Of a stretch of 64,000 nt of DNA, positions 1 to 64,000 are shown piece after piece. This stretch comes from a virus. Its lineage: Duplodnaviria > Heunggongvirae > Uroviricota > Caudoviricetes. The stretch's first letter is position 1. Each line of letters opens with the position of its first letter. Location of the stretch: the IMG/VR virus record IMGVR_UViG_3300048593_000385. One strand, given 5' to 3'. The notes under the pieces were generated by a model. The model was not told the origin of the DNA. It did not search any database and saw nothing but the letters and a program-made list of their open reading frames with translations. Position numbers and translations under genes: made by a program.

Positions 1-1640
1 GGACCAGATTTGCCTTGGACAATTTGGTTCTTTGTTTCATTTGGCGCTTGTCCTTGATCATCAGGAGCTGCACCAGATTGTGGTTGGTTAGGATCACCTT
101 GACCTTGATCATCAGCGCCCATTGGTGGCAGAGGCATCGGAGTGCCATCAGGCATCAATCCTTGCGCTGCCATTTTCTTTGCATCTTCATCCATTTGTTT
201 TTGCATGTCTTTAATGTCTTCATCCGACTGATAAAGAACATGGCGCTTGACATATTCTTGTGAGTAGAACATACCAAGGAATGGTTGCATCTGCTGTAGA
301 ACTGAAAGACGATTCATCAGAATCTCGCTGTCTTTCATTTCAGAGAAATAGTTATCTCTTGCATAATCAAAAAGAAGTTTATCTTTAATTTCATCCCAGT
401 CAGACTGAGCAAAAACTTTCTTGAGGATCAGTTGTTTTTCTAATGCGCTCAAAAGAATGTTAGAGAAACGAAGTCTTAGGCGATCGATAAACTTCTGGAA
501 TGATAGTTCGTCGCGAGTAATTTCTGACGAACGTCCCATAGTAAATCCAGATGTTTCTGGATTGATTCTTGATACAGGAACATTGAGTGAGCGATATAGC
601 TTCTTCTCGAAATATTCAACATCGTCTAGTTTGCCTAGATTCTGACCAGCAGGAAGTGTTGTAATTTCTGTGCCATTCTGCCCTTCACGACGAGGAAGCC
701 AGTAGTCTTCCAGCATGGTCATGAATTTGCGGTCATCTCTAACGTCGCCAGTGGTTGCATCGTAGATAAGACGATTCTTATGTTTTGCCATCATATCACG
801 CATGTGCTGCTCTGCCTTCATCTTAGGCATTTGACCGACATCGATATAGAATACTCGACGCTCGGGAGCGCGAGAGATACGATAGATAACCGTGGCATCT
901 TCAAGAATACGCAGCTGGTTAAGTGGTTTGATTGCTTTGTGGAGATATGACAAAACGAGTTTACCGTCTTTGTCCATCAATCCAGAAGTGCAATGTAGAA
1001 TAGCGTCTGGGTTAATTCTCAACCCCTGATTGTCCATACCTGTGGATCCAGTAGCTTTGAATCCTTTTTCATTATAGACATAAAATTCGGCAGCATTCTT
1101 ATTGACGAACACCTTGCCTTTACGTTCTCTGGTAAGCAGACGAACTTTGCGGATCTTACGAGGATCGACATAACGCAGCTCTTGAATGCCACGTTCTGGA
1201 TCATTCTCGTCAATCATAATGTGGTAGTAAAGTCTACCGTCAACATACCAGCGACGGAAGATTTCATATCCAAAATTGTTGAAGTTGAGTAGACGAGTGA
1301 TAGTGTCAAACTCATCCTGAATAATTTTCTTTAGTTTGTCTGATAGTTCTGGGATATCATCGAGGTCGAGGGTGACGATTTGCTCATCACCCTCTTTAAC
1401 GATTGCTTCGTTTGTAACCTCATCGATAGCCTTTTCGCATTCTGGCTGAAGAGCCATTTCGCGATATTTGACAACCAGTTCTGCCTCTGTTTTGGCAGAA
1501 CCTTCCATGTCCAAATATGTGCCGTAGGTGCCACCTGCAGTAACGACCATTGCGCCATCATCAGTCTCTTTGGGAGCAAAGGAAACTAAATCTAACTGGT
1601 CTTTTTTTCTACTTATCTCAAATCCGAATAATTCAGCCAT
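1..1640 (-). CDS. gp20: Portal vertex protein (T4 gp20-like), 3' end truncated by window edge
   Basis: Not in the ORF track. I translated it by hand from the ATG at 1640: MAELFGFEISRKK...YREMALQPECEKAIDE...FRRWYVDGRLYYH...LRILEDATVIYRISRAPERRVFYIDVGQMPK...LEDYWLPRREG...TEITTLPAGQNLG. The frame is still open at position 1. It follows gp19 as in T4. Confidence 0.97.
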   Translation of the reverse strand, partial: MAELFGFEISRKKDQLDLVSFAPKETDDGAMVVTAGGTYGTYLDMEGSAKTEAELVVKYREMALQPECEKAIDEVTNEAIVKEGDEQIVTLDLDDIPELSDKLKKIIQDEFDTITRLLNFNNFGYEIFRRWYVDGRLYYHIMIDENDPERGIQELRYVDPRKIRKVRLLTRERKGKVFVNKNAAEFYVYNEKGFKATGSTGMDNQGLRINPDAILHCTSGLMDKDGKLVLSYLHKAIKPLNQLRILEDATVIYRISRAPERRVFYIDVGQMPKMKAEQHMRDMMAKHKNRLIYDATTGDVRDDRKFMTMLEDYWLPRREGQNGTEITTLPAGQNLGKLDDVEYFEKKLYRSLNVPVSRINPETSGFTMGRSSEITRDELSFQKFIDRLRLRFSNILLSALEKQLILKKVFAQSDWDEIKDKLLFDYARDNYFSEMKDSEILMNRLSVLQQMQPFLGMFYSQEYVKRHVLYQSDEDIKDMQKQMDEDAKKMAAQGLMPDGTPMPLPPMGADDQGQGDPNQPQSGAAPDDQGQAPNETKNQIVQGKSG

Positions 1641-1670
1641 GTGGCACCCCTTGGTATTGTAATCATAATC

Positions 1671-1678
1671 TATTTATG
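1671..1678 (-). promoter_or_regulatory. T4-type late promoter variant (CATAAATA)
   Basis: One mismatch to TATAAATA, 30 nt upstream of the portal ATG. Confidence 0.65.
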
Positions 1679-1684
1679 CGGTTA

Positions 1685-2221
1685 TTAAATGCCGCCAGCA
1701 TTACCAGTAGTACCAGCTTCAATGTCCCAGTAGTCGTATGTGAAGGTAACATTGAAACGCTCGAACTGATTGGTGTCTGACCAGTCAAGACGAATAGGAT
1801 CGATTCTTGATGGATAGATACCATTGAAACGATAAACGCGAAGCAGAGTTCCGTCCTTAGCCAACTGACCAACACGAGCTGTTGACTTGTATTGTGTAGT
1901 TGTTCTTAGGTTCTCTACCTTCATGTTGATTGCATCTGACCATGCTTCAAGAGCATTACGAACAGCGAAATCTTCATCGTTCATGATTGTAACAGTCCAA
2001 GGATCGTAAGTACGATCGCCAGCAAAGTTAATTACACGACCAAAATATGGAACAGGGATATTCCCGAGGTTTGACTCGGGAATATTTGTTGTGCTTGCTA
2101 GGAATTGAATTGTGCTATCAGCAGCAGAATCTACAGGATTGAAGATGTCAACGCTGAATAGCGTAGGACGAGCACCTTCAAACTGGAAATTCGCTCTTAC
2201 TTCGTTAATATTGAAAGCCAT
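1685..2221 (-). CDS. gp19: Tail tube protein (T4 gp19-like)
   Basis: GARPTLF...PYFGRVINFAGDRTYDPWTVTIMNDEDFAVRNALEAWSDAIN motifs; synteny. Confidence 0.96.
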   Translation of the reverse strand: MAFNINEVRANFQFEGARPTLFSVDIFNPVDSAADSTIQFLASTTNIPESNLGNIPVPYFGRVINFAGDRTYDPWTVTIMNDEDFAVRNALEAWSDAINMKVENLRTTTQYKSTARVGQLAKDGTLLRVYRFNGIYPSRIDPIRLDWSDTNQFERFNVTFTYDYWDIEAGTTGNAGGI

Positions 2222-2236
2222 TTTTTATTGCTCCTC

Positions 2237-4333
2237 TTAGAACTGACCGACGATGGTATTGAAGTCAACACCAGTACGAACAGCAACGAAGTTCAACTGG
2301 ATAAAGTTGATGCTCTTTGCTGGCTTGATGTAGATATCGCCAACGAACTGATTCGAGTCAATGACCTGACCAGTATTGTTTGTTTCGTCACAAACAACAC
2401 GGAAGTCATAGATACCACGACGACCCTGAACCTGTCTCAAGAATGGCTCAACCAGATTCTTGAATTGGGCACGAGTGAAGGAATCATTGAATTCAAACAG
2501 GCTCGAGCGCGAGGCGTTTTCAATAGCCTTTTCGAGAGTGATGAATAGACGACGAACATTGATACGATCAAACGCTGATGGCTTGCCAAGCAGAGTCTTA
2601 TCACCATAAAGAACTGTGCCTTGTCCTGGGAATTGAACCACAGGGTTAACGTCATTCTTGTAGAGAAGATCGCGCTGAGCTTGGTTAGGGTTAAACTGCA
2701 GCTTAACAACGTTCTTGATCTGACCACGGTTGAAACCAGCTGGCGAATACCAAGAATCGCGAGTTTGGTCTGTCAGAGCGCAGAGACCAGCAATGTCACC
2801 ATTCAGAGGAACCCAACGATACAGATCGTTATACTTGTCGTACTGATACTTGTAACCAGTGTCCATTACAGCGTATGAGCTGTTGTAATTCAGACCAGAA
2901 ATACCACCTGTGCTTCCACGGAAGTCAACGGCATACTGAACAGGATCACGTGTCTGGGCGCTAGTAACGATGCTAAGATCTGGAGAGACAAAAGCAACGC
3001 AGTCCTTACGATGTTCGGCGATATTTGCGATGATATAGTTGCCTAGACCACCAGGAGTTGTGCCGATTGCTTTTCCTTGCATAACCAGCGAAAGATCAAC
3101 ATCAGCCTTGTCAGCGAACAGGTCATATGCCAGCGCAACTGGACCAAGAGTGATTGCGCTTTCAGCAGCACCATCAGTACCAAGGTTAAACGTAGCAGAA
3201 TACGGAGTTGTATTCGAAGCTGCTGACAATGTAGAAGCCAGACCAACAGGAGATGTCGAACGAGCAGTACCTGCATAAACATATGCAGATTGTGTATCGA
3301 TAACATTCTTGTAGTAATTCGAAGCACCCGAAGTTGTTTTGGCATCAGTTGCACGGGACAGGTTCGACCAAACTTCAAGAATTGAATTCTGAGTTCCGCT
3401 AAACTTACCGCCAGCATCAGAAACAACGATATGAAGCTCGTCTCTAGTTGTCAGACCTTGGCTTGTCATGAACGTAGAAGTTCCTGGAGCCTTATCCACA
3501 GCATTGTAGAATTCCCAATAACGCTCAGCGCCAACAGTTGTATTTGATGTGACCTGAACAGTTCCGCTTAGAGCGAATTTGGCGTCAACGTTAACTGTCA
3601 TAACTGACTGGTAGGTGAATGATGCAACGTTAACAGTTGCGTTAGCATTTCCTTCGACGCCAGCAGTATCTTTTGCAGTAACCTTCAAGAATTGATAACC
3701 AACAGTTGCGTTACCAGCCTTGATGTAATCACCGACAGCAATCTGATTGAGAACACCGTTGGCTGCAGCATTAGCCGAACCAGCAGCGCTCGAACCACCC
3801 CAAACCGAAATCTGGTTCGATCCTGGTGTGTAGTTGAGGATGACACCGCAAGCAGCATTTGCAGCAACAAGAACTGAGCTATATGCATTTGTGCTGTCGC
3901 AAACCGAAACCTTCAGAGAGTTTCCGAGAGTTCCTGGGAACTTTGCGATATATGTAGCGTTTGCATATGCCGCAGCGTTTGCAACGAAATTGTCACGCCA
4001 ATCGTCAGCGTTATCGATTTGCGGAGCTGTCATTGCTGCAGTGTTTGCAACAGCGTTTAGAGCTGTGGCATCATATGCACGGACAACATAGAGTGCGTTG
4101 CCGTAAGCCAAGAAGTTGGCTGCAGTGAAAAATGTCTCAAAGTTATTTGCAGTTGGTTTACCAAACTTCTGCACTAGGGTATTTTCGGAATCGATCAACG
4201 TTCTTTGATATCCTGGCCCCCACTGAAACACACCAGCGACAGCGCCGACTGATGTTGAAACTGCTGGGATAACCGTGGTTGTATCAAATTCGCTGACATT
4301 AATTCCTGGACTTACTTGAATTGCCATGCTCAT
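2237..4333 (-). CDS. gp18: Tail sheath protein (T4 gp18-like)
   Basis: N-terminal SPGINVSEFD; C-terminal WYSPAGFNRG, FDRINVRRLF, YIKPAKSINFIQLNFVA. Confidence 0.97.
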   Translation of the reverse strand: MSMAIQVSPGINVSEFDTTTVIPAVSTSVGAVAGVFQWGPGYQRTLIDSENTLVQKFGKPTANNFETFFTAANFLAYGNALYVVRAYDATALNAVANTAAMTAPQIDNADDWRDNFVANAAAYANATYIAKFPGTLGNSLKVSVCDSTNAYSSVLVAANAACGVILNYTPGSNQISVWGGSSAAGSANAAANGVLNQIAVGDYIKAGNATVGYQFLKVTAKDTAGVEGNANATVNVASFTYQSVMTVNVDAKFALSGTVQVTSNTTVGAERYWEFYNAVDKAPGTSTFMTSQGLTTRDELHIVVSDAGGKFSGTQNSILEVWSNLSRATDAKTTSGASNYYKNVIDTQSAYVYAGTARSTSPVGLASTLSAASNTTPYSATFNLGTDGAAESAITLGPVALAYDLFADKADVDLSLVMQGKAIGTTPGGLGNYIIANIAEHRKDCVAFVSPDLSIVTSAQTRDPVQYAVDFRGSTGGISGLNYNSSYAVMDTGYKYQYDKYNDLYRWVPLNGDIAGLCALTDQTRDSWYSPAGFNRGQIKNVVKLQFNPNQAQRDLLYKNDVNPVVQFPGQGTVLYGDKTLLGKPSAFDRINVRRLFITLEKAIENASRSSLFEFNDSFTRAQFKNLVEPFLRQVQGRRGIYDFRVVCDETNNTGQVIDSNQFVGDIYIKPAKSINFIQLNFVAVRTGVDFNTIVGQF

Positions 4334-4370
4334 GCTCCTTTTAGGTTGAAAGGCGATTTTTTATCTCTAT

Positions 4371-4378
4371 TATTTATA
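4371..4378 (-). promoter_or_regulatory. T4-type late promoter TATAAATA
   Basis: Exact consensus upstream of gp18. Confidence 0.85.
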
Positions 4379-4381
4379 AAA

Positions 4382-6067
4382 CTACCAATTTAGAGGAAGC
4401 ATATTATCGCTCATAGGTCTGTGATCATCAGGATCGTACCATTTTGGGTGGATATCTAAACTGTCAAATTCATTAGGAGAAACTGTTTCTTCCTCATATA
4501 TGCTGTTGACATCAAAATATCCAAACGGCGCAATAGAATCTTCGATTATCTCTCTATTCTCAGCCCATAAATCGGCACGAACATCAGTATCAGTTTTGTT
4601 TCTAAAATACTGCTGATGTGCCAACCAAGCAAACAGAACGCAACACATAACAATATCGTCATGCTCACCTTCTTCTGCCTCATAAGAAGCCTTATTTTCT
4701 ATGAACCTAAACAGCTCATAGATAAAATCGTAGTCATGAAACAACAGCTTATCTTGTTCGATAAGGGTTTTGAGGTTAGCGCATCCAATGCGTTTCACCT
4801 GTTTTGTTGTTTTCACACCACGAGTCGGCTTTACTTTGTATCCACCGCCAACTTTGATTCCTGCTCTACCTCTAGTTTGCGTCAATAAGACGCCATCATA
4901 TTCTAAGTCGTAGAACAAAATATCAGCGATTTGCTGTCCATTATCATTTACTTCCACTAGTATCATTGCATCATTATAGTATTTCCCTGCTCGCCAAATA
5001 ATATTTGGGTAGAGCAGCGGAGAAATTTCGTTATCTCGATATTTAGCTACGAATTTATATGGTACTTGAGTGACATCAAATACCACAAAAACTGAATAGT
5101 CTATTCCAACACCCCGAGAGGTATCTACCGTAATAACATATTTATGATTTTCAATCGGTTCGAAATATATATCCATATTCTCATGGCTTTGTATTGGTCG
5201 CTTCCAAACCAGCTGCTTTAGCTTTCTTGCATCGATCAATGTATTGCTTGAACCAAGAAACTCGCATTCAAATTCTTGCTCGAACTGCCTTTCGGAAGTG
5301 TTCGAGATTGTTTCTTTTTTCCATTCTTCGTCGCGTCCTGGGATTTCTGACCAGTGAACGCTAACTCTTTTGTATGTGTTGCGACCTTCTTCGGAGTCTG
5401 CCCAAATCTTATAGAACATATTCATGCCGTTTGGCGTAGAGGTGATCAGCACCTTTGATGTTTTACCAGAAGAAATAGTAGGATAAACTGAGTTGAAGAA
5501 TTCTTCTTGTAGGTTTGACGGCACGAAAGCAAATTCGTCTAGATAGACTAGATTCTGAGAAGTACCACGAATCGCCGAGCTTGAGGTGGCAGAAGCAAGA
5601 ATCTTAGATCCATTTTCTAATTCAATATCGCCCTTGTTCCATGTGACGATGCCTTGCTGCAGCCATTTCGGCAGATGTTCATACATACCCTGAATACGGC
5701 CAAGGATTTCTTTAGCCTGTCTGTCTTTGTTGGCCAGAATAGCGATAGAGAAGTTTTCGTGAAACAGAACATACCAGAGCAACAGAGCTGCAACCGTCTG
5801 TGTCTTACCAACCTGACGAGGCATTTTACAGATGACGAAACGATCGTCAACCATTTTTTGGATCATCTCTTCTTGGAAGGTCCAGAGATTAAACGGTATT
5901 AGACCTTGGTCAACGTTAACGATCTTACAATATGTTTTGATGAAATAAATTGGATCTTGGGCGCATTTGATGTAGTCTTGGATATTGTCTTCTGTCCAAG
6001 GAACTTTTACATTAACAGGCTTTAATTTTCTATTGCCAAGATAGGTGGTATTCTCAGCTACCTTCAT
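4382..6067 (-). CDS. gp17: Terminase large subunit (T4 gp17-like)
   Basis: Walker A MPRQVGKT, Walker B LVYLDEFAF, TSTPNG motif, nuclease motifs VDTSRG and HDDIVM. Confidence 0.97.
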   Translation of the reverse strand: MKVAENTTYLGNRKLKPVNVKVPWTEDNIQDYIKCAQDPIYFIKTYCKIVNVDQGLIPFNLWTFQEEMIQKMVDDRFVICKMPRQVGKTQTVAALLLWYVLFHENFSIAILANKDRQAKEILGRIQGMYEHLPKWLQQGIVTWNKGDIELENGSKILASATSSSAIRGTSQNLVYLDEFAFVPSNLQEEFFNSVYPTISSGKTSKVLITSTPNGMNMFYKIWADSEEGRNTYKRVSVHWSEIPGRDEEWKKETISNTSERQFEQEFECEFLGSSNTLIDARKLKQLVWKRPIQSHENMDIYFEPIENHKYVITVDTSRGVGIDYSVFVVFDVTQVPYKFVAKYRDNEISPLLYPNIIWRAGKYYNDAMILVEVNDNGQQIADILFYDLEYDGVLLTQTRGRAGIKVGGGYKVKPTRGVKTTKQVKRIGCANLKTLIEQDKLLFHDYDFIYELFRFIENKASYEAEEGEHDDIVMCCVLFAWLAHQQYFRNKTDTDVRADLWAENREIIEDSIAPFGYFDVNSIYEEETVSPNEFDSLDIHPKWYDPDDHRPMSDNMLPLNW

Positions 6068-6467
6068 TTTGACCCTTAATCATTTTCAATAAATCATTTG
6101 TCGAAATAACAAGATTGTTGTTGATAGTTTGTTTCTCTTGTGGCTTTTCGATCAGAGTCTTTTTCTTCTGATGAATGTCAATTAAGTCCTTGCTGGTGTC
6201 GCGAATTGTGTCGACTAGCTTGGCCACAACTTCAAATGCTCTTGGGTGTTGAGAACCTTTGGCTATTTGGCATAAATCTTCTAACGCACCTTGGCTAGTT
6301 TCAAGAGCCGTCATGATCGCATCGCGAGCAACATCAAAGTCGCCTTCGGCTTGCTCCCATTGAGTTTCTGGTTCATTTATTTCAACAAGATCACTTTTTT
6401 GCTTGACTTCTAAAGGCATCGGAGGTAAGTTAAGTAACTGTCCGATTTTATCTTCCTTTTTATCCAT
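6054..6467 (-). CDS. gp16: Terminase small subunit (T4 gp16-like)
   Basis: SQHPRAFEVVAKL motif, C-terminal NNNLVISTNDLLKMIK, overlaps the gp17 start. Confidence 0.92.
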   Translation of the reverse strand: MDKKEDKIGQLLNLPPMPLEVKQKSDLVEINEPETQWEQAEGDFDVARDAIMTALETSQGALEDLCQIAKGSQHPRAFEVVAKLVDTIRDTSKDLIDIHQKKKTLIEKPQEKQTINNNLVISTNDLLKMIKGQNEGS

Positions 6468-7293
6468 TATTAAAATCCTCAGTAAAATCCACTATGAATC
6501 CATAATCATCAGTAGATTTAATTTGTGATGTGGGAATAGAGTTGGAGGCATTGGAAGTTGGCTCTCCGTTCGCAGTAAGTCCTGGTTTGGTATTAGTAAT
6601 AGTTACTGGGTCGCCTGTTCCTATACCTTCAGCAGCTGTATTTGTGTTCGGTATAAATTTGTTGACGATGACTTCCTTAATCTGGCTTTGACGACGAACT
6701 GGGCCATAGAGTTGACCTTTGAGAACAAAAGTCATTTCCCAGATTACCCACTCTTTGTCTTCAAAGTTGCTGGCATAAGTGTCAACAGTGCTTACGTTCT
6801 TGATGATGATTGGAACATCAATATTTACATCCATCTCAGGAATCAGAGCCAATGTTTCTGTCCACTGTGGTGTGAAATATGGAACAATCTGCTCCACAAT
6901 ACGAACAGCGTCTTCTGTATTTCTAGAGATGATCGACAGGGTTATGTCAAAGTTGTAAGCCACAGGATTGTATTGTGTTGCAAGAACATTTCCGTTTGAT
7001 GTGACGGAAGGGATTCTGCCAATGCTGTTCAGTTTTCTGTCTGGATCATAACTTACGCCTGTAATCTCAAACGACATTCTAGGAAACACCATTGAAACTT
7101 CGCGCAGCAGATCAGGATTTTGTTGATACCGAGTAAGGTATCTTTCTTTCGGTCCATATTGCAGCGGAACCTTGATTGTTCTTTGTGATACACCATTGGC
7201 GTCTACACGATCAATATAGATGTCATTGAACAGCGACCCAAACAGAACCACATATTTGCGAATAAGACCGTGGTAGAAATGCGAGCCTAACAT
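6460..7293 (-). CDS. gp15: Tail sheath stabiliser / tail terminator (T4 gp15-like)
   Basis: FYHGLIRKYVVLFGSLFNDI, KVPLQYGPKE, FPRMSFEI, QIVPYFTP. Confidence 0.94.
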   Translation of the reverse strand: MLGSHFYHGLIRKYVVLFGSLFNDIYIDRVDANGVSQRTIKVPLQYGPKERYLTRYQQNPDLLREVSMVFPRMSFEITGVSYDPDRKLNSIGRIPSVTSNGNVLATQYNPVAYNFDITLSIISRNTEDAVRIVEQIVPYFTPQWTETLALIPEMDVNIDVPIIIKNVSTVDTYASNFEDKEWVIWEMTFVLKGQLYGPVRRQSQIKEVIVNKFIPNTNTAAEGIGTGDPVTITNTKPGLTANGEPTSNASNSIPTSQIKSTDDYGFIVDFTEDFNNG

Positions 7294-8015
7294 TAGATAA
7301 TTTCTCCAAACGGATTCTTCTTAGAGAAGTCAATAAACGCACGACCCTCTGAGCTAAACAGACTGTTCTGAGTTGATGGATCAATTACGTCTGTATCGAA
7401 TTGACCTTCTGTCAGACCCGAACCGTCCCCAGCAAGTAGAGCATTTCCGTCTTGATCAGTGAAGAAGAATTCGTCAACTGCTGTGCTAAACTTGCTTCCG
7501 ATATTATCAATGGCAGCAACCCCAGTTTCGATTTTCTCGTTACTGATATTGACACGTTCAGCTTTAATATCGTAGTATGTCAACATCCCTGTTTGGTAGA
7601 AGTTGGATTCGTGCTCAACAAACTTGACCTCAAACAAAGCATTTGTCAAAGGTAGATAAATAAAGTCGCCCTCGAGTGGGCGGATGAGGCTTGGCTGGAA
7701 GTTGGTAAATTCGTCAGCCCAACGATTGCGCATCATGCTGAAAGTAATTTGGTCAGCCATACTGATACCAAACTTCTGCATAAGATCGCCTTCACCCTGC
7801 CAACCAGTAAAGGTCTTGATGTAGACTTCGATGGCAGTTGCTTGGTTGAATTCTGACAGAGTATCTTCGTTCCACAACCTGTCGATATTGACGTGAGAAC
7901 GAGGCATATAATATACGTCGATACCGTAACGTTGAATCATCTCCGTGCCTAAATCAGCAAGAAGTTGTTGCTCTCCGTAATTGGTAAAGTTATCAAAAAA
8001 TGTTGAAACAGCCAT
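7293..8015 (-). CDS. gp14: Neck protein (T4 gp14-like)
   Basis: EQQLLADL..EMIQRYGIDVYYMPR, RPLEGDFIYLP, FEVKFVEHE, C-terminal DFSKKNPFG. Confidence 0.94.
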   Translation of the reverse strand: MAVSTFFDNFTNYGEQQLLADLGTEMIQRYGIDVYYMPRSHVNIDRLWNEDTLSEFNQATAIEVYIKTFTGWQGEGDLMQKFGISMADQITFSMMRNRWADEFTNFQPSLIRPLEGDFIYLPLTNALFEVKFVEHESNFYQTGMLTYYDIKAERVNISNEKIETGVAAIDNIGSKFSTAVDEFFFTDQDGNALLAGDGSGLTEGQFDTDVIDPSTQNSLFSSEGRAFIDFSKKNPFGEII

Positions 8016-8018
8016 CAG

Positions 8019-8759
8019 TTATCCCATCATCATAGGAACAGGATAAGTAAATCCTGAAGTCATTGTTGCTTCCATCTTTTCAATTTCAGCGGTCGCATCA
8101 TCGTAAATCTTCTCGGCATTAAATCTTGCTCCGCCAGGAAGCGCAACGTCTTGGAATTTGGTGAGGTTGGTTCCCCACTGTTGTTTGATAAGTGCTGTTG
8201 CATATCTCTGTAGGAAACGGTCAGACCAAACTTTGGTGTACGTGTCGGGATCGACAATCTGATATGCTTCCACAAGAATATAAGTTCCGATAGGAGATTT
8301 ATCCCAGTCCATATCGATATACAGTCTATTTGATCTGCGGTTATAGCGAATTGGCTGTTGACCAACCAAAAGCTGCTCTAGGAGTTGAATGTGTTGCATA
8401 GCCATATAATATGGCACCATCGTAGTTGCAGTAAGATCGTAAAGATCGTTCAACGCAATCTGATAACGAATATTGAATAGGTTATTGGTTGACAAAGAAG
8501 AACCGATAGGGAAGATCGCAACAGCACCAATAATATTATCAGGTAGTGTGATGTATTTGTTGGCAGCTGCTTCGGGTGTGATCAATGCTTTGTAGTATTG
8601 CTTTTCGCTACCATCGAAATGATAGTCCCAGTAATACTGCAACGCATCGTCGATACGCTCTTGTAGTTGATCTTCGTCTACGTTAATCTGAGTAACAGGT
8701 GCACCGACTCTACGCAGGCAATATTGCTTGAATTGTTCTCTAGATGTTGGTAATGCCAC
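8019..8759 (-). CDS. gp13: Neck protein (T4 gp13-like)
   Basis: PTSREQFKQYCLRRVGAPVTQINVDEDQ, YATALIKQQWGTNLTKF..LPGG. Confidence 0.95.
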   Translation of the reverse strand: MALPTSREQFKQYCLRRVGAPVTQINVDEDQLQERIDDALQYYWDYHFDGSEKQYYKALITPEAAANKYITLPDNIIGAVAIFPIGSSLSTNNLFNIRYQIALNDLYDLTATTMVPYYMAMQHIQLLEQLLVGQQPIRYNRRSNRLYIDMDWDKSPIGTYILVEAYQIVDPDTYTKVWSDRFLQRYATALIKQQWGTNLTKFQDVALPGGARFNAEKIYDDATAEIEKMEATMTSGFTYPVPMMMG

Positions 8760-8783
8760 TGATAGCCTCCGTGTTTTTCTTTC

Positions 8784-8791
8784 TATTTATA
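8784..8791 (-). promoter_or_regulatory. T4-type late promoter TATAAATA
   Basis: Exact consensus upstream of gp13. Confidence 0.85.
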
Positions 8792-8794
8792 TAG

Positions 8795-8802
8795 AATAAA
8801 TA
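8795..8802 (+). promoter_or_regulatory. Late-promoter-like AATAAATA for the plus-strand trio
   Basis: One mismatch to consensus, back-to-back with the gp13 promoter, 27 nt upstream of ATG 8830. Confidence 0.5.
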
Positions 8803-8829
8803 CCATATGCAACAAGAGAAGGATATATT

Positions 8830-9417
8830 ATGAAAGAAGAAATTGATCACCTTAAAGAACATGGATATGTTCGGATAAAAAACTTCATGGCTCCAGACAT
8901 GATAGAGCTTTGTAAATCGTTCCTAGACTTATCTGTAGCATCTGGGCTCAGAAAACCAGAGACAAATCCATATTTGACGGGAGACATCGAACAGATTCTA
9001 CCGAATATCTTTGTCGATAGTATGTTATTGGCATACAAAAATCGAATAGAGTCTCTTTTTGACACTGAAATGATACCTTCATATATTTTCTTGAGAGAAT
9101 ATCTTAAGGGATCAGAACTGTTAATCCACAGAGATCGCCCTCAGTGTGAATTTTCTGCGACCATTTTAATCGACAAACAAGGCGAAGGAAACACAAGTTT
9201 ATTTTTCTGTGATGACGAAGAGGGAACCAATCCTGTTGAAGTTAATATGGAAGAAGGCGATGCCATTATATTTTCTGGCGCATCTGATTTTGATGGCAAA
9301 TGGCATTATAGACCAAAATTGAAACAGAAATCGATTGTAACTGCATTTCTGCATTATGTGTCTCCAGAAAATAAACCAAACAATATATTCCCTCGTCCAA
9401 TTTACAGGAGTAGATAA
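8830..9417 (+). CDS. 2OG-Fe(II) oxygenase-like protein
   Basis: HxD motif (LIHRDRPQCEFSAT), GDAIIFSG, distal His (WHYR), FLHYV; resembles the oxygenases common in aquatic T4-like phages. Confidence 0.8.
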   Translation: MKEEIDHLKEHGYVRIKNFMAPDMIELCKSFLDLSVASGLRKPETNPYLTGDIEQILPNIFVDSMLLAYKNRIESLFDTEMIPSYIFLREYLKGSELLIHRDRPQCEFSATILIDKQGEGNTSLFFCDDEEGTNPVEVNMEEGDAIIFSGASDFDGKWHYRPKLKQKSIVTAFLHYVSPENKPNNIFPRPIYRSR

Positions 9418-9722
9418 TGTCCACATACAAATCCGAATTCAAAGCTCAAATTCAGTGGGTAGATTTAGCAGACAATCGTATGGTTGTAGTGTATTCTGAT
9501 CCTCACGGTTATGAAGATATAACACAAACTATAAAATTCTATAAGACTGATACGATAGAAAAGATAAAAGAATCTATCATAAACACGACTCCGCACCAAA
9601 GATTCCATTTTCGTGCTGAAGCAGAAAAAAATAATGATGGAGACAATTCTCTGGAAATTTTAAAGCTGCTGAACACAGAAATGACATACAAACTGCCATC
9701 GTTTGATAATGAGGATATCTAA
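9417..9722 (+). CDS. Hypothetical protein, 101 aa
   Basis: TAATG-coupled to the genes on both sides. Confidence 0.75.
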   Translation: MSTYKSEFKAQIQWVDLADNRMVVVYSDPHGYEDITQTIKFYKTDTIEKIKESIINTTPHQRFHFRAEAEKNNDGDNSLEILKLLNTEMTYKLPSFDNEDI

Positions 9723-10369
9723 TGACTGATATTACTGATCTCATCAAGAATTATACCAAACTGCAATATTTGGCACTTGTTCCTGAAATTAGATTGTTTA
9801 TCAGAAACGATCATTATTTGCATGAAATGTTGATGGAAGAAGTGAACGACGAGTTCGTTGCTTGGCCAGAGTGGTCTAACGTCTGGGCAGGTGGCCACGG
9901 ATTAGCAAGATATATTCTAGACAATCCAGAATTGTTTGCAGGAAAAACTGTAATGGACTACTGCTCTGGTAGCGGTGTGGCTGGTATCGCGGCTGCTCTC
10001 GCGGGAGCAACGAAAGTTACTTGTGTTGATATTGATCAATATGCGCTTCAGGCGATCAAACTCAATGCCAAAGCCAATAAGGTGGAAGTAGAAGTATCCA
10101 AGACGCCTGTTGAAGCCGATGTCATTTTGGTTGGATGTCCTTCGTTTAAAACATTAGACGGAACATTTCCAGAAGAACAATTAGAACTGATCAAATCTTA
10201 TGAAAATTCATACCTCGGATACAAAATAATCAGAGACGAATATACTAAGGGTTTCTTTGACGCAGGAGAATTCGAGATTATTGATCGTAAAACAGTTCCT
10301 ACTTCTCAACATGTAGAAGGAAGAACGTTCCAAAAAGTAATTCTTATGACTTATATAAAACAGGAATAG
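9722..10369 (+). CDS. Class I SAM-dependent methyltransferase, METTL20/ETFB-KMT (PrmA-like) type
   Basis: VPEIRL, WSNVWAGGHGLARYILDNPELFAGKTVMDYCSGSGVAGIAAALAGA..V..VDID (motif I plus post-I). Confidence 0.85.
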   Translation: MTDITDLIKNYTKLQYLALVPEIRLFIRNDHYLHEMLMEEVNDEFVAWPEWSNVWAGGHGLARYILDNPELFAGKTVMDYCSGSGVAGIAAALAGATKVTCVDIDQYALQAIKLNAKANKVEVEVSKTPVEADVILVGCPSFKTLDGTFPEEQLELIKSYENSYLGYKIIRDEYTKGFFDAGEFEIIDRKTVPTSQHVEGRTFQKVILMTYIKQE

Positions 10370-11598
10370 TAATCAAATTGTTCGTCTACAGTTTTCCCTT
10401 CCATCTCTTTAACTTCTTTATTTTTTAAGTCAATATAGTGATCAATAATTGTCTGTCCGATAGCTGATGTGAGAATATGATCGTCTTTGAGATATTGAAG
10501 CGATTCGCTCAAACACTTTGGCATATGTTTATCTGACTTTTGTTCTATAAGACTTTTGTTGGTTTCTGATTTTGGGAAGGGATATTTGTGTTTGTATCCA
10601 AGAAGCATTGCATGCAATATAGCAGCCAGAGCAAAATATGGATTGGCTGAATAATCAGCGACTCTATATTCAATTCTGGCTCTTGATTCCGTTTCAGTTG
10701 ATACTCTAACTGAGGAATGGCGAGTTCCTTTTCTCCAGTTTGCCCAATAACCAGCTGCTCTATATTCGTGTACTCTCTCGTAACTGTTTACCGTAGGTGC
10801 CACGATTGCAGTAAGAGGCTTGTGGTGGTGCAATAATCCAGCGATAGAGCCTTTCATAACATCAGACATTTCTTCACCAGAGAACACATTCTCGCGTGTT
10901 TTGATGTCAGTAAAACTAATATTAAAATGCAATGCATTCCAGCCATCTGTTTTGGGAACTGGCATATAGCTGAGCAAATATCCACGCTTAATTAAAATTT
11001 CTCTTGACATTTGCCTGAACAGAAACACATTATCTGTAGCATCCAATGCGTCACTGTATTTCATTGTGAATTCAAATTGTCCTGGATCGTATTCTGAGTG
11101 CACAGATTCCAAAGGCAAATTGCATTTCTCTGCCATATTCCATATGTCGTCGATTAATCCTGCGGGATCAGAAAATGCTCCAGTGCTATAAAAACGAGCA
11201 TTATATTTGTTGTACGGATTTCCGTCATGATCAAAAATATTTGCTTCGGTTTCATATCCAACCATAGGTTCTAGACCTATATCTCTCCAAGCATTAATTG
11301 CTCTTTTTAGGGTTGTTCTGCCACAAAGAGGAAATGATTCGCCGTCAAGATACATGTCAGGCAAAACGATTTGCGTTCCTGCTTCCCATGATGGTCTGGC
11401 TGCACGCCAGTCGAATTTTCCTTCGATATCATGGTATTCATTGATTATGTCAAGACCGCCCGAAGGAGGATTCCCCGAATACCCAGCAGAATATGCACCA
11501 ACACAAAAACGAACAGATCCGTTTTTTGTTTCTGGGATATATTTGCCTCTTGCTATATTCATTTGATCTAAGAACAAGACGCGAAAACGATTAGGCAT
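10351..11598 (-). CDS. Glutamine synthetase-family ligase (closer in style to gamma-glutamyl-amine ligases than canonical GlnA)
   Basis: FLDQMNIARGK, GYETE, HSEYDPGQFE, LHFNIS, APTVNSYER, RIEYRVADYSANPY. Confidence 0.85.
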   Translation of the reverse strand: MPNRFRVLFLDQMNIARGKYIPETKNGSVRFCVGAYSAGYSGNPPSGGLDIINEYHDIEGKFDWRAARPSWEAGTQIVLPDMYLDGESFPLCGRTTLKRAINAWRDIGLEPMVGYETEANIFDHDGNPYNKYNARFYSTGAFSDPAGLIDDIWNMAEKCNLPLESVHSEYDPGQFEFTMKYSDALDATDNVFLFRQMSREILIKRGYLLSYMPVPKTDGWNALHFNISFTDIKTRENVFSGEEMSDVMKGSIAGLLHHHKPLTAIVAPTVNSYERVHEYRAAGYWANWRKGTRHSSVRVSTETESRARIEYRVADYSANPYFALAAILHAMLLGYKHKYPFPKSETNKSLIEQKSDKHMPKCLSESLQYLKDDHILTSAIGQTIIDHYIDLKNKEVKEMEGKTVDEQFDYYSCFI

Positions 11599-11607
11599 CT
11601 ACAAATC

Positions 11608-12612
11608 CTATACGATATAAGGTAACCACAACTGCTCTTCGTTTTCGTCATTAATTAACTCTTGGCTAGCACTGCTCGCAAAAGGAAAATGCTGTAGTTT
11701 GATTAATGTCGGGTATGCTCTTTTACGATCTTCAATTTTTTCATCGATATAATCTACGCCAGAATAATTGTAGTATTCGATCAGAACTGACTCTGGAACA
11801 TCCCTGAGATACCTTTTCCATTGCTCGATAGACAATGCAACTCTGCGTCCATATTCATCCATTGTAATTATTGGCTTGATCCATTGTTTAGTTGGCCAAT
11901 CGTGTGCGCCTGCAAAATGATAGCAATGCACTTCTGTTGGGGCATACATGTAGTATCCAGCCTCAAAAGAACTTAGAGTAAGAAGTTGTTCTTCGCCATC
12001 ATAAAATGATAGATGATTGATACCAACATTTTCAAGCCAATCTATGTGTGTGAACAAATTTCCAGCAAAAAGATGAATAGTAGGAACTACATCAGTTGTT
12101 GGTGGAACATGGTGGCCATGCACTCCATTAATAGAATCTCTACCCCAATGGAAGTATTGTGCATAAGTGGTAATACCATTTGCTTCAATATGTTTGTGTG
12201 GCACTCCTTCTTCTATTGTGAAAGTTTTGGTCGCACCATCAATAATTACTTTTTTGCTACCAGATTTTTTTACGCCTCGTTTATAATCTTCTACAAGATA
12301 ACGATCCCAGTTTTTATCGAACAACATGTGCGAGTCAATCTGATAAAAGAAATCCTCATCTCTCACATTAAGAGAGTTGACCTTTCTTGCCCAACCAACG
12401 CCGTCAGAAACGATTGGGTCAACTCTCTTATAAACAACATCTGGTCTTTCTACAAGTTCTGGATACAGATTCTCCAAAGAATCTTCAAATGCAGTTTGTT
12501 CTAAAACTGAATATGTTGCTTCGTGTTTGTTGGATTTTTCTTCAATCAAGCTCTCGAGCGTGTAGTGAAGAAGGGAATCTCTATACGAACAAATGGAGAC
12601 AAATATTTTCAT
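11608..12612 (-). CDS. Glycosyltransferase, GT60/Gnt1 (GlcNAc-transferase)-like, GT-A fold
   Basis: IFVSICSYRD N-terminus, GVGWAR, FFYQIDSHMLFDKNWD (DSH metal motif), FAGNLF, GEEQLL. Confidence 0.78.
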   Translation of the reverse strand: MKIFVSICSYRDSLLHYTLESLIEEKSNKHEATYSVLEQTAFEDSLENLYPELVERPDVVYKRVDPIVSDGVGWARKVNSLNVRDEDFFYQIDSHMLFDKNWDRYLVEDYKRGVKKSGSKKVIIDGATKTFTIEEGVPHKHIEANGITTYAQYFHWGRDSINGVHGHHVPPTTDVVPTIHLFAGNLFTHIDWLENVGINHLSFYDGEEQLLTLSSFEAGYYMYAPTEVHCYHFAGAHDWPTKQWIKPIITMDEYGRRVALSIEQWKRYLRDVPESVLIEYYNYSGVDYIDEKIEDRKRAYPTLIKLQHFPFASSASQELINDENEEQLWLPYIV

Positions 12613-13325
12613 TTTCCGAGATTAAACACTTTCTTTAACATTTGAAACTTGCGATAATACTGCTTGTCATCTCCTGGAATTGCGTTGTTATAATAATCTA
12701 ATTGTTGTTCTGTTCCTGGACCAAACCCAGCATTAAATTCTTTGTTCCAAAATGGGATTACGTGTAGCAAAGGATCACCTGCTTTAATGTGCACTTGGCA
12801 TTTTCTTTTTGGCGCACAAATAAAATTAGCTGTGTGGAATTTCTTATAATCGACAGACCCAGGAAACACCTCAAGGTCGTCTAAGAAATCCGAGTGATAG
12901 TATGCTGGAAGCAACAGTGCAGTTACATCACCTTTGGCAAAAATACCCCAAGGAGAATTGAAGTTTATTGGAGTAACAGGAACATCGTCTTCTGGATGAA
13001 TCAATCCTTCAACGACTTTGGCATCCATAAGTCTACCTTCACGATATCCTCTGTTCCCTCTCTCTCCAGATCCAATATAGTGCACTACTCCTGCTTTATT
13101 TGCCATAATATGAATATCAATCCAGGCAGGGATAATATAGCCAAGTTGTGCATATTGTATCATTCCTGGACAATGTGGCATTAGGTGCTTTTGGTGTTTA
13201 TTTTTTTGTATGTCAAAAGTTCTTGGCTTGACGTCGCTTGCTCTCATTATAGGAAATGTTTGATACGCAGTTCTATTCGTATCAACAAATTCCAAATCGC
13301 GTTTCTTTTTAAACAAGTTGATCAT
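12609..13325 (-). CDS. Hypothetical protein, DUF6065/dUTPase-fold-like
   Basis: CPGM..Y..LGYIIPAW.DI, SPW, IKAGDPLLHVIPF; paralogous to 13322-14041. Confidence 0.55.
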   Translation of the reverse strand: MINLFKKKRDLEFVDTNRTAYQTFPIMRASDVKPRTFDIQKNKHQKHLMPHCPGMIQYAQLGYIIPAWIDIHIMANKAGVVHYIGSGERGNRGYREGRLMDAKVVEGLIHPEDDVPVTPINFNSPWGIFAKGDVTALLLPAYYHSDFLDDLEVFPGSVDYKKFHTANFICAPKRKCQVHIKAGDPLLHVIPFWNKEFNAGFGPGTEQQLDYYNNAIPGDDKQYYRKFQMLKKVFNLGK

Positions 13326-14041
13326 TTTCTAGGCTCTCTCAATTCCTTGGTATACACATGACGACGAGTTCCCTGCATTTTCGAGATATTATCGATATCA
13401 GAAAACTCTTTGTCAGTCATAGATCTAATTGCTGGATTTGTTGGAATAGAAGATCTTTTGACAGGATGGACAACTACCAGAGGAGTTCCTGCTGGAATAA
13501 TATCATCAAAGTTAGGAGTGTGCCAAGCAGCAGGGAAATTAATCTCTTTGGGGTATTTATCAGTGTCAACCAATCCAGAGAGACAAGTAAAATGCCCACC
13601 AAAAGTGTTTACGAGAGGAGTGATCATAGTTGACCATCCAGGAGCTGTTTTGATCACCCAGTAGTTTACAAATTTAAGTGGTGTTGTGGGAAACCCAGGA
13701 GCTGTTTTTTCGCCTAGCTGTTTGATGTTGTGGAATTCACAAATTTTCATGGTTGGTGGATTGGTAATTTCGATTTGAGTTTTGTCTGCATTTGTCTTGA
13801 CATGAAGATCGCCCTGAAGCGGAATCACATATCCCATGGTCATTGCATCTAACATAGGCAGACACTTTTTTGCGGTCATGCTTTTTGCGCCAAACTCATC
13901 TCTATCCTCCATAAAAGGAGGGATTTTCTTGAACCATTCAGCAACATATTTGGCAGCTGGTTTTGGCTCGGGAATAATACCGTAGTTGTTGGGGTGACAG
14001 TAGAATTCAATGATTGGTTTTGGTTTGAATAAATTAAACAT
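13322..14041 (-). CDS. Hypothetical protein, DUF6065/dUTPase-fold-like (start revised from 14125 to the ATG at 14041)
   Basis: KKCLPMLDAMTMGYVIPLQGD, W..KTAPGWS, IPAGTPLVVVHPVKR; the ATG overlaps the upstream stop (TAATG). Confidence 0.55.
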   Translation of the reverse strand: MFNLFKPKPIIEFYCHPNNYGIIPEPKPAAKYVAEWFKKIPPFMEDRDEFGAKSMTAKKCLPMLDAMTMGYVIPLQGDLHVKTNADKTQIEITNPPTMKICEFHNIKQLGEKTAPGFPTTPLKFVNYWVIKTAPGWSTMITPLVNTFGGHFTCLSGLVDTDKYPKEINFPAAWHTPNFDDIIPAGTPLVVVHPVKRSSIPTNPAIRSMTDKEFSDIDNISKMQGTRRHVYTKELREPRK

Positions 14042-14631
14042 TATCCGTTTCTCTTTCCCATCACCCACATTACCAGAGACTTTCTTTCTCCTGAGATAAC
14101 AGGCTTCACGCGATGAGGCATCCAAGAAGCGAAGAATAGAATATCGCCCTTTTTAGGTTTGATAACTCTTGTGTCTTCAAAATTGCCGTTGATGCAAATC
14201 TCAAATTCTCCACCCTCATATTCTTCTGGTTCAGTCAATAACATAACCGCAGAGATTTTACGCTGGAAATTCTGCCATCCGAATTCAACATCCCAATGCC
14301 ATGTGTAGTGCTGATCAATTTTATATTTTGTATACTGAAGCGATTCTATTCCCTCAATATCATACATAAAGTGCTGATGATTTACTGTTGCGGTGATTTG
14401 GCCCAGCCTCTCAAACAACCATTGCGAGTTTTGATCAGGAAGAATCCAAGCAACCTCAGAGTCTCTAATCTCTTTTTTTGGATTGTTAGTATCGCTTCCA
14501 ATTTTGCCATGTTCGAAATTCTGAAGATCTTCTAGGAATGATATTTTATCAACCTCTTCAGGAGTGAAACCATTTTCCCATACCGCGAAACATTCCAACG
14601 GTGCATTATATTTGTAAAAACCAAATGTCAT
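14041..14631 (-). CDS. 2OG-Fe(II) oxygenase, PKHD/prolyl-4-hydroxylase-like
   Basis: IRDSEVAW, QYTKY, HxD (WHWD), RKISAV, YEGGEF, KGDILFF, PHRV, GERKSLVMW. Confidence 0.9.
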   Translation of the reverse strand: MTFGFYKYNAPLECFAVWENGFTPEEVDKISFLEDLQNFEHGKIGSDTNNPKKEIRDSEVAWILPDQNSQWLFERLGQITATVNHQHFMYDIEGIESLQYTKYKIDQHYTWHWDVEFGWQNFQRKISAVMLLTEPEEYEGGEFEICINGNFEDTRVIKPKKGDILFFASWMPHRVKPVISGERKSLVMWVMGKRNG

Positions 14632-14650
14632 AATAATTCCTCATAATATA

Positions 14651-15838
14651 TCAAGATACAACTATACTTATAGTTCCTCCAGTAGCGACTGTCACAGGAT
14701 ATGTTGCGTTGTCTGGATAAGCATAATAACTAACCAACGTCGCACTAATTGGAGTAGCAGTAGTTCCCCCTGTCGGAGAACCAGGAGCTGTTACGCCAAG
14801 CGCAGAAGATGGATTGCCTGCAACAGCAGGAACGATTGGATTGTAGTTAAGATTTCCAGGAACAATAGGATTATAATTTGCAGGTCCAGGAACAATAGGA
14901 TTATAATTTGCAGGTCCAGGAACAATAGGATTATAATTTGCGTTTCCAGGAACGATTGGGTTATAATTAAGATTTCCAGGAACGATTGGATTGTAGTTAA
15001 GATTTCCAGGAACAATTGGGTTATACTTCAATGTTCCAGGAACAATTGGGTTATACTTCAATGTTCCAGGAACGATTGGATTATACTTCAATGTTCCAGG
15101 GACAATTGGGTTATAATTTGCGTTTCCAGGAACGATTGGATTATAGTTTAAGTTCCCAGGAGTGATTGGGTTGTAGTTAAGGTTTCCAGGAACAACTACG
15201 TTGTAGTTTGGGACCTGTTGACCGAACTTAGCAAAATATCGGTATCCAGAAATATTAGAAGGTGTCGGAGCATTGTATGCACCAGTGGAATTACCTCCAG
15301 AAGGAGAATTGTACGTGCCAGTAGATGTTCCGCCTGTCGCAGGATTAGTGCCAGCAAATGACCCGCCAGAAGGTGCGTTATAAGTTCCAGTAGAAGAACC
15401 ACCAGAAGGCGCATTATAAGTTCCTGTTGAGGATCCACCCGACGGAGAATTATAAGTTCCTGTTGAGGATCCGCCAGAAGGTGAGTTATAAGTTCCTGTT
15501 GAGGATCCACCAGAAGGTGCGTTATAAGTTCCTGTTGAGGATCCACCAGAAGGTGCATTGTATCCAACTAATGATCCACCAGAAGGTGCATTGTATCCAA
15601 CTAATGATCCACCAGAAGGTGCATTATAATTGGCTAATGAACCACCAGAGGGTGCATTGTATGTGGCAGATGTGCCGCCAGATGCAGCTGTTCCTGTGCC
15701 GCCGCGACCTGACACGTTGATCACATTTTTGCCGAAAGGAACTGTGATGTTTCCAGGAGCATTAAAGTTGGTAGTACCAATACCACTTTGCCTCCAAGTT
15801 TTTTCTAATCCGTAATTTCCACCTGCGCCAATACCCAT
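14651..15838 (-). CDS. Gly/Pro-rich repeat protein A, probable virion appendage
   Basis: Gly-rich domain split by 12 YN(A/S)PSGG-type units, a 17-aa linker and 13 YNPI(V/T)PG-type units. Confidence 0.8.
   Translation of the reverse strand: MGIGAGGNYGLEKTWRQSGIGTTNFNAPGNITVPFGKNVINVSGRGGTGTAASGGTSATYNAPSGGSLANYNAPSGGSLVGYNAPSGGSLVGYNAPSGGSSTGTYNAPSGGSSTGTYNSPSGGSSTGTYNSPSGGSSTGTYNAPSGGSSTGTYNAPSGGSFAGTNPATGGTSTGTYNSPSGGNSTGAYNAPTPSNISGYRYFAKFGQQVPNYNVVVPGNLNYNPITPGNLNYNPIVPGNANYNPIVPGTLKYNPIVPGTLKYNPIVPGTLKYNPIVPGNLNYNPIVPGNLNYNPIVPGNANYNPIVPGPANYNPIVPGPANYNPIVPGNLNYNPIVPAVAGNPSSALGVTAPGSPTGGTTATPISATLVSYYAYPDNATYPVTVATGGTISIVVS
14828..15208 (-). repeat. 30-bp coding tandem repeat, (N/T/P)(L/A)(N/K)YNPI(V/T)PG x12 plus one degenerate unit
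   Basis: Counted in the translation; the repeat is visible in the DNA. Confidence 0.95.
15260..15661 (-). repeat. 33/36-bp coding tandem repeat, YN(A/S)PSGG.. x10 plus two degenerate units
   Basis: Counted in the translation. Confidence 0.95.
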
Positions 15839-15853
15839 CTTAATATTCTTTCA

Positions 15854-16843
15854 TTAAGAGCTGACGATAGTTATGCTGCCACCTGGTGCAACAGTCACTG
15901 GATATGTTGCGTTGTCTGGATAAGCATAATAACTAACCAACGTCGCAGAAATAGGAGTAGCTGGCGTTCCGCCAATTGGAGACCCAGGAGCAGTAACTCC
16001 CAATGCTGATGATGGATTTCCTGCTACGGCAGGAAAAAATATACCATAAGTTTGATTTCCTGGAGTAATTGGGTTGTAGTTGAGAGTTCCTGGAGTAATT
16101 GGGTTGTAGTTGAGAGTTCCTGGAGTAATTGGGTTATAGTTAAGGTTTCCAGGAGTAATTGGATTATAGTTTAAGTTCCCAGGAGTAATTGGATTATACT
16201 TCAATGTCCCAGGAGTAATTGGGTTATAGTTAAGGTTTCCAGGAACGATTGGGTTATAATTAAGATTTCCAGGAACGATTGGATTGTAGTTAAGGTTTCC
16301 AGGAACAACTGCGTTGTAGTTTGGAACCTCTTGGCCGAACTTAGCAAAATATCGATATCCAGCAATATTCTCTGGTGTTGGAGCATTGTATGCACCAGTG
16401 GAATTACCTCCAGATGGTGCGTTATAAGTTCCTGTGGAATTACCTCCAGATGGTGCGTTATAAGTTCCTGTGGAATTACCTCCAGATGGTGCGTTATAAG
16501 TTCCTGTGGAATTACCTCCAGATGGTGCGTTATAGTTTGCTGCGCCTCCGCCAGTCGGTGCATTGTAGTTTGCAGCTCCACCACCTGTTGGAGCATTGTA
16601 GTTTGCTGGGTTTCCGCCTGATGGAGCGTTGTAATTTGCAGCACCTCCACCAGATGGAGCGTTGTATCCTGTCGGCGCACCACCACTAACAGCAGTGCCT
16701 GTCCCGCCACTACCAGAAACATTAATGAAGTTCTGGCCATATGGAATGGTAAAGTTTCCAGGAGCATTAAATGTAGTGGTGCCAGTGCCGCTTGCACGCC
16801 ACGTTTTTTCTAAAAGAAATTTACTTCCACCAATTCCTGGCAT
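15854..16843 (-). CDS. Gly/Pro-rich repeat protein B, paralog of A
   Basis: Same 59-aa N-domain, 17-aa linker and 58-aa C-domain lengths as A; 9 + 10 repeat units. Confidence 0.8.
   Translation of the reverse strand: MPGIGGSKFLLEKTWRASGTGTTTFNAPGNFTIPYGQNFINVSGSGGTGTAVSGGAPTGYNAPSGGGAANYNAPSGGNPANYNAPTGGGAANYNAPTGGGAANYNAPSGGNSTGTYNAPSGGNSTGTYNAPSGGNSTGTYNAPSGGNSTGAYNAPTPENIAGYRYFAKFGQEVPNYNAVVPGNLNYNPIVPGNLNYNPIVPGNLNYNPITPGTLKYNPITPGNLNYNPITPGNLNYNPITPGTLNYNPITPGTLNYNPITPGNQTYGIFFPAVAGNPSSALGVTAPGSPIGGTPATPISATLVSYYAYPDNATYPVTVAPGGSITIVSS
16031..16321 (-). repeat. 30-bp coding tandem repeat, YNPI(V/T)PG x8 plus two degenerate units
   Basis: Counted in the translation. Confidence 0.95.
16373..16666 (-). 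repeat. 33/36-bp coding tandem repeat, YNAP(S/T)GG x8 plus YNAPTP
   Basis: Three exact copies of the 36-mer gtggaattacctccagatggtgcgttataagttcct at 16398-16505, plus a partial fourth. Confidence 0.95.
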
Positions 16844-16862
16844 TTAACTCTCCGTTATATTA

Positions 16863-16870
16863 TATTTATA
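16863..16870 (-). promoter_or_regulatory. T4-type late promoter TATAAATA
   Basis: Exact consensus about 20 nt upstream of ATG 16843, followed by a GGAGAG RBS. Confidence 0.85.
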
Positions 16871-16871
16871 T

Positions 16872-17501
16872 TTATGCCGCACCCTTGACGGCCAGAGAAA
16901 CAATCCATGTTGAACCTGCATTATATGTCAGAACGTTCCAAATATCAATAGCATTTGCCGATGTTGTTTGTGGTGGAGATACACCGCCTGCAAATCTAGT
17001 GCCAGATGGCCATGTAATTGTGCGACCGCCAGTAGCATCTTGAGCAGCGACAATAACAAAAGAAACAACTTTGCCTGTCGGAGCATTCGTGAACGTAAAA
17101 GTTGTGCTGCTTGACATTGTAAGGTTAAAGAAGTTCGATGTCGACAGGTCTAAGGTTGTTGCCGCTGACGAAACAGTAGTATTAGAAACATATTCAGAAT
17201 ATGCTCTGAGAGTGATACCACCACCGTATGGCGCCAGATCGATCTGTCCATTGGCAAACACCTCTATAGAAGGAATACCAGAAACGTCATTGACACTATA
17301 AATTGAGCCAGTAAGATCGTTGGTAATAGAAAATAGCTGACCAGCTGAACCTTCAAACGAAAGAGTTCCGTTCGAAGTAGGATATGTCTGCATAGTGATA
17401 GCAGTATTGACAGTAGCATTACCACCACGGAACTCGATTTTCGGATCCGCAGTGTTGCTTCTGTTTGGCGTTATGATAATATCTTTATAACTATTTGCCA
17501 T
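16872..17501 (-). CDS. Virion structural / fibre-associated protein, 209 aa
   Basis: LSFEGSAGQLFSITN..SVNDVSGIPSIEV motif; C-terminal domain shared with the 1699-aa fibre (QDATGGRTITWP). Confidence 0.7.
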   Translation of the reverse strand: MANSYKDIIITPNRSNTADPKIEFRGGNATVNTAITMQTYPTSNGTLSFEGSAGQLFSITNDLTGSIYSVNDVSGIPSIEVFANGQIDLAPYGGGITLRAYSEYVSNTTVSSAATTLDLSTSNFFNLTMSSSTTFTFTNAPTGKVVSFVIVAAQDATGGRTITWPSGTRFAGGVSPPQTTSANAIDIWNVLTYNAGSTWIVSLAVKGAA

Positions 17502-17522
17502 CTTCTTACCTTATGTTTCTTC

Positions 17523-17530
17523 TATTTATT
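17523..17530 (-). promoter_or_regulatory. Late promoter variant AATAAATA
   Basis: One mismatch to consensus, upstream of ATG 17501. Confidence 0.55.
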
Positions 17531-18818
17531 AGATACCGAAGCGACCCCGCATCGCAGCGTAATTTCTTGCTGATTCTTCTGCAGATAGGTTTTTGTTGTA
17601 GACCATGATGCGAGAAAGTTTGCCTGTCATATTCCAATCTGTGCCATAACCAAACCAATCGAACTTTGTCCATCCTGTGAAGTCAACACCTTTTGCTTCC
17701 CACATGTGATAGTTACCGTCTCGATAATCAACAGGAGTTTCTGGATTTGTGACAGTATTGAGATCGACGTAGTTTGTTGGAGAGCCAACACCACTATGAT
17801 AGTAGGGATTGCCGTAGGAGGCAGACAGATATACTCCGCCCGAATCATTCCCTCGAACCCAAAGTTCTTGGCCATCAGTTGTCGCATACCACAAAACAAC
17901 AGTGCACGTTGAGCTTACACCTGCCAAGGCTCCACTTCTCGTAATCCAGTTTGATTGTGTGATATCAAATTTTCTCGGAGAAGAGGAGTTAGGAATATAA
18001 TAACCTGACAGATAGTGATGGTTGCCTCGACCACTATTATCATATAGAGCAGATGGACTTCTTTGTAATAATTCTCTGATAGAAGGTTCATTGCCGTCGC
18101 ACACATCCATTCTCGGATAGGCGAACTGCAGTCTTGTGGTGTTGTCATTAGAATAATAATGATATGTGCGGTGTCGCCCAACTGTACTATCAGCTAGCCA
18201 CTGTAGATCAGACCCGATATTACAAAAGTTTACATTGCGAACTTTTTTGTTGCCACCAGCAATAGTATAAACACCAGTATCAGGGTGAGCGCCTGTATAT
18301 GTTGTTCCCGCAGGATAAACGTGGCCAGTAACTAAATACCATACGTTTTGATCTAAACTGCCTGCTCCAACACAATCCCAATATGGGTTGCCTTCTATGG
18401 ATCCATTATCATTGCGTCTTATCCCATATGTACCACCACTTGCATTCAATCCAAAGTAAAAAGTGCCAGCGCCAGTTGAGGATGTCCTTTTCGCCCACAC
18501 AGAAAATCTATATAATTTTGATTTATCGATATTGGAATAATCTGCATTCCAACCACCATCGGCGTTGTTATCTCCCGAAGAAAATGTTCCCCATATCATA
18601 TTAGAATTGCCAAATGGATCTGTTGCTATGGATCTCGAGTTTTCATTAGCTGTTGTTTCGTTCAACCCATACCCTGTAACAGCGTTATTACCAGCAACCC
18701 ACGCACTTGTATTGATCAGTGACGTGTTTGCAGCATCTACAAATGACTTTTGGTTCGATATGTCAAGATCTAAAATCAGACCATCAGTTACGATTTTTGG
18801 ACCCGAATGACTACCCAT
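17529..18818 (-). CDS. LamG/concanavalin-A-like domain virion protein, 429 aa
   Basis: N-terminal GPKIVTDGLILDLD; C-terminal RIMVYNKNLSAEE..RNY..RGRFGI typical of LamG-type phage proteins. Confidence 0.7.
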   Translation of the reverse strand: MGSHSGPKIVTDGLILDLDISNQKSFVDAANTSLINTSAWVAGNNAVTGYGLNETTANENSRSIATDPFGNSNMIWGTFSSGDNNADGGWNADYSNIDKSKLYRFSVWAKRTSSTGAGTFYFGLNASGGTYGIRRNDNGSIEGNPYWDCVGAGSLDQNVWYLVTGHVYPAGTTYTGAHPDTGVYTIAGGNKKVRNVNFCNIGSDLQWLADSTVGRHRTYHYYSNDNTTRLQFAYPRMDVCDGNEPSIRELLQRSPSALYDNSGRGNHHYLSGYYIPNSSSPRKFDITQSNWITRSGALAGVSSTCTVVLWYATTDGQELWVRGNDSGGVYLSASYGNPYYHSGVGSPTNYVDLNTVTNPETPVDYRDGNYHMWEAKGVDFTGWTKFDWFGYGTDWNMTGKLSRIMVYNKNLSAEESARNYAAMRGRFGI

Positions 18819-19021
18819 TATACTTCACAATCCTTACAAGGTTGACGCCATTTAGATTCGGCGGTTATGGCGCTCAATTCGCTGTCTTCATAAAAGGCAA
18901 TACATTCTATTGGTGTTTCTGATCGCACGAGTGCTACAGTGCCATCAGCAGAAATAATTATTTCAGAAGCTCCGACAGCATGTGCAGCTGGTATATCTGT
19001 TGTTGAAATTTCGTAGATCAT
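18818..19021 (-). CDS. Small hypothetical protein, 67 aa
   Basis: Translationally coupled on both sides. Confidence 0.65.
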   Translation of the reverse strand: MIYEISTTDIPAAHAVGASEIIISADGTVALVRSETPIECIAFYEDSELSAITAESKWRQPCKDCEV

Positions 19022-20205
19022 ATACCGTACCTTCCTCTAAGAGCATTGAAGTTTTGTTGGACTTCTGCAGCAGTCAATCCTCGATTGTAAATTGCTACTT
19101 GGTGTATTCTGCCATTAAAACATTGACCTGCTGCATGTTGAGACATACCAATGTAAAGATTTGCCGAAGGATTCACATCTGCGGTAAACCCTATTTGAGC
19201 TTGATACGCACCATTGACATAAAAATTGAGTAGACTGCCGTTTCGGACAAAATCTAATTTATACCACACTCCCACAGTAGGCGCAAACGCAAAGTTACCC
19301 CATAAACTTCCCATAGAGTATATGTTAATGATATTTGTCTCGTGCCTGATCAACAAAGTGCTGGTCCAAGAACCATTTTCAAAAATTGTTCCTAATGATG
19401 CGATAGCATTAAGATTGACCCAACAAGAATATGACCAATCTGTTGTCCGATGTATCAAATTGGTATTTGGTGCACTTATAAAGTTAGTAGACCCGTTAAA
19501 ACTAAATCCGTTTGCTGCATATGTGACACTATTGGCTGTGATAGTAGTTTTACTGACAGGATCGAGGAGTGTTTGTGTGTTTGATCTTGTGCCTGTAGTA
19601 TAAGAAGCGACATGAACACTGTCGTTGCGATCTTCTTTAAATGGACCAGCCCAAAATATTACAATTGGCACGTTTAGAGTAGCAGTTGCTGGATTGATGG
19701 CCCAGTATTTACCATCGACTCGCGTTGTAGTGTCATACCATATAACCTCTCCTCTTGACCATCCTCCGCCCATGGGCACAGATCGATCAGACCCCAATGA
19801 ACCAGCACCCCATCCAGCAATATTACTGTAGTTGGTAAACAAAGGGACAGAATGCATAGGGACAGTAGACTTGTAGAATATTCCATGACCTGTATATCGA
19901 TTGGCCAATCCACCACCGCCACTAGTCACTACACCAATACCAGGATTGTTTCCTGCTGTAAGATAACTGACACCAGTTGCAGTTGTAGGAGTTAGCGTTA
20001 GCCTCCACACAACAGCACCACGATAATATTCGGTTGTAGAAACTAATGTTGCTGTGACATGCGCAGGAACATTGTTGTAAATGCTCATGCTAGTATCGAG
20101 CAGATTAGTTGTCGGCGCTCCACGGTATGACTTCTCGGTGTTACCTATGTCATAAGCAAGCGTCAATCCATTTGTGACTATCTTAGGAGAGTGATTCAGT
20201 CCCAT
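19018..20205 (-). CDS. LamG/concanavalin-A-like domain virion protein, 395 aa
   Basis: SPKIVTNGLTLAYD; FSFNGSTNFI, WSYSCWVN, FNGRIHQVAIYNRGLTAAEVQQNFNALRGRYGI. Confidence 0.78.
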   Translation of the reverse strand: MGLNHSPKIVTNGLTLAYDIGNTEKSYRGAPTTNLLDTSMSIYNNVPAHVTATLVSTTEYYRGAVVWRLTLTPTTATGVSYLTAGNNPGIGVVTSGGGGLANRYTGHGIFYKSTVPMHSVPLFTNYSNIAGWGAGSLGSDRSVPMGGGWSRGEVIWYDTTTRVDGKYWAINPATATLNVPIVIFWAGPFKEDRNDSVHVASYTTGTRSNTQTLLDPVSKTTITANSVTYAANGFSFNGSTNFISAPNTNLIHRTTDWSYSCWVNLNAIASLGTIFENGSWTSTLLIRHETNIINIYSMGSLWGNFAFAPTVGVWYKLDFVRNGSLLNFYVNGAYQAQIGFTADVNPSANLYIGMSQHAAGQCFNGRIHQVAIYNRGLTAAEVQQNFNALRGRYGI

Positions 20206-20220
20206 GCTATCTCTTCTCTA

Positions 20221-20778
20221 TTAAACATAACACGTTCCATTCCACGAACGTTTCACAATTCTGACATTCCTCAAACTGCCAAATGGATCGGGAGAATAAA
20301 ACGAACTGTCGAAATATACAGTTTGCCCAGTCCCTTTATTGGCTGAGTATAACAATGTAGATCCATTGTAGTGTCGGATATAACCATCAGTATCGTATAC
20401 TATATAAAATTTCTTATTTTGGTCCCATGCAATACCTGTTGATAATCCTGATCCATTGTTATAGATGTAATAATCGTTCTGCGTAAAAGGATATGAAGCC
20501 CAGTCTATACTAGAGTAGCTTGCATCTGTAGTAGGATCTGCATTCCAACCGACCATTGTATATGATAGACCATTATCCCCAGCTGCAGCCTTTTTATTAA
20601 ATTCTATAGTGCATGGTGCTGTGAATGGAAGTAAAGAATACGCATGTGTGTCCCACCCGTTAGCGCCAACCTTTGTCATGGTTGCCATCGTGCCATTGTA
20701 CGTTATATCCAAAGTTTGACCTGCTTTGTCATAAATTACTGTTTCTGCTGTTACAGTTGGCCCATAAGCAATTCCCAT
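20221..20778 (-). CDS. Virion-associated beta-sandwich protein, 185 aa
   Basis: N-terminus MGIAYGPTV resembles those of the two LamG neighbours; aromatic- and beta-rich. Confidence 0.55.
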   Translation of the reverse strand: MGIAYGPTVTAETVIYDKAGQTLDITYNGTMATMTKVGANGWDTHAYSLLPFTAPCTIEFNKKAAAGDNGLSYTMVGWNADPTTDASYSSIDWASYPFTQNDYYIYNNGSGLSTGIAWDQNKKFYIVYDTDGYIRHYNGSTLLYSANKGTGQTVYFDSSFYSPDPFGSLRNVRIVKRSWNGTCYV

Positions 20779-20780
20779 GA

Positions 20781-23700
20781 TTAAAACTCCACTACCAGCT
20801 TCTCGACATCCTTACGCTCAGCAAACACTGTATAGAAACAATCGATGTTTTCGCCGCCAACAACAATATAGTCATCAGCAATATGCTCAACAAACAATTC
20901 TTGATGCTTGCCGACTGGTGTCAGATTGACTGTATACGTATCCTGATCAACAAGACCTTCCCAGTAATCAGGAAGATGGATAATAGTTTCGCCAGCCTTC
21001 AGTCTGCCACGAACATATACACCATTTTCTGGACCTTCGAGCGATCCGTAGCGCAGTTTCATATCTGGCTTGGTCGGGTGATCAATAACGAACGACTTGG
21101 TAGTAGCAGCGAACGATCCGTTGACTTCTAGTTTGTAGCCAGGAGTTGTGGTGCCGATACCGACATTCTGATTCGACTTAATGAACAAACCAGTGGTGCC
21201 GTTTGTTATTAGGGCAAGTGATCCGCTTGTTGGAGATGCGAATGTTTGGGTGGTTCCGTCGCTGTATCCAGAAGTCCACGATATGTAACCGCCACTACCG
21301 AAAGTCATGGTATCAGCAAAGTAACTCTGTCCATTAACATTAAGTTTATATGCACCTGGAGCTGTCGTACCGATACCAACGTTGCCGCTTGTTCTAGTAA
21401 CGTTAATTGCGTTGACAACAACCGAGTTTTCAACAGTCCCAAAGGTAAATAAGTCCGCTGCACTATCATATCGTATGATACCGCCATATGCTGTGGTATC
21501 AAATTCACTGATAAAGATATCTCGTGTTCCGGTGCCGCCAGAGCCACCATCAAGTCTCAATAATGTTCCAGCACTACCAACGACGTGTAGTTTGTTTGCT
21601 GGAGTTATGGTGCCGACGCCGACGTTGCCGTTATAACCAACAGACATATAAACGGTAGGTGTCGCCCCGCCTGTATTATTGATTGCAAAATCTATTCTTG
21701 TATCGGTGCTGGAATTCCAATAAGGTGTAATCAGTGCTCGATACGTTGTATTCGAATCGTATCGCATCGTAATACCAGCACCCTGTGTGCTGCCGATATC
21801 GAGCATTGTGCCTGGAGCTGTCGTGCCGATACCAACTTTACCATCATATTGGATAGTAAGTTTGGAATCTGTCAGTGTAGCAGAGCCACCGTCAGCAGCT
21901 CCATCGTTCAGAATATGAATCTTACCTCTTGCAGAACCGTCTTCTCTTTCAAAAACAATAGCAGATTTTCTATAGTTCTGGTTTGCAGATTCTGAGTAAC
22001 CGAAGTGAATACCAGACCAAACTCCAGTGCTTATAGGCGACCCGAAGCTAGCTTGAAAATTAGTAGCATTGCCGTTATTGACATCAAGCTCATATTGAGG
22101 AGTTGTGGTGCCGATACCGAAGTTGCCGCTGGCGGAAATTACTTGGTAGATGGTTCCATTAAGCGATACAGAATATCCACCATTGGACACGCCTGAAATC
22201 GAAGGGTTGAGATCGACGTAGTTGCCACTAGCAAAGTTCGTGTTCATACGGATGGCATTTGTGCCGCCTGATGATTGATATGTTTCTAGTCTGGCGCCAG
22301 GAGAAGTCGTTCCAATCCCTACGTTGCCGCTGGCGTCGATGCGCATACGTTCAGCGCATGCGCCGTTTCCGCCGCCACCATTTGTGTAAAACCGCATATG
22401 GCTAGAAGTACTTGCGGAAGGGTTGTTTTGAATAACAGCGATTCTGCCCATATATGAGTTTGTGGCGCTTTGATCTCCGAAAACAATTCCACCTGCCGAC
22501 GTTGGGTTTGAGGATGTACCTCCAGATGTAATACCATAAATGTTTATGTTACCTACTTCGGGATCACCAAACTGGAATGTTGGCCTCACGGTCAGCATAG
22601 TTGTCGGAGTCGTTGTACCTATGCCGACGAAGCCATTATCTTGAAGTGTCATAACTGTAACGTTAGGCAAACTGGAGTTGTCTGTTACCGATTTGAGATT
22701 AATATCAAGTCTTGAAAATGGATTTGACCCGCCACCAGTTTGCCATCTACCGAGAGCAAACGATGCACCTTCCCTCCACACGGAGGCGGATCCTTCTCGA
22801 GTGAGAGTAAGTATAGTTTCAACGCTAGCTGCATCTCCAGTCAACGGAGCTGCGCTTCCAAATATTTGCAACTTAGACTGAGGGCCAGTCGTACCAATCC
22901 CAACGTTGCCGCTGCCGTCGATGCGCACACGTTCTGTTGTGCCTGTGCGGAATGCATGAACACTCGCATCTATATTAAGAGCTTGATATGCCGATGTACT
23001 GCGGTTATATGACTGAATAACACCAGTAGGTAAAATTTCAATACCACCAGCGCCAGCATTACTTACAACAAAAGGCTGTTGTGGCGAAGTCGTACCAATC
23101 CCGACATTGCCGTTGGCGCTAACTCTTACTCTATTCACCCAGTTGGCATGACTTACAGTGCCACTAGTATAATAACCCATATCAACTATTGGATTATTGC
23201 CAGTGTAATCGCCTACCAATCTCAAACCAGCAGTAGACTGGTCCATACCAATACCACTGTAATTACCATAAGTGCCAACAAAGAGAGGGTTGTTTGGCAC
23301 TGTGCTTCCAAAGTTTAGAGCAATTGCTGTTGTATTACCAACAACATCTAATCTCGACCCAGGAGTTGTCGTGCCTATACCAACTCTATTATTGACACCA
23401 TCGACAAAAAGAACACCAGAATCAAAGTTAGCATTTGCTCCAAAGGTTGCAACACCACCAACTTGAAGTGTAGTCGATACGTTAGCAAATCCAGTAAGGG
23501 TGGTGTTACCAGCAGCTACTGTGCCACCAACTTGAAGTGTAGTAGATACGTTAGCAGATCCAGTAATCGTTGTATTACCAAGCCCAACAGTGCCTGCAAC
23601 GGTTAACTTGCTGCCAGGAGAAGTCGTACCAATTCCGACGTTAGCCCCACTTGTAGGCGCCAAATGGATATTACCACCCCAAAACGCAGTGGCGCTGGCA

Positions 23701-26700
23701 TTAGTGGTATATGTGTTCACCCATTGAAGTTGTGATGCATTGCTGATAGTGGCAACTTCAGTTGATCTATATCGAACATCGATAGTAGCTACCGTGTATT
23801 GTGGAAGATCAATCAGAACAGGAATGTAGTTGATAGTTCCTGATACTAATACTTCTGTGCCGAGATACAGCTTGTGCATCTGAGTGCCAGCCGCTTCAAC
23901 ACAGTACGCAGTGCCTGCATCTACTTGGTTATAATTGATAATCCATCTAGTCTTGCCGCCACGATAGTACTGATTGTAAATAGTCACTTCTAGATACTGA
24001 GTAGACCAGTTTACTGTGTCGCGTGAAATTCTACACAGTTCGTATGTAGTATTATTCGCGCCTTGGCCACCTGCTGTAAGAGAATAGAGCTTGCCAGTGG
24101 TTGCTGTTCCGACGCTGATTGTATTGACTACAGCAGAACCGTTTACTTCCAACGTTGCGTTTGGAGTAGTCGTGCCAATTCCGAAATTGCCATTTGCAGC
24201 GACACGCATGCGTTCTGTATTATTGGTAAACAACATCAGCGGATTATTGCTAACAACACCAACAGCTGCAACTGAGCTGCCGAAATTGTCGTTCATTCTA
24301 AGATCTCGACCACCACCATTAGATTGGAACTGATCAGATGTTCTGACCATACCAACAACATCTAATTTTGCCCCAGGACTTGTCGTGGCAATCCCGATGT
24401 TTCCGTTGCCAGCATCAATGCGCATTCTTTCAGTAGTGCCGCCAGCATAGAATCTTAAATGGCCAGCTGTTGTGCCTGTATTATTGTATCCAATATACAT
24501 TCCATCTTGCATGCTACTTGAATTATTTCTAATTACTCTGCTGTTAATATATACATCAGTGCCAGCATTGTCAATAACCGACACTCCACCAAATTTCAAA
24601 GAACTGGTGAAATTTATGGCGCCTGTAACAGATAACTTGTCCGCAGGAGTAGTGTTCCCTATTCCGACGTTGCCGTTAGCAGCGACACGCATACGCTCAC
24701 TACTTCCGCCTGTATAAATACTCACAATACCAGCAGCTTCCCCAGCTGTAATATTGAGAGCACCAGTAGAAATACCTATACCATATGTTGGTGTAGCGCC
24801 GCTTGACCATAGAGCAATTTTATTGATAAGCTGCGCCAGCGTTGAGGGTGTGCCATTATAATAGGTATTGTTTAGGTCGAGTATCGTATTTGGCGCAGTC
24901 GTCCCAATCCCGACATTGCCTGTGTTAGAGATGCGCATGCGCTCACTGCCAATGTGGAATGTTAATTCTGTACCAGAACCACCATAAAGAGCGTTTACTC
25001 CACCTACTGATCCAATACCAATAGTTCTTGTAGATGTTCGATACTGAAGGCCATCGCCATCTAGACCAACAACGTCAAGCTTTACACTAGGTGTTAATGT
25101 ACCAACACCAACTCTATTGTTCGTGCCGTCTACGAAAAGAACACCAGAATCAAAGTTAGCATTTGCTCCAAAGGTTGCAACACCACCAACTTGTAGAGTC
25201 GATGTGATGTTAGCAAAGCCAGTAAGAGTAGTGTTACCAGCAGCTACTGTGCCATTAACCGACAATTTGTGGGCTGGTGTTGTATTACCAATCCCCATGT
25301 TGCCTGTCGCTGCTTGAATCCTTACTTTCTCGGTAATAATATCTGCGGTGTCTTGCGTATGGAATGCCAGACCCGAAACGTTGAGTCCTTCGTATACAGC
25401 TACGATTCTGCCTCTATCTCTTGTTTGGTTGTCGCCGATTCCGCCGCTAAAGACAATAGCTGGGCCACTTCCATTTGCCGCAGAGGCAGCATTATTGACG
25501 CTTTCGAATTTGCTGGTTAATCTTAAAACGTCATCTACTGTTGAATTGTTTGCAGGCACCACATAGGCATGAAGTCTTGTCGCAGGAGTTGTCGTACCTA
25601 TACCAACTCTATTGTTCGTTCCGTCTACGAAAAGAACACCAGAATCAAAGTTCGCATTTGCTCCAAAGGTTGCAACACCTCCGACTTGCAACGTAGTTGC
25701 TACGTTAGCAAAGCCAGTCGTCGTAATACCCGTACTGTTGGCAACGAATGCAGCATTAGCAATGCTTGCATAGTCAGAACCATATGTTGCTGTTAAGTTA
25801 TTGACGTTAGATGCGTTAAATCCGCTTAATCTAAGCAACGCTTGGTTTTGATACCCACCTGATATACTTGCATACGCAGTTGCATTCGTTCCAGGGAAGC
25901 TGTCGAATAAATTTACCGCATGCGTATAGTTACCGCCTCTGATATTGAGCAAGTCATTCCCAGTAGCAGCAGATGTGATAAAATTACCTGGCTGAGCTCC
26001 AGTTTTAACTATAACATTGGTAGTGGTAACAGCTGTACTGTTTGCAGAGGTAAATACGGTGCTATTACCAATCTGCGCTGTAGATGTAACGTTAACAAAC
26101 CCAGTAATTGTAGTGTTGCCAGCGGCAAGAGTAGTAATACCAGAAGCAGCACCAGTAGCTACAAGAGAAGATATTGCTAGTGGCTGGCCGTTTGTTGTCC
26201 AGCGATCATTGGTTTCATCCCATAGGAACTGTACGTTCGCAGATGTTCCGCGCATAATCTCCATACCAGCATCCTGCGTAGGAGGATTGGCACCGAGATC
26301 AGCATTGAGAGTGACGATATTATCACCAACGTCGAGCGTCGTAGTGTTGACGTATGTTCTCGTACCAGATACTGTAAGATTTCCTGATACTGTGAGGTCG
26401 CCAGACAGCGCAAGCGATGTAAGTGATAATGCCGAGTTAACATGGATACCAGTCGTATTCACAGTTAGCGTATTGCCAGCTACGACACCAAGGGTTCCAG
26501 TAGATGTAATTGTTCCGCCCGTCAGACCGTTAGCGGTTGCGATAGATGTTACCGTGCCAAGATACTGATCAGCCGAACTAATAATGATGTGGCTGGCATT
26601 TGATGATACGTTAGAAGTACCTGCACCAGTAAACGTCACATTGTCATTAGAGTTACTCGAGTCTTTCAATCTCAGTATGCCAGCATTGACCGCAGTGTTC

Positions 26701-29700
26701 GCTACAGCAAGAAGGTCATACGTTGTATTGGTGTCGTCGTCAGCAGCCCAATATGTGGCGCTGCCATTACTGTGAAGCACTTGTCCAGCAGTACCAAATC
26801 CACCATTGGCAGAAAGGCCAACTGAACCGAGAATTACGTTGCCATAAAACGCTCCTCCGCTTCTTGGCATCGCAGCATGCGACCAACCATCCGATGCATA
26901 ATCATATGCCCAAATGTGATCAATTCTTGTGGAAGTGTTCGCTCCCATTGTGAATTTGATCGCTGTTGTTCCATTTCCAGCATTTCCTGGAATAGGAACT
27001 TGCAATTGACTCAAGGTGTAGGCTGGTATAAATGTGTTAGAATAACATGACACCCATGCGCCGTTTGATAGAGCCTCAATAGTAAGAGAAGTTGGAGCCC
27101 ATGCGCCTGATCCGAAACTAATACCTATGAAAGAACCGTATTGTAACGTATTTGGAAGATTAGTAAATTCTAGAACCGTATTGGCTGTGGTGTTTGCAAA
27201 CCCTGATACCACGGTCGGAGTTGCATCAAACATTGTATCGAAATTAGAATTGGATAATGTCACATTGGTATTTGCACCCAATAGCATTCCTCTTAGTCTT
27301 CCGTTCGCAAGATCATTAGTCAAGAATGGATGCGAAGTGATTCCAGCTTCAGGGCTATATCCAAGCACGCCTGTAATATATCCAGTTCCAGCAGACAAAT
27401 CTTGAATAAACGTGGAATTAGACGATATTCTTATCCCAGTAGAGTTTGCGACAAAAGAATTGCCAACAGCAAACGAAGAAATCGATAATGCCGAGTTAAC
27501 ATGAATACCATTGGTATTGACTGTCAGAGTCGAACCAGTTGTTACGCCCAGAGTTCCTGATGTCGTGATTGTTCCGCCCGAAAGACCGTTGGCAGTAGCA
27601 ATAGATGTAACTGTTCCTCCAGAGTTATCATCTGATGCCCAGTAAGTGGCGCTACCATTACTGTGGAGTACTTGTCCAGCAGTACCAAATCCACCATTGG
27701 CCGAAAGACCAGAAGATCCGAGCACAACGTTAGCCGAGAATGTAGTAATTCCACTGACCTGTAGGGTGTTTGCGACGTTAGCGAATCCAGTAATCGTAGT
27801 GTTGCCAAGTGCGGCAGATCCAGCAGCATAAACATCACCAACTTTATTCACACGATATACTAATGTTGCGCCAGACCATGCACCAAAGTGCATAGCATTA
27901 TTAGAAGTGCCTGTCCAAGAAGTTTCTGCTAAACTAGAGCGATACGATACTGCTATTAGATTAGCAGAAGCTCCGACTGGAGTATTAAGATTATAACTAG
28001 AAAGAATACCTGAAAGCAAACCATTAGAAGAACTATTGCTTCTAGCATCGGTTGTTGTTATAACAACGTGGTCACCAGCCGCTGCTACTTGGTTAAATGG
28101 CGAATCTGTAGTGAATGAAAACGGCGTGCTCCATGCTGCACCAGCACCTCTAAAATATAATCTTTGGCCAGTCACCAAAGCCATGTCTTGTGCCGAGTAT
28201 ATTCTAGCTTTTAAAAATTCAGTTCCAACACCGCCATTAGCAGATGAGTTAGCTGTAGATATTGTTATTGTGGCTGAACCGCTGCCAGTATTAGAAACAA
28301 TTAATGCGCCATTGCTTAACGTAGCGTTTCCGCTCAAAACATTAAAGTTACCATCGACAGCAAGACGGCTGGTTGGCGCAGTAGTACCAATCCCAACGTT
28401 ACCAGTTGTCGTGATGCGCATTTTTTCGGTGCCGCTAGTATAAAAGGCAGCGATGCCAGAGGTATTAGAAGCATTAAAAATGGATGAAATTGGACCAGGA
28501 TCAATAGGGCCAACGTATGCATCATTTGCAGCATTTATACCAAGCATACGCACAGTTGTGCCGTTGGAAGTTACCGAGCGAATATAAGTGGCATTGTTTG
28601 CTAGTCGAATATCGCCGCCAAATACATCTAGTTTATAAGATGGTGAAGTCGTGTCAATACCAACTCTATTGTTCGTGCCATCGACAAAGAGAACACCAGA
28701 ATCAAAGTTAGCATTCGCAGAGAATGTCGCTACACCACCGACTTGTAAAGTAGATGTTACGTTAGCAAAGCCAGTAATGGTTGTGTTACCAGCAGCTAAG
28801 GTTGTAATCCCGCTAAGTGCTTGGGCAGCGCTTGTTGATTGGACTGCAGTAGTTCCAATGAACAAATTGGGGAGTCGAGCAAACGCTACTGTCCCTGATG
28901 CAAGATTAGTCGCATTGGCAGCAACAGCGACAGCGTTAGAGTAAGCAGTGCCAGCTTTTGTGCTGGCGTCAGTAGCAGCAACAGCAACAGCATTTGTATA
29001 AGCGGTCGCTGCGTTTCCTGTGATTTGACCTTGAATCGTGGCAAGAGATGAACCACCAAAGTTTGTAGCGTTGTTTGATGTGCCGCTGTATGAAGTTCCA
29101 TTAATAGAACCAAATACGCTCGTGTTACCGAGATATACTGTATTTGCCTGGAAGTTAGCAATTCTAAACGTGCTATTAGATGTATCAATAAAGACAGAAG
29201 TGTCTGGTTCTGGATCATAGTTATCAAAAACTTTAAAGACACCATCTGTAGCATCTCTGAAGAAACCACCATGGTGATAGGTGCCATCATTGTATCCGAA
29301 CGCAAAACCAAGATCTGGATTTGATTCAGTCTTACCACGAGCACTACCACCAGACACATATGATGCTGTGTTAGTATTAGATACCTGAAAATGAGTAGCA
29401 TTGGCAGCAAGAATGTTTAGATATGTACCATTATACGAAGTAGGATTCACACTAATTACTGATACATCCCATCCTGCAGAGTAATTATTATTTGCAGTAA
29501 ATGTGACTACAGAACCGTTTCCAGAAACGTTAGTAATGGTTGCGGACACACCTTGATTCATATAGATCATGTTATCAGTGATGGAAAGGGTGTTTCCTCC
29601 AAGCACTGTTTGCGTACCAGTAACTGTAATGTTTCCAGATACGGTGATGTTAACGAATTCGACACTATCAGATGTTTTAACGTTTTGATTCATGCGATAT

Positions 29701-31127
29701 GGAAGTCGAGCTTCTGCGACCGTTCCAGATGTTAAGGTCGAAGCGTTCGAAGAATAGGTGATTGCGTTGGTATAAGCAGTGCCAGCCTTTGTGCTAGCAT
29801 CAGTAGCAGCAGCAGCAACAGCATTTGTGTAAGCAGTCGCTGCATTACCAGTAATCTGATTTTGAAGAGTCGCTAGCGACACACTACCCAGAGCAGAAGC
29901 ATTGGACGCTGTGCCTGTTACGTTACCAGTAAAGACAGGAGCAAGAATCTGTCCATTAGCATAGATATTCAGAGTGTTCGCTGACGAGTTGGCAAACGTC
30001 ACAGTTCCATTGACAGAAAATGTAGATGCTGGATTGGTCAACGAACCAACATATACGTTACCGCCAAGAGGATTCATAATAATTGGATAATATGTATTCC
30101 CGCCGTTAAATCCAGCTTGCACCCATTGTGAAAATGCTGGAGTTTGTCCAAAAGCGAGATAGTTGGCGCCCGCACCGCTCATTACAAGATATGCGTTTGA
30201 GGTTACTGTGCCCGAAGGATTAATCTGCGAGTTAGACAGAATCTGCATCTGGTTATTGGTCGATGCTGTTCCGACAACCACATTGCCTGAGATATTTGCA
30301 GAACCGCCAACAGTAAGCATAGCAGACCATGCCACGTTACCAATAGCTACGTTTGATCTGAACCAGTTGCCTGCACTTCCCATTTCTAGGAAACTGGTGT
30401 TAGCAATATTTCCGAAACTGATGCCTTCAAGAGCAGAGCTGCCGATAAGAAAATCAAGGCTGTTGTTGGTATAATACGCCTTGGTATATGTGGCAATACT
30501 TCTACCAATCTTCCAGTTATTATCTGCAGCGCCTGCAAACATAATTGAAGTTGTATTTGATGTCAGTGCAATATTTGCAGTATAAGTCTGAGGGGCAGAC
30601 CAAGTATATGCTGTTCCATTAGAGAATGAACCGCCAGCTGCAGTGGTCCAAAGTGTGGCTGTGCCGTTGGATGTAAGAACCTGACCGTTTGTTCCATTGG
30701 AGCCTGTTGCATCCTGCAGAGCAGAAGAAACTTTAATCGGAGCAACAAGATTAAGTGCAGAAGTATTGCTGTTAGTGAAAGAAGCCCAAATAGCTCTTGG
30801 TGTGCCATCTGTAGCTGAGTTATAAAATACGAAGTTGTTGTCAGTCTGTAAAGTGAAATATGACTGGTTGCCAGAAGCAGAACCATTCGCAACGAATGTG
30901 ATCTTTGCGCCGTTGGTTGTCAGATTAAGATTGTTGGTAACATTCTGGTTTGTTACGTTAGCGCCAACTTCGAAAGTCGTAGAACCATCAGAAGCAATAA
31001 CTCTTTTGTCTGTGAGGTTGACAGCAATTTCACCAGCTGCAATGTAAGAGGCATTGGCAGAGTTGGTGGTATTAGGCAAAAGACCTGATGTTGATGTTCT
31101 CTTGAACTGAATTCTATTATTTGCCAT
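20781..31127 (-). CDS. Giant tail fibre protein, 3448 aa
   Basis: N-terminal IQFKRTSTSG..P....AGEIAVNLTD; many GNVGIGTTxP..L.V.G repeats; C-terminal TKSFVIDHPTKPDMKLRYGSLEGPENGVYVRG chaperone-like domain. Confidence 0.88.
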   Translation of the reverse strand: MANNRIQFKRTSTSGLLPNTTNSANASYIAAGEIAVNLTDKRVIASDGSTTFEVGANVTNQNVTNNLNLTTNGAKITFVANGSASGNQSYFTLQTDNNFVFYNSATDGTPRAIWASFTNSNTSALNLVAPIKVSSALQDATGSNGTNGQVLTSNGTATLWTTAAGGSFSNGTAYTWSAPQTYTANIALTSNTTSIMFAGAADNNWKIGRSIATYTKAYYTNNSLDFLIGSSALEGISFGNIANTSFLEMGSAGNWFRSNVAIGNVAWSAMLTVGGSANISGNVVVGTASTNNQMQILSNSQINPSGTVTSNAYLVMSGAGANYLAFGQTPAFSQWVQAGFNGGNTYYPIIMNPLGGNVYVGSLTNPASTFSVNGTVTFANSSANTLNIYANGQILAPVFTGNVTGTASNASALGSVSLATLQNQITGNAATAYTNAVAAAATDASTKAGTAYTNAITYSSNASTLTSGTVAEARLPYRMNQNVKTSDSVEFVNITVSGNITVTGTQTVLGGNTLSITDNMIYMNQGVSATITNVSGNGSVVTFTANNNYSAGWDVSVISVNPTSYNGTYLNILAANATHFQVSNTNTASYVSGGSARGKTESNPDLGFAFGYNDGTYHHGGFFRDATDGVFKVFDNYDPEPDTSVFIDTSNSTFRIANFQANTVYLGNTSVFGSINGTSYSGTSNNATNFGGSSLATIQGQITGNAATAYTNAVAVAATDASTKAGTAYSNAVAVAANATNLASGTVAFARLPNLFIGTTAVQSTSAAQALSGITTLAAGNTTITGFANVTSTLQVGGVATFSANANFDSGVLFVDGTNNRVGIDTTSPSYKLDVFGGDIRLANNATYIRSVTSNGTTVRMLGINAANDAYVGPIDPGPISSIFNASNTSGIAAFYTSGTEKMRITTTGNVGIGTTAPTSRLAVDGNFNVLSGNATLSNGALIVSNTGSGSATITISTANSSANGGVGTEFLKARIYSAQDMALVTGQRLYFRGAGAAWSTPFSFTTDSPFNQVAAAGDHVVITTTDARSNSSSNGLLSGILSSYNLNTPVGASANLIAVSYRSSLAETSWTGTSNNAMHFGAWSGATLVYRVNKVGDVYAAGSAALGNTTITGFANVANTLQVSGITTFSANVVLGSSGLSANGGFGTAGQVLHSNGSATYWASDDNSGGTVTSIATANGLSGGTITTSGTLGVTTGSTLTVNTNGIHVNSALSISSFAVGNSFVANSTGIRISSNSTFIQDLSAGTGYITGVLGYSPEAGITSHPFLTNDLANGRLRGMLLGANTNVTLSNSNFDTMFDATPTVVSGFANTTANTVLEFTNLPNTLQYGSFIGISFGSGAWAPTSLTIEALSNGAWVSCYSNTFIPAYTLSQLQVPIPGNAGNGTTAIKFTMGANTSTRIDHIWAYDYASDGWSHAAMPRSGGAFYGNVILGSVGLSANGGFGTAGQVLHSNGSATYWAADDDTNTTYDLLAVANTAVNAGILRLKDSSNSNDNVTFTGAGTSNVSSNASHIIISSADQYLGTVTSIATANGLTGGTITSTGTLGVVAGNTLTVNTTGIHVNSALSLTSLALSGDLTVSGNLTVSGTRTYVNTTTLDVGDNIVTLNADLGANPPTQDAGMEIMRGTSANVQFLWDETNDRWTTNGQPLAISSLVATGAASGITTLAAGNTTITGFVNVTSTAQIGNSTVFTSANSTAVTTTNVIVKTGAQPGNFITSAATGNDLLNIRGGNYTHAVNLFDSFPGTNATAYASISGGYQNQALLRLSGFNASNVNNLTATYGSDYASIANAAFVANSTGITTTGFANVATTLQVGGVATFGANANFDSGVLFVDGTNNRVGIGTTTPATRLHAYVVPANNSTVDDVLRLTSKFESVNNAASAANGSGPAIVFSGGIGDNQTRDRGRIVAVYEGLNVSGLAFHTQDTADIITEKVRIQAATGNMGIGNTTPAHKLSVNGTVAAGNTTLTGFANITSTLQVGGVATFGANANFDSGVLFVDGTNNRVGVGTLTPSVKLDVVGLDGDGLQYRTSTRTIGIGSVGGVNALYGGSGTELTFHIGSERMRISNTGNVGIGTTAPNTILDLNNTYYNGTPSTLAQLINKIALWSSGATPTYGIGISTGALNITAGEAAGIVSIYTGGSSERMRVAANGNVGIGNTTPADKLSVTGAINFTSSLKFGGVSVIDNAGTDVYINSRVIRNNSSSMQDGMYIGYNNTGTTAGHLRFYAGGTTERMRIDAGNGNIGIATTSPGAKLDVVGMVRTSDQFQSNGGGRDLRMNDNFGSSVAAVGVVSNNPLMLFTNNTERMRVAANGNFGIGTTTPNATLEVNGSAVVNTISVGTATTGKLYSLTAGGQGANNTTYELCRISRDTVNWSTQYLEVTIYNQYYRGGKTRWIINYNQVDAGTAYCVEAAGTQMHKLYLGTEVLVSGTINYIPVLIDLPQYTVATIDVRYRSTEVATISNASQLQWVNTYTTNASATAFWGGNIHLAPTSGANVGIGTTSPGSKLTVAGTVGLGNTTITGSANVSTTLQVGGTVAAGNTTLTGFANVSTTLQVGGVATFGANANFDSGVLFVDGVNNRVGIGTTTPGSRLDVVGNTTAIALNFGSTVPNNPLFVGTYGNYSGIGMDQSTAGLRLVGDYTGNNPIVDMGYYTSGTVSHANWVNRVRVSANGNVGIGTTSPQQPFVVSNAGAGGIEILPTGVIQSYNRSTSAYQALNIDASVHAFRTGTTERVRIDGSGNVGIGTTGPQSKLQIFGSAAPLTGDAASVETILTLTREGSASVWREGASFALGRWQTGGGSNPFSRLDINLKSVTDNSSLPNVTVMTLQDNGFVGIGTTTPTTMLTVRPTFQFGDPEVGNINIYGITSGGTSSNPTSAGGIVFGDQSATNSYMGRIAVIQNNPSASTSSHMRFYTNGGGGNGACAERMRIDASGNVGIGTTSPGARLETYQSSGGTNAIRMNTNFASGNYVDLNPSISGVSNGGYSVSLNGTIYQVISASGNFGIGTTTPQYELDVNNGNATNFQASFGSPISTGVWSGIHFGYSESANQNYRKSAIVFEREDGSARGKIHILNDGAADGGSATLTDSKLTIQYDGKVGIGTTAPGTMLDIGSTQGAGITMRYDSNTTYRALITPYWNSSTDTRIDFAINNTGGATPTVYMSVGYNGNVGVGTITPANKLHVVGSAGTLLRLDGGSGGTGTRDIFISEFDTTAYGGIIRYDSAADLFTFGTVENSVVVNAINVTRTSGNVGIGTTAPGAYKLNVNGQSYFADTMTFGSGGYISWTSGYSDGTTQTFASPTSGSLALITNGTTGLFIKSNQNVGIGTTTPGYKLEVNGSFAATTKSFVIDHPTKPDMKLRYGSLEGPENGVYVRGRLKAGETIIHLPDYWEGLVDQDTYTVNLTPVGKHQELFVEHIADDYIVVGGENIDCFYTVFAERKDVEKLVVEF

Positions 31128-31160
31128 ACTGACCTCTATCTAGAGTTATTTTTAAAGGAG

Positions 31161-31168
31161 TATTTACT
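31161..31168 (-). promoter_or_regulatory. Possible late promoter variant AGTAAATA within the palindrome GGAGT-AAAT-ACTCC
   Basis: Two mismatches to consensus, upstream of ATG 31127. Confidence 0.3.
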
Positions 31169-31170
31169 CC

Positions 31171-31740
31171 CTACTTCTTCGTCTTATTTAAGACTGGTGT
31201 CGGTAAAACTTCTACTGTCGCTGGAGTAGTCGCTTCTTTATATTTAGTTTTTAAATCTTCGTGGTCAGCAGATAACTTTAGATAATCAGCAGCCATACTC
31301 GCTTCGCGTTTGTTTGCGCTCTCGAGTTCCATTGTTATAGTATTCATTTGGCTCATGGTGGCTGTGCTTCCATCAACCAATTGCTGCAGCCTGTCCTTGT
31401 CCGAGACAAGCTGTGAGATTTGTTCTTGCTTCGCGACTATGTCTTTATTCAGCCTATCAACCTCAGCACTCAAATCCGAATTATTCGTATTGAGCTGCTC
31501 GACAGTAGCATTGCGTTTAGCATCATGTTTCTCTCCAGCGGAAATCTGTTCCACCAGAGAGTCACGTTCTTTTTCGATTTCTGTGATATGAGTCTCAGCA
31601 GCAGTTAACTTCGCAGTAAGGTCTTCAATTTCTTTATCAGCAAAATGTTGTTTTGTTTCAGCCATGATCACACGGCTAACAAAATCCATTAAGTGATCAC
31701 GCTGTTTCTCAAGAAAAACATTAATAAATTCAGCTTGCAT
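31171..31740 (-). CDS. Coiled-coil protein, 189 aa
   Basis: Heptad-rich E/K/L/Q sequence between fibre genes. Confidence 0.7.
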   Translation of the reverse strand: MQAEFINVFLEKQRDHLMDFVSRVIMAETKQHFADKEIEDLTAKLTAAETHITEIEKERDSLVEQISAGEKHDAKRNATVEQLNTNNSDLSAEVDRLNKDIVAKQEQISQLVSDKDRLQQLVDGSTATMSQMNTITMELESANKREASMAADYLKLSADHEDLKTKYKEATTPATVEVLPTPVLNKTKK

Positions 31741-31754
31741 AATATATCCTTAAA

Positions 31755-33476
31755 TTAGAAGGTTCCTCCGTCGAGGGTTCCCCATGCTGGTAGATTGTTT
31801 CTTACTTCTAGAATCTGTCCATTTGTTCCGAGAGCAAGGTTTGAAACATATGTAGTATTGGATGCGTATAGTAGATCGCCAGCGGTAAAGCCAGTAGTTC
31901 TACCAGTACCACCAGATGTCGCTGCTAGACCTGAGGTAATTGTTACCGTGTTAGCAGTGATATTGACTGATACTGAAGCATTCGCAACCGCAGAAACTGC
32001 AGTCGAGTTGACAACAAACGCAGCACCTGTGCCAAAAGGACGCAGGAATGCTTGCAGAGGCATAGTCGTCTGGCCAGCGATAGAGGTCGCGCCAGGAATG
32101 GTGTTTGTCGAGAAGAGCTGGAAGGTGTTAGCTGAAGCAACACGCACAAGACCATAATAAGAAGTAGTCCCAGCCACACCGCTGTTCGCCTGACCGACAA
32201 CACCAAAATCGACAACATCAGAAACTACGTTAGCATTTGTATCTGCAAGAAGAATTACGTTATCTTTGAGGTTTAAGTTTGTGGTATCGATATAAGTTAC
32301 CGTGCCAGAAACTGTCAGGTTACCACTGGCGACAATATCACGAACATTCAACTGGGCTGAAGTAGCGATAAGGTTAGCAACAGTGCCAAAATTCGCAATC
32401 GTTGCGTTAGCAGTAATCTGTCCACCAATTACAGCCGATGGTGTTGTTACGTTAGCAGCTGTAATAGTAGTTGTAGATGCTCCGTCAGTAACTCTATATG
32501 CAGTAGAGTTAGTTGTTGCAGAAGCTATAGCATTGACAGTAATCGCAACAGCAGTAGCATTGACAACGGTATTGGCAGTACCAGTACCAGCAGCAAAATA
32601 AGAAGTAGCGTTGCCAGAAGTAATTACTGCAAGATTGAATGTTTGGTTAGCAGTAAAGGTGTTTGTATTGGACCAAAATACTACGTTTGCAGGAAGTCTT
32701 GCAGCATTAATAGTTCCTGATGTCAGGTTGGTAGCATTCGCAGCAATAGCAATAGCGTTGGTGTAAGCAGTAGCAGCGTTACCTGTGATTTGACCTTGAA
32801 CAGTTGCTAGTGACGAACCGCCAAGGTTAGTAGCATTATTTGCTGTACCAGAGAACGCAGTCGAATTTACTGTTGTAAATACTGTTGAGTTACCAACAGT
32901 TACAGTAGTCGAGGTTACATCAACACCGTCTGCAGCAGTTCCGACAATAAGCTGAGAAGTAGCATTACCAGCAAGAACAACATTTGAGTTGTATGTATGG
33001 ACATTATTCCAAGTATAAGCGTAATTGGTGTTGACGCCATTTAGGACAAGTTGGCCATCAACATATGTTTTGATCGCAAAAGAAGTAACGAGTTCTGTAT
33101 TCGAACCACCAGAGGTGATACCCAGTTGAGTAGCATTTGCCTGTGGAGAGATGCTTGTGATCAGGGCTGCTTGGTTATTTGCGACAGGAGAAGCAACGGA
33201 AGAGGCAATAAACAGACCAGTAGTATAGGTGTTGCTGATAAACGCATTGGCATCAACGATAACAGCAGCATTAGCAGTAAGGGAACCTGCCGTCGAGTTA
33301 TCAACAAAACCGAATTTTGCGCCAGCAATCTTAGTGGCAGCAGTGCCAACACCAGTTTGCGCACCGATGAATAGGTTATTTCCACTATACGAATAAGCAA
33401 GCTCACCACTATACAGCGATGTACCTGGAGTTGCGGAAGTATTACTTCTTCTGACCTGAATTAGATTGTTCGCCAT
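31755..33476 (-). CDS. Tail fibre-like protein, 573 aa
   Basis: N-terminal LIQVRRSNT...GELAYS; GNLTVSGTVTYIDTTNL.LKDNVI motif; ends WGTLDGGTF. Confidence 0.8.
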   Translation of the reverse strand: MANNLIQVRRSNTSATPGTSLYSGELAYSYSGNNLFIGAQTGVGTAATKIAGAKFGFVDNSTAGSLTANAAVIVDANAFISNTYTTGLFIASSVASPVANNQAALITSISPQANATQLGITSGGSNTELVTSFAIKTYVDGQLVLNGVNTNYAYTWNNVHTYNSNVVLAGNATSQLIVGTAADGVDVTSTTVTVGNSTVFTTVNSTAFSGTANNATNLGGSSLATVQGQITGNAATAYTNAIAIAANATNLTSGTINAARLPANVVFWSNTNTFTANQTFNLAVITSGNATSYFAAGTGTANTVVNATAVAITVNAIASATTNSTAYRVTDGASTTTITAANVTTPSAVIGGQITANATIANFGTVANLIATSAQLNVRDIVASGNLTVSGTVTYIDTTNLNLKDNVILLADTNANVVSDVVDFGVVGQANSGVAGTTSYYGLVRVASANTFQLFSTNTIPGATSIAGQTTMPLQAFLRPFGTGAAFVVNSTAVSAVANASVSVNITANTVTITSGLAATSGGTGRTTGFTAGDLLYASNTTYVSNLALGTNGQILEVRNNLPAWGTLDGGTF

Positions 33477-33510
33477 CTATATATCCCTTGTAAACAATAA
33501 CTGTTTTATC

Positions 33511-33518
33511 TATTTATA
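33511..33518 (-). promoter_or_regulatory. T4-type late promoter TATAAATA
   Basis: Exact consensus upstream of ATG 33476. Confidence 0.85.
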
Positions 33519-33521
33519 ATT

Positions 33522-33839
33522 TTAGAAACCGCCGCCATCAAGGTTATTAGGAACAATATCAAAGGTATCATCAGCAGTATTGGCAGTACCTTGAGTGTCG
33601 TATTGAAGAATATATCCATCGGCTGCAGTATTTGCGCCAACAACATCGTTGAGGTTCTTCAACTTATCTGCGCCGCCACCAGCAAGAACAGTAATATTGA
33701 CGAGATTTGCTGGTGTATTTGCGGTCAATGCAGCAGTGTTAATAGAAAGAGTAGGGATCGTTGGTAATGTTACGGAAATTGAACCGTTTCCATTATTGAA
33801 CAGAACACCTGTGTTCATTAGAGTAGGAGTAGATACCAT
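33522..33839 (-). CDS. Small virion protein, 105 aa
   Basis: LKNLNDVV...DGYILQYD; ends LDGGGF. Confidence 0.65.
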   Translation of the reverse strand: MVSTPTLMNTGVLFNNGNGSISVTLPTIPTLSINTAALTANTPANLVNITVLAGGGADKLKNLNDVVGANTAADGYILQYDTQGTANTADDTFDIVPNNLDGGGF

Positions 33840-33841
33840 TG

Positions 33842-34168
33842 TTATCTCGAAACCGAAGGATTAATAGTAACTTGACCTTCCATGACTCTTGTTGTATTGC
33901 CTAAATTATCTGTGACAATGAGATCGTAAACATACCGACCTGCAGGAACAGCAGCTGATGCAGTTGCATTGATCGACATAGTAATTGACCCTGATGAGTT
34001 AGCACCAGTCTGGAAAGTGTATGCACTAACAGAGTTATATGATTTACGAAACTGTGATTCTATAACATAGTTCGAAAGATCAACTGGAAGACCATCTGAA
34101 TCGTTCAGGACAATATGCGTCGAGAAGGTTGTTCCCTGATCAATAACGATATTTGCTCTTGTTGACAT
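33842..34168 (-). CDS. Conserved virion protein with Ig-like / BppU-N-like fold
   Basis: NIVIDQGTTF...DLSNY..ESQFRKSY; GRYVYDL...RVMEGQVTINPSV. Confidence 0.7.
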   Translation of the reverse strand: MSTRANIVIDQGTTFSTHIVLNDSDGLPVDLSNYVIESQFRKSYNSVSAYTFQTGANSSGSITMSINATASAAVPAGRYVYDLIVTDNLGNTTRVMEGQVTINPSVSR

Positions 34169-34177
34169 ATTATCCTC

Positions 34178-34540
34178 TTAAAACAATTCTGGATTAGCCT
34201 TGGCAAACCTGCGCATAATCACGCCAGCTTTTGCGTTGGCTTCGTTTTCGTCATCGCTACCATCTTCGCCATTCGTATGCCCATGCGAGTAGTGCACCAG
34301 CTCATGCGCGAGCGTGCGCATCACATCCATGGAGTGCCGACCTTCAGGATTCAGAGTAATTTTCTCTCCATCCCAGCATCCGAATGCTCTCATCTCTCTT
34401 GATTCTTTGCCAGTAACAAGATTGATCGGAGGCACCTCGGCGATCCCCAATTCAGTTTTCACAAAAGGAATGAATTTGTCGAGGACTTCTCCGACTTCTT
34501 TTTTGTGGAGTTCCTCGACAAACTGTTTAAATGATTGCAT
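34178..34540 (-). CDS. HExxH zinc-metallopeptidase-like protein with T4 internal-protein-like N-terminus
   Basis: RTLAHELVH motif, downstream ENEANAKAG; N-terminus MQSFKQFVEE. Confidence 0.7.
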   Translation of the reverse strand: MQSFKQFVEELHKKEVGEVLDKFIPFVKTELGIAEVPPINLVTGKESREMRAFGCWDGEKITLNPEGRHSMDVMRTLAHELVHYSHGHTNGEDGSDDENEANAKAGVIMRRFAKANPELF

Positions 34541-37500
34541 TATGCCATTGCCTTACCTGCTAGAGCGCCGAACCAAGTTGACCCGCCATCATATGTAGTC
34601 AGAACCCAGAGGTCTGTAGCGTTTGCAGTTGTTGTCGCAGGTGGAACAACGCCTCCTGGCCATTTGGTATTTGCTGGCCAAGTAATAGTTCTTCCGCCAG
34701 TAGCATCTTGTTTAGCAACAATAGTCAGAGTCACAGCCTTAGAAGCAGGAACATTGGTTGGAGAAACAGTAATGTTACCAGTCATTGTCAAGTTAAAGAA
34801 GTTATACAGCGACAGATCAAGACCCAAGGATCCAGTTGCAGTAGCAAGAGTGAACACAACTTCACTGTATCCAGCAAGAGTTGATCGAGTGATATGGTTA
34901 TTGCTCATGGCAATATTAGCAGTATGAGTATGCACTCCAGTGACTGAGAATGTACCAGCCACAGTATTAATAGCGTTCGAGTAAGCTGTTCCAGCCTTTG
35001 TGCTGGCGTCAGTAGCAGCGGCAGCAACAGCATTCGAGTAAGCAGTGCCAGCCTTTGTGCTAGCATCAGTAGCAGCAGCAGTAACAGCGTTTGAGTAAGC
35101 TGTTCCAGCTATGGTAGCAGCATATGATACTGCGTTCGAGTAAGCAGTGCCAGCTTTTGTGCTAGCATCAGTAGCAGCAGCAGCAACAGCATTTGTGTAA
35201 GCAGTTCCGGCTTTTGAGCTGGCGTCGGCAGCAGAGTTAGCAATTGCGTTAGAGAATGCAGTAGCAGCGTTACCAGTAATCTGACCTTGAACAGTAGCCA
35301 ACGTAGAACCACCAAGTAGCGTTGCGTTTGCTGCTGTTCCGCTATACGAAGTAGCATTAAGAGTTGCGCCACCAGTCAGGTTGATGGTATTCGCAAACAC
35401 GCCTTGCCAGAACAGAGCCGAAGAACCAAGATTTAGAGTTAGGTTTGCTCCTGGAGCAAATCCTCTGTTTACGTTCCAAGTATTAGCACCACCACTGTAT
35501 GTAAAGGTTGCGCCTGGAATATCAACAGTAATACCAGCACCATCAGACGCAGAGTTTGAAGCTGCACCCTTGGCGACAGTGATATTTTTGTCAGTAACAT
35601 CAAGGTTGGTTACGTTAGCGTATACAGTTGTACCATTAACCTGCAGGTCTCCAGTGATAGTCAGACCACCAGAAAGAGTGCCGCCAGTTTTCGGTAGATA
35701 AGTGGCAGAAGCACTTGAAGCTGCATCAGTAACAGCATTTGTATATGCAGTAGCAGAGTTACTAGTGATCCAAGAAACAATATTGGCACCAGTGGTGGCC
35801 GAGTTACCAAGGTAGGTTGCAGCATTCGCAGCAAGAACTAGGACGTTCGCAGAAAGACCAGCAGTCGTCTGATAAAGTCCAGCAGCAACAGCAATAGCGT
35901 TGGTGTAAGCAGTTGCAGCATTACCAGTAATCTGTCCTTGGATCGTAGCTAGAGTTGTGCCATTGAGCAACGTAGCGTTTGCTGCAGTTCCTGAGAACGA
36001 AGTAGCATTTAGAGTTGCCTGAGTAGCTGAACCATTACTGAAGACGATTGCAGTTGTATTGACAACAAGAGTGTTAGCAGCAGTAGAGACGTTTGCGTTT
36101 AGAACATTCGAAGACAACTGGAAAGTCGTCGTATTGACTGTCGCGGTCAAAGATGTGGCATTTGCTGTAGCATTGATGCTAAGTGACTGAGCAACCAAAC
36201 CTGAGCTGTTCGAAGCAACAGAAACACGAGTATTTGCTACAGTTCCTACATTTGACTGTCTTGATGATACAGTGGCATTAATTGTAAGATTCGATGCGGT
36301 ATTGCCAACATTGACAGCGCCAACCACAGATGTGTTACCATTAAATGTCTGGTCCATCGTAAACACATTAGAGTTTGACCAGAATACCAAGTTGGCTGGA
36401 AGTCTGGCAAAAGGAACAGTTCCTGTGCTCAGATTCGTAGCATTAGATGCGTATGTTTGAGTGGCCACAGTCGCGCCATCAAGTTTCAGGTTGCCACCAT
36501 CCCAAACCATGCTGTATCCAGTTGCGCCGCCTGCAGGAATAGCAGTGAAGACCCAAGAAGAACCTCTGGCGAGCGCAGTGATGTTGTCGTTTGCTACAAC
36601 AGAGAGAGAAGCAGCCCCAGTATAAGAAGTTGCATTGATCGCAGCGCTAGTATCAATTCTAAATACCGTTGCCCCAGTTGTCGTTTGAGTAGGAGCTGCA
36701 GCTGTTCCGTTAGCAGCAAAAGTTACGAGTCCAGGAATACCATCAATAGAAGTATTGCTGAAATTGATTACCTGTCTACCTCTAAACGTAGCAATACTGT
36801 TCGCAGTAAGATTTCCATTGAGACCAAGATTTCCAGTGATTGTATAACCACCAGTTGTAACATAAGAAGTGGCATTAGTATATGCAGCGGCAGCATTAGT
36901 AGTAGCATAACCCTGAACAGTAGCCAAAGTTACTCCGCCCAGCAGAGCCGCATTAGCTGCAGTCCCTGAGAATGAAGTTGCATTGATCGTTGTAGCAACA
37001 CTGCTATTGCCAATTGTCAGAACTGTGCTGTTTGCCAGTAGACCAATAGATGTGGCATTGATTGTGCCAATGGTAATTGTTTTTGTATTTGTAACAGCAA
37101 CGTTACTTGCCAGATTGATTGCGCCAGAGTAAACAGAGATATTTACTACGTTTGCATTGACATCAAACCTCGATGATGTTGCATTTGAATATGCATTCAG
37201 AACATAAACTGTTCCGTTAGAACCAGCCTGAAGTTGAGAGTTAGCAACAATTGTATTTGAATTCAGAGTTGTCGAAATATTTGACGGATTCTTGAAAATG
37301 ATTTTTGCTTGTGTCACATCATATGCAAGAACATATCCATCCGAAACATCAGCAGGGTTGACAGCAACACCAGCAACCGCACCAGTATTTGCAGCGTAAG
37401 TCGCATTCGCAGCAACCCAGAAGCCATTTGCTATTGAGGCATTGGCAATTGCGATTGCATTGGTATAAGCAGCAGTTGATTTGGTATCAGTGTATGAAGT

Positions 37501-39639
37501 TCCGTTTGAGTATGCAGTCGCAGCTTTTGTGTCAGCATATGCAGCAGCATTGGTATATGCAGTTGCAGCGTTGCCAGTGATCTGACTTTGAACAGTAGCT
37601 AACGCCAAACCACCAAAGTTAGTGGCATTATTTGCTGTTCCTGAGAACGAAGTAGCATTTAGAGTTGCCTGAGCCACTGATCCATTGCTAAAGACGATTG
37701 CAGTTGTATTTGCCACAAGATTATTGGCAGCAGTAGAGACGTTTCCATTCAGAGTATTCGAAGCCAGCTGCAGAACAGTTGTATTTACGGTGAATGTAGT
37801 CGAGGTAACGTTCGCCGTGGCGTTGATATTATTCAGAGTTTGAACGAAAACCGTTGAGGTATTTGAGCTTTGAGTTAGCTGAGTGTTTGTGGCACCACCA
37901 ACAGCTGAGCGAACAGTATATGAGGTCGAGTTACCAGCAGAGTTTACTGTTGCATTACCAACGCCGAAAACAGTTGAGTTGGATTCAAATCCATCAGCAG
38001 CCGTTCCGACAATCAGGATTGCGGTGGCATTACCTACAAGAGTTACGTTCGCATTATGCGCAACAGTACCAGTTATTGTATAGCCACCAGCAATAACGTT
38101 GGCATATGCAGTAGCAGCATTACCAGTAATCTGATTTTGAATAGTCGCCAGAGATTGCCCAGCAAAAAGAGTTGCGTTAGCAGCAGTCCCAGTATATGAG
38201 GTCGCATTGATCAAACCGTTTGCCGCAGTGTTGGCATTGAACAGTAGAGTTGATGTGTTAGCTTGAAGGTTTGCAGTTATAACTGTTCCGATATTCAGGT
38301 TTGACAGAGTTGTCGATCCTGTAACGCCTAGAGTCGTAACGTTGGCAGTAGCAATATTCGCCGTATTTGAAATTGTCGTGTTGGTAACGTTCGCAATTGC
38401 GATCGTAGCGTTAGCAATTGTTGCAACACCAGTCACACCAAGAGTTGCTACGTTAGCAGTAGCAATATTTGCGGTGCCAGATGTAGTTGAATTGGTGATA
38501 TTCGCAGTTGTGATCACTGCTGTGGCTACTGTCGCAGTTCCTGTGACGCCCAGAGTTGCTACGTTAGCAGTAGCGATATTGGCTGTGCCAGATGTAGTTG
38601 AATTCGTGATATTCGCAGTTGTTACAACACCAGTAGCGATCGTTGCAGTTCCTGTGACCCCAAGAGTTGCAACATTGGCAGTAGCAATATTGGCTGTGCC
38701 TGAAGTTGTCGAGTTGGTAATGTTAGCGACTGTGATCGTAGCATTAACAACCGTTGCAACACCAGTCACACCCAGAGTTGCTACATTAGCTGTTGTCAGG
38801 TTAGCGGTGGTCGCTCTTACTGTCGCAATTGTACCCACACCAGTAACACCAAGAGTTCCAACGTTAGCTGTTGCGATATTAGCTGTGCCTGAAGTTGTCG
38901 AGTTGGTAATATTGGCAGTTGTGATCACTGCTGTGGCTACTGTTGCAGTTCCTGTCACACCAAGAGTTGCTACGTTAGCTGTTGCAATATTAGCTGTGCC
39001 CGAAGTTGTCGAGTTGGTGACGTTTGCGACTGTGATAGTTGCGTTAGCAATTGTTGCCAGAGACGTTACACCAAGAGTTGTCACGTTCGCGATCGCGACA
39101 TTGGCGGTGCCAGAAACCGTCATATTGGTGATGTTGGCAGTAGTAGCTCTGACTGTAGCAATAGTTCCTACGCCAGTTACACCAAGAGTTACGATGTTGG
39201 CAGTAGCAATATTGGCAGTGACAGCAGTCGCAGTATTAAGAGTTGCGGTGTTGCTGACAATAAGGTTATTGTTTGCTGTGATATTGTTGGCCAGAAACCC
39301 AACAGCGTTTACGTTTACCGAGGCATTTGCCGAGCCAGTAATGGTAACGTTGCCAGAGAATGTAGAAACATTAGAAACTGCAAGAACGGATGTGACTGAA
39401 AGAGCAGCAGGAGTATTGGCAGTGCCACCCTGAAGACCTGTGGTAACGTAAACAGTATTAGAACCAAAGTATCCATTGACATAAGCATTACCTGTCGTCA
39501 CATCAGGATTAGATGTGTTGCTGGTAGTCAGGACATAAGTGCCCATGTCATAAATCATCTGATTCGTTTTTGTCAACCAACCTGCGAATGTATCGTATGT
39601 TGGAACAACATTCGCGTTGACATATGTAGTTTTAGACAT
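34540..39639 (-). CDS. Long fibre protein, 1699 aa, Thr/Ala/Asn-rich repeats
   Basis: N-terminal DTFAGWLTKTN; 37-aa tandem repeats; C-terminal LDLSLYNFFNLT...QDATGGRTITWP domain. Confidence 0.82.
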   Translation of the reverse strand: MSKTTYVNANVVPTYDTFAGWLTKTNQMIYDMGTYVLTTSNTSNPDVTTGNAYVNGYFGSNTVYVTTGLQGGTANTPAALSVTSVLAVSNVSTFSGNVTITGSANASVNVNAVGFLANNITANNNLIVSNTATLNTATAVTANIATANIVTLGVTGVGTIATVRATTANITNMTVSGTANVAIANVTTLGVTSLATIANATITVANVTNSTTSGTANIATANVATLGVTGTATVATAVITTANITNSTTSGTANIATANVGTLGVTGVGTIATVRATTANLTTANVATLGVTGVATVVNATITVANITNSTTSGTANIATANVATLGVTGTATIATGVVTTANITNSTTSGTANIATANVATLGVTGTATVATAVITTANITNSTTSGTANIATANVATLGVTGVATIANATIAIANVTNTTISNTANIATANVTTLGVTGSTTLSNLNIGTVITANLQANTSTLLFNANTAANGLINATSYTGTAANATLFAGQSLATIQNQITGNAATAYANVIAGGYTITGTVAHNANVTLVGNATAILIVGTAADGFESNSTVFGVGNATVNSAGNSTSYTVRSAVGGATNTQLTQSSNTSTVFVQTLNNINATANVTSTTFTVNTTVLQLASNTLNGNVSTAANNLVANTTAIVFSNGSVAQATLNATSFSGTANNATNFGGLALATVQSQITGNAATAYTNAAAYADTKAATAYSNGTSYTDTKSTAAYTNAIAIANASIANGFWVAANATYAANTGAVAGVAVNPADVSDGYVLAYDVTQAKIIFKNPSNISTTLNSNTIVANSQLQAGSNGTVYVLNAYSNATSSRFDVNANVVNISVYSGAINLASNVAVTNTKTITIGTINATSIGLLANSTVLTIGNSSVATTINATSFSGTAANAALLGGVTLATVQGYATTNAAAAYTNATSYVTTGGYTITGNLGLNGNLTANSIATFRGRQVINFSNTSIDGIPGLVTFAANGTAAAPTQTTTGATVFRIDTSAAINATSYTGAASLSVVANDNITALARGSSWVFTAIPAGGATGYSMVWDGGNLKLDGATVATQTYASNATNLSTGTVPFARLPANLVFWSNSNVFTMDQTFNGNTSVVGAVNVGNTASNLTINATVSSRQSNVGTVANTRVSVASNSSGLVAQSLSINATANATSLTATVNTTTFQLSSNVLNANVSTAANTLVVNTTAIVFSNGSATQATLNATSFSGTAANATLLNGTTLATIQGQITGNAATAYTNAIAVAAGLYQTTAGLSANVLVLAANAATYLGNSATTGANIVSWITSNSATAYTNAVTDAASSASATYLPKTGGTLSGGLTITGDLQVNGTTVYANVTNLDVTDKNITVAKGAASNSASDGAGITVDIPGATFTYSGGANTWNVNRGFAPGANLTLNLGSSALFWQGVFANTINLTGGATLNATSYSGTAANATLLGGSTLATVQGQITGNAATAFSNAIANSAADASSKAGTAYTNAVAAAATDASTKAGTAYSNAVSYAATIAGTAYSNAVTAAATDASTKAGTAYSNAVAAAATDASTKAGTAYSNAINTVAGTFSVTGVHTHTANIAMSNNHITRSTLAGYSEVVFTLATATGSLGLDLSLYNFFNLTMTGNITVSPTNVPASKAVTLTIVAKQDATGGRTITWPANTKWPGGVVPPATTTANATDLWVLTTYDGGSTWFGALAGKAMA
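38340..39240 (-). repeat. ~37-aa coding tandem repeat (ANITNSTTSGTANIATANVATLGVTGTATVATAVITT)
   Basis: Several near-identical units in the translation, with internal 5-residue periodicity; boundaries approximate. Confidence 0.9.
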
Positions 39640-39835
39640 TAATACCGCCCTTTGCCAGCAAACTCTTTATTTGTTCTAATTGACTTTTCAGATCGTTCAT
39701 TTCTTTTTTGTCACTCAGAATTCTATTTCTTTGTGCCTTTAACAATTGAAGTTCTGTTACATTGTTATTTATAAGCGCACCACTATGGTGTTCTCTAAAA
39801 AAGGCAGGATCATCAGTAGGATTATACTCTGGCAT
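39632..39835 (-). CDS. Small conserved hypothetical protein with C-terminal coiled coil
   Basis: FFREHHSGALINNN..; overlaps the next start. Confidence 0.7.
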   Translation of the reverse strand: MPEYNPTDDPAFFREHHSGALINNNVTELQLLKAQRNRILSDKKEMNDLKSQLEQIKSLLAKGGINV

Positions 39836-39839
39836 TGTT

Positions 39840-42800
39840 TTATACCGACAATGCCAGAGCTCTCATATCCCTGACCTTTGGAACAAGATAATCGTTTTGA
39901 GCAGTAAACACAATCTTAATGGCGAACCTCTTGAACGAGTCATGAGCCGAACCATCAGAGGTATAGTATCTTACGATATTACCATTATTGCTATTCTTGA
40001 ATGCACTGTATGGATATGGCATAGATGCAATAATTGCCGATGAAGTATTGGCCAGCGTCACAGGATTAGCCAGAGTGATGCTGGTGTTGCTGTTGACATT
40101 GGCAACCTGATTTACTTCAAAGTTTGTTCCATACACATCCGAGTACATAGTCACAAGCTGACCAGTCTTGAATATTTGCTGCCATCTTGTGTCGCTGTTT
40201 GTTGACACGATATTTGCAGTGTTATTTGATGTTACCAATTCAAAAGATGGAATTGTGATTGGATTTCTTGGGAAGGTGTATTGATATTCTTTGTAGTCGC
40301 TTTGGTTCTGAGCGTCAGAATACAGACCAACTCCACCAACCTGCTCAAGAATCGACCAATCTTTATCTTCAAACTTTTCAGGGTCTGCCGAGTCAAGAAC
40401 CTTAGCGTATACAATCAGATTTGTTCCTAGTGGCTTGTAAGCAGTCAGATATACATTAATATCTTCAGCATCATTACCAGCGCTCAATGTAACAATCTTA
40501 GAAACTGACTTCGATTTAGCTAGACCATTATTCTTGTGCTCATTAATAGCAGAAGAGTTGATCAGATTTGACTTTACTAGCAGACCAGCGCCAGGAAGGA
40601 GATCGATCGCAGGAGACAGAACAGTTGAGTTTGAAGTCAACGTTGCAGTAATCTGAACCGACTTGTTGTTTGCCATTTTCAGAACTTCATTTGTTCTTGA
40701 GGCAACAACAACCTTGTTGTTCGCGAAGTAGTTTGTAGAATCAGGGCTATAATTTGGATAAGCAACATGAGTATATTCTGCTGTTGCCATGTTAGCGCTG
40801 TAGTTGATTGCTGTTCCTTGAGGCGCAATTGTATGAACAACTGGCTGCGCTGAGCTAATAGTCATATCATGCACACCGCCAATAATCGCGGTCGCGCCTG
40901 AGGAAGTTCCAACCAGAGTTCTACCAGCAGCAAAGAACGAAGGTGACGAATAAGCATTTGCCGCACTAGCAGCACCTGTCGCGCCATTCGCTGTTGATTT
41001 TTCAAGAATGATTAGATTTCTTGAGTAATCAATCTTAACAATTTTAGCAGCAGGAGCCTGAATTGGTATTGCCATAGAGCCAGTAGGAATTGCGAACTGA
41101 GGAACACTCTTGAGAGTGATTGATGCTGCGTTAGTTACAGTTTCTGGCCAGAGAACTTCGTGGCGCGAGTGAGTAGCATTAGCAGCGTGGATGATCAGAG
41201 GACGTTTGTCGGTTTGATCACGTTCGTTCGTATTGTTGTAGATGTCGAATCTTGTTCCAGTGCCAACAACAGTCTTCGAAGAAGGACTATACGAAACGTG
41301 TCCTGGTTCTGCTTTGTAGATATAGCATGCACTGTTAGACCATGGAGCACCAGTAATGGCTGCGCCATTGGCATATCCGAAGACCAGATTCAGACCGCCA
41401 GCGCCAACAGATAGAACTTTGAGCGATACAGCATTACCGAACAGATTGTAGTTGAATCTTCCGTATCCTTCTGGATCGACTGCAGGGAAGCTACCGCAAA
41501 TTACGATATGATCATTAACAGCAAAATCGCTCAGAGGAGCTGGATTGATCACAGTCAGACCACCATAAGCTGTCGTATTGACAGTCAGAGTGTTCGATGA
41601 TGTGTTGACAGAGCAAATAGCAACGTGAGCTGTCGGCTTCTGATAAACATATTCGCCTTCTTGGAATGCAATCTTAGAGTGGTTCATGAATGAAATAAAT
41701 TCGTAATCAGCATTCACGATAACCGCAGTAGCATTTGTCAGATAATTAACGTCATGCTGAGTGCGATTAGCAGCAAACTTCAACACCTGATTTTGCACAG
41801 GATTCCAGGTCGAGCCATTTGTTGTCGAAGTGTAGAGCACACCACGACCCCAGTTGCTGGTTACAGCACCGTTTGCAGTTGTTGTTTTGCCAACAGTTGC
41901 AGCCCACAGAGAATAATCTGGAGACTGACCGCCTGGATTTACAGCCAGAGCATAGGTGTATCCAGCTCTTAAGAATACTGGCTTCGCAAAATCAAACTTT
42001 GTCGCATAATTGCTGTTCGATGCTGCGCTAGGAGCAATAGTAACAGTTGAAGAAAGTTTTGTGACAGTTGAATATGGAAGAACTGTTGTAGTTGGACCAT
42101 TAGTATCTGTTGTGCGAATTTCAACAGATACAGGCTGTGTGTTTGATTTTGCCGAGAAATACAGATCAACTGAGCTGAGGAAGATACCGTCCTGCCCTTG
42201 AGCCATGTCAGAACCAACATAAAATGTTTGACACATTGGCTCAACTTTATATGTTATGGTACCATTACGACCACCCGCAGTATTGGCTGCAGATGTCGCT
42301 AAAGTCGGACTAGTAGCGAAAATAGTAATATCTTCGTTGTTCTGAGAGCTGAATTGAGTCGAGCCATATGTTGTGTATGCAGAACAAGTATTGTTCGCAT
42401 GTTTTCCTTCGTATGTATCGCCGACCGAGGTGTAGTTGAAGATTGCGATATTCTTTGCAGAAGTTGACCATTTACCTCCTGGGAGATAATAAACAGCAAC
42501 TGCCATACCGTTGGCATCAGTTGTGATTGCATCACCTTTGTTGCCGATCAGATTAAAATCGAGATCGCCTTCTCCATTATGGAATCTGTCTGCGCGAGGA
42601 ACCCCAGGAGCACAACTTTTTGTGATATTTTCGCCATCGAAAAATACAGAAAGCCTTGTGTTAGGGATCATACCAGTAATTTCCATCGACAACTGATGCG
42701 CTGGAATATACTGAGTTGTCAATGGCGGCAAATAACATGCTATTGGTGTTGTATCTACATTCTTATACTCAGGAGCAGGAATTACTGGAGTAGAAGAAGT

Positions 42801-43625
42801 ATTAGCAGTTGTTGTTGGAGCAACTGATGCACCTGATGATGTGTCAGGGACAACATCTTCGACCCAACGGTATATTGGTGGAGGATCTGCTGGTCCTGCT
42901 GATCCTGGTCTGTCGATTATAACAAGACGACCACGACCAGGATCGCCACGTGTAATGCCATACTGAGTTGGACCAAAGCCCCTAAATCCGCCCATGCCTC
43001 CACCAGGATTCATATCAGGCACAGGAATCTGATTCAATTGTGCATTTGAAAAGTCTTGTGTAATAGAAGTATGAATAGCTGGACCAGGAACAGTAGCAAT
43101 CAGATTGTTTGCTAGAACATTGGTAGGCATAACGTTCGCGATAGGAAACACACAAGCAGGAGTGTATGAATTCGCAATACCATTTAAAAATGCAGCAGGG
43201 TTAATCAGAGGGTTGCCAAAACTACCATAAGGAGCAGTTAGCTGATTTTGCTGGATTGTTTGTGCAGTTCCGCCGTTAACAGCAACGCTAACTGAATTTA
43301 CTGCATTGTTAACTCCGCCCATAGGAACTGAATACACGAACGAATATGGCTGACCAGCAACAAGACTCACAATAGTATTTGTTTGTAGTGCTGCATTACT
43401 GAACGAATTTACGACAGTCTCGCCATCGATGGCCAAGTAAGAACCATTCGCGGAATTGATATTGAACGTGTGGTCTCCGCTCTGAGTCGGAGTATAAAAT
43501 CCCGTCTGAACGACAGATGCTTCGCTATAAGCACGCAAAGAGGCAGTATATTCTGGTCCAAAAATACTGTCCCAATCAGTGCTGTCAAGAATCGGCGACC
43601 AACCTGCAAAAAGTGTATTTAACAT
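39840..43625 (-). CDS. Large virion structural protein (C-terminal part of a DUF4815/VrlC-like protein) with N-terminal PA14-like segment
   Basis: PMCQTFYV, GIFLSSVDLYFSAKS..PVSVEIR, TKFDFAKPVFL, EYQY, FKRFAIKIVF..PKVRDMRALAL. Confidence 0.75.
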   Translation of the reverse strand: MLNTLFAGWSPILDSTDWDSIFGPEYTASLRAYSEASVVQTGFYTPTQSGDHTFNINSANGSYLAIDGETVVNSFSNAALQTNTIVSLVAGQPYSFVYSVPMGGVNNAVNSVSVAVNGGTAQTIQQNQLTAPYGSFGNPLINPAAFLNGIANSYTPACVFPIANVMPTNVLANNLIATVPGPAIHTSITQDFSNAQLNQIPVPDMNPGGGMGGFRGFGPTQYGITRGDPGRGRLVIIDRPGSAGPADPPPIYRWVEDVVPDTSSGASVAPTTTANTSSTPVIPAPEYKNVDTTPIACYLPPLTTQYIPAHQLSMEITGMIPNTRLSVFFDGENITKSCAPGVPRADRFHNGEGDLDFNLIGNKGDAITTDANGMAVAVYYLPGGKWSTSAKNIAIFNYTSVGDTYEGKHANNTCSAYTTYGSTQFSSQNNEDITIFATSPTLATSAANTAGGRNGTITYKVEPMCQTFYVGSDMAQGQDGIFLSSVDLYFSAKSNTQPVSVEIRTTDTNGPTTTVLPYSTVTKLSSTVTIAPSAASNSNYATKFDFAKPVFLRAGYTYALAVNPGGQSPDYSLWAATVGKTTTANGAVTSNWGRGVLYTSTTNGSTWNPVQNQVLKFAANRTQHDVNYLTNATAVIVNADYEFISFMNHSKIAFQEGEYVYQKPTAHVAICSVNTSSNTLTVNTTAYGGLTVINPAPLSDFAVNDHIVICGSFPAVDPEGYGRFNYNLFGNAVSLKVLSVGAGGLNLVFGYANGAAITGAPWSNSACYIYKAEPGHVSYSPSSKTVVGTGTRFDIYNNTNERDQTDKRPLIIHAANATHSRHEVLWPETVTNAASITLKSVPQFAIPTGSMAIPIQAPAAKIVKIDYSRNLIILEKSTANGATGAASAANAYSSPSFFAAGRTLVGTSSGATAIIGGVHDMTISSAQPVVHTIAPQGTAINYSANMATAEYTHVAYPNYSPDSTNYFANNKVVVASRTNEVLKMANNKSVQITATLTSNSTVLSPAIDLLPGAGLLVKSNLINSSAINEHKNNGLAKSKSVSKIVTLSAGNDAEDINVYLTAYKPLGTNLIVYAKVLDSADPEKFEDKDWSILEQVGGVGLYSDAQNQSDYKEYQYTFPRNPITIPSFELVTSNNTANIVSTNSDTRWQQIFKTGQLVTMYSDVYGTNFEVNQVANVNSNTSITLANPVTLANTSSAIIASMPYPYSAFKNSNNGNIVRYYTSDGSAHDSFKRFAIKIVFTAQNDYLVPKVRDMRALALSV

Positions 43626-43644
43626 ATGTTTCCTCTGATTCTTA

Positions 43645-43652
43645 TATTTATA
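43645..43652 (-). promoter_or_regulatory. T4-type late promoter TATAAATA
   Basis: Exact consensus overlapping the stop of the 1463-aa gene, upstream of ATG 43625. Confidence 0.8.
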
Positions 43653-46600
43653 CTAAATTGACATTCCGATTCCAACGATCAACATCTCCGCCACCGCCAC
43701 GGCCACTGATTCCTGGGAGCGTTGGAGTGGCAGCTGCAGTGTTCGCTGAACTGGTCGTAGAAGTCGTACTATTGGCAGTTCCTGTTGCAACTGTGATCAA
43801 CGATGTGTTGAAATTGGTTGTCGGAGTTCCGCCACCACCAGAACCAAAGCCCCAAGTGGAATTGAAATTGAAGTCAAGAAGAACGCCAGAAGTGACATCA
43901 AATCCACCAAAGGTAAGAGGAATTGGCGGAATAACAATGGTATCTGTATTTGCAACAACAACAGTAGGAATAACTCCAGGTTCTGGTGTCGGATTATTGA
44001 TGATCAATGGCTTGACTACCGTAACCAGATTGAACATGTCAGGCGCAACCTCAGTATATCCTGCCTTTGGAGTTTTGGTTACTGTTGCTGTATACGTTCC
44101 AGGAAGAGCATTGGTAACAATTGTTCCGCCTTCTTGATAGAATCCTGTTGTTGTGTTCGAGCTGGTCAATGTTCTCGAGAACGAAGTATTCGGTCCAGTG
44201 ACGGAAATCGAGAATGCCGAGTATCCTAGAGCGCCAATCGCAAAGGTAATTTCGCACCCAGCAACACTTTCCACGTTTGGATAAATTCCTCCCGACCAAG
44301 CCGCAAACAACGGATCACCTGGAGCTGGTGGCGGAGGTGGTGGAGGTGGAGGAGGTGGTGGAGGTGGAGGAGGAGGCGGTGGAGATGGATCTGGAGCTGG
44401 CGCAAATGGTGGCCAGCAAACAACGTCACCAGCACCAGTATAAACAGCCTCAGCGCATCTGATTGTTTCAGTTGCTAGATTTTGGTTGAGGAATGAAACT
44501 TCAGTGGTAGATGTGTTGCTCTGGACACGAATAAAATTGCCATTTGCGGTTGTGCCAACACCATTAGCATATCTCAGCTGAATAGTATCCATTGTGTATT
44601 GTGGAACAAGAGCAGTTTCGCTGGTGCTGAATCCGATTTTGAATTCAGAATTCTGAACATCAAGCATATCTGTTGTTTGGAAGTTATCAACAAAGATACC
44701 GTTCTTGAAACGATTGGCTCCCGTAACATCTGAAACAATTGTCAGCTTGTTTGTTTTTTGCTCGAGCAGATTCAATGAGGTATAATACTCAAGGTTATCA
44801 ACACGCTTATCTAGCTTGGCAATATCTTTCATCGTATATACACGATTTTGAGCAATTGTCGAAGATGAAACGTAACTCGCGGCAACGTTGCTGGTGTTCA
44901 GAGTTCTGGTATATGATGGATATGGAGGAACAGTGATTGATGCAAGTGTCATCGTGCCTTTAATGTCAGCAGGAGGAACAGGATTATTTCCTGGACGACC
45001 TTCAACAATCTGGAACTTTCCATATGAATTCATGATCAGTTTGTCAACACGACCAACATAGTGATACATGTCACAATCGAACAGCTGATCAGGAGCAACA
45101 AGATAGAGCTCGGTGTTAGCTGTTGGTGTGTTGTTGGCAATATCACCAAGAACTGTGGTATAAGCTGGATTGACCGTGCCAGATGATGTAGAATTGGTAT
45201 ATACAGCAGTGTTAACTGCAAAAGGACGACAGTCAATAGAATCTCTTAGGAAACTCTCTCTACCCTTTGGATCGTGGTGAGAAGCAATATCTTCCCAAGC
45301 AATTACGCCATCGTTTACCAGAGTGCTATAAGAATCAGATGTAATAAAGCCTGCGCCTTGAGTTCCTGGCTTCAACGCATCAAACACGACAGTCAGAAGA
45401 TCTCCATTTGCAATTTGCACAGAAGATTTACCGCCAGAGTTGTTAAGTTGGACGAAAGAATGATCAAAGAATGCATCCTTATGACCTTTTCTTAGAGTGA
45501 ACGCAGATGTAACATCATCATTAGCTGATGTTGAGTAATATGCGTATTTCACACCATTAAATGTAGTCGTTGAAGTCGCAGCTGACGATAGAACCAATGT
45601 CGTTGAGTTTAGGACGTTGGCAGTCGCGCCAGCAGGAATACCCTTACCGTTAACAACAACACCATTGGAGAATCCTGTAGTGCTGGCAACTAGGAAGTGA
45701 GTGCACCCACTAGATGTGTTCCCAATTACAACGCCAGTGTTGGATGATTTGTAGATATTCTTGATACGATAAGCATAAGGAATACCCAAGCACCATGGCC
45801 CAGCCACACCTCCAGAGTTGTTTGAAGTATTGATTTTAACAACAATATTGCTGTTCGATTGCAGACTTCTATCTGCGGCTGCAGGCTGTTTGGCATTATG
45901 AGTGACTGCAATCGACATATTTGCTGTCAGCGTTTCAGCCACATTATTTGAAGAGATAAGAGTAATTCTCATGTTCTGAGCAGCAGTATCGGTAATTTCA
46001 ACCTTTGAGTTGCGCTGAGACAGATTGATTGGGTAGTTAATAGGATAGCACTTAGCATGAGAAGCAGAATTATTTGAGTGAGCATAAGCTCTCGTCATCG
46101 TCATGAACGTGCTATTTGAGATGTTTCTAATTTGGTTGATGATACCATTGTCAGTAACAACAAAGTCGCCGATCTGATATTGAGTGGTAAACTGAGTTGC
46201 TCCGTTAGCGATAACGTTGGCGCTACCGTTTGTGATTACTAGATTACCAGACTTCGTTAGCGTTACGTTAGCATAAGTTGCTCCGCCAGAAAACGCATAC
46301 GGGATAACAACCAATGATCTTTCTTGAGTTTCGGTCAGAGTAACATTCGAACCATAAGGGAATACGGTGGTATTACCCAAAGTGATCAGCGAAGACTGAC
46401 CTGAAGCAGCAAGGATCGTTGTATTTGAAACTGTGCGGTAAATGTATTTCGGCAGATTGCTCGATTGAGTAAAGTTTCTCAAGCCTCTTTTGGCAGAAGG
46501 GAATACTAGAGAAGAATCTGCTGGGTTTTGAACGGCAGCAATATATGTGTTTGTAGATGTCGATAGAGTTGAGTCTAGAGATCTTGCCACGTCACCAAAT

Positions 46601-48039
46601 GCATTTGCCGAACTTCCTGCATAGTGGACACCTCTAATGTCTCTGAAATTCTTACCGAGATTCATGCGAATATCAGTTAGATAAAGTCTCCAGAGAGCTG
46701 TCGCAGTTCCGACTTGGCCTTGATCATGCTGCAGAGCAATTGCCTTTGCAGTTCCTACTTCAACTCCAGCTGGAGTTCCATTTGCGAACTGGTTGTTGGA
46801 AACTTTGGCGCCAGGAGCACTACGCAGCGAAACAGTTGGACCAACGTGAGTCGGGATCGTACCAACAAACTCTCCAAGAAGAATAGAGTTGTCGAATGTT
46901 GTTTTGACTGTTTGGCCTGTAGAGATTGTTGCGTCTGTGCCCTTACGAACAGGGACATTGATGTTGTTTAGAGTCTCAACTCTGTGACCATCAATATAGG
47001 CAAGCCCAGCAGAAACAACAGCAATATTGTGAGTGGTGTTGGCATCTTGCATTGTGACATTGAATGGACGAACAACGAAGTTACCGTTGGTCTCATACTC
47101 ACGACGAGCCATCTCGTTCCCGATAACACTGTATTGCGTTTCTTGGAAAGAACGAGTGATATTGCCATTTTCCCACTCAACTAGCGAGAAGAAGCCATTT
47201 GTCGGAGCGTCTGCTATATCATATGCAACCAGCTGAGGCATCAATTGTAGACGGTGAGCTCCAGGAGCATTTAGATTGCTATAGCCAGTAGCGCCATCAA
47301 GCAGATTGGTGTCTTGATATTCAGTGACGATATTCTCACTGATCAGGAAGCCAGCAACAACATTGCTTGGAGTTGTCGAATATTTGGATATGATTACTGT
47401 TTCAGAAGAAGGAACCTGAACAAAGTGACCTTTCTGGAAAATAACACCAGAAGAAACAGTCATTGCGTAGCCTCTACCGACTGCATCAGCAACGGAAGCT
47501 ACGGTGACATCACCATCAGTAAACTGAGCAGCATTGATGCCATTGTTAGCCATGGCTGTGGCGACATCAGTTGTTTCGTAGAAAGTAATCTGCGATCCAG
47601 GAGCAAACTCAGTTTCTCCATTGACACCGCTGTTAACATACTTGAAGTATAGGGTCTTGAGGTCTGGATCCTGCGACTCGTAACCATCCTGATAGTTTAC
47701 GCAGATAGCATATAGATTTGAGGTTGGCTCGTGGCCAATAAATCCAGGATAGCTGGATGGCTGTACTGGCTGACTGTCGTTTGGACGAATGTCTAGAACT
47801 TTAACGTAGTTATACTTTAGATCGTAGCTAAACGTACAACCCTTGATGATTGTGCCTGAAGTAAAGATATTGTCGCCGAAACGCTCAACTTGATTCTGCA
47901 GAATATCCTGGAGCTGCGTAAGTTCGCGAGCCTGAATAGGGACAGCAGGACGAAACAAAATACGATGATAGTTATCGTTAATAGCATTATTGGCATCGTC
48001 GTAGTATGGCGATACATTTAGATCGGTTTCGATTCCCAT
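43648..48039 (-). CDS. DUF4815/VrlC-like large virion structural protein, N-terminal part
   Basis: TDLNVSPYYDD, ILFRPAVPIQARELTQLQDILQNQVERFG, ARREYETNGNFVVRPF, RFKNGIFVDNF. Confidence 0.82.
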   Translation of the reverse strand: MGIETDLNVSPYYDDANNAINDNYHRILFRPAVPIQARELTQLQDILQNQVERFGDNIFTSGTIIKGCTFSYDLKYNYVKVLDIRPNDSQPVQPSSYPGFIGHEPTSNLYAICVNYQDGYESQDPDLKTLYFKYVNSGVNGETEFAPGSQITFYETTDVATAMANNGINAAQFTDGDVTVASVADAVGRGYAMTVSSGVIFQKGHFVQVPSSETVIISKYSTTPSNVVAGFLISENIVTEYQDTNLLDGATGYSNLNAPGAHRLQLMPQLVAYDIADAPTNGFFSLVEWENGNITRSFQETQYSVIGNEMARREYETNGNFVVRPFNVTMQDANTTHNIAVVSAGLAYIDGHRVETLNNINVPVRKGTDATISTGQTVKTTFDNSILLGEFVGTIPTHVGPTVSLRSAPGAKVSNNQFANGTPAGVEVGTAKAIALQHDQGQVGTATALWRLYLTDIRMNLGKNFRDIRGVHYAGSSANAFGDVARSLDSTLSTSTNTYIAAVQNPADSSLVFPSAKRGLRNFTQSSNLPKYIYRTVSNTTILAASGQSSLITLGNTTVFPYGSNVTLTETQERSLVVIPYAFSGGATYANVTLTKSGNLVITNGSANVIANGATQFTTQYQIGDFVVTDNGIINQIRNISNSTFMTMTRAYAHSNNSASHAKCYPINYPINLSQRNSKVEITDTAAQNMRITLISSNNVAETLTANMSIAVTHNAKQPAAADRSLQSNSNIVVKINTSNNSGGVAGPWCLGIPYAYRIKNIYKSSNTGVVIGNTSSGCTHFLVASTTGFSNGVVVNGKGIPAGATANVLNSTTLVLSSAATSTTTFNGVKYAYYSTSANDDVTSAFTLRKGHKDAFFDHSFVQLNNSGGKSSVQIANGDLLTVVFDALKPGTQGAGFITSDSYSTLVNDGVIAWEDIASHHDPKGRESFLRDSIDCRPFAVNTAVYTNSTSSGTVNPAYTTVLGDIANNTPTANTELYLVAPDQLFDCDMYHYVGRVDKLIMNSYGKFQIVEGRPGNNPVPPADIKGTMTLASITVPPYPSYTRTLNTSNVAASYVSSSTIAQNRVYTMKDIAKLDKRVDNLEYYTSLNLLEQKTNKLTIVSDVTGANRFKNGIFVDNFQTTDMLDVQNSEFKIGFSTSETALVPQYTMDTIQLRYANGVGTTANGNFIRVQSNTSTTEVSFLNQNLATETIRCAEAVYTGAGDVVCWPPFAPAPDPSPPPPPPPPPPPPPPPPPPPAPGDPLFAAWSGGIYPNVESVAGCEITFAIGALGYSAFSISVTGPNTSFSRTLTSSNTTTGFYQEGGTIVTNALPGTYTATVTKTPKAGYTEVAPDMFNLVTVVKPLIINNPTPEPGVIPTVVVANTDTIVIPPIPLTFGGFDVTSGVLLDFNFNSTWGFGSGGGGTPTTNFNTSLITVATGTANSTTSTTSSANTAAATPTLPGISGRGGGGDVDRWNRNVNLV
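44326..44382 (-). repeat. Polyproline tract (19 consecutive Pro codons by my count)
   Basis: Run of NGG triplets on the plus strand with mixed codons. Confidence 0.92.
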
Positions 48040-48048
48040 TGTTACCTC

Positions 48049-50088
48049 TTAATTAAAGCCGTAAATTAGCTTAACTGTTTCAGATTGCGCAGTATTTCTT
48101 ACCACAGGTTCTATATTCTCAACATAAAGAATGTTGCCACTATATGGCACCATATCAGGACGAATGATATCATCCACTTGAATTCTTACTTGTCTTGTAC
48201 TGTCATCATAAATGTATTTATATGAACTTGTGGGAATATCGGATGAATCAAAGTAACCTTTTACCTCTGTCAAGTAAATATTTGTGTTAGCTCCTATGAC
48301 ATCCATGCTCTGAATATAAGCATATCCAATATCAACACCACCATCAATTTGAACAATCTTCTGTCCAACAGAAAAAGTTCCTCCACTTAAAGTAGAATTT
48401 GGGCAAACCAACATTGTTCTGGCGTCAAACACAGGAGATGCACCTGTAACTGTTGTTGCTAGAACATTGCTTGATGCAGTAACAGTTGAGGTCGTAAGCA
48501 GGTCGCCTGACTCGAAGATACCTGTAGTATTAGCCAGCTTTAGAGTTGTATTTGCTGTGTAATTTACAGAGATCTTGCCTTGTGCTCCTGAAACAGAACC
48601 AGTAACAATAGTTCCAACGCTGAACGAAGGAAGGCTGGTATAGGTATACGAGACAAGAACATTGGCATACTGTGGATTGACAAGCAACCCAACACGACGA
48701 TATGTCGAGCCTGTTCCTGGGATATTACCGCCTTCATTATTGGCAAAGGTCGCACTGTAGCAGAGATATGTTGAGTTTAGCTCAGAAGCAACATCGTAGC
48801 CATGACCGCCACGTGGAGACATAATGGCACGAACAACAGCATTATTTGAAGCAATAGCAGTGGATCCTGTATTACCAAAAACAGCTACGTTAGCATAAGT
48901 GTAACCTGTGCCACGACTGATCACTCGAACATCAACAAGTTGTTTTGTATTAGGATCAATTACCGAAAGAGCAGATGCGCCTGTGCCGTCTCCAGTAATA
49001 GAAACTCTTGGAGCAATCACATATTTCGATGTTAGATCGGGTAGTGATGCAAACGAATTAGCCAGAAGAACTCTACGAGCATTACCGATAACTAGATATT
49101 GTTCGATGGTCTCAACCTGCCCAGCGCCTGTTCCTGATGCAATATACAGAGAGCAGCCATTGTAGAAGTTATTGTTTGATGACACATCAGGTGAAGTAAC
49201 ATCAATTACTGTAGCGACCTTTCCGCTGAGCGAACCTGTAATTGTATTGAGACTAGGAGCAAAGATATTGTTTGTGTTTCTCAGAGTAAGAACACTTGCA
49301 GAACCATTTGCGGTCGATTCGCTCACAACCACACCATTAGCAGTAACACCACCGTAAACCTGAGTGACTGTTTCGCCCAGACTAAAGGTGTTCGAGCTAA
49401 TCGTCAAAACAGTTGTATCTGTGCCTTGGATACCGAAGTATTGAGTGTTACCTCCAACAGCGATCTCAGTGAAGTAACCATTTGTGTATGAGTTATAGTT
49501 GCCGCCAGGAGATGCAATCTTATACGTCTCAATAGCACCAGACACGGCATTACCAACAACAGCACTATTTGCTACTACTGGAATATAATCATCAGTAGTA
49601 AATCTTGAGAACGAGACTGTATCAAAGCTATACATGTATTTCCACTGATAGCCATCGGATGTAGAATAGTAAACGTCATCGGCTGCTGTTTCTGACAACA
49701 GTGGTTGCTGTGTTGAATCGGCGTTGTTGTTATTGTTCAGACACTTAAACACATGGTATGCACCAGCTTCTTGAGTAAGAACAAAGAATTGTTTTGAATA
49801 GAGATATGGGTCTTGGTCGTCATATGAATCATACACTGTTCCTGATTCCCAGTTATAACGATCCGTCATCGGGCTGGAAAATCCTTCAGGAACAAGTTTA
49901 CCGAAAAGGATTTCGTTAGGAATAGTAGATTCTAGAGTCGCAACTGAGTTGTCGATGTCAGGTGGATTGATGTCATTTGGCCAAGGTGTGGCTTTAGCTG
50001 CGAACGTATAATACGAATTCGCATTCTGGTCTTGCATAATCCACAGATTTCTGCGCAAAGTAAAATTGGCGTTGCTTGACAGACTCAT
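48049..50088 (-). CDS. gp8: Baseplate wedge subunit (T4 gp8-like)
   Basis: RYNWESGTVYDSYDD, VFKCLNNN, DGYQWKYMYS, PRGGHG; C-terminal GNILYVENIEPVVR. Confidence 0.85.
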   Translation of the reverse strand: MSLSSNANFTLRRNLWIMQDQNANSYYTFAAKATPWPNDINPPDIDNSVATLESTIPNEILFGKLVPEGFSSPMTDRYNWESGTVYDSYDDQDPYLYSKQFFVLTQEAGAYHVFKCLNNNNNADSTQQPLLSETAADDVYYSTSDGYQWKYMYSFDTVSFSRFTTDDYIPVVANSAVVGNAVSGAIETYKIASPGGNYNSYTNGYFTEIAVGGNTQYFGIQGTDTTVLTISSNTFSLGETVTQVYGGVTANGVVVSESTANGSASVLTLRNTNNIFAPSLNTITGSLSGKVATVIDVTSPDVSSNNNFYNGCSLYIASGTGAGQVETIEQYLVIGNARRVLLANSFASLPDLTSKYVIAPRVSITGDGTGASALSVIDPNTKQLVDVRVISRGTGYTYANVAVFGNTGSTAIASNNAVVRAIMSPRGGHGYDVASELNSTYLCYSATFANNEGGNIPGTGSTYRRVGLLVNPQYANVLVSYTYTSLPSFSVGTIVTGSVSGAQGKISVNYTANTTLKLANTTGIFESGDLLTTSTVTASSNVLATTVTGASPVFDARTMLVCPNSTLSGGTFSVGQKIVQIDGGVDIGYAYIQSMDVIGANTNIYLTEVKGYFDSSDIPTSSYKYIYDDSTRQVRIQVDDIIRPDMVPYSGNILYVENIEPVVRNTAQSETVKLIYGFN

Positions 50089-50091
50089 TTA

Positions 50092-51237
50092 TTAATATCC
50101 TATTGCGAAGTAAGCTACGTTACCTGCCGTAGCAGATGCGGTTCTAATCGGAGCCACTGTTGTATTGGCTGGTTGTATCAGATATGGACCATTGGCAGTA
50201 GCATTAGCAGAAGTCAACATAACTGAAAGACATGCTGTGCCAAACGCACTGGTAAACGTAACGTTGCCGCCTGTGTTATTAGCAGCAACCCAGCCCCAGT
50301 TAACCTTTAGACCATTAGGCAGGAATGAATATCCATTGGCAGCTGTGGCTGTAGAAGTGCCTAGTGTCAGGGTGTTGCTGGCAACAGTAAGAGTGCTGCC
50401 TAGTCGAACAGCGCCAGAGACGTTGGCTGTTCCTGTTACTGCGAGCGTCGCATCAGGTGCAGTGTTTGCGATACCAACGTTACCACCTGGAGCGATACGC
50501 ATTCTTTCATTTGCAATTAATGTACCTCTGGTGAAGAAGTTGATAAAGCCATTCGACCCTGCTCCGCCAGCAGTACCAATAGAAAGGTTAGTATTACCTG
50601 TGTAGAGATATCCGTCAGATGCACCACCAATAGTCCATGCTGTATTTGACCATGTGTTGCTGGTAATACCCATATCAATGAAGTTTACGCCTGTTAGACC
50701 ACTACCATCATACGCAGCAAAGTCGGCTGAAGTATTACCGCCTGTGTTAGCATTTGAAACGATAATTGAGATAGACGAGTTCGAGTTACCTGCACCAGTA
50801 ACAACAGCTGGAGTTCCGAGAGTAGTAATACCACCGAGCTGCACGTTCGCAGTTGTGTTGCCCATTGAGGTTACACCAGTGTTGCTGATTGTCAGCATCA
50901 CACTATTGGCGCCAACAGCAGTAGAATTGCCCGAATAGAAAGTAAATCCATCCCCAGCGCCAACCATAATACGACCCATAAATGCTGCTGGGTTGTAGTC
51001 GAATACGATACCATCGCCAAGCAGATTTGTATGTGTTGTATTTGCGCCAATACCACCAGCAGCGAAAAGATCGCCTGACTTCAATACTGTAAACTGATTG
51101 GCACCACCAACAGCAAGATTAAGCAGAGCAGAGTTTGCGGTGGATGCAGTATCAGTAACATTCATGTTGATGGCGACGAAAGTTTGGGTAGCATTAGCCC
51201 AAGTGTCTGTCATCTGGTAAATGAAAGTATTAGCCAT
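50092..51237 (-). CDS. Tail fibre-like protein with C-terminal 'gp53-like' fibre domain
   Basis: ERMRI.PGGNVGIAN repeat; NGYSFLPNGLKVNWG..VTFTSAF C-terminus. Confidence 0.7.
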   Translation of the reverse strand: MANTFIYQMTDTWANATQTFVAINMNVTDTASTANSALLNLAVGGANQFTVLKSGDLFAAGGIGANTTHTNLLGDGIVFDYNPAAFMGRIMVGAGDGFTFYSGNSTAVGANSVMLTISNTGVTSMGNTTANVQLGGITTLGTPAVVTGAGNSNSSISIIVSNANTGGNTSADFAAYDGSGLTGVNFIDMGITSNTWSNTAWTIGGASDGYLYTGNTNLSIGTAGGAGSNGFINFFTRGTLIANERMRIAPGGNVGIANTAPDATLAVTGTANVSGAVRLGSTLTVASNTLTLGTSTATAANGYSFLPNGLKVNWGWVAANNTGGNVTFTSAFGTACLSVMLTSANATANGPYLIQPANTTVAPIRTASATAGNVAYFAIGY

Positions 51238-54041
51238 TAAATCGTTCCTCTTTCTAGTAGCGCACCGCCAAGTCGATCAACAAGTAGTGTATTATCTCTA
51301 GCATATATTGGATTGGTAACAACTTCAATTGAAGTGGTATGCACTGTAATTGGTTTTACCTTTGCTGATCCAATGAACACTTTACCATACATTTTTGTAC
51401 CGACAACATGCGCCAATTGTTTTAATATATCAGCATATTTATCCATCGACAGTCGTGACTGGATTTCGTATGAGAACGACTGATAATAATCTCCGTCCGC
51501 GATATACTTGTTTGAGTTAAGCATACCACGAGTATTTTCCCAATAACCTTCGCCAATACCTTGGTTTGTTACATTCGCAGTACCACTAATGGCAAAGATA
51601 TTATTGTTACTGATCAACTCAATAACATCATTTGGTTGGTGACCGTAACCAGAACTGATAATCTCTAGCTCTGTGGCAATACCTCTAGCAGTTGTAACAA
51701 CATCAGTAACAATAGCGTTATTACCCATTGCCTGAGATGCAGTGTTTTGATATGTATTCAGAACTGTAGCAGTACCACCACTTGTTGCTGTAACAACGCT
51801 TCCTGTTTGATATGCAGTGTTAAACGAAGTTCTCTTGACCTCGATGATGCTTGTGTTAGGAACATTAAGGATAGTTCCCTTTGATAGTATTGTTGACGTT
51901 GCAGTGCTGACACCTGTAGCGTTTGCAGTTGCACCTGAAGTCAATCCAACCAGAGCACCGCCACCAGCTGTATTACCGTAGAATGTTCCTCGGTCTGAAG
52001 TCAATAGAAGTGCGGTGGCATTGGCAGTAAGAATAGTAGCGTAAGCATTCGTTCCGCTGCGAATCTGTGTGACACCTTCGCCATTAGAGAATGCACCAGT
52101 GTTAGCATTAAACGTGACGAGAGTCTGTGTTATCGGAACTGTCTGGGACAGCGTATCCCCGACGTTGAACACACCTGCCATATCCTGAACCTCAAGAATG
52201 ACATTTCTTCTGCCAAATCCAGCAATATAATCATTTCTGACGAGAACAAACGGATTAGCATTATAGCCAGATCCTGGGTTAACTGCAGCGAGAGAAGCGA
52301 TTGTGCCGATTGTAAATGGAGCAGATGTCAGCGCATCAAGGATAATGCTGTTATATCCAGCCGCAGAGTTCTTCGGGAACCCATATTGATTGATGTTATA
52401 ATAGAATGTAGATGTAACGCAGTTTGCTTTGGCAACGTTCGCGAGTCTAAGGCTTGTGGCGCTGATCACGTTGTTAACTGTGCCGATATATGTGTTTCCA
52501 GGAAATTTGTATAGTCCAGATCCAGGAACAATTTCTGTAGTAAACTGTGTTCCGCCAATACCAGTAACAAGATTGGTCGCGCTGTTGCATGTGATGCTCT
52601 GAGTTCCCAAAAGCAATCCAGTATTAGAATTGCCCCCAGAAACAATCATATTCAGATATGGAACGTCATTGACATTGTTACCACCAATGAAGTCAGTAAA
52701 TAGATATACGACTTCGGTGTCTGTAATAGAACCAATGTCAAAATTAGCACCCACACCTGTAGAGATACTAGTCGCATTCGCATACACATTGGCGCTACTG
52801 AAGAACATAGCACCATTTGAATAGAATGTATTGTTGATGTCATGCAGACCAACAGCTGTAGAGTTCGAACCTGTTACTGTACCATAGGCAGTTACGTTGG
52901 TCGAGGTGTATCCAGTAAACAGCACAGCATTAGCAGGAGTGCCGATAGTTGTAGCAGTAGCAAAATCACCATTTGTGACGTTGATGATTACTGTATTGGC
53001 TGTGGAAGGAGTAGCAACAATGAAACCATTGGCCACAACACTACCACTTGCCCAACCAACAACCTGAGAATGATACAGAGTTGCAGTATTTGTTACTGTA
53101 GGAGTAGATACACTAAAATAAATTGAATTTAGGGGTTGACTTATCGTCTCGTATATAGTATAATCAGGTGTTCCTGATGAATTTGTTCGATTCGATGTAA
53201 AGAGAATGGTGTTTGAAACATTAACCTGACCAGATGCAGATGTGTAACCAGAGCCACCATCCACCAGATTGAAATTGACTCTTCCTGTACCATCTTCAAC
53301 AGCAACAACACGTGCCTTACCGCTTTTACCATTGGTCGATGCAAATACTTCGAATAAATCACCAATTCTATTGTTTGCGCCACCATCTGTGATGTTGATT
53401 GTGGTAAGCGAACCAATAACCTTGGGCGCATTGAATAGATTACCATCGTTGGTAATTAATTCGTTATAAAGAAAGTTACCTTGGAGACTACTGATGGTCA
53501 TAACATCAATCATTCTCTGATTGATTACCTTGGTGTGAACAGACTCAACGAATGCAGTAGCGCCAGACCTAGAGCCTGTTACCTGTTGGTTGATATATGT
53601 TCTAGATCTTGCATTGTGCTCAACTTCGATATAGCGAGGAACTCTCCATACGCCATCGGATGCGCGAATAATATCTGTTCCTGGATCATAGATTTCAATG
53701 TCATCATCAAAGAGCAGACGAAACAGCAGTTTCATACCGCGATCACTACCCTTTGACTGGTAGAAATCCTTGATGTGCTTGATCATGAACCGCTTGTTTG
53801 CAGCAGTAATAGACGGGAAGTTGTTTAGGAATTCGAATTTGAAGTTATCAAGAAAATCGTCGATTGTGTTATCGATATCTTTATAATTCATCAAGCTTTT
53901 GCTTGCGTTTAGTGTATATCCCTCTTGTTCCATCCACTCGTAATATGCTTTAACGAATGCAATGAAGTTATCCCCCTCTGACTGATAGAAAGAGGGGAAC
54001 TGTTGAGCAACAAGATTAGAGATATACTTGTCGATTTCCAT
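51237..54041 (-). CDS. gp7: Baseplate wedge initiator (T4 gp7-like)
   Basis: QQFPSFY..NFIAFVKAYYEW, IKHIKDFYQSKGS..LLFRLLF; C-terminal DGDYYQSFSYEIQS. Confidence 0.85.
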   Translation of the reverse strand: MEIDKYISNLVAQQFPSFYQSEGDNFIAFVKAYYEWMEQEGYTLNASKSLMNYKDIDNTIDDFLDNFKFEFLNNFPSITAANKRFMIKHIKDFYQSKGSDRGMKLLFRLLFDDDIEIYDPGTDIIRASDGVWRVPRYIEVEHNARSRTYINQQVTGSRSGATAFVESVHTKVINQRMIDVMTISSLQGNFLYNELITNDGNLFNAPKVIGSLTTINITDGGANNRIGDLFEVFASTNGKSGKARVVAVEDGTGRVNFNLVDGGSGYTSASGQVNVSNTILFTSNRTNSSGTPDYTIYETISQPLNSIYFSVSTPTVTNTATLYHSQVVGWASGSVVANGFIVATPSTANTVIINVTNGDFATATTIGTPANAVLFTGYTSTNVTAYGTVTGSNSTAVGLHDINNTFYSNGAMFFSSANVYANATSISTGVGANFDIGSITDTEVVYLFTDFIGGNNVNDVPYLNMIVSGGNSNTGLLLGTQSITCNSATNLVTGIGGTQFTTEIVPGSGLYKFPGNTYIGTVNNVISATSLRLANVAKANCVTSTFYYNINQYGFPKNSAAGYNSIILDALTSAPFTIGTIASLAAVNPGSGYNANPFVLVRNDYIAGFGRRNVILEVQDMAGVFNVGDTLSQTVPITQTLVTFNANTGAFSNGEGVTQIRSGTNAYATILTANATALLLTSDRGTFYGNTAGGGALVGLTSGATANATGVSTATSTILSKGTILNVPNTSIIEVKRTSFNTAYQTGSVVTATSGGTATVLNTYQNTASQAMGNNAIVTDVVTTARGIATELEIISSGYGHQPNDVIELISNNNIFAISGTANVTNQGIGEGYWENTRGMLNSNKYIADGDYYQSFSYEIQSRLSMDKYADILKQLAHVVGTKMYGKVFIGSAKVKPITVHTTSIEVVTNPIYARDNTLLVDRLGGALLERGTI

Positions 54042-55801
54042 TAGATTCTGATTCCTTCGACGCTAACTGCTACGTTATCAAAGTCAATTTCCATGATAAC
54101 ATTTTGAGAAGAGTTAACGTCATAATTAGTTGGCGCTGCGAATATAGAGATATAATTACCAACATACTCAGATACATTTAGGTTGATCACATTGACGATA
54201 CCTGTGGCGTAATTGACTGTACCGATAATAATCAGAGGTGTTTGAATGCCATCAACAGTAGAGATAATCTTTAGGTTACCGTTGCTGTCGTCGATAATAG
54301 AACACTGCAGATTGCCATATGTGAAGGCAGTTGATGAGATGCTTCCTGGATTGAGCTGATTCTGGAACCTCAGAGCCAACGAGTAGTTTTCGTTGATAGA
54401 AGGAATCAAACGCTTGATCAGCGTTGTCTCAGTTTGGTTATCAACGATTGAAGAGTCTGCGCCATCAATGGCAGCAAGCAGCTGACTGTAGCGGAATCTT
54501 GCGTTGAATTTATGCAGGCTATCGGTGTTATATGTGTTCATGGCTGCTATAATCATAGACTGCACATCGCTCGCAGCAAGACTCGAACGGTTGAGGTCAT
54601 ACTTCACTGCTGTATTGATGCTGATAAGAGTATAATCTGCCTCGATCACAACTGGTGTGATTGTCATTGGTGCTCTTGTTGAGATGAATGACTGAATCTT
54701 ATTCTTTTCTAGATCAGAAAGACCAACGGCATCTGTCAAGTCAACAGCGATATAAACACGACCATATTGTGGCGGATCGATTTGGTCACCACCATAAACA
54801 AAGATATCGCGGATCTCAGTAAACTGGCCAAACAGAATGTTACGGTAATCTTCAGCAGTTACAGCACGCTCTAGAGTCTGATATGCTCTTGGTGCATTGA
54901 AGCGAATAGACTTCGTTGTTTCTGGAGCCAACCCACCAGCAGCTGCCTTTGGCGAACCATTGGCGTAATATGTTGGGGTGATAGTAGCATTTGTGTAGCC
55001 AGCAAGTGTTCCTGCTGGCTTGTATGAGGTGATTCCATTTGGCTTGTCGAGATTGCCAGCAACATATCTGGCCACGACTCTGGCGCCATTAATCGGTGAA
55101 GCACCTGTTATGCCATTGCCGAATACGATTTCATATTTGTCAGATGTAGCCTGTAGGAAATATGCCTTGGTAGTTGTCTTTACATCAAACAGAGTAGGAT
55201 AGAAGTCCCATGTCTCTGGGTTACCAAGATCGTTCGTTACAGTCACTGCGAGCGTAGTTGTATCTACATTAGGATTTGAGATTATAAATCGCTGGTCTTG
55301 AATTGCGGTATTAACAATGAATGTTTCTGAGAGAGAAACACCTTCTTGAATAGCAACATTCGTAGAGATATAAGTGTTACTGACTGGAGTGATAATGGTA
55401 TTAGAAACTGTTGTAAACGTGTAAACACCAGTGCCATCTGTGCCTTGGAACTTTGTTCCTGATGGAATATCGATATATGGTGGATTGTCATTAGGTGCCA
55501 TTTGAATATCAATATAGCCGACCGAAGAACGTGCCGAGCGAGGCAGATAATTTAGATCTTTGGCATGACTGACAACAGAATCTCTCAACACAGCTGTATC
55601 AAGAAACATTTCGTTGATAGCCATATTAGTGTAGAATGTATTGATATATGAGTTATAAGACAGCAGATCAATCAGAGTGCTAAGATTCGATCCCTCAAAG
55701 TCATAGTCCTTAAACTGCGGATAGTTGCGCATGAACGCGACTAGACTTTGCTTGAGCCCAGTATAATCCAAATTGGTTACAGCAAGTGTATTGTTTGCCA
55801 T
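54041..55801 (-). CDS. gp6: Baseplate wedge subunit (T4 gp6-like)
   Basis: FKDYDFEGSNLSTLIDLLSYN, NEMFLDTA..R.SVVSHAK..NYLPRS, RAVTAEDY. Confidence 0.93.
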   Translation of the reverse strand: MANNTLAVTNLDYTGLKQSLVAFMRNYPQFKDYDFEGSNLSTLIDLLSYNSYINTFYTNMAINEMFLDTAVLRDSVVSHAKDLNYLPRSARSSVGYIDIQMAPNDNPPYIDIPSGTKFQGTDGTGVYTFTTVSNTIITPVSNTYISTNVAIQEGVSLSETFIVNTAIQDQRFIISNPNVDTTTLAVTVTNDLGNPETWDFYPTLFDVKTTTKAYFLQATSDKYEIVFGNGITGASPINGARVVARYVAGNLDKPNGITSYKPAGTLAGYTNATITPTYYANGSPKAAAGGLAPETTKSIRFNAPRAYQTLERAVTAEDYRNILFGQFTEIRDIFVYGGDQIDPPQYGRVYIAVDLTDAVGLSDLEKNKIQSFISTRAPMTITPVVIEADYTLISINTAVKYDLNRSSLAASDVQSMIIAAMNTYNTDSLHKFNARFRYSQLLAAIDGADSSIVDNQTETTLIKRLIPSINENYSLALRFQNQLNPGSISSTAFTYGNLQCSIIDDSNGNLKIISTVDGIQTPLIIIGTVNYATGIVNVINLNVSEYVGNYISIFAAPTNYDVNSSQNVIMEIDFDNVAVSVEGIRI

Positions 55802-56208
55802 TATCGAATCCTGATGAGTGTTGTTGTTATTGTTATTGGCGCTGGATTATTTATAATAGAAAAAGTAAGGGTGATGTCAATAGCATTATCATCAGGTCTT
55901 CCGTTTACGACTAAATCAATAATTTCAACTCTTGGCTCGTATTGCTCAATGGCGAACTTAATATCTGTTTTCATTTCATATTCTGTTGTAGACATAAATG
56001 GCTCAAACAGATAACGACTGAGGTTGGCACCAAAGAATGGAGCATATGGCACTTCATAGTGATTGGTCTTGATAATCTTCTTCAGCGAGTTGATAACAGA
56101 CTGCTCATTCGTGACACGAACAAGGTCATGAGTGTGCGGATTTTTCTTAAAATCGAACAGAAAATCTGAAAAAAAGATCTCTTTCTGCTTCGGTGATGGT
56201 TGCGCCAT
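55801..56208 (-). CDS. gp25: Baseplate wedge protein (T4 gp25-like; start revised from 56280 to the ATG at 56208)
   Basis: FSDF, NEQSVINSLKKII.T..YE.P..P.FG, IEQYEPRV; GGAGGA RBS and late promoter just upstream. Confidence 0.9.
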   Translation of the reverse strand: MAQPSPKQKEIFFSDFLFDFKKNPHTHDLVRVTNEQSVINSLKKIIKTNHYEVPYAPFFGANLSRYLFEPFMSTTEYEMKTDIKFAIEQYEPRVEIIDLVVNGRPDDNAIDITLTFSIINNPAPITITTTLIRIR

Positions 56209-56228
56209 GTATCCTCCAGAGTTTATTC

Positions 56229-56236
56229 TATTTATA
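56229..56236 (-). promoter_or_regulatory. T4-type late promoter TATAAATA
   Basis: Exact consensus upstream of gp25. Confidence 0.85.
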
Positions 56237-56285
56237 TAAATCTGCCAAACTGCTAACCCACTGATTTTAAACAAAAACAAAACGC

Positions 56286-56314
56286 TTGCTTTATTTTAGA
56301 AAATAGGTTAGAGT
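56286..56314 (+). promoter_or_regulatory. Early sigma70-type promoter P1 (TTGCTT-17-TAGAGT)
   Basis: One of four near-identical intergenic copies. Confidence 0.8.
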
Positions 56315-56335
56315 GAATAATAAGGAGATATAACC

Positions 56336-56800
56336 ATGCAGATAAATATCACAGGAACCACCAACAAAAAGATGAAAGCTCAGCTTTCAGAAGCAGCCGA
56401 GTTTTTCGCTGCCCAGCTGATGGATCCTCGGATGGTTCGCAATCTGACCCTTGACCTAGAAATCTGGGCAAATCTGGATATCGAGGGCGAGTGCGTCGAT
56501 GAAGATGGTTTTAAGAATCCTCGCTGGTTCACCATCGGTCTCAAAAAGCAAGATCTCAATGAGATGATCAAGGTTCTTGGTCACGAGATGGTCCACGTCA
56601 AGCAGCATGCCAAGAACGAACTTCAGACTGGTCATGCGGTCGCTGCTCGTGGTGGCCTCAAAATCTACAGCAAGTGGATGGGCAAAATCTGGAAGCCAAA
56701 AGGCAAAGAAGACCACTACTTTGATGCTCCTTGGGAGATCGAGGCATACGGTCGCGAAGTCGGTCTGTTCCACAAGTGGTGCGCATATAAAACTGCTTGA
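56336..56800 (+). CDS. Putative zinc metallopeptidase (HExxH, SprT-like)
   Basis: VLGHEMVHVKQH and YFDAPWEIEAYGRE. Confidence 0.75.
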   Translation: MQINITGTTNKKMKAQLSEAAEFFAAQLMDPRMVRNLTLDLEIWANLDIEGECVDEDGFKNPRWFTIGLKKQDLNEMIKVLGHEMVHVKQHAKNELQTGHAVAARGGLKIYSKWMGKIWKPKGKEDHYFDAPWEIEAYGREVGLFHKWCAYKTA

Positions 56801-56825
56801 CTTATTTTAGAAAATAAGTTAGAGT
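56797..56825 (+). promoter_or_regulatory. Early sigma70-type promoter P2 (TTGACT-17-TAGAGT)
   Basis: Spacer contains a perfect CTTATTTT-AG-AAAATAAG inverted repeat. Confidence 0.85.
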
Positions 56826-56850
56826 GAATAATAGGATAAAGGAATTGATT

Positions 56851-57069
56851 ATGGATTATGATTTTGAACAACTCGTAGAAACTTTTACATACCTTGATCG
56901 TCTTCGTGAGACTGGTCTGGTCAATATGTTTGGCGCTTCAAGCTATGTCGCCCAAGATCTTGGTCACGACAAGGCAACTGCTCGCTCGCTCGTTGCGATG
57001 TGGATGAAGTCCTACGATGGCGAGACCTCTGTTGAGGATCGTGCATTGTCGTTTGGAGAAACAGTATGA
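56851..57069 (+). CDS. Hypothetical protein (start revised to the ATG at 56851)
   Basis: YLDRLRETGLVNMFGA motif; the track start at 56824 falls inside promoter P2. Confidence 0.75.
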   Translation: MDYDFEQLVETFTYLDRLRETGLVNMFGASSYVAQDLGHDKATARSLVAMWMKSYDGETSVEDRALSFGETV

Positions 57070-57275
57070 GCACCCAACTAATGGGTACAGACTCTATTAA
57101 TGGCGAAGTCATGCTGACTCGCTACTATGGCGGCGATGCACATGGTGCATGTCTGCAGGTAACTCCTCCTGGTGGGACTCGCACTCCTTATCTGTCTCTG
57201 ACTAAAGAACAGGCTATCGAGCTAGCTCATGCTCTATTTGAATTTGCTGATGGGACTCGTGAAGAAGATGACTGA
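57066..57275 (+). CDS. Hypothetical protein, 69 aa
   Basis: ATGA-coupled to the upstream gene. Confidence 0.7.
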   Translation: MSTQLMGTDSINGEVMLTRYYGGDAHGACLQVTPPGGTRTPYLSLTKEQAIELAHALFEFADGTREEDD

Positions 57276-57441
57276 ATACTGGATTGTGTATATCGAGTGG
57301 AGTCAAACGGATAACAAATATGTGCTTGTTGATGCGACCACGGGTGAAGATGCGGTGGCAGTTATTCGTAACAATGGCTGCAATGCTCGCTATATAAAAG
57401 CTCTGAGTAAAGCAAATGTTGTAGTTAAGGTTTCAAAGTAA
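57268..57441 (+). CDS. Hypothetical protein, ~57 aa (start revised)
   Basis: In-frame ATG overlapping the upstream stop; TAATG-coupled to the next gene. Confidence 0.6.
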   Translation: MTEYWIVYIEWSQTDNKYVLVDATTGEDAVAVIRNNGCNARYIKALSKANVVVKVSK

Positions 57442-58124
57442 TGACTAGATTCGTAAACAGGTTCGTTATCTCTGACCATCACCTTGGTCATACGAACTCG
57501 TGGGAAAAATTCAAGCTGGCTGATGGCAGTCCGCTGCGACCGTTCACCTCTACCGAGGAAATGAACGAGACTATGATCGAGCGCCACAACGCTAAGGTCA
57601 AGGAGCAGGACACTGTCTACTTCCTTGGTGATGTTGTCATTAACAAGAGGTATCTCGAGCTAGTGAAGCGTATGAACGGTCGTAAGATCCTTGTTCGTGG
57701 CAACCATGACATCTTCGGAGACGATGATTACTACAGCGTTGGTTTCGAGCAAATTCATGGTGTTCGTGTGTTCGTGGATAAGTTTATCCTGAGCCATATC
57801 CCTCTGCATCCTGACTGTGTGACAGAACGTTTCCGTGTGAACGTGCATGGCCATCTGCATGCAAATCAGGTTATGCGTCCAGGTATGAAGCAGTGGATCG
57901 AAAAACAGACTAAGACACTTGGCACTATTGAATATGAGACAGATGTATTTCGGGCAGATTATTCTCCTGAACCAGATCCTCGCTACCTTTGTGTATGTGT
58001 CGAGCAAACTGATTACACGCCTATTCACTTTGACGAGGTTGAAAAAAGAATCCAACAACGTTGGGAGAATGCAGAATACACAGGACCTGTGAAGGCTTGG
58101 GGTAACGGAAGTGGTCCAAATTAA
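57441..58124 (+). CDS. Calcineurin-like metallophosphoesterase
   Basis: ISDHHLGH, FLGDV, RGNHD, LSHIP, VHGHLH motifs. Confidence 0.9.
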   Translation: MTRFVNRFVISDHHLGHTNSWEKFKLADGSPLRPFTSTEEMNETMIERHNAKVKEQDTVYFLGDVVINKRYLELVKRMNGRKILVRGNHDIFGDDDYYSVGFEQIHGVRVFVDKFILSHIPLHPDCVTERFRVNVHGHLHANQVMRPGMKQWIEKQTKTLGTIEYETDVFRADYSPEPDPRYLCVCVEQTDYTPIHFDEVEKRIQQRWENAEYTGPVKAWGNGSGPN

Positions 58125-58147
58125 TATTTCATAGCCTAAAATAGTGC

Positions 58148-58176
58148 TTGCTATTTTTTAAAATATAGGCTATGGT
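58148..58176 (+). promoter_or_regulatory. Early sigma70-type promoter P3 (TTGCTA-17-TATGGT)
   Basis: Same architecture, with a TATTTT-TT-AAAATA spacer palindrome. Confidence 0.75.
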
Positions 58177-58188
58177 GAATTATAACTT

Positions 58189-58268
58189 GAAGAGAAGTCC
58201 CGAATGGTCTTTCGTATATTGGGTTGAGCCTCGCTCTGTAAATTCCCTAAGTGGACTGACTTCTCTTC
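58189..58268 (+). ncRNA. Candidate structured leader or small RNA
   Basis: Perfect 11-bp closing stem GAAGAGAAGTC/GACTTCTCTTC enclosing further hairpins, just after P3 and followed by a T-rich tract. Confidence 0.5.
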
Positions 58269-58290
58269 CTTTTATTTTTTGGAGATTATG

Positions 58291-59373
58291 ATGGCAATTG
58301 CTAAGAAAATGAAAACCAAGACTCGCTCGCAAGCGAAGAGTTTTGATCAGAAGCATTATGGCGACGAACCTATTTACAAGGGGACGCCGACCAATTCTCA
58401 GTTTGCTGATGCATTCAACTGGTATAACTACATGTATGATGTCAGCAAAGGCAAGCAGTGGTTGCTAGAGTATCTCAAGAAAGACGGTCGTTCGCCCCAG
58501 ATGATTCGCGAGATTCGCAACGCACCTGATTGGCGGACTAGCGGCACCCAGTGCTGGATTGCTCGCATGATGTTGAATGGCACAACCATTCCCGACACCA
58601 TGATGGAGCGCTTCAATGAACGGCTGACAGAAAATGCTCTGTATGGTATCAAGCATGAAGCTCCAAAGACCAACAGCAATGTTGTCAGCATTCAGGATCG
58701 CACCAAGCGAGTAATCAACAACCTCATCTCAGACGCTGAAGAACAGCTTGACCTGAATCCTGAGTTTGGTATGTATGATTTTCTTACCAAGAAGCTGGCC
58801 ACTGCTCAGGGTGCAGCTGCTGTTCGAGCCTTCTATCTGCCGATGATGGAGGAAACGCTCCTCGATGATGAGCAGGTCAAGGAAAGCTACGGCAAGAAGC
58901 TGAAGTTCTGGCAGAAGGTGTTCTCTGGAATTATCTCTGACTGCGACCGTTACCTAAACAACAAGAAAGCTGTCAAGGTTCGCAAGCCTCGAGCCATCAA
59001 GCTGAAGACCTCAGCCGATGTGGTCAAGAACGTCAAGTATCAGGTCGGCGACGCTGCGCTGAAGCTGGCTTCGGTTGATCCTCAGAAGGTTGTCGGTGCC
59101 ACACAGCTGTGGGTGTATAACACCAAGTACCGAACTCTGGGTGTCTACAACTCAAACGCACCAAAGGGATTCTCGTTCAAGGGAACTACTCTGACTGGAT
59201 TTGACCCTGACCTGTCTGTGAGCAAGAAGCTACGCAAGCCAGAGGAACAGCTTCAGAGTTTCTTCCAGCAAGGTAAGGTTGCTCTTCGTGGATTCCTACC
59301 AGCTATTAAAACTGCAGACACTAAATTGAATGGGCGTATCAATGGTGATACAATTTTATTGAAGGTGGTATAA
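58291..59373 (+). CDS. Conserved hypothetical protein of T4-like phages (start revised to the ATG after the GGAG RBS)
   Basis: FNWYNYMY, LWVYNTKYRTLGVY, KGTTL, SKKLRKPEEQL, NGRIN.DTILL. Confidence 0.85.
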   Translation: MAIAKKMKTKTRSQAKSFDQKHYGDEPIYKGTPTNSQFADAFNWYNYMYDVSKGKQWLLEYLKKDGRSPQMIREIRNAPDWRTSGTQCWIARMMLNGTTIPDTMMERFNERLTENALYGIKHEAPKTNSNVVSIQDRTKRVINNLISDAEEQLDLNPEFGMYDFLTKKLATAQGAAAVRAFYLPMMEETLLDDEQVKESYGKKLKFWQKVFSGIISDCDRYLNNKKAVKVRKPRAIKLKTSADVVKNVKYQVGDAALKLASVDPQKVVGATQLWVYNTKYRTLGVYNSNAPKGFSFKGTTLTGFDPDLSVSKKLRKPEEQLQSFFQQGKVALRGFLPAIKTADTKLNGRINGDTILLKVV

Positions 59374-59615
59374 TGAAGATTAAGACTGACTCTGGCGAAG
59401 AGATCACTGTTAAGTTTGCCGATGACTTCTTCGACGGATTCGATGGACCTCCTGAACAAATGGAAGAACTGCTTGCTGTATTCGTAGAGAAACTCAAGGA
59501 TGGTTCTTTGTTTACAGACGCAGAACCCATTAGCATTGAAGATCTCGACGAAGACGAAGCTGATGAGCTCATGGCTGCTCTTGGTGCAGCAGAAGATAAG
59601 ATCACCCTGCAGTGA
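59373..59615 (+). CDS. Acidic hypothetical protein, 80 aa
   Basis: TAATG-coupled; D/E-rich. Confidence 0.7.
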   Translation: MKIKTDSGEEITVKFADDFFDGFDGPPEQMEELLAVFVEKLKDGSLFTDAEPISIEDLDEDEADELMAALGAAEDKITLQ

Positions 59616-59977
59616 CAGGTGAAGTGATTGATATGATTGCTCGTCGTAAGCAGAAGGAAGTACAACATAATCTTCCAGACATAGAAGATTATGACGATCT
59701 TCATGAAATATGCACCAACACTGCAAACGAGTTGATCAATAATCTATATAATGATTATGACATTAACATCAGCACTGTCGAGTACAGCCCTGAGATGATA
59801 TTTTTCTTTGAGGCATACAAGGGGTTGGTCATGAAGTGTGTTGACCAATGGCATCCGTTTCAAGACATGGCTGCGCAGTTTATGGAAGACCAAGGCATTG
59901 TCATTGAGGAATATGAAGGTGGCTACCGTTTTGTGTTGCTGCCCGACGAAGAACCAGAACCAGCCAACGATGAATAA
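59612..59977 (+). CDS. Acidic hypothetical protein, 121 aa
   Basis: GTGA-coupled ORF filling the space before P4. Confidence 0.7.
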   Translation: MTGEVIDMIARRKQKEVQHNLPDIEDYDDLHEICTNTANELINNLYNDYDINISTVEYSPEMIFFFEAYKGLVMKCVDQWHPFQDMAAQFMEDQGIVIEEYEGGYRFVLLPDEEPEPANDE

Positions 59978-59982
59978 AGTGC

Positions 59983-60011
59983 TTGACTTTTTTTACAAAA
60001 CGAAGTAGAGT
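59983..60011 (+). promoter_or_regulatory. Early sigma70-type promoter P4 (TTGACT-17-TAGAGT)
   Basis: Same motif, immediately upstream of rnh. Confidence 0.75.
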
Positions 60012-60017
60012 GGTAAT

Positions 60018-60854
60018 ATGATAATTATTGACCTGTCCCAATTCCTGATCTCATCTGTGTTCGCACAGGTTGGTAGTCAGAAGAAAATTGATATTGACGA
60101 GGATCTTCTTCGTCATATCCTTTTAAACAGCATTCGCACCATTCTTGTAAAGTACAAGGGTCACGGTAACGTGGTCATTGCTTGTGACGACAAGAACTAC
60201 TGGCGTAAAGATATCTTCCCTTACTACAAGGCTCATCGCAAGAAGGCTCGGGAAGAGTCTGACATTGACTGGAATGCAATCTTCAAGGCTCTCGACAAGT
60301 TTAAGGTTGAGTTGCGCGAGAACTTCCCGTATAAGGTTATTCAGGTGCCGCATGCTGAGGCTGATGACATCGTCGCAGTTCTTACTAAGCACCACCATGC
60401 TGAAGGTATCATGATCGCATCGAGCGATAAGGATTATCAACAGCTTCAGAAGTATCCTCGCGTCACACAGTATAGCCCTCTGACCAAGAAGGAAATACAT
60501 TGCTCTTATCCCGAGCGATATCTGATGGAGCATATTATCAAGGGTGACGCTGGCGACGGTATCCCCAACTGCCTTTCCCCTGATAATACCTTCGTCATGG
60601 GTCTACGCCAGAAGCCTGTTACGGCCAAGCGTATCGAACAGATCTCATACGATCCGAACGAGATTGACGAAAACACCAAGCGCAACTTCTATCGCAATAA
60701 GCAGTTGATTGACTTTGACTGCATCCCTGAACACATCGAGGCTCAGGTGCTCGAGCAGTTCGACAGTCAGGAATATGGTGACAAGCGCAATCTATTCACC
60801 TACTTTATTGAATACAAGTTGAAGAACCTTCACGATTCTATTGGAGATTTTTAA
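60018..60854 (+). CDS. rnh: RNase H / 5'-3' exonuclease (T4 rnh-like)
   Basis: IIIDLSQ, ACDDKNYWRKDIFPYYKAHR, EADDIVA, SSDKDYQQLQ, IIKGDAGDGIPN. Confidence 0.93.
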   Translation: MIIIDLSQFLISSVFAQVGSQKKIDIDEDLLRHILLNSIRTILVKYKGHGNVVIACDDKNYWRKDIFPYYKAHRKKAREESDIDWNAIFKALDKFKVELRENFPYKVIQVPHAEADDIVAVLTKHHHAEGIMIASSDKDYQQLQKYPRVTQYSPLTKKEIHCSYPERYLMEHIIKGDAGDGIPNCLSPDNTFVMGLRQKPVTAKRIEQISYDPNEIDENTKRNFYRNKQLIDFDCIPEHIEAQVLEQFDSQEYGDKRNLFTYFIEYKLKNLHDSIGDF

Positions 60855-61012
60855 TGGCGACTCGTCAAGAACAGGCTGAAGCAGCCAAGTTATATGCCTT
60901 GCTATATAGAGGTGACAACATTTACAGCAAACCTGCAGATACTCTTCAGAGATTTGTTGGTGTTGTCAGCGAATTGAAACAATTTCTAAAGGCAAATAAT
61001 AATGGCAAATAA
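60854..61012 (+). CDS. Small hypothetical protein, 52 aa (not in ORF track)
   Basis: MATRQEQAEAAKLYALLYRGDNIYSKPADTLQRFVGVVSELKQFLKANNNGK; TAATG-coupled to rnh. Confidence 0.6.
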   Translation: MATRQEQAEAAKLYALLYRGDNIYSKPADTLQRFVGVVSELKQFLKANNNGK

Positions 61013-61619
61013 TACTCTGGGTATTTCTGAGATTCTTTCTCAGATCTCAAAGATCAAGAATGTGGCGGAAAGGCAGAATGCTTTAGCCACATGTGCAAAT
61101 AACAAAGCATTGATCCAAATTCTACACGCTTGCTTCCACCCCGAAGTTAAGTTTGTTCTCCCTGATGGCGCACCTAATTACACCAAGCTCGATAAAGCTG
61201 TTGACGCTCAGGGAACTTTGTATCGCGAAGCAAAGAAGCTATATCTGTTCATTGACGGACTTGCTCCTGAAATGCATCAGCTTCGCCGCGAAACTCTATT
61301 CGTTCAGCTACTCGAAGCTCTAGACCCAGATGATGCTGATCTTCTGCTTGCAGTAAAAGACAAGAAGATGCCATACAAGGGTATCACCTATGATCTTGTT
61401 GCCAGCACCTTCCCTGGACTTCTGCCCGAAAATGGTCAGGTCGTTGTTACGGAGGATGGAGAGCCAAAAAAGGACGGTCGGTCAGGTCGCGACCGAGCAA
61501 TCCCGTGCCCTTTTGGTTGCGAATCTTCAAACGAGGACAAGCTGTTTTTACCAGGACCTCTAGCCCAGCACATCAAGAGAGTGCATGGCTCATCCGATGA
61601 CGAGGACTCTGAAGACTAA
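61002..61619 (+). CDS. Conserved T4-like hypothetical protein (DUF6433-like) with C-terminal C2H2-like motif
   Basis: ISEIL, LYREAKKL, RETLFVQLLEAL, KDKKMPYKGIT; CPFGC...HIKRVH. Confidence 0.75.
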   Translation: MANNTLGISEILSQISKIKNVAERQNALATCANNKALIQILHACFHPEVKFVLPDGAPNYTKLDKAVDAQGTLYREAKKLYLFIDGLAPEMHQLRRETLFVQLLEALDPDDADLLLAVKDKKMPYKGITYDLVASTFPGLLPENGQVVVTEDGEPKKDGRSGRDRAIPCPFGCESSNEDKLFLPGPLAQHIKRVHGSSDDEDSED

Positions 61620-61621
61620 TT

Positions 61622-61798
61622 ATGGCAAACAGTCGTAACGATTATCGTCGAAATAATTCTATGAAGTATGACGATGAAGCCAATGGGCAGTTTAAAGCGA
61701 TCAAAGAAAAGTATAGTCACCGCTATGAGAAGAAGATAAATAATGCTCTACGTAAAAAGAACATAGAGGAACTATACGACGATGATCAGGACTACTAG
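61622..61798 (+). CDS. Small hypothetical protein, 58 aa (not in ORF track)
   Basis: MANSRNDYRR...KINNALRKKNIEELYDDDQDY; fills the gap between neighbours. Confidence 0.6.
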   Translation: MANSRNDYRRNNSMKYDDEANGQFKAIKEKYSHRYEKKINNALRKKNIEELYDDDQDY

Positions 61799-62162
61799 CG
61801 GCTATTGGGGCTATCACTTGCTTCTCGATTGCGCTCAATGTGATAAAGAAGCAATTACCAGCCCTGAGACCCTAGAACAGTGGGTAAAGGAACTGGTTGT
61901 CGATATAGACATGGTGCCTTATGGCGAACCCCAAATTATTCACTTTGGTCACGGTGTTGAGCACCTCGAAGGATGGACTGTTCTACAGTTTATTGAGACT
62001 TCAAACATCGTTGCCCATTTTAATGATCACACTCAAGAAGGTTATATCGACATCTTCAGTTGCAAGCCATTCGAAGTTGAAGATGCTCTTGCCAATGTGA
62101 TCAAGTTTTTCAACCCAAAAACTATTCGTCAAATGTATCTGACAAGACAGGCTGATAAGTAA
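61782..62162 (+). CDS. speD: Pyruvoyl-dependent S-adenosylmethionine decarboxylase-family protein
   Basis: GYHLLLDC, IETSNIVAH self-cleavage region, YIDIFSCK. Confidence 0.82.
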   Translation: MIRTTSGYWGYHLLLDCAQCDKEAITSPETLEQWVKELVVDIDMVPYGEPQIIHFGHGVEHLEGWTVLQFIETSNIVAHFNDHTQEGYIDIFSCKPFEVEDALANVIKFFNPKTIRQMYLTRQADK

Positions 62163-62165
62163 ACT

Positions 62166-62273
62166 ATGAAACATCCTCGACAACGTGAAATGTGGGAGGG
62201 TCTAGATAGATCTGGCTGTCTTATGATTTTAGTATTAATTGCAGTTGCAACTATTATGGGAGTGATATTATAA
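62166..62273 (+). CDS. 35-aa single-pass membrane peptide (not in ORF track)
   Basis: MKHPRQREMWEGLDRSGCLMILVLIAVATIMGVIL; its stop overlaps the next ATG. Confidence 0.55.
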   Translation: MKHPRQREMWEGLDRSGCLMILVLIAVATIMGVIL

Positions 62274-62674
62274 TGGAAATTGGTTTTACTGCTGGTGCTT
62301 TCGATCTTCTACATGCTGGTCATGTGTTGATGCTACAAGAAGCTGCCGATGCGTGTGATTATCTGATTGTTGGGCTGCATACAGACCCGACCATTGATCG
62401 ACCAGATGCAAAGAATAAGCCAATACAAAGTGTCTTTGAACGCTACGTTCAGCTAAAGGCACTGAGTGTTGTCGACGAGATCATCCCCTATGACACCGAA
62501 GAAGATCTGCTGACATTGCTCAGCACACATAAGATTGACATTAGGATCATCGGGGAAGATTATGTAGACAAGGATTTTACAGGAAAAGAACTTCCTATCC
62601 CTGTTTACTATAATAGACGCAAGCACAGTCTAAGTACTAGTGAGTTGCGTAAGAGGATTAAAGATGCAAAGTGA
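62273..62674 (+). CDS. Cytidylyltransferase (TagD / RfaE-II-like)
   Basis: GFTAGAFDLLHAGH (HxGH motif), SVFER..QL, GEDY, STSELRKRI. Confidence 0.88.
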   Translation: MEIGFTAGAFDLLHAGHVLMLQEAADACDYLIVGLHTDPTIDRPDAKNKPIQSVFERYVQLKALSVVDEIIPYDTEEDLLTLLSTHKIDIRIIGEDYVDKDFTGKELPIPVYYNRRKHSLSTSELRKRIKDAK

Positions 62675-62792
62675 AATGCTGACTCTAAAGAGAATTGGCA
62701 ACGCATATCGTGCATTGAATAATTCTCAATCTGAATGGGCGAAAGAATACTGGTATGGTGTTGTTTCCGAACTCAAAAAGAAACTTAATTAA
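62664..62792 (+). CDS. Small hypothetical protein, 42 aa (not in ORF track)
   Basis: MQSEMLTLKRIGNAYRALNNSQSEWAKEYWYGVVSELKKKLN with an AGAGG RBS. Confidence 0.55.
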   Translation: MQSEMLTLKRIGNAYRALNNSQSEWAKEYWYGVVSELKKKLN

Positions 62793-62807
62793 AGAAAGTA
62801 ATAATAT

Positions 62808-63287
62808 ATGAAGAAGACTATTTTTGCTCTTGCCGCAGCCACTGTTGCTGTTGTTTCTACTCCTGCGATGGCTAATCCATTCACAGGCGTTCGTGCTGAA
62901 GTGACTGCAGGTGCTGATAATGTTACTGGTGGTATCGATACTACCGATGTAGCATACGGCGTTGGCGCAGGATTCGACGCTGAGCTTTACAAGAATATTG
63001 TTGTTGGTGTTGAAGCCAACGTCGACAATGTTCTAGATCGCCGTAACGTTGGTGCTTCTGCTCGCCTTGGTTATGCAGTCGCTGATACCGTTCTCGTTTA
63101 CGGTAAAGTCGGTTACTCTAACTGGAAGCAGACTACAACTGCAGAGCTCGAAGGTCTCCGTCTCGGCGGTGGTCTTGAAGCAAAGCTCTTGGGACCTGTC
63201 TATGGTAAGGTTGAATATCGCTACACTGACTTCAACGGCAACGTTGGCCAGCATGGTGGTCTAGTAGGCATCGGTCTACGCTTCTAA
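62808..63287 (+). CDS. Outer-membrane beta-barrel protein (OmpA/Omp25-like, 8-stranded)
   Basis: Signal peptide ending AMA, alternating beta strands, ARLGY, KVEYRYTD, C-terminal GIGLRF. Confidence 0.88.
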   Translation: MKKTIFALAAATVAVVSTPAMANPFTGVRAEVTAGADNVTGGIDTTDVAYGVGAGFDAELYKNIVVGVEANVDNVLDRRNVGASARLGYAVADTVLVYGKVGYSNWKQTTTAELEGLRLGGGLEAKLLGPVYGKVEYRYTDFNGNVGQHGGLVGIGLRF

Positions 63288-63311
63288 TAAGCACTACTTC
63301 CGTAAGTGGAG

Positions 63312-63343
63312 AAAGAGGGGGCAGGAATGTCCCCTCTTTTTTT
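63312..63343. terminator. Rho-independent terminator, possibly bidirectional
   Basis: Stem AAAGAGGGGGCA / TGTCCCCTCTTT (12 bp, one G-U pair), GGAA loop and T tract, between converging genes. Confidence 0.88.
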
Positions 63344-64000
63344 ATCCATTCGGATTTAAGTTTTTCAATCCATCACAATTCTTTTTGTGGTTGAAGAACG
63401 TCATGACTTGGTTTCTGTTCCCTGAAGCCTTGAATGAAATATGAATCCAAGGATTTTTGCTTCCTGTGCTCTTATATTCTAAGAGCAATTGATCATACGG
63501 AACATTGTTTTTGATCCATTTGGCAATTTCATAATATTGTCTGCGCGAACAGTTAAACTGCATATCTGCTGCCTGCCCCTGTAAATGCTGTGACTTTGTT
63601 GCGCCGCCTTTAGGAACAAAGTTTCTATAGCCCGATGTAACTTTCATATCAGGGAATTTGACCTTGATTTTTTCAAGGCAGTTCTGAGCCAGCAGCTGTA
63701 GATTCTGAACAATTCTCTCAGAGTTTGGACCGCTGACAGCACAGGGTGTTGCTGCAGCGTGCGTAGAAACAAATGACAGCTGAATGCGAGTAGAAAGTCT
63801 AATGTTATCTGGTGGTCGAGTTCCAACATTTCTAATTGTTGGCTTGCTCATTACGATAGCTCTTGCTCCTTTAGCAGCTCCACCAGTGCTTCCACTGTTT
63901 GGCTCATCATAAGTCTCTCCGCTACCATCAGTTGGAGGTGTGTTATCTGACTCGCCACCACCTTCGGGTGGAGCATCCATTTCTTCTCTTGTGACAATTC
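63342..64000 (-). CDS. Peptidase M15-domain protein (peptidoglycan peptidase), 5' end outside window
   Basis: VTSGYR, SQHLQGQAAD (SxHxxGxAxD), YDQL, WIHIS; the frame is open upstream of ATG 63980 to the window edge. Confidence 0.82.
   Translation of the reverse strand, partial: IVTREEMDAPPEGGGESDNTPPTDGSGETYDEPNSGSTGGAAKGARAIVMSKPTIRNVGTRPPDNIRLSTRIQLSFVSTHAAATPCAVSGPNSERIVQNLQLLAQNCLEKIKVKFPDMKVTSGYRNFVPKGGATKSQHLQGQAADMQFNCSRRQYYEIAKWIKNNVPYDQLLLEYKSTGSKNPWIHISFKASGNRNQVMTFFNHKKNCDGLKNLNPNG

Follow-up and report, generated by a model that had tools for sequence, protein, structure and literature searches.

A conserved and mobile gene cassette of tailed phages that may tailor a repeat protein of the fibre region

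The DNA analysed here, a 64,000-nucleotide stretch referred to as the window, derives from an uncultured T4-like phage of lake water and carries ten cassette genes together with tandem repeats inside a T4-like virion module (Table 1). The cassette lies between homologues of gp13-gp20 and a set of fibre and baseplate genes, in agreement with a preliminary description that had placed the block within the virion gene cluster. The open reading frames, tandem repeats and late promoter given there were all confirmed, and its enzyme identities were recovered as matches to PF13640, PF19541, PF11397 and PF00120 and to PrmA-like methyltransferases.

Table 1. Positions of the cassette genes, the adjoining fibre-like gene and the promoters in the window.
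Feature	Position	Strand	Basis or remark
Late-like promoter AATAAATA	8795-8802	+	28 nt before the ATG of the 8830 ORF; heads the plus-strand trio
Second 2OG-oxygenase-like protein, 195 aa	8830..9417	+	phrog_2954, 1.4e-25; HxD...H pattern
Small ORF, 101 aa	9417..9722	+	Translationally coupled to both neighbours
Class I SAM methyltransferase, 215 aa	9722..10369	+	PrmA, Methyltransf_16 and MTS matches
Glutamine-synthetase-family (GS-like) ligase, 415 aa	10351..11598	-	PF00120 Gln-synt_C, 226 bits
GT60-family GT-A glycosyltransferase, 334 aa	11608..12612	-	PF11397, 83.6 bits (cut-off 21)
DUF6065b, 238 aa	12609..13325	-	phrog_7084, 5.5e-18; divergent DUF6065a paralog, 24% identity (alignment A1)
DUF6065a, 239 aa	13322..14041	-	PF19541 DUF6065, 36.8 bits (cut-off 26.6)
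P4H-like 2OG-Fe(II) oxygenase, 196 aa	14041..14631	-	PF13640 2OG-FeII_Oxy_3, 66 bits
rep2, 395 aa	14651..15838	-	rep1 paralog, 65% identity; both repeat arms with more copies
rep1, 329 aa	15854..16843	-	Conserved N- and C-terminal half-domains around a repeat insert
T4-type late promoter TATAAATA	16863-16870	-	19 nt upstream of the rep1 ATG
Short tail-fibre-like protein, 209 aa	16872..17501	-	PHROG tail-fibre families phrog_9017, phrog_7760

The late promoter sequence TATAAATA occurs ten times in the window against 2.8 expected, nine of the copies lying on the minus strand; of those nine, at least seven sit 15-50 nt upstream of long minus-strand ORFs. Consecutive enzyme genes overlap, by 1 nt between the P4H stop and the DUF6065a start and by 4 nt both between the two DUF6065 genes and between DUF6065b and GT60. 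Judged from these sequence features, late expression and coupling of the minus-strand cassette genes are supported. The plus-strand trio was also said to follow a late-like promoter, and AATAAATA, read from the sequence, indeed deviates from the late-promoter consensus by one mismatch and stands back to back with the gp13 late promoter at 8784-8791 on the minus strand.

The insert of rep1 consists of about eight YNAP(S/T)GG-type repeats of 11-12 aa followed by about eight NYNPI(V/T)PGxL-type repeats of 10 aa, and the underlying DNA of rep1 and rep2 repeats with a period of 30 nt (8-12 copies) and of 33-36 nt (about 4-7.5 copies). The AF2 model of rep1 is confident for residues 20-55 and 270-329 (block pLDDT 85-95), with the repeats falling below 50. 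The repeat protein is modelled as a small beta-sandwich, a long low-complexity insert parting its N-terminal half from its C-terminal half. Across the repeat proteins this insert is hypervariable and rich in Asn, Gly, Pro, Thr and Tyr, and within one cluster (DUF6065a at least 90% identical) the protein ranges from 395 to 701 aa. The earlier view of a Pro-rich YNxP repeat as the conserved feature had to be given up: Pro makes up 3-31% of the repeat core across lineages (3.2% in the lowest), one lineage has a YNAQNVAS repeat with very little Pro, and Tyr-Asn is nearly or wholly missing from some inserts. Since Pro is scarce in one lineage and Tyr-Asn absent in some, there is no single conserved target motif. 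From position and promoter we infer that the repeat protein is a virion component.

The P4H-like oxygenase has the residues H112-x-D114 and H173 and the 2OG-binding R183, and these catalytic residues are kept in all ten oxygenases adjoining DUF6065a that were aligned (alignment A4). One lineage (L002/L007) has a second oxygenase copy, adjoining GT60, which lacks the distal His. A profile search of the PDB with the oxygenase returned only PKHD-type hydroxylases and true prolyl 4-hydroxylases, the latter from PBCV-1, Chlamydomonas, B. anthracis and Pseudomonas; of these solved structures, the PBCV-1 enzyme 5c5t (profile E-value 8e-8) is one of the nearest.

DUF6065a and DUF6065b are recognized by each other's HMMs, and the usual form of the family is a pair or a tandem fusion. 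The AF2 model of DUF6065a (mean pLDDT 91.8) superimposes on the dUTPase 3h6x with a VIA Z of 10.6 and an rmsd of 3.4 Å over 120 of 129 residues, and the best 22 matches of a structure search all belong to the dUTPase/dCTP-deaminase superfamily. By its model, DUF6065 therefore has a dUTPase-like fold, an assignment that is new here; neither HMMER nor hhalign detected sequence similarity between DUF6065 and dUTPases, and DUF6065 is about 100 residues longer, owing to extra N-terminal elements and a C-terminal helix. Such a fold points to nucleotides and not to proteins, and as such counts against protein tailoring. A polar set conserved among 141 diverse DUF6065 proteins (C60, D65, D78, H104, K123, S137, D159, D161, R196 and Y230) suggests a ligand or active site.

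Several observations connect DUF6065 with the oxygenase. The two domains occur together as an oxygenase-DUF6065 fusion in a viral Atlas cluster of 84 proteins (PF13640 with PF19541), and one surveyed contig (L045) has a second adjacent DUF6065-oxygenase pair elsewhere. Prediction of a complex between the oxygenase and DUF6065a+b gave a score of 0.46 against 0.00 for the best of three controls; of 80 solved complexes 58 attain the mark for such predictions, as do 2 of 110 mismatched pairs, and passing scores of 0.60 or less came from seven of the solved complexes and from both passing mismatches. With a contact agreement of at least 9% and a partner pLDDT of at least 81 in these runs, the prediction weakly supports an association of the oxygenase with DUF6065a+b. 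In haloarchaeal viruses, Planctomycetota and archaeal contigs, DUF6065 is also found with neither an oxygenase nor a repeat protein in the vicinity.

The glycosyltransferase exceeds the PF11397 cut-off fourfold and carries an invariant D93-x-H95, a DxH motif typical of GT27 and GT60 (PMC7185993). It was found in none of 50,697 phage records, and no isolate with the cassette was encountered. The slot that follows GT60 is variable, holding sulfotransferases, further oxygenases or a GT25/PLOD-type transferase in other phages, the latter beside collagen-like fibres in some relatives. In the window it holds the GS-like ligase, which could be aligned to GS structures, scored below the NCBIfam equivalog cut-off of every named subfamily, and recurs among the surveyed loci in L011 only. 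The PDB relatives of the methyltransferase are PRMT, METTL21B and PrmA chains, so that its nearest families are protein methyltransferases; it is also present in L011, L025-L028 and L088. The second oxygenase had no Pfam match, and its Atlas model resembles viral PF13640 2OG-oxygenase models (TM 0.86-0.87); homologues occur in L026-L028 and L088. For the small ORF, family-profile searches gave no family match, and a 63% identical homologue occupies the same position in L011. Both the methyltransferase and the second oxygenase are confined to the closest clade. The preliminary description had joined all enzymes into one system, which co-occurrence supports for the core; the GS-like ligase, methyltransferase and second oxygenase are clade-specific accessory parts with a weaker tie to the repeat protein, and the ligase, occurring in two lineages only, could be an unrelated accessory gene.

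Co-occurrence of the repeat protein with the enzymes had been set beforehand as a test, and was assessed, with a positive outcome, in 80 IMG/VR loci picked by DUF6065a alone and falling into 25 clusters at 90% identity. In these loci a tail-fibre C-domain protein comes first, followed by the repeat protein, the P4H-like oxygenase, DUF6065a, DUF6065b and GT60, and loci found via GT60 (45-73% identity) show the identical order. The oxygenase is read directly upstream of DUF6065a in every lineage (23 of 25 by a strict distance rule), and a repeat protein is present in 20 of the 21 assessable lineages. The C-terminal domain of the short tail-fibre-like protein of the window is the conserved domain found directly upstream of the repeat protein in relatives (fibC HMM, 19 of 20 assessable lineages). 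DUF6065b was found in 22 of the 25 lineages and GT60 in 17 of 25, so that the association of repeat protein, P4H and DUF6065 is near-universal and that with GT60 extends to about two-thirds of lineages. Since GT60 is absent from about a third, glycosylation is not essential to the core. An Undibacterium prophage that is not T4-like (SU10-type adaptor) encodes fibre, repeat protein, oxygenase and DUF6065a+b without GT60, and one contig (L092) has the permuted order oxygenase, DUF6065a, repeat protein. The core therefore behaves as a mobile functional unit.

On balance we favour, with some confidence, the reading that this region represents a 'fibre-tailoring' cassette, conserved among tailed phages and horizontally mobile, which modifies the repeat protein. 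Its core would have four parts, namely a tail-fibre C-domain protein, one or two repeat proteins, a P4H-type oxygenase and one or two DUF6065 proteins, and one late promoter would drive all cassette genes. The oxygenase, together with the DUF6065 pair, may hydroxylate many equivalent sites in the repeat insert, proline being the leading candidate for the modified residue. In lineages bearing GT60, this phage included, a HexNAc might be added onto the new hydroxyl or directly onto Ser/Thr, and the downstream slot may contribute lineage-specific decoration, here by the GS-like ligase, the protein-type methyltransferase and the second oxygenase. What results would be an appendage close to the tail fibres that is heavily modified and evolves fast. 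Phages thus probably decorate an exposed virion appendage chemically, which could affect adsorption, stability or shielding. A literature search found no description of the cassette, and decoration of this kind is undescribed for tailed phages.

The enzymes could instead act on another target, be it the host envelope, some small metabolite or a further virion protein, for instance collagen-like fibres; the linkage to the repeat protein would then stem from a common location in a hypervariable island of the fibre region. In the literature, 2OG oxygenases of phages are usually interpreted as auxiliary metabolic genes; the accessory slot shows the variability of a moron island, the GS-like ligase is similar to metabolic enzymes, and the collagen-like fibres next to GT25/PLOD-type transferases would offer such a target. 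We nevertheless regard this as unlikely: repeat protein, oxygenase and DUF6065a stay together both after transfer to a non-T4 prophage and under permutation of order, no collagen-like fibre adjoins the block in the window, and proteins are the substrates both of the oxygenase's nearest characterised relatives and of the known enzymes of the GT family.

Tail-fibre chaperones are usually encoded just downstream of fibre genes, and the oxygenase and DUF6065, lying directly downstream of fibre-type genes, might likewise be assembly factors for the repeat or fibre protein that leave no lasting decoration, any hydroxylation serving folding as in collagen. The low-confidence repeat insert may need folding help, DUF6065 has no sequence-level match to catalytic dUTPases, and in the Undibacterium prophage the oxygenase/DUF6065 pair is followed by a DUF4376 protein, a domain that we take to mark fibre-assembly proteins. 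A pure assembly role appears rather improbable in view of the full catalytic residues of all ten oxygenases next to DUF6065a and the conserved polar constellation of DUF6065, and transferases in the adjoining slot make sense only given decoration. Finally, synthesis of a hypermodified base is highly improbable, even though phage DNA hypermodification pathways do combine hydroxylation, glycosylation and amide formation and DUF6065 has the dUTPase/dCTP-deaminase fold that, with the oxygenase and the glycosyl, methyl and amido transferases, such a pathway might employ: the block has a late promoter inside the virion module, its oxygenase is of the P4H/PKHD and not the TET/JBP or AlkB type, polypeptides are the substrates of the known GT family enzymes, adjacent positions hold no nucleotide-metabolism genes, linkage to a structural repeat protein is strict, and DUF6065 has no detected sequence similarity to dUTPase.

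The preliminary description knew of no characterised phage pathway of this kind, which is upheld for the cassette itself, but there are precedents, either beyond the tailed phages or confined to glycosylation. As in the Skp1 pathway of Dictyostelium and Toxoplasma, in which PhyA is followed by Gnt1, a P4H-type oxygenase and a DxH PF11397/GT60 enzyme are encoded together, and the logic of hydroxylation followed by GlcNAc addition fits the cassette, the likeness to PhyA and Gnt1 being drawn at the level of enzyme families. The Skp1 pathway modifies one Pro of one cytoplasmic protein, whereas presumably tens of repeats in a structural protein are modified here; GT60 is dispensable in a third of the phage lineages, and the two DUF6065 genes between the enzymes have no known Skp1 counterpart.

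Chlorovirus PBCV-1 has a prolyl 4-hydroxylase and proline-rich repeat proteins, and the collagen-like proteins of mimivirus are modified by hydroxylase/glycosyltransferase. In both, as here, a viral P4H-family enzyme is presumed to act on viral repetitive structural proteins. These are, however, giant viruses of eukaryotes that are not known to have a substrate-plus-enzyme cassette, DUF6065 or GT60, and the phage repeats are of neither the collagen nor the PAPK type. Glycosylation in mycobacteriophages reportedly employs other GT families, directed at capsid and tail-tube C-termini, and is said to involve no hydroxylase, repeat substrate or DUF6065. Phage-encoded glycosyltransferases of mycobacteriophages are reported to decorate the phages' own virion proteins (Freeman et al. 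2023, PMC10527164), in a host clade different from that of the present cassette.

DUF6065a shares its predicted fold with trimeric dUTPases and dCTP deaminases, and DUF6065 has its own Cys/Asp/His/Lys/Ser/Arg/Tyr set. Herpesvirus dUTPase-related proteins consist of duplicated domains, and DUF6065 likewise comes as a paralog pair or a tandem fusion. The arrangement had also been likened to a RiPP cluster, an analogy that leaves the dUTPase-like fold of DUF6065 unexplained. With the substrate gene first, followed by tailoring enzymes and variable extras, the likeness fits the gene layout only, because no leader peptide or cleavage, nor a recognition element or protease, is evident. The substrate of a RiPP cluster is a released peptide, whereas the one proposed for the phage cassette is a folded structural protein modified within its insert.

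The window represents the virion module of a T4-like myovirus, in which homologues of gp13, gp14, gp15, sheath, tube, portal and both terminase subunits are found at one end and a baseplate wedge and very large structural proteins beyond 17.5 kb. The nearest isolates to the large terminase are Synechococcus phage S-PM2 and Methylophilales phage Melnitz, with an identity of only 57%. In 50,697 phage records no nucleotide match was found by megablast of the whole block and no match to its glycosyltransferase by tblastn. Sequence of the block recurs in lake-water metagenomes from three or more other studies, with 43-95% of the sampled words present. The lack of a match in phage records, together with this recurrence in lake water, marks the source as an uncultured freshwater phage.

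All genes named in the preliminary description were recovered by ORF and family searches. The late promoter proposed at the head of the minus-strand run was likewise borne out. Its sequence, TATAAATA, occurs ten times in the window against 2.8 expected. Nine of the ten copies are minus-strand, at least seven of them with a long ORF of that strand starting 15-50 nt downstream. Neighbouring minus-strand genes of the cassette either overlap, by 1-4 nt, or have 9-19 nt between them. The structural protein encoded two genes upstream of the cassette has a lectin domain at its C-terminus and is a candidate carbohydrate-binding receptor-recognition protein.

Features of the block and its surroundings, with coordinates in the window and family matches
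Feature	Coordinates	Strand	Match
T4-like head, tail and terminase homologues	3-8759		
Second oxygenase-like ORF	8830-9417	+	No Pfam match; phage oxygenase PHROG and viral PF13640 structure models
Small ORF	9417-9722	+	
Methyltransferase	9722-10369	+	Nearest to protein methyltransferases, only via the SAM-binding region
GS-like ligase	10351-11598	-	PF00120, 226 bits
GT60 transferase	11608-12612	-	PF11397, 83.6 bits against a cut-off of 21 (fourfold)
DUF6065b	12609-13325	-	Under the Pfam cut-off; phrog_7084, 5.5e-18; alignable to DUF6065a
DUF6065a	13322-14041	-	PF19541, 36.8 bits against a cut-off of 26.6
Oxygenase	14041-14631	-	PF13640, 66.3 bits against a cut-off of 27
Repeat protein rep2	14651-15838	-	
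Repeat protein rep1	15854-16843	-	
Late promoter	16863-16870		
Structural protein with lectin domain	19018-20205	-	Laminin_G_3 / concanavalin-like lectin, 64.7 bits

Co-occurrence of the genes in related neighbourhoods had been named beforehand as the decisive check, and repeat protein, oxygenase and DUF6065 were indeed found together. From 233 relatives found, 80 IMG/VR loci were picked by DUF6065a alone, scored with HMMs from our own alignments and dereplicated to 25 clusters at 90% identity. In every one of these lineages the oxygenase gene is directly upstream of DUF6065a; 20 of the 21 assessable lineages have the repeat protein, and 19 of 20 the conserved C-terminal domain of the tail-fibre protein. 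DUF6065b was found in 22 of 25 lineages and GT60 in 17 of 25. The loci found through the glycosyltransferase (45-73% identity) all have the order fibre protein, repeat protein, oxygenase, DUF6065a, DUF6065b, GT60, and on the T4-like contigs among them the cassette sits just before gp13. The core is also carried by a prophage of Undibacterium with structural genes of a non-T4 kind, an SU10-type adaptor among them; GT60 is absent there, and the repeat protein has 210 residues, with the same termini and a short core rich in Tyr, Asn, Pro, Ser and Thr. One further related locus (L092) has a permuted order, in which oxygenase and then DUF6065a precede the repeat protein. A linkage that outlasts both a move between phage types and a change of gene order is a good argument that the cassette forms a functional unit. 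In the best-supported reading, which we regard as probable, the cassette is expressed late and serves to tailor a repeat protein associated with the fibre.

The two repeat proteins of this phage are 65% identical and are encoded by tandem DNA arrays with periods of 30 nt and 33-36 nt, and the units that these encode are of 10 residues (NYNPI(V/T)PG type, about 8-12 copies) and of 11-12 residues (YNAPSGG type, about 8-10 copies). In the AF2 model of rep1, residues 20-55 and 270-329 form beta strands (block pLDDT 85-95) on either side of a 200-residue insert below 50, and the protein is thus modelled as a small sandwich domain split by repeats. Structural comparison of these terminal half-domains gave no standout fold match, only generic beta-sandwiches (Z at most 5.7), phage tail-tip and fibre proteins among them. 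Among members of one cluster with a DUF6065a identity of at least 90%, the length of the repeat protein varies from 395 to 701 residues, which indicates that the insert evolves much faster than the enzymes.

The cores of 40 dereplicated repeat proteins are rich in Asn, Gly, Pro, Ala, Thr, Ser and Tyr and share no universal motif. The characterization of the repeats as Pro-rich and of YNxP type therefore holds for this phage and does not extend to the family, where the Pro share of the cores runs from 3.2% to 31%. One lineage has YNAQNVAS repeats with hardly any Pro, and others have NPPNPGxFTPG-type units in which Tyr-Asn is almost absent; Tyr-Asn as a universal target motif was ruled out by this survey. 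As no repeat motif is universal, the hydroxylated residue cannot be deduced from the repeats. An action of the enzymes on some target other than the repeat protein we judge to be unlikely.

The layout had also been likened to a RiPP cluster. Family searches of the cassette's genes found neither a protease nor a recognition-element gene, as a RiPP cluster would call for, and the conserved termini of the repeat protein form a folded domain in the AF2 model, not a leader. In several related loci (L007:5452-7782 with the next ORF at 7782-9398; also L001 and L004-L006) the first repeat protein is split in two. At its end, over residues 626-750, the N-terminal ORF of L007 has a Hint/AXH-like module that scores 42 bits for AXH and 25 bits, under the cut-off, for Hint, and ORF 7782-9398 contains further repeats followed by the conserved C-terminal half-domain; this arrangement could reflect an autoprocessing or ligation step. 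Collagen-like (Gly-X-Y) fibre proteins without Pro are encoded at L012:4844-7415 and by the fibre genes of L014 and L015.

If the favoured tailoring of the repeat protein is correct, the oxygenase would supply its first reaction. Residues H112, D114 and R183, which belong to the HxD...H iron triad and, as the basic residue, to binding of the 2OG C5 carboxylate, are invariant in 12 oxygenase sequences, and H173 is present in ten of these, including the enzyme of the window. The two sequences without H173 are second copies adjoining GT60 (L007:9426-10001 and L002:3393-3968), in which Ser or Ala replaces the distal iron-binding His while HxD and Arg are kept. They belong to lineages with two repeat/oxygenase units and may be pseudo-enzymes or substrate-binding subunits. 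Among solved structures in the PDB, the profile of the 12 orthologues matched only PKHD-type hydroxylases, whose substrate is unknown, and genuine prolyl 4-hydroxylases, namely those of PBCV-1, Chlamydomonas and Bacillus anthracis and Pseudomonas PPHD. No paper on PiuC structure was found in a literature search.

In the glycosyltransferase, which by its PF11397 match belongs to GT60, a family of polypeptide or hydroxyproline alpha-GlcNAc transferases, D93-x-H95 (DxH instead of DxD) is invariant across 27 sequences. This variant is typical of GT27 and GT60, families whose known members glycosylate polypeptides (PMC7185993). Sequence and profile searches of the PDB found no meaningful solved relative of the enzyme.

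DUF6065a was modelled with high confidence (AF2, mean pLDDT 91.8), and in an exhaustive structural comparison the top 22 chains all belong to the dUTPase/dCTP-deaminase superfamily, duplicated-domain herpesvirus proteins included; the best match has Z 10.6 and an rmsd of 3.4 Å with 120 of 129 target residues aligned. Foldseek agrees on a dUTPase-like fold (E 5e-4). Sequence homology to dUTPases was not found either by a HMMER profile against PDB sequences or by hhalign against E. coli Dut (probability 0.2). Apparent dUTPase motifs I-IV were dropped, as neither search supported them, and for lack of detectable sequence-level similarity the name dUTPase is not warranted for DUF6065. The family is very large (3,495 clusters at 50% identity, E at most 0.001), and several members of 450-500 aa are DUF6065-DUF6065 tandem fusions that match the a/b gene pair of the window. 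In 141 diverse members a polar set (C60, D65, D78, H104, K123, S137, D159, D161, R196 and Y230) is kept at 82-100%, and this conservation argues for a binding or active site. A literature search found no paper on DUF6065.

PF13640 and PF19541 occur together in a cluster of 84 viral proteins in the Atlas, our source of structure models and clusters. No fused relatives of DUF6065a were found at 420-2000 aa, a size range that excludes the approximately 382-aa oxygenase-DUF6065 fusion named by the Atlas; this fusion was not found in the compared loci, leaving the Atlas cluster as its sole source. Complex prediction of the oxygenase with DUF6065a and DUF6065b scored 0.46, against 0.00 for the best of three controls. 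Of 80 solved complexes, 58 reached that mark, as did 2 of 110 mismatched pairs; at scores of at most 0.60 it was reached by only 7 of the 80 and both passing mismatches. The runs agreed in at least 9% of contacts, and partner pLDDT was at least 81. The prediction lends weak support to a link between oxygenase and DUF6065. An assembly-chaperone role for these proteins seems to us a shade less likely even than a different target of the enzymes.

DUF6065 is also found in other settings. At L045:12944-14154 (minus strand; also in L041-L066) a second, divergent DUF6065a-like gene immediately precedes a PF13640 oxygenase gene; the pair lies about 5 kb from the main cassette in reversed gene order, and the locus ends there. 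Like the Atlas cluster and the complex prediction, this separate pair ties DUF6065 to the oxygenase. In haloarchaeal viruses of HF1/HRTV type DUF6065 is a single conserved gene ending the tail/baseplate module (33-38% identity), as in Halorubrum tailed phage 5 (L009, gene 36) and 50 other haloarchaeal myovirus records, with neither oxygenase nor repeat protein within 7 kb. Nothing about function could be gathered from the gene neighbourhoods of archaeal tandem DUF6065 proteins. In a Planctomycetota MAG (L021:5925-7663) the DUF6065 gene lies directly behind, and overlaps, a gene for a MurB-like protein (UDP-N-acetylenolpyruvoylglucosamine reductase); the presence of a uridine-sugar enzyme beside a dUTPase-fold protein may be coincidence.

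The dUTPase-like fold could suggest that the block serves nucleotide or DNA modification, a very improbable reading that is contradicted by the late promoter and virion context as well as by the P4H-type oxygenase and the polypeptide-type glycosyltransferase. If the repeat protein is what is tailored, the oxygenase together with DUF6065 would carry out the central reaction, a hydroxylation. GT60 would often add a sugar next, ahead of steps specific to the lineage. More tentatively, DUF6065 could bind a uridine nucleotide or nucleotide-sugar for attack by the hydroxyl so made, giving a nucleotidyl or phosphoglycosyl adduct.

The slot for such lineage-specific steps is variable, and each accessory enzyme, the three of the window included, is linked to the cassette by position only. 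The GS-like ligase, found only in the window and in one related locus (L011), aligns to GS structures over residues 68-399 and scores 166-169 bits against cut-offs of 429-650 for the named subfamilies (GlnA type I, type III and gamma-glutamylputrescine synthetase). At the position which we take to be the GS 'Glu flap' the residue is not Glu, which hints that an amine other than ammonia may be the substrate. Both the methyltransferase and the second oxygenase are confined to the closest clade. Elsewhere the slot holds a PF13759 oxygenase, a PhyH dioxygenase, a PrmA-like methyltransferase and a Sulfotransfer_1 protein (L028), and two loci (L014 and L016) have a Sulfotransfer_2 protein between repeat protein and oxygenase. 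In L012 and L013 it holds a 628-aa GT25 plus PLOD-GT protein adjoining a protein with a GEKGQKGE-type stretch, an arrangement that recalls collagen hydroxylysine glycosylation. Oxygenases and group transferases that repeatedly fill the slot are what one expects of tailoring steps. More tentatively, the cassette may be a modular, horizontally exchanged one in which the P4H-like oxygenase is the obligate partner of the DUF6065 pair, the two placing a so far unknown modification on tens of sites in the hypervariable insert of a virion appendage, and in which glycosyl-, methyl-, sulfo- and amidotransferases are exchanged, making the surface of the virion more diverse.

The cassette as a unit, the DUF6065-oxygenase partnership and the DUF6065 fold all appear to be new, and there is a real chance that the chemistry in which DUF6065 takes part belongs to a new type. 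Confirmation would mean that phages in the environment hydroxylate and glycosylate appendages of their own, that a very large family of unknown function has a role, and that phages diversify an exposed surface by changes in repeat number and by swapping of tailoring enzymes. This would bear on host range, adsorption to glycan layers and evasion of recognition by hosts or grazers, and would provide a small set of enzymes for modifying proteins at repeated sites. In the papers searched, phage 2OG oxygenases are regarded as auxiliary metabolic genes, and our literature search found no paper tying hydroxyproline chemistry of the Gnt1/Skp1 type, which the preliminary description had invoked, to phages. 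To our knowledge, the post-translational chemistry of phage virions is almost unexplored apart from glycosylation in mycobacteriophages. Among other viruses, a virus-encoded P4H is presumed to act on repetitive viral proteins in the chloroviruses, and mimivirus modifies collagen. Among phages, virion glycosylation is known in mycobacteriophages (Freeman et al. 2023, PMC10527164).

Follow-up and report, generated by a model that had tools for sequence, protein, structure and literature searches.

In the T4 fibre protein gp37, the collar domain D10 is composed of two segments (residues 811 to 881 and 1010 to 1026) that flank the elongated domain D11, and the needle is stabilized by iron ions that His residues coordinate (PMC6957217). 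S16/T2 gp38 and gp24 of the cyanophage Pam3 contain Gly-rich out-and-back loops with conserved stems and variable receptor-binding tips (PMC9608196; PMC3157838), and in Pam3 gp24 these loops are carried by a TNF-like beta-sandwich (PMC9608196). We analysed a 64,000-nt stretch of DNA (the window) from an uncultured aquatic T4-like phage, in which two adjacent paralogous genes, here designated A and B, encode proteins with two arms of unlike tandem repeats. We consider it probable, with considerable room for doubt, that A and B belong to the fibre apparatus as accessory proteins and carry a paired-arm hairpin stalk of evolvable length in two paralogous versions. Such a stalk, adjustable in length and made in two lengths in this phage, would be undescribed.

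A (minus strand, 14651 to 15838) encodes a protein of 395 aa and B (minus strand, 15854 to 16843) a protein of 329 aa. Their products are 65% identical overall, and a GGAG sequence is located 8 to 9 nt 5' of the B ATG. Both have the same architecture, with an N-terminal part (N-part) and a C-terminal part (C-part) that match family profiles (residues 9 to 50 and 338 to 394 in A and 9 to 50 and 272 to 329 in B) and are predicted to form a split base domain, and an insert between them. In B, the N-part (aa 1 to 59; 16667 to 16843) is followed by arm 1 with eight GG-type units of 11 to 12 aa (aa 60 to 151; 16391 to 16666), a tip unit containing GYRYFAKFGQ (aa 152 to 175; 16319 to 16390), arm 2 with nine PG-type units of 10 aa and a degenerate junction unit (aa 176 to 271; 16031 to 16318), and the C-part (aa 272 to 329; 15857 to 16030). 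In A, the corresponding elements are the N-part (aa 1 to 59; 15662 to 15838), arm 1 with 11 GG-type units, four of which have Leu or Phe (aa 60 to 187; 15278 to 15661), the tip unit, also with GYRYFAKFGQ (aa 188 to 211; 15206 to 15277), arm 2 with 13 PG-type units of 10 aa, four of which have Ala for Leu (aa 212 to 337; 14828 to 15205), and the C-part (aa 338 to 395; 14654 to 14827). All of these lie on the minus strand; arms and tips were delimited by repeat parsing, in the case of arm 2 together with Tandem Repeats Finder. Parsing of the ORFs agreed with an earlier interpretation made from the window alone (the sequence-only reading), according to which the N-part (59 aa), the linker (17 aa), and the C-part (58 aa) are of the same size in both paralogs, the units numbering 12 plus 13 in A and 9 plus 10 in B, so that each arm differs by three units. 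The arm-1 totals of 12 and 9 each include one unit that continues into the linker.

The arm-1 units have the sequence YN(A/S)PSGG and are 11 to 12 aa each, the N-part being the 59 aa that precede the first YNAP. The 10-aa arm-2 units have the sequence YNPI(V/T)PG; B has nine of these plus a tenth that is degenerate (YGIFFPAVAGN). Tandem Repeats Finder identified separate DNA arrays with a 30-nt period for arm 2 and 33- and 36-nt periods for arm 1, and the consensus DNA units were unlike except for the Tyr-Asn codons. The two repeats had been considered unrelated in DNA sequence, which holds for the arrays and their consensus units but not for the Tyr-Asn codons, and at the protein level a YN.P..G skeleton is common to both unit types, suggesting that the arms may be distantly related. 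When repeat copies were compared, synonymous differences exceeded nonsynonymous ones (e.g., 123 versus 60), as expected if the unit sequences are under purifying selection. The arms are rich in Pro, Asn, and Gly. Three 36-nt copies in arm 1 of B are 100% identical and arm 2 has no equally recent copies, an observation that counts against a matching of the two arms.

In AlphaFold models of B and of its homolog P0060, the N- and C-parts are folded together into one beta-sandwich (pLDDT >90), with pLDDT values of 86 to 96 over most of both halves. Strands in the N-part of B were modelled at residues 21 to 25, 29 to 32, and 38 to 45 (pLDDT 86 to 96), and its C-part is mostly at 93 to 95, except for one 10-residue block at 70. 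Structural aligners spanned residues 20 to 329 of B as a single sandwich. Since the two parts belong to one sandwich in these models, the insert between them must be predicted to go out and back. The arms were modelled at pLDDT <50 without secondary structure in both proteins, so that how they fold, how the proteins oligomerize, and what they do is only inferred. The sequence-only reading had pictured a long ribbon projecting from a compact domain and had named monomer modelling as a check; the models provide the compact domain with confidence, and the ribbon has not been demonstrated. A trimer prediction for P0060, a short homolog, scored 0.13 against a mark of 0.42 and was taken neither as support for oligomerisation nor as evidence against it.

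The best fold-search Z scores for the base domain, 5.5 to 5.9, were obtained with the split CUB/MG domains of C3 and alpha-2-macroglobulin (VIA wide, both models). Weaker scores were seen with Pam3 gp24 (7ypx_A; 4.5 to 4.9), TNF/C1q-like chains (4 to 4.6), and ALK (7nx3_A; 4.1), the last of which was aligned across its glycine-rich insert; ALK and LTK also hold a glycine-rich domain. The scores for 7ypx_A, TNF/C1q, and ALK appear to be within the range of chance resemblance between common arrangements. Foldseek yielded no significant hit for either model in PDB, BFVD, or the ESM Atlas, and profile searches against PDB sequences gave no match at E values up to 1. No assignment to the CUB/MG or any other fold was made from these searches. 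In an ESM Atlas feature search, the only leads, all scoring below 0.85, were Gly_rich_2 and ALK_LTK_GRD clusters and lacked HMM confirmation, and 30 family members had no match to PF12810 or PF21722 at E values up to 5. Because AlphaFold did not predict the fold of the arms and no relative has been solved, a structure of them would probably be new.

As in the D10 and D11 domains of T4 gp37, the predicted base of A and B is built from two discontinuous segments, and the chain would run out to a tip and back; the chain of the gp37 needle turns at the receptor-binding tip. Both systems are located in fibre gene clusters of T4-like phages. However, the gp37 needle is not a variable-copy tandem-repeat array, no histidine is present in the translation of either A or B, and the gp37 needle is the end of a 1,026-aa fibre, whereas A and B are separate proteins of 330 to 400 aa. 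Neither the fold searches nor the profile searches against PDB gave a sequence match or significant fold match between gp37 and A or B. Like gp38, B is encoded by a small gene right after a fibre gene, and A comes next. The gp38 and Pam3 gp24 domains contain 10 to 12 short polyglycine-II helices in a lattice of several loops, whereas A and B have one very long loop with two unlike tandem-repeat arms, and their units, with one to three Gly per 10 to 12 residues and no three-residue Gly period, do not qualify as a polyglycine-II lattice. No Pfam, PHROG, or PDB profile match to a gp38/Pam3 gp24-type domain was found for A or B.

The main evidence for an association between the arms comes from their lengths. 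In 67 relatives, including IMG/VR loci, with 2 to 25 units per arm, the unit counts of arm 1 and arm 2 were correlated with r = 0.95 and a slope of 0.96 (e.g., 25/25, 24/25, 19/19, 15/15, and 15/16); before the IMG/VR loci were added, r was 0.85 (55 to 59 proteins). The arms were within one unit of each other in 20 of 29 proteins, compared to 3.5 expected from random splitting, and none of 200,000 simulations reached 20. With relatedness controlled for by 32 nearest-neighbour contrasts, r was 0.79. Among these 32 independent close pairs, both arms had changed in the same direction in 13 and in opposite directions in 2 (P = 0.004), and 15 pairs differed in one arm only, mostly by one unit and by up to three. 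Given these one-arm differences between close relatives, the matching is a strong tendency and not an absolute rule. P0034 (3 versus 8 units) and P0168 (3 versus 7) are mismatched, and some mismatches may be assembly errors; the N terminus of P0045 is chimeric, and its twin L042 has 7/7 units. In nested four-arm relatives, the inner arms were within one unit in 14 of 15 cases (r = 0.71). When lengths were counted in residues, r was 0.76, and matching by units and matching by residues could not be cleanly separated; the two arms have unequal mean unit lengths in 41 of 52 proteins, typically 10-aa PG units against 11-aa GG units in either order. The proposal that selection keeps the arms matched, which had rested on the two paralogs only, is thus supported by the regression over homologs (r = 0.95, n = 67) and by the contrasts, as a strong tendency.

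The sense of the pairing was addressed through the distribution of bulky residues. When the arms of A are aligned in mirror order, every arm-1 unit that has Leu or Phe lies opposite an arm-2 unit with Ala for Leu: mirror register 0 gives 11 of 11 complementary layers, compared to at most 7 of 11 in any other register or in parallel. In L009, a close relative, and L012, in both of which the arm types are swapped, the mirror order gives 13/14 and 13/13, and the best parallel registers give 5/12 to 6/11 and 3/12 to 5/12, respectively. The shuffle P values for the mirror pattern are 0.016 (A), 0.002 (L009), and 0.0005 (L012). In 23 informative proteins, mirror exceeded parallel in 8 and parallel exceeded mirror in 4, with 11 ties. 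A family-wide rule of one hydrophobic residue per layer was rejected, as only the window's own clade obeys it. AlphaFold gave isolated beta-bridges of low to moderate confidence in P0060 at residues 50, 53, 63, and 67 and residues 104, 108, 119, and 122, with position sums of 171 to 172, the pattern of an antiparallel ladder in which each unit contributes one bridge, and, likewise at low to moderate confidence, in B at residues 50 and 53 and residues 270 and 273. The mirror-order compensation favours antiparallel unit-by-unit pairing, in line with the antiparallel arms suggested by the sequence-only reading, and the fold of the arms remains inferred.

An out-and-back chain does not by itself require pairing within the chain. 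The arms could be separate rods, each a tight solenoid or polyproline-like helix, or intertwined arms of a trimer, their lengths matching only because both ends meet in the base domain. We consider this unlikely but worth keeping in view, as the arms of the monomer were not confidently modelled, fibre proteins are commonly trimers, the base weakly matches trimeric TNF/C1q-like sandwiches (Z 4 to 4.6), some relatives have a two-unit super-period of 20 to 21 aa, and arm 2 had weak tblastn matches to pentapeptide-repeat proteins (37% identity over 91 aa). However, the mirror-order compensation in A, L009, and L012 requires unit-to-unit contact in an antiparallel register. As this contact might lie between the chains of a symmetric oligomer, the alternative overlaps with the intrachain hairpin that we prefer. 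The matches to pentapeptide-repeat proteins did not lead to an assignment, since there was no Pfam match and the DNA period of 30 nt corresponds to 10 aa and not to five residues.

The insert has its non-repeat tip roughly halfway along, flanked by arms of similar unit number (12/13 in A and 9/9(+1) in B). The linker is 17 aa in both paralogs, NISGYRYFAKFGQQVPN in A and NIAGYRYFAKFGQEVPN in B. Nonsynonymous differences between A and B were found at 22 of 59 codons in the N-part, 6 of 58 in the C-part, and 3 of 24 in the tip, where 5 more codons differ synonymously; by this codon comparison, the two paralogs have a conserved tip. A Lys-aromatic-Gly motif (K-F/Y-G) is present at the tip in several relatives.

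Very probably, then, the chain runs out along one repeat arm to a conserved tip and back along an unlike, unit-matched arm. In the mechanism that we propose, A and B serve as structural accessories in the fibre apparatus of an aquatic T4-like myophage, most likely placed distally as ligand-presenting pieces that are joined to the upstream fibre protein or act together with it. The first ~50 and last ~58 residues would build the compact beta-sandwich, as confidently modelled, and the chain would leave it along arm 1, turn at Tyr-Phe-Ala-Lys-Phe-Gly, and return along arm 2. From the covariation, we infer that the unlike arms lie antiparallel and that unit pairs with unit, so that unit counts rather than residue counts would match and a bulky residue (Leu or Phe) in either arm would lie opposite Ala in the partner unit. 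Slippage in the DNA repeats would add or remove units and selection would restore matched arms, making stalk length an evolvable character, and the two old paralogs would keep nearly the same tip on stalks of 9 and 12 layers. The complete scheme, a new type of stalk in which unlike arms zip antiparallel with compensation resembling that of RNA stems, with a length set by slippage, a swappable tip, maturation by a dedicated cassette of hydroxylase, DUF6065, and glycosyltransferase genes, and two distances at which the paralogs present the same tip, is put forward only tentatively.

The assignment of A and B to the fibre apparatus rests on gene context, and their function is inferred. They are located in a fibre cluster beside gp13/14/15 and the terminase, sheath, tube, and portal genes. 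B starts 28 nt past a gene (minus strand, 16872 to 17501) for a 209-aa fibre-like protein that matches PHROG tail-fibre families. The C-terminal ~100 aa of this protein represent a domain encoded ahead of the family member at most other loci, with synteny and gene order conserved in 32 of 38 distinct loci; the protein is 49% to 54% identical to the C termini encoded by the fibre genes that lie upstream in L003 and L005. This position would also suit assembly factors or chaperones of the upstream fibre, such as T4 gp38 or Tfa, that are not part of the virion, and there is precedent in Pam3 and T4, where the gene after the fibre gene encodes a chaperone (PMC9608196, PMC6957217). We regard such a role for A and B as improbable, since length variation, a variable tip, and a paralog pair with one tip better fit a displayed ligand-binding part, and no chaperone family in Pfam or PHROG was matched. 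In addition, the fibre chaperones known to us are small helical or sandwich proteins without long variable repeat arrays or hypervariable tips.

Directly downstream of A, a conserved cassette begins with a gene (minus strand, 14041 to 14631) for a 2OG-Fe(II) oxygenase of the prolyl-4-hydroxylase type (PF13640; E = 5e-18). In at least 32 of 39 distinct loci, this gene comes immediately after the family member. Two DUF6065-like genes (minus strand, 12609 to 14041), identified by a Pfam match to DUF6065 and both cross-matched by the DUF6065 and neighbour-gene profiles, come next; of the 33 distinct loci that extend far enough downstream, 31 have them. A GlcNAc-type glycosyltransferase gene (minus strand, 11608 to 12612; PF11397, E = 2.5e-23) also belongs to the cassette; of the 12 distinct loci with 6 kb or more of downstream DNA, 8 have it. 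No mention of DUF6065 or PF26209 was found in the literature. Enzymes of the PF13640 and PF11397 types are linked to hydroxylation of Pro followed by glycosylation, and hydroxyproline-rich repeat proteins with dedicated modifying enzymes include the collagens and Skp1, with P4H1 and Gnt1. Similarly, A and B have Pro-rich repeats, with X-Pro-Gly in arm 2, beside PF13640 and PF11397 genes. Unlike collagens, neither has Gly-X-Y triplet repeats or a PF01391 match. Probable targets of the cassette are the Pro-rich arms or the neighbouring fibre protein, several loci having a collagen-like version of the latter; this rests on synteny only, and modification is unproven. The same nearly constant oxygenase and GlcNAc-transferase neighbourhood, together with the Pro/Asn/Gly-rich composition and the low pLDDT of the arms, could point to a flexible hydroxylated or glycosylated low-complexity brush or spacer without fixed pairing, as in extensins and mucins. 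We consider such a brush very unlikely, because it gives no reason for equal unit numbers, from 2 to 25, in unlike arms or for mirror-order compensation, and because the unit sequences appear to be under purifying selection. The prolyl-hydroxylase-type enzyme and the GlcNAc-transferase point to post-translational maturation of phage fibres, which to our knowledge has hardly been studied.

If the pairing of the arms is real, A and B would represent a simple, evolvable rod of adjustable length made from one chain, with a pairing rule that can be read from the sequence. This would help in studying how the reach of uncultured phages to the host surface is tuned and would provide a natural modular spacer for protein designers, and it would explain a widespread fibre-cluster component that has had no name. 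Neither A nor B matched a Pfam or PHROG family. A megablast search of the region against cultured phage records gave nothing, and tblastn searches of the same records gave only low-complexity matches for B and nothing for P0021. The family comprises at least 214 metagenomic clusters at 50% identity, all named "hypothetical protein," and appears from these searches to be widespread in the fibre clusters of aquatic phages and so far unnamed. In 130 to 139 relatives, the ~42-aa N profile and the ~58-aa C profile were always located at the protein ends, and the insert between them ranged from 30 to ~490 aa in the protein set and up to ~610 aa in IMG/VR ORFs.

The window contains two adjacent genes on the minus strand for the paralogous repeat proteins A (14651 to 15838; 395 amino acids) and B (15854 to 16843; 329 amino acids), which are 65% identical overall. 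In both proteins, the repeats begin after 59 residues, arm 1 is made up of YN(A/S)PSGG units (GG type) of 11 to 12 amino acids each, a linker of 17 amino acids contains the motif GYRYFAKFGQ, arm 2 consists of YNPI(V/T)PG units (PG type) of 10 amino acids each, and a C-terminal part of 58 amino acids closes the protein. The unit counts are 12 + 13 in A and 9 + 10 in B when end units are counted as in the sequence-only reading, whose description of this layout was right in all details of the ORFs and unit parsing. The same reading regarded the arm repeats as unrelated in DNA, and indeed the periods differ (33/36 nucleotides [nt] in arm 1 and 30 nt in arm 2) and the consensus units of the arrays are unlike.

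No family for A or B was found in Pfam or PHROG. An initial search identified 57 related proteins, 214 were identified at E values of up to 0.001 when 1.84 billion cluster representatives were searched with a profile, and the family is present in 74 IMG/VR loci; the named members are all annotated as "hypothetical protein." Profiles of the N- and C-terminal blocks match opposite ends of 130 to 139 proteins, and the insert between the blocks measures 30 to about 490 amino acids in the protein set and up to about 610 amino acids in the IMG/VR ORFs. In the AlphaFold2 models of B and the short homolog P0060, the two blocks form one beta-sandwich (pLDDT, 86 to 96 over most of both halves), and structural aligners take residues 20 to 329 as a single domain. 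The best fold matches, although weak, were the CUB/MG domains of C3 and alpha-2-macroglobulin, likewise sandwiches with a large splitting insertion. Pam3 fibre protein gp24, TNF/C1q-like domains, and ALK matched even more weakly, and no Z score exceeded 5.9; such values are typical of common arrangements. The models firmly predict that the insert exits and re-enters one base domain, as had been proposed for a compact end domain carrying an out-and-back insert; the fold class is not established.

The lengths of the two arms vary together across the family. Units were counted by one fixed parsing rule, with aromatic-Asn, x-Asn-Pro/Ala, or aromatic-Ser/Thr-Pro anchors spaced 8 to 13 residues apart and with the tip defined as the longest gap or the gap with a Lys-aromatic-Gly-type motif (K-F/Y-G, FKG, or S-K-F/Y). 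This parser is heuristic, and repeats can collapse in metagenome assemblies. Arm 1 and arm 2 counts correlated with an r value of 0.85 in 55 to 59 two-armed proteins and of 0.95 (slope, 0.96; range, 2 to 25 units) in 67 proteins, including those from IMG/VR, with counts such as 25/25, 24/25, 19/19, 15/15, 15/16, and 13/12. The matching of arms first noticed in two paralogs alone thus holds in a regression over homologs. With random tip placement, 3.5 of the 29 proteins having at least 8 units would be expected to have arms within 1 unit of each other; the observed number, 20 of 29, was never reached in 200,000 simulations. Near-duplicates in the sequence sets were dealt with by nearest-neighbour contrasts, for which 32 non-overlapping pairs were chosen by base-domain identity to allow for relatedness. 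Across these pairs, the arm changes correlated (r = 0.79 through the origin), and 13 had the same sign versus 2 with opposite signs (P = 0.004); a single arm changed in 15 pairs, mostly by 1 unit.

Relatives with NYNVAYP-type units also obey the arm-matching rule, the tandem paralogs having 6/7 and 8/8 units in one locus and 10/11 and 11/11 in the other. These tandem pairs, with units of 22 to 27 amino acids, are located on other phage contigs (L068, 4762 to 7973; L074, 2220 to 6501); outside the window, L068, and L074, there is a single family copy per locus. In a four-armed subgroup (P0007, P0008, P0015, P0026, P0039 to P0047, P0051, and P0058), modules that contain Cys (CEP...CP.P) divide the arms. 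Unit counts hardly vary in the outer arms; those of the inner arms vary together, from 3/3 to 6/6, and are within 1 unit of each other in 14 of 15 proteins (r = 0.71), a pattern that fits a nested (double) hairpin.

The sense of pairing was inferred from differences between units. Mean unit length differs between the arms in 41 of 52 proteins, typically with 10-amino-acid PG units versus 11- to 12-amino-acid GG units, in either order. Locus L009 (424 to 1806, plus strand) codes for a protein closely related to A that has 15/16 units and the reverse arm order, PG type before GG type. The C-terminal part of this protein is near-identical to that of A and the tip is similar; arm 2 of A is 73% identical to arm 1 of the L009 protein, and arm 1 of A is 54% identical to arm 2 of that protein. 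In A, four GG units of arm 1 (units 1 to 3 and 9) have Leu or Phe following the two Gly residues, and four PG units of arm 2 (units 3 and 9 to 11) have Ala for the usual Leu. When the arms are aligned in mirror order, i.e., antiparallel, exactly one such residue falls in each layer of two partner units (11/11), whereas no shifted or parallel register exceeds 7/11. The corresponding mirror-order values are 13/14 for the L009 protein and 13/13 for that of locus L012, versus 5/12 to 6/11 and 3/12 to 5/12, respectively, for the best parallel register, depending on the offset range scanned; shuffling gave P values of 0.016, 0.002, and 0.0005 for A, L009, and L012. B is uniform, having Leu in all arm 2 units and no Leu or Phe of A's kind in arm 1, and is consistent with the rule but uninformative. 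As a family-wide rule, one residue per layer fails in more distant clades, which have other unit chemistries. We read the mirror-order pattern as putative compensatory change between partner units, which argues for antiparallel unit-to-unit contact. The antiparallel pairing suggested earlier is supported to this extent, but the contact could be intrachain or between identical chains, and the oligomeric state and stalk geometry are undetermined.

Modeling did not reveal the long ribbon that had been envisaged, although its base was predicted with confidence: in AlphaFold2 monomers of B and P0060, the arms lack regular secondary structure and score below 50 in pLDDT. Disorder cannot be concluded from such low confidence in a monomer model. 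Isolated beta-bridges occur near the base at residues 50, 53, 63, 67 and 104, 108, 119, 122 in P0060 (pLDDT, 51 to 74) and at residues 50, 53 and 270, 273 in B. With partners inferred from the sums of residue numbers, these sums are constant (171 to 172 in P0060 and 323 in B), the pattern that an antiparallel ladder with roughly one bridge in each unit would give.

Codon differences among the repeat copies are more often synonymous than nonsynonymous (123 versus 60 in arm 1 of A and 119 versus 75 in arm 2 of B); therefore, the unit sequence is maintained. A and B are inferred to be old duplicates: their end domains differ by 21 to 24 synonymous changes per ~59 codons, and nonsynonymous changes affect only 3 of 24 tip codons and 6 of 58 C-terminal codons but 22 of 59 N-terminal codons. 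Three 36-nt copies in arm 1 of B (16398 to 16534) are 100% identical in DNA, indicating a very recent expansion, whereas arm 2 has no equally recent copies (the most similar pair is identical at 29 of 30 positions); one-arm expansion can therefore precede compensation. Relatives whose arms are quite different have tips corresponding to the YFAKFGQ tip of the window, namely, RQKFGK (L009), SPKFGY (L015 and L039), TPKFGT (L014), and VSKYGS (L003), and other clades have Cys-containing tip modules of 40 to 140 amino acids. The combination of a conserved stem and an exchangeable tip resembles the receptor-binding parts of phage fibres, but this function is inferred by analogy, and the ligand and virion location are undetermined.

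The nearest topological precedent for A and B is the tip of T4 gp37, in which residues 811 to 881 and 1010 to 1026 form collar domain D10, with needle D11 in between (PMC6957217). That needle, however, is based on iron and His and lacks a variable repeat array, and His is absent from A and B. In S16 gp38 and Pam3 gp24, glycine-rich domains hold variable tips on loops that run out from a sandwich and back (PMC9608196, PMC3157838), as is inferred for A and B, but unlike A and B these domains are built as lattices of short polyglycine-II helices, and profile searches found no link between them and A or B. Because of these differences, we file A and B as an unnamed family that may work like the gp37 tip, gp38, and Pam3 gp24 without belonging to any of those groups.

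The window is a partial genome of an uncultured T4-like myophage. Homologs of portal, tube, sheath, large terminase, gp15, gp14, and gp13, assigned to families by analogy with locus L001, are located at 3 to 8759 on the same strand as A and B. The large terminases of Methylophilales phage Melnitz and Synechococcus phage S-PM2 share 57% identity with that of the window; the A/B region had no match among cultured phage records. A 209-amino-acid protein encoded upstream of B matches tail fibre PHROGs, and more fibre-like genes lie beyond it, including a 3,448-amino-acid ORF (20781 to 31127, minus strand). The 1,699-amino-acid product of another gene (34540 to 39639, minus strand) shares its C-terminal fibre domain with the 209-amino-acid protein, and no hairpin family gene follows this gene.

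Downstream of A are genes for a PF13640 2OG-Fe(II) oxygenase, two DUF6065-like proteins, and a PF11397 GlcNAc-transferase. The order of fibre gene with an ~100-amino-acid C-terminal domain, hairpin protein, oxygenase, two DUF6065-like genes, and GlcNAc-transferase forms a conserved cassette (11608 to 17501 in the window, minus strand) that recurs in loci L003 to L079, including contigs of other phage types. Counted over distinct loci, an ORF ending in this C-terminal domain stops ≤300 nt upstream of the family member in 32 of 38, and a same-strand oxygenase gene comes next in at least 32 of 39 (median gap, 15 nt). Three more loci scored as lacking the oxygenase have a match elsewhere in the locus; in one of them, L003, that match immediately follows the family member. 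DUF6065-like genes are downstream in 31 of 33 loci and the GlcNAc-transferase in 8 of 12. This synteny is evidence, though not proof, that the cassette enzymes modify the Pro-rich arms or the neighbouring fibre, which is often collagen-like. Adjoining the cassette (9722 to 11598) are a glutamine synthetase family gene (PF00120; E = 8e-67) and a PrmA/lysine methyltransferase-like gene, and a link of either to the tip Lys is speculation. In one locus, a GT25/PLOD-type glycosyltransferase is added to the cassette.
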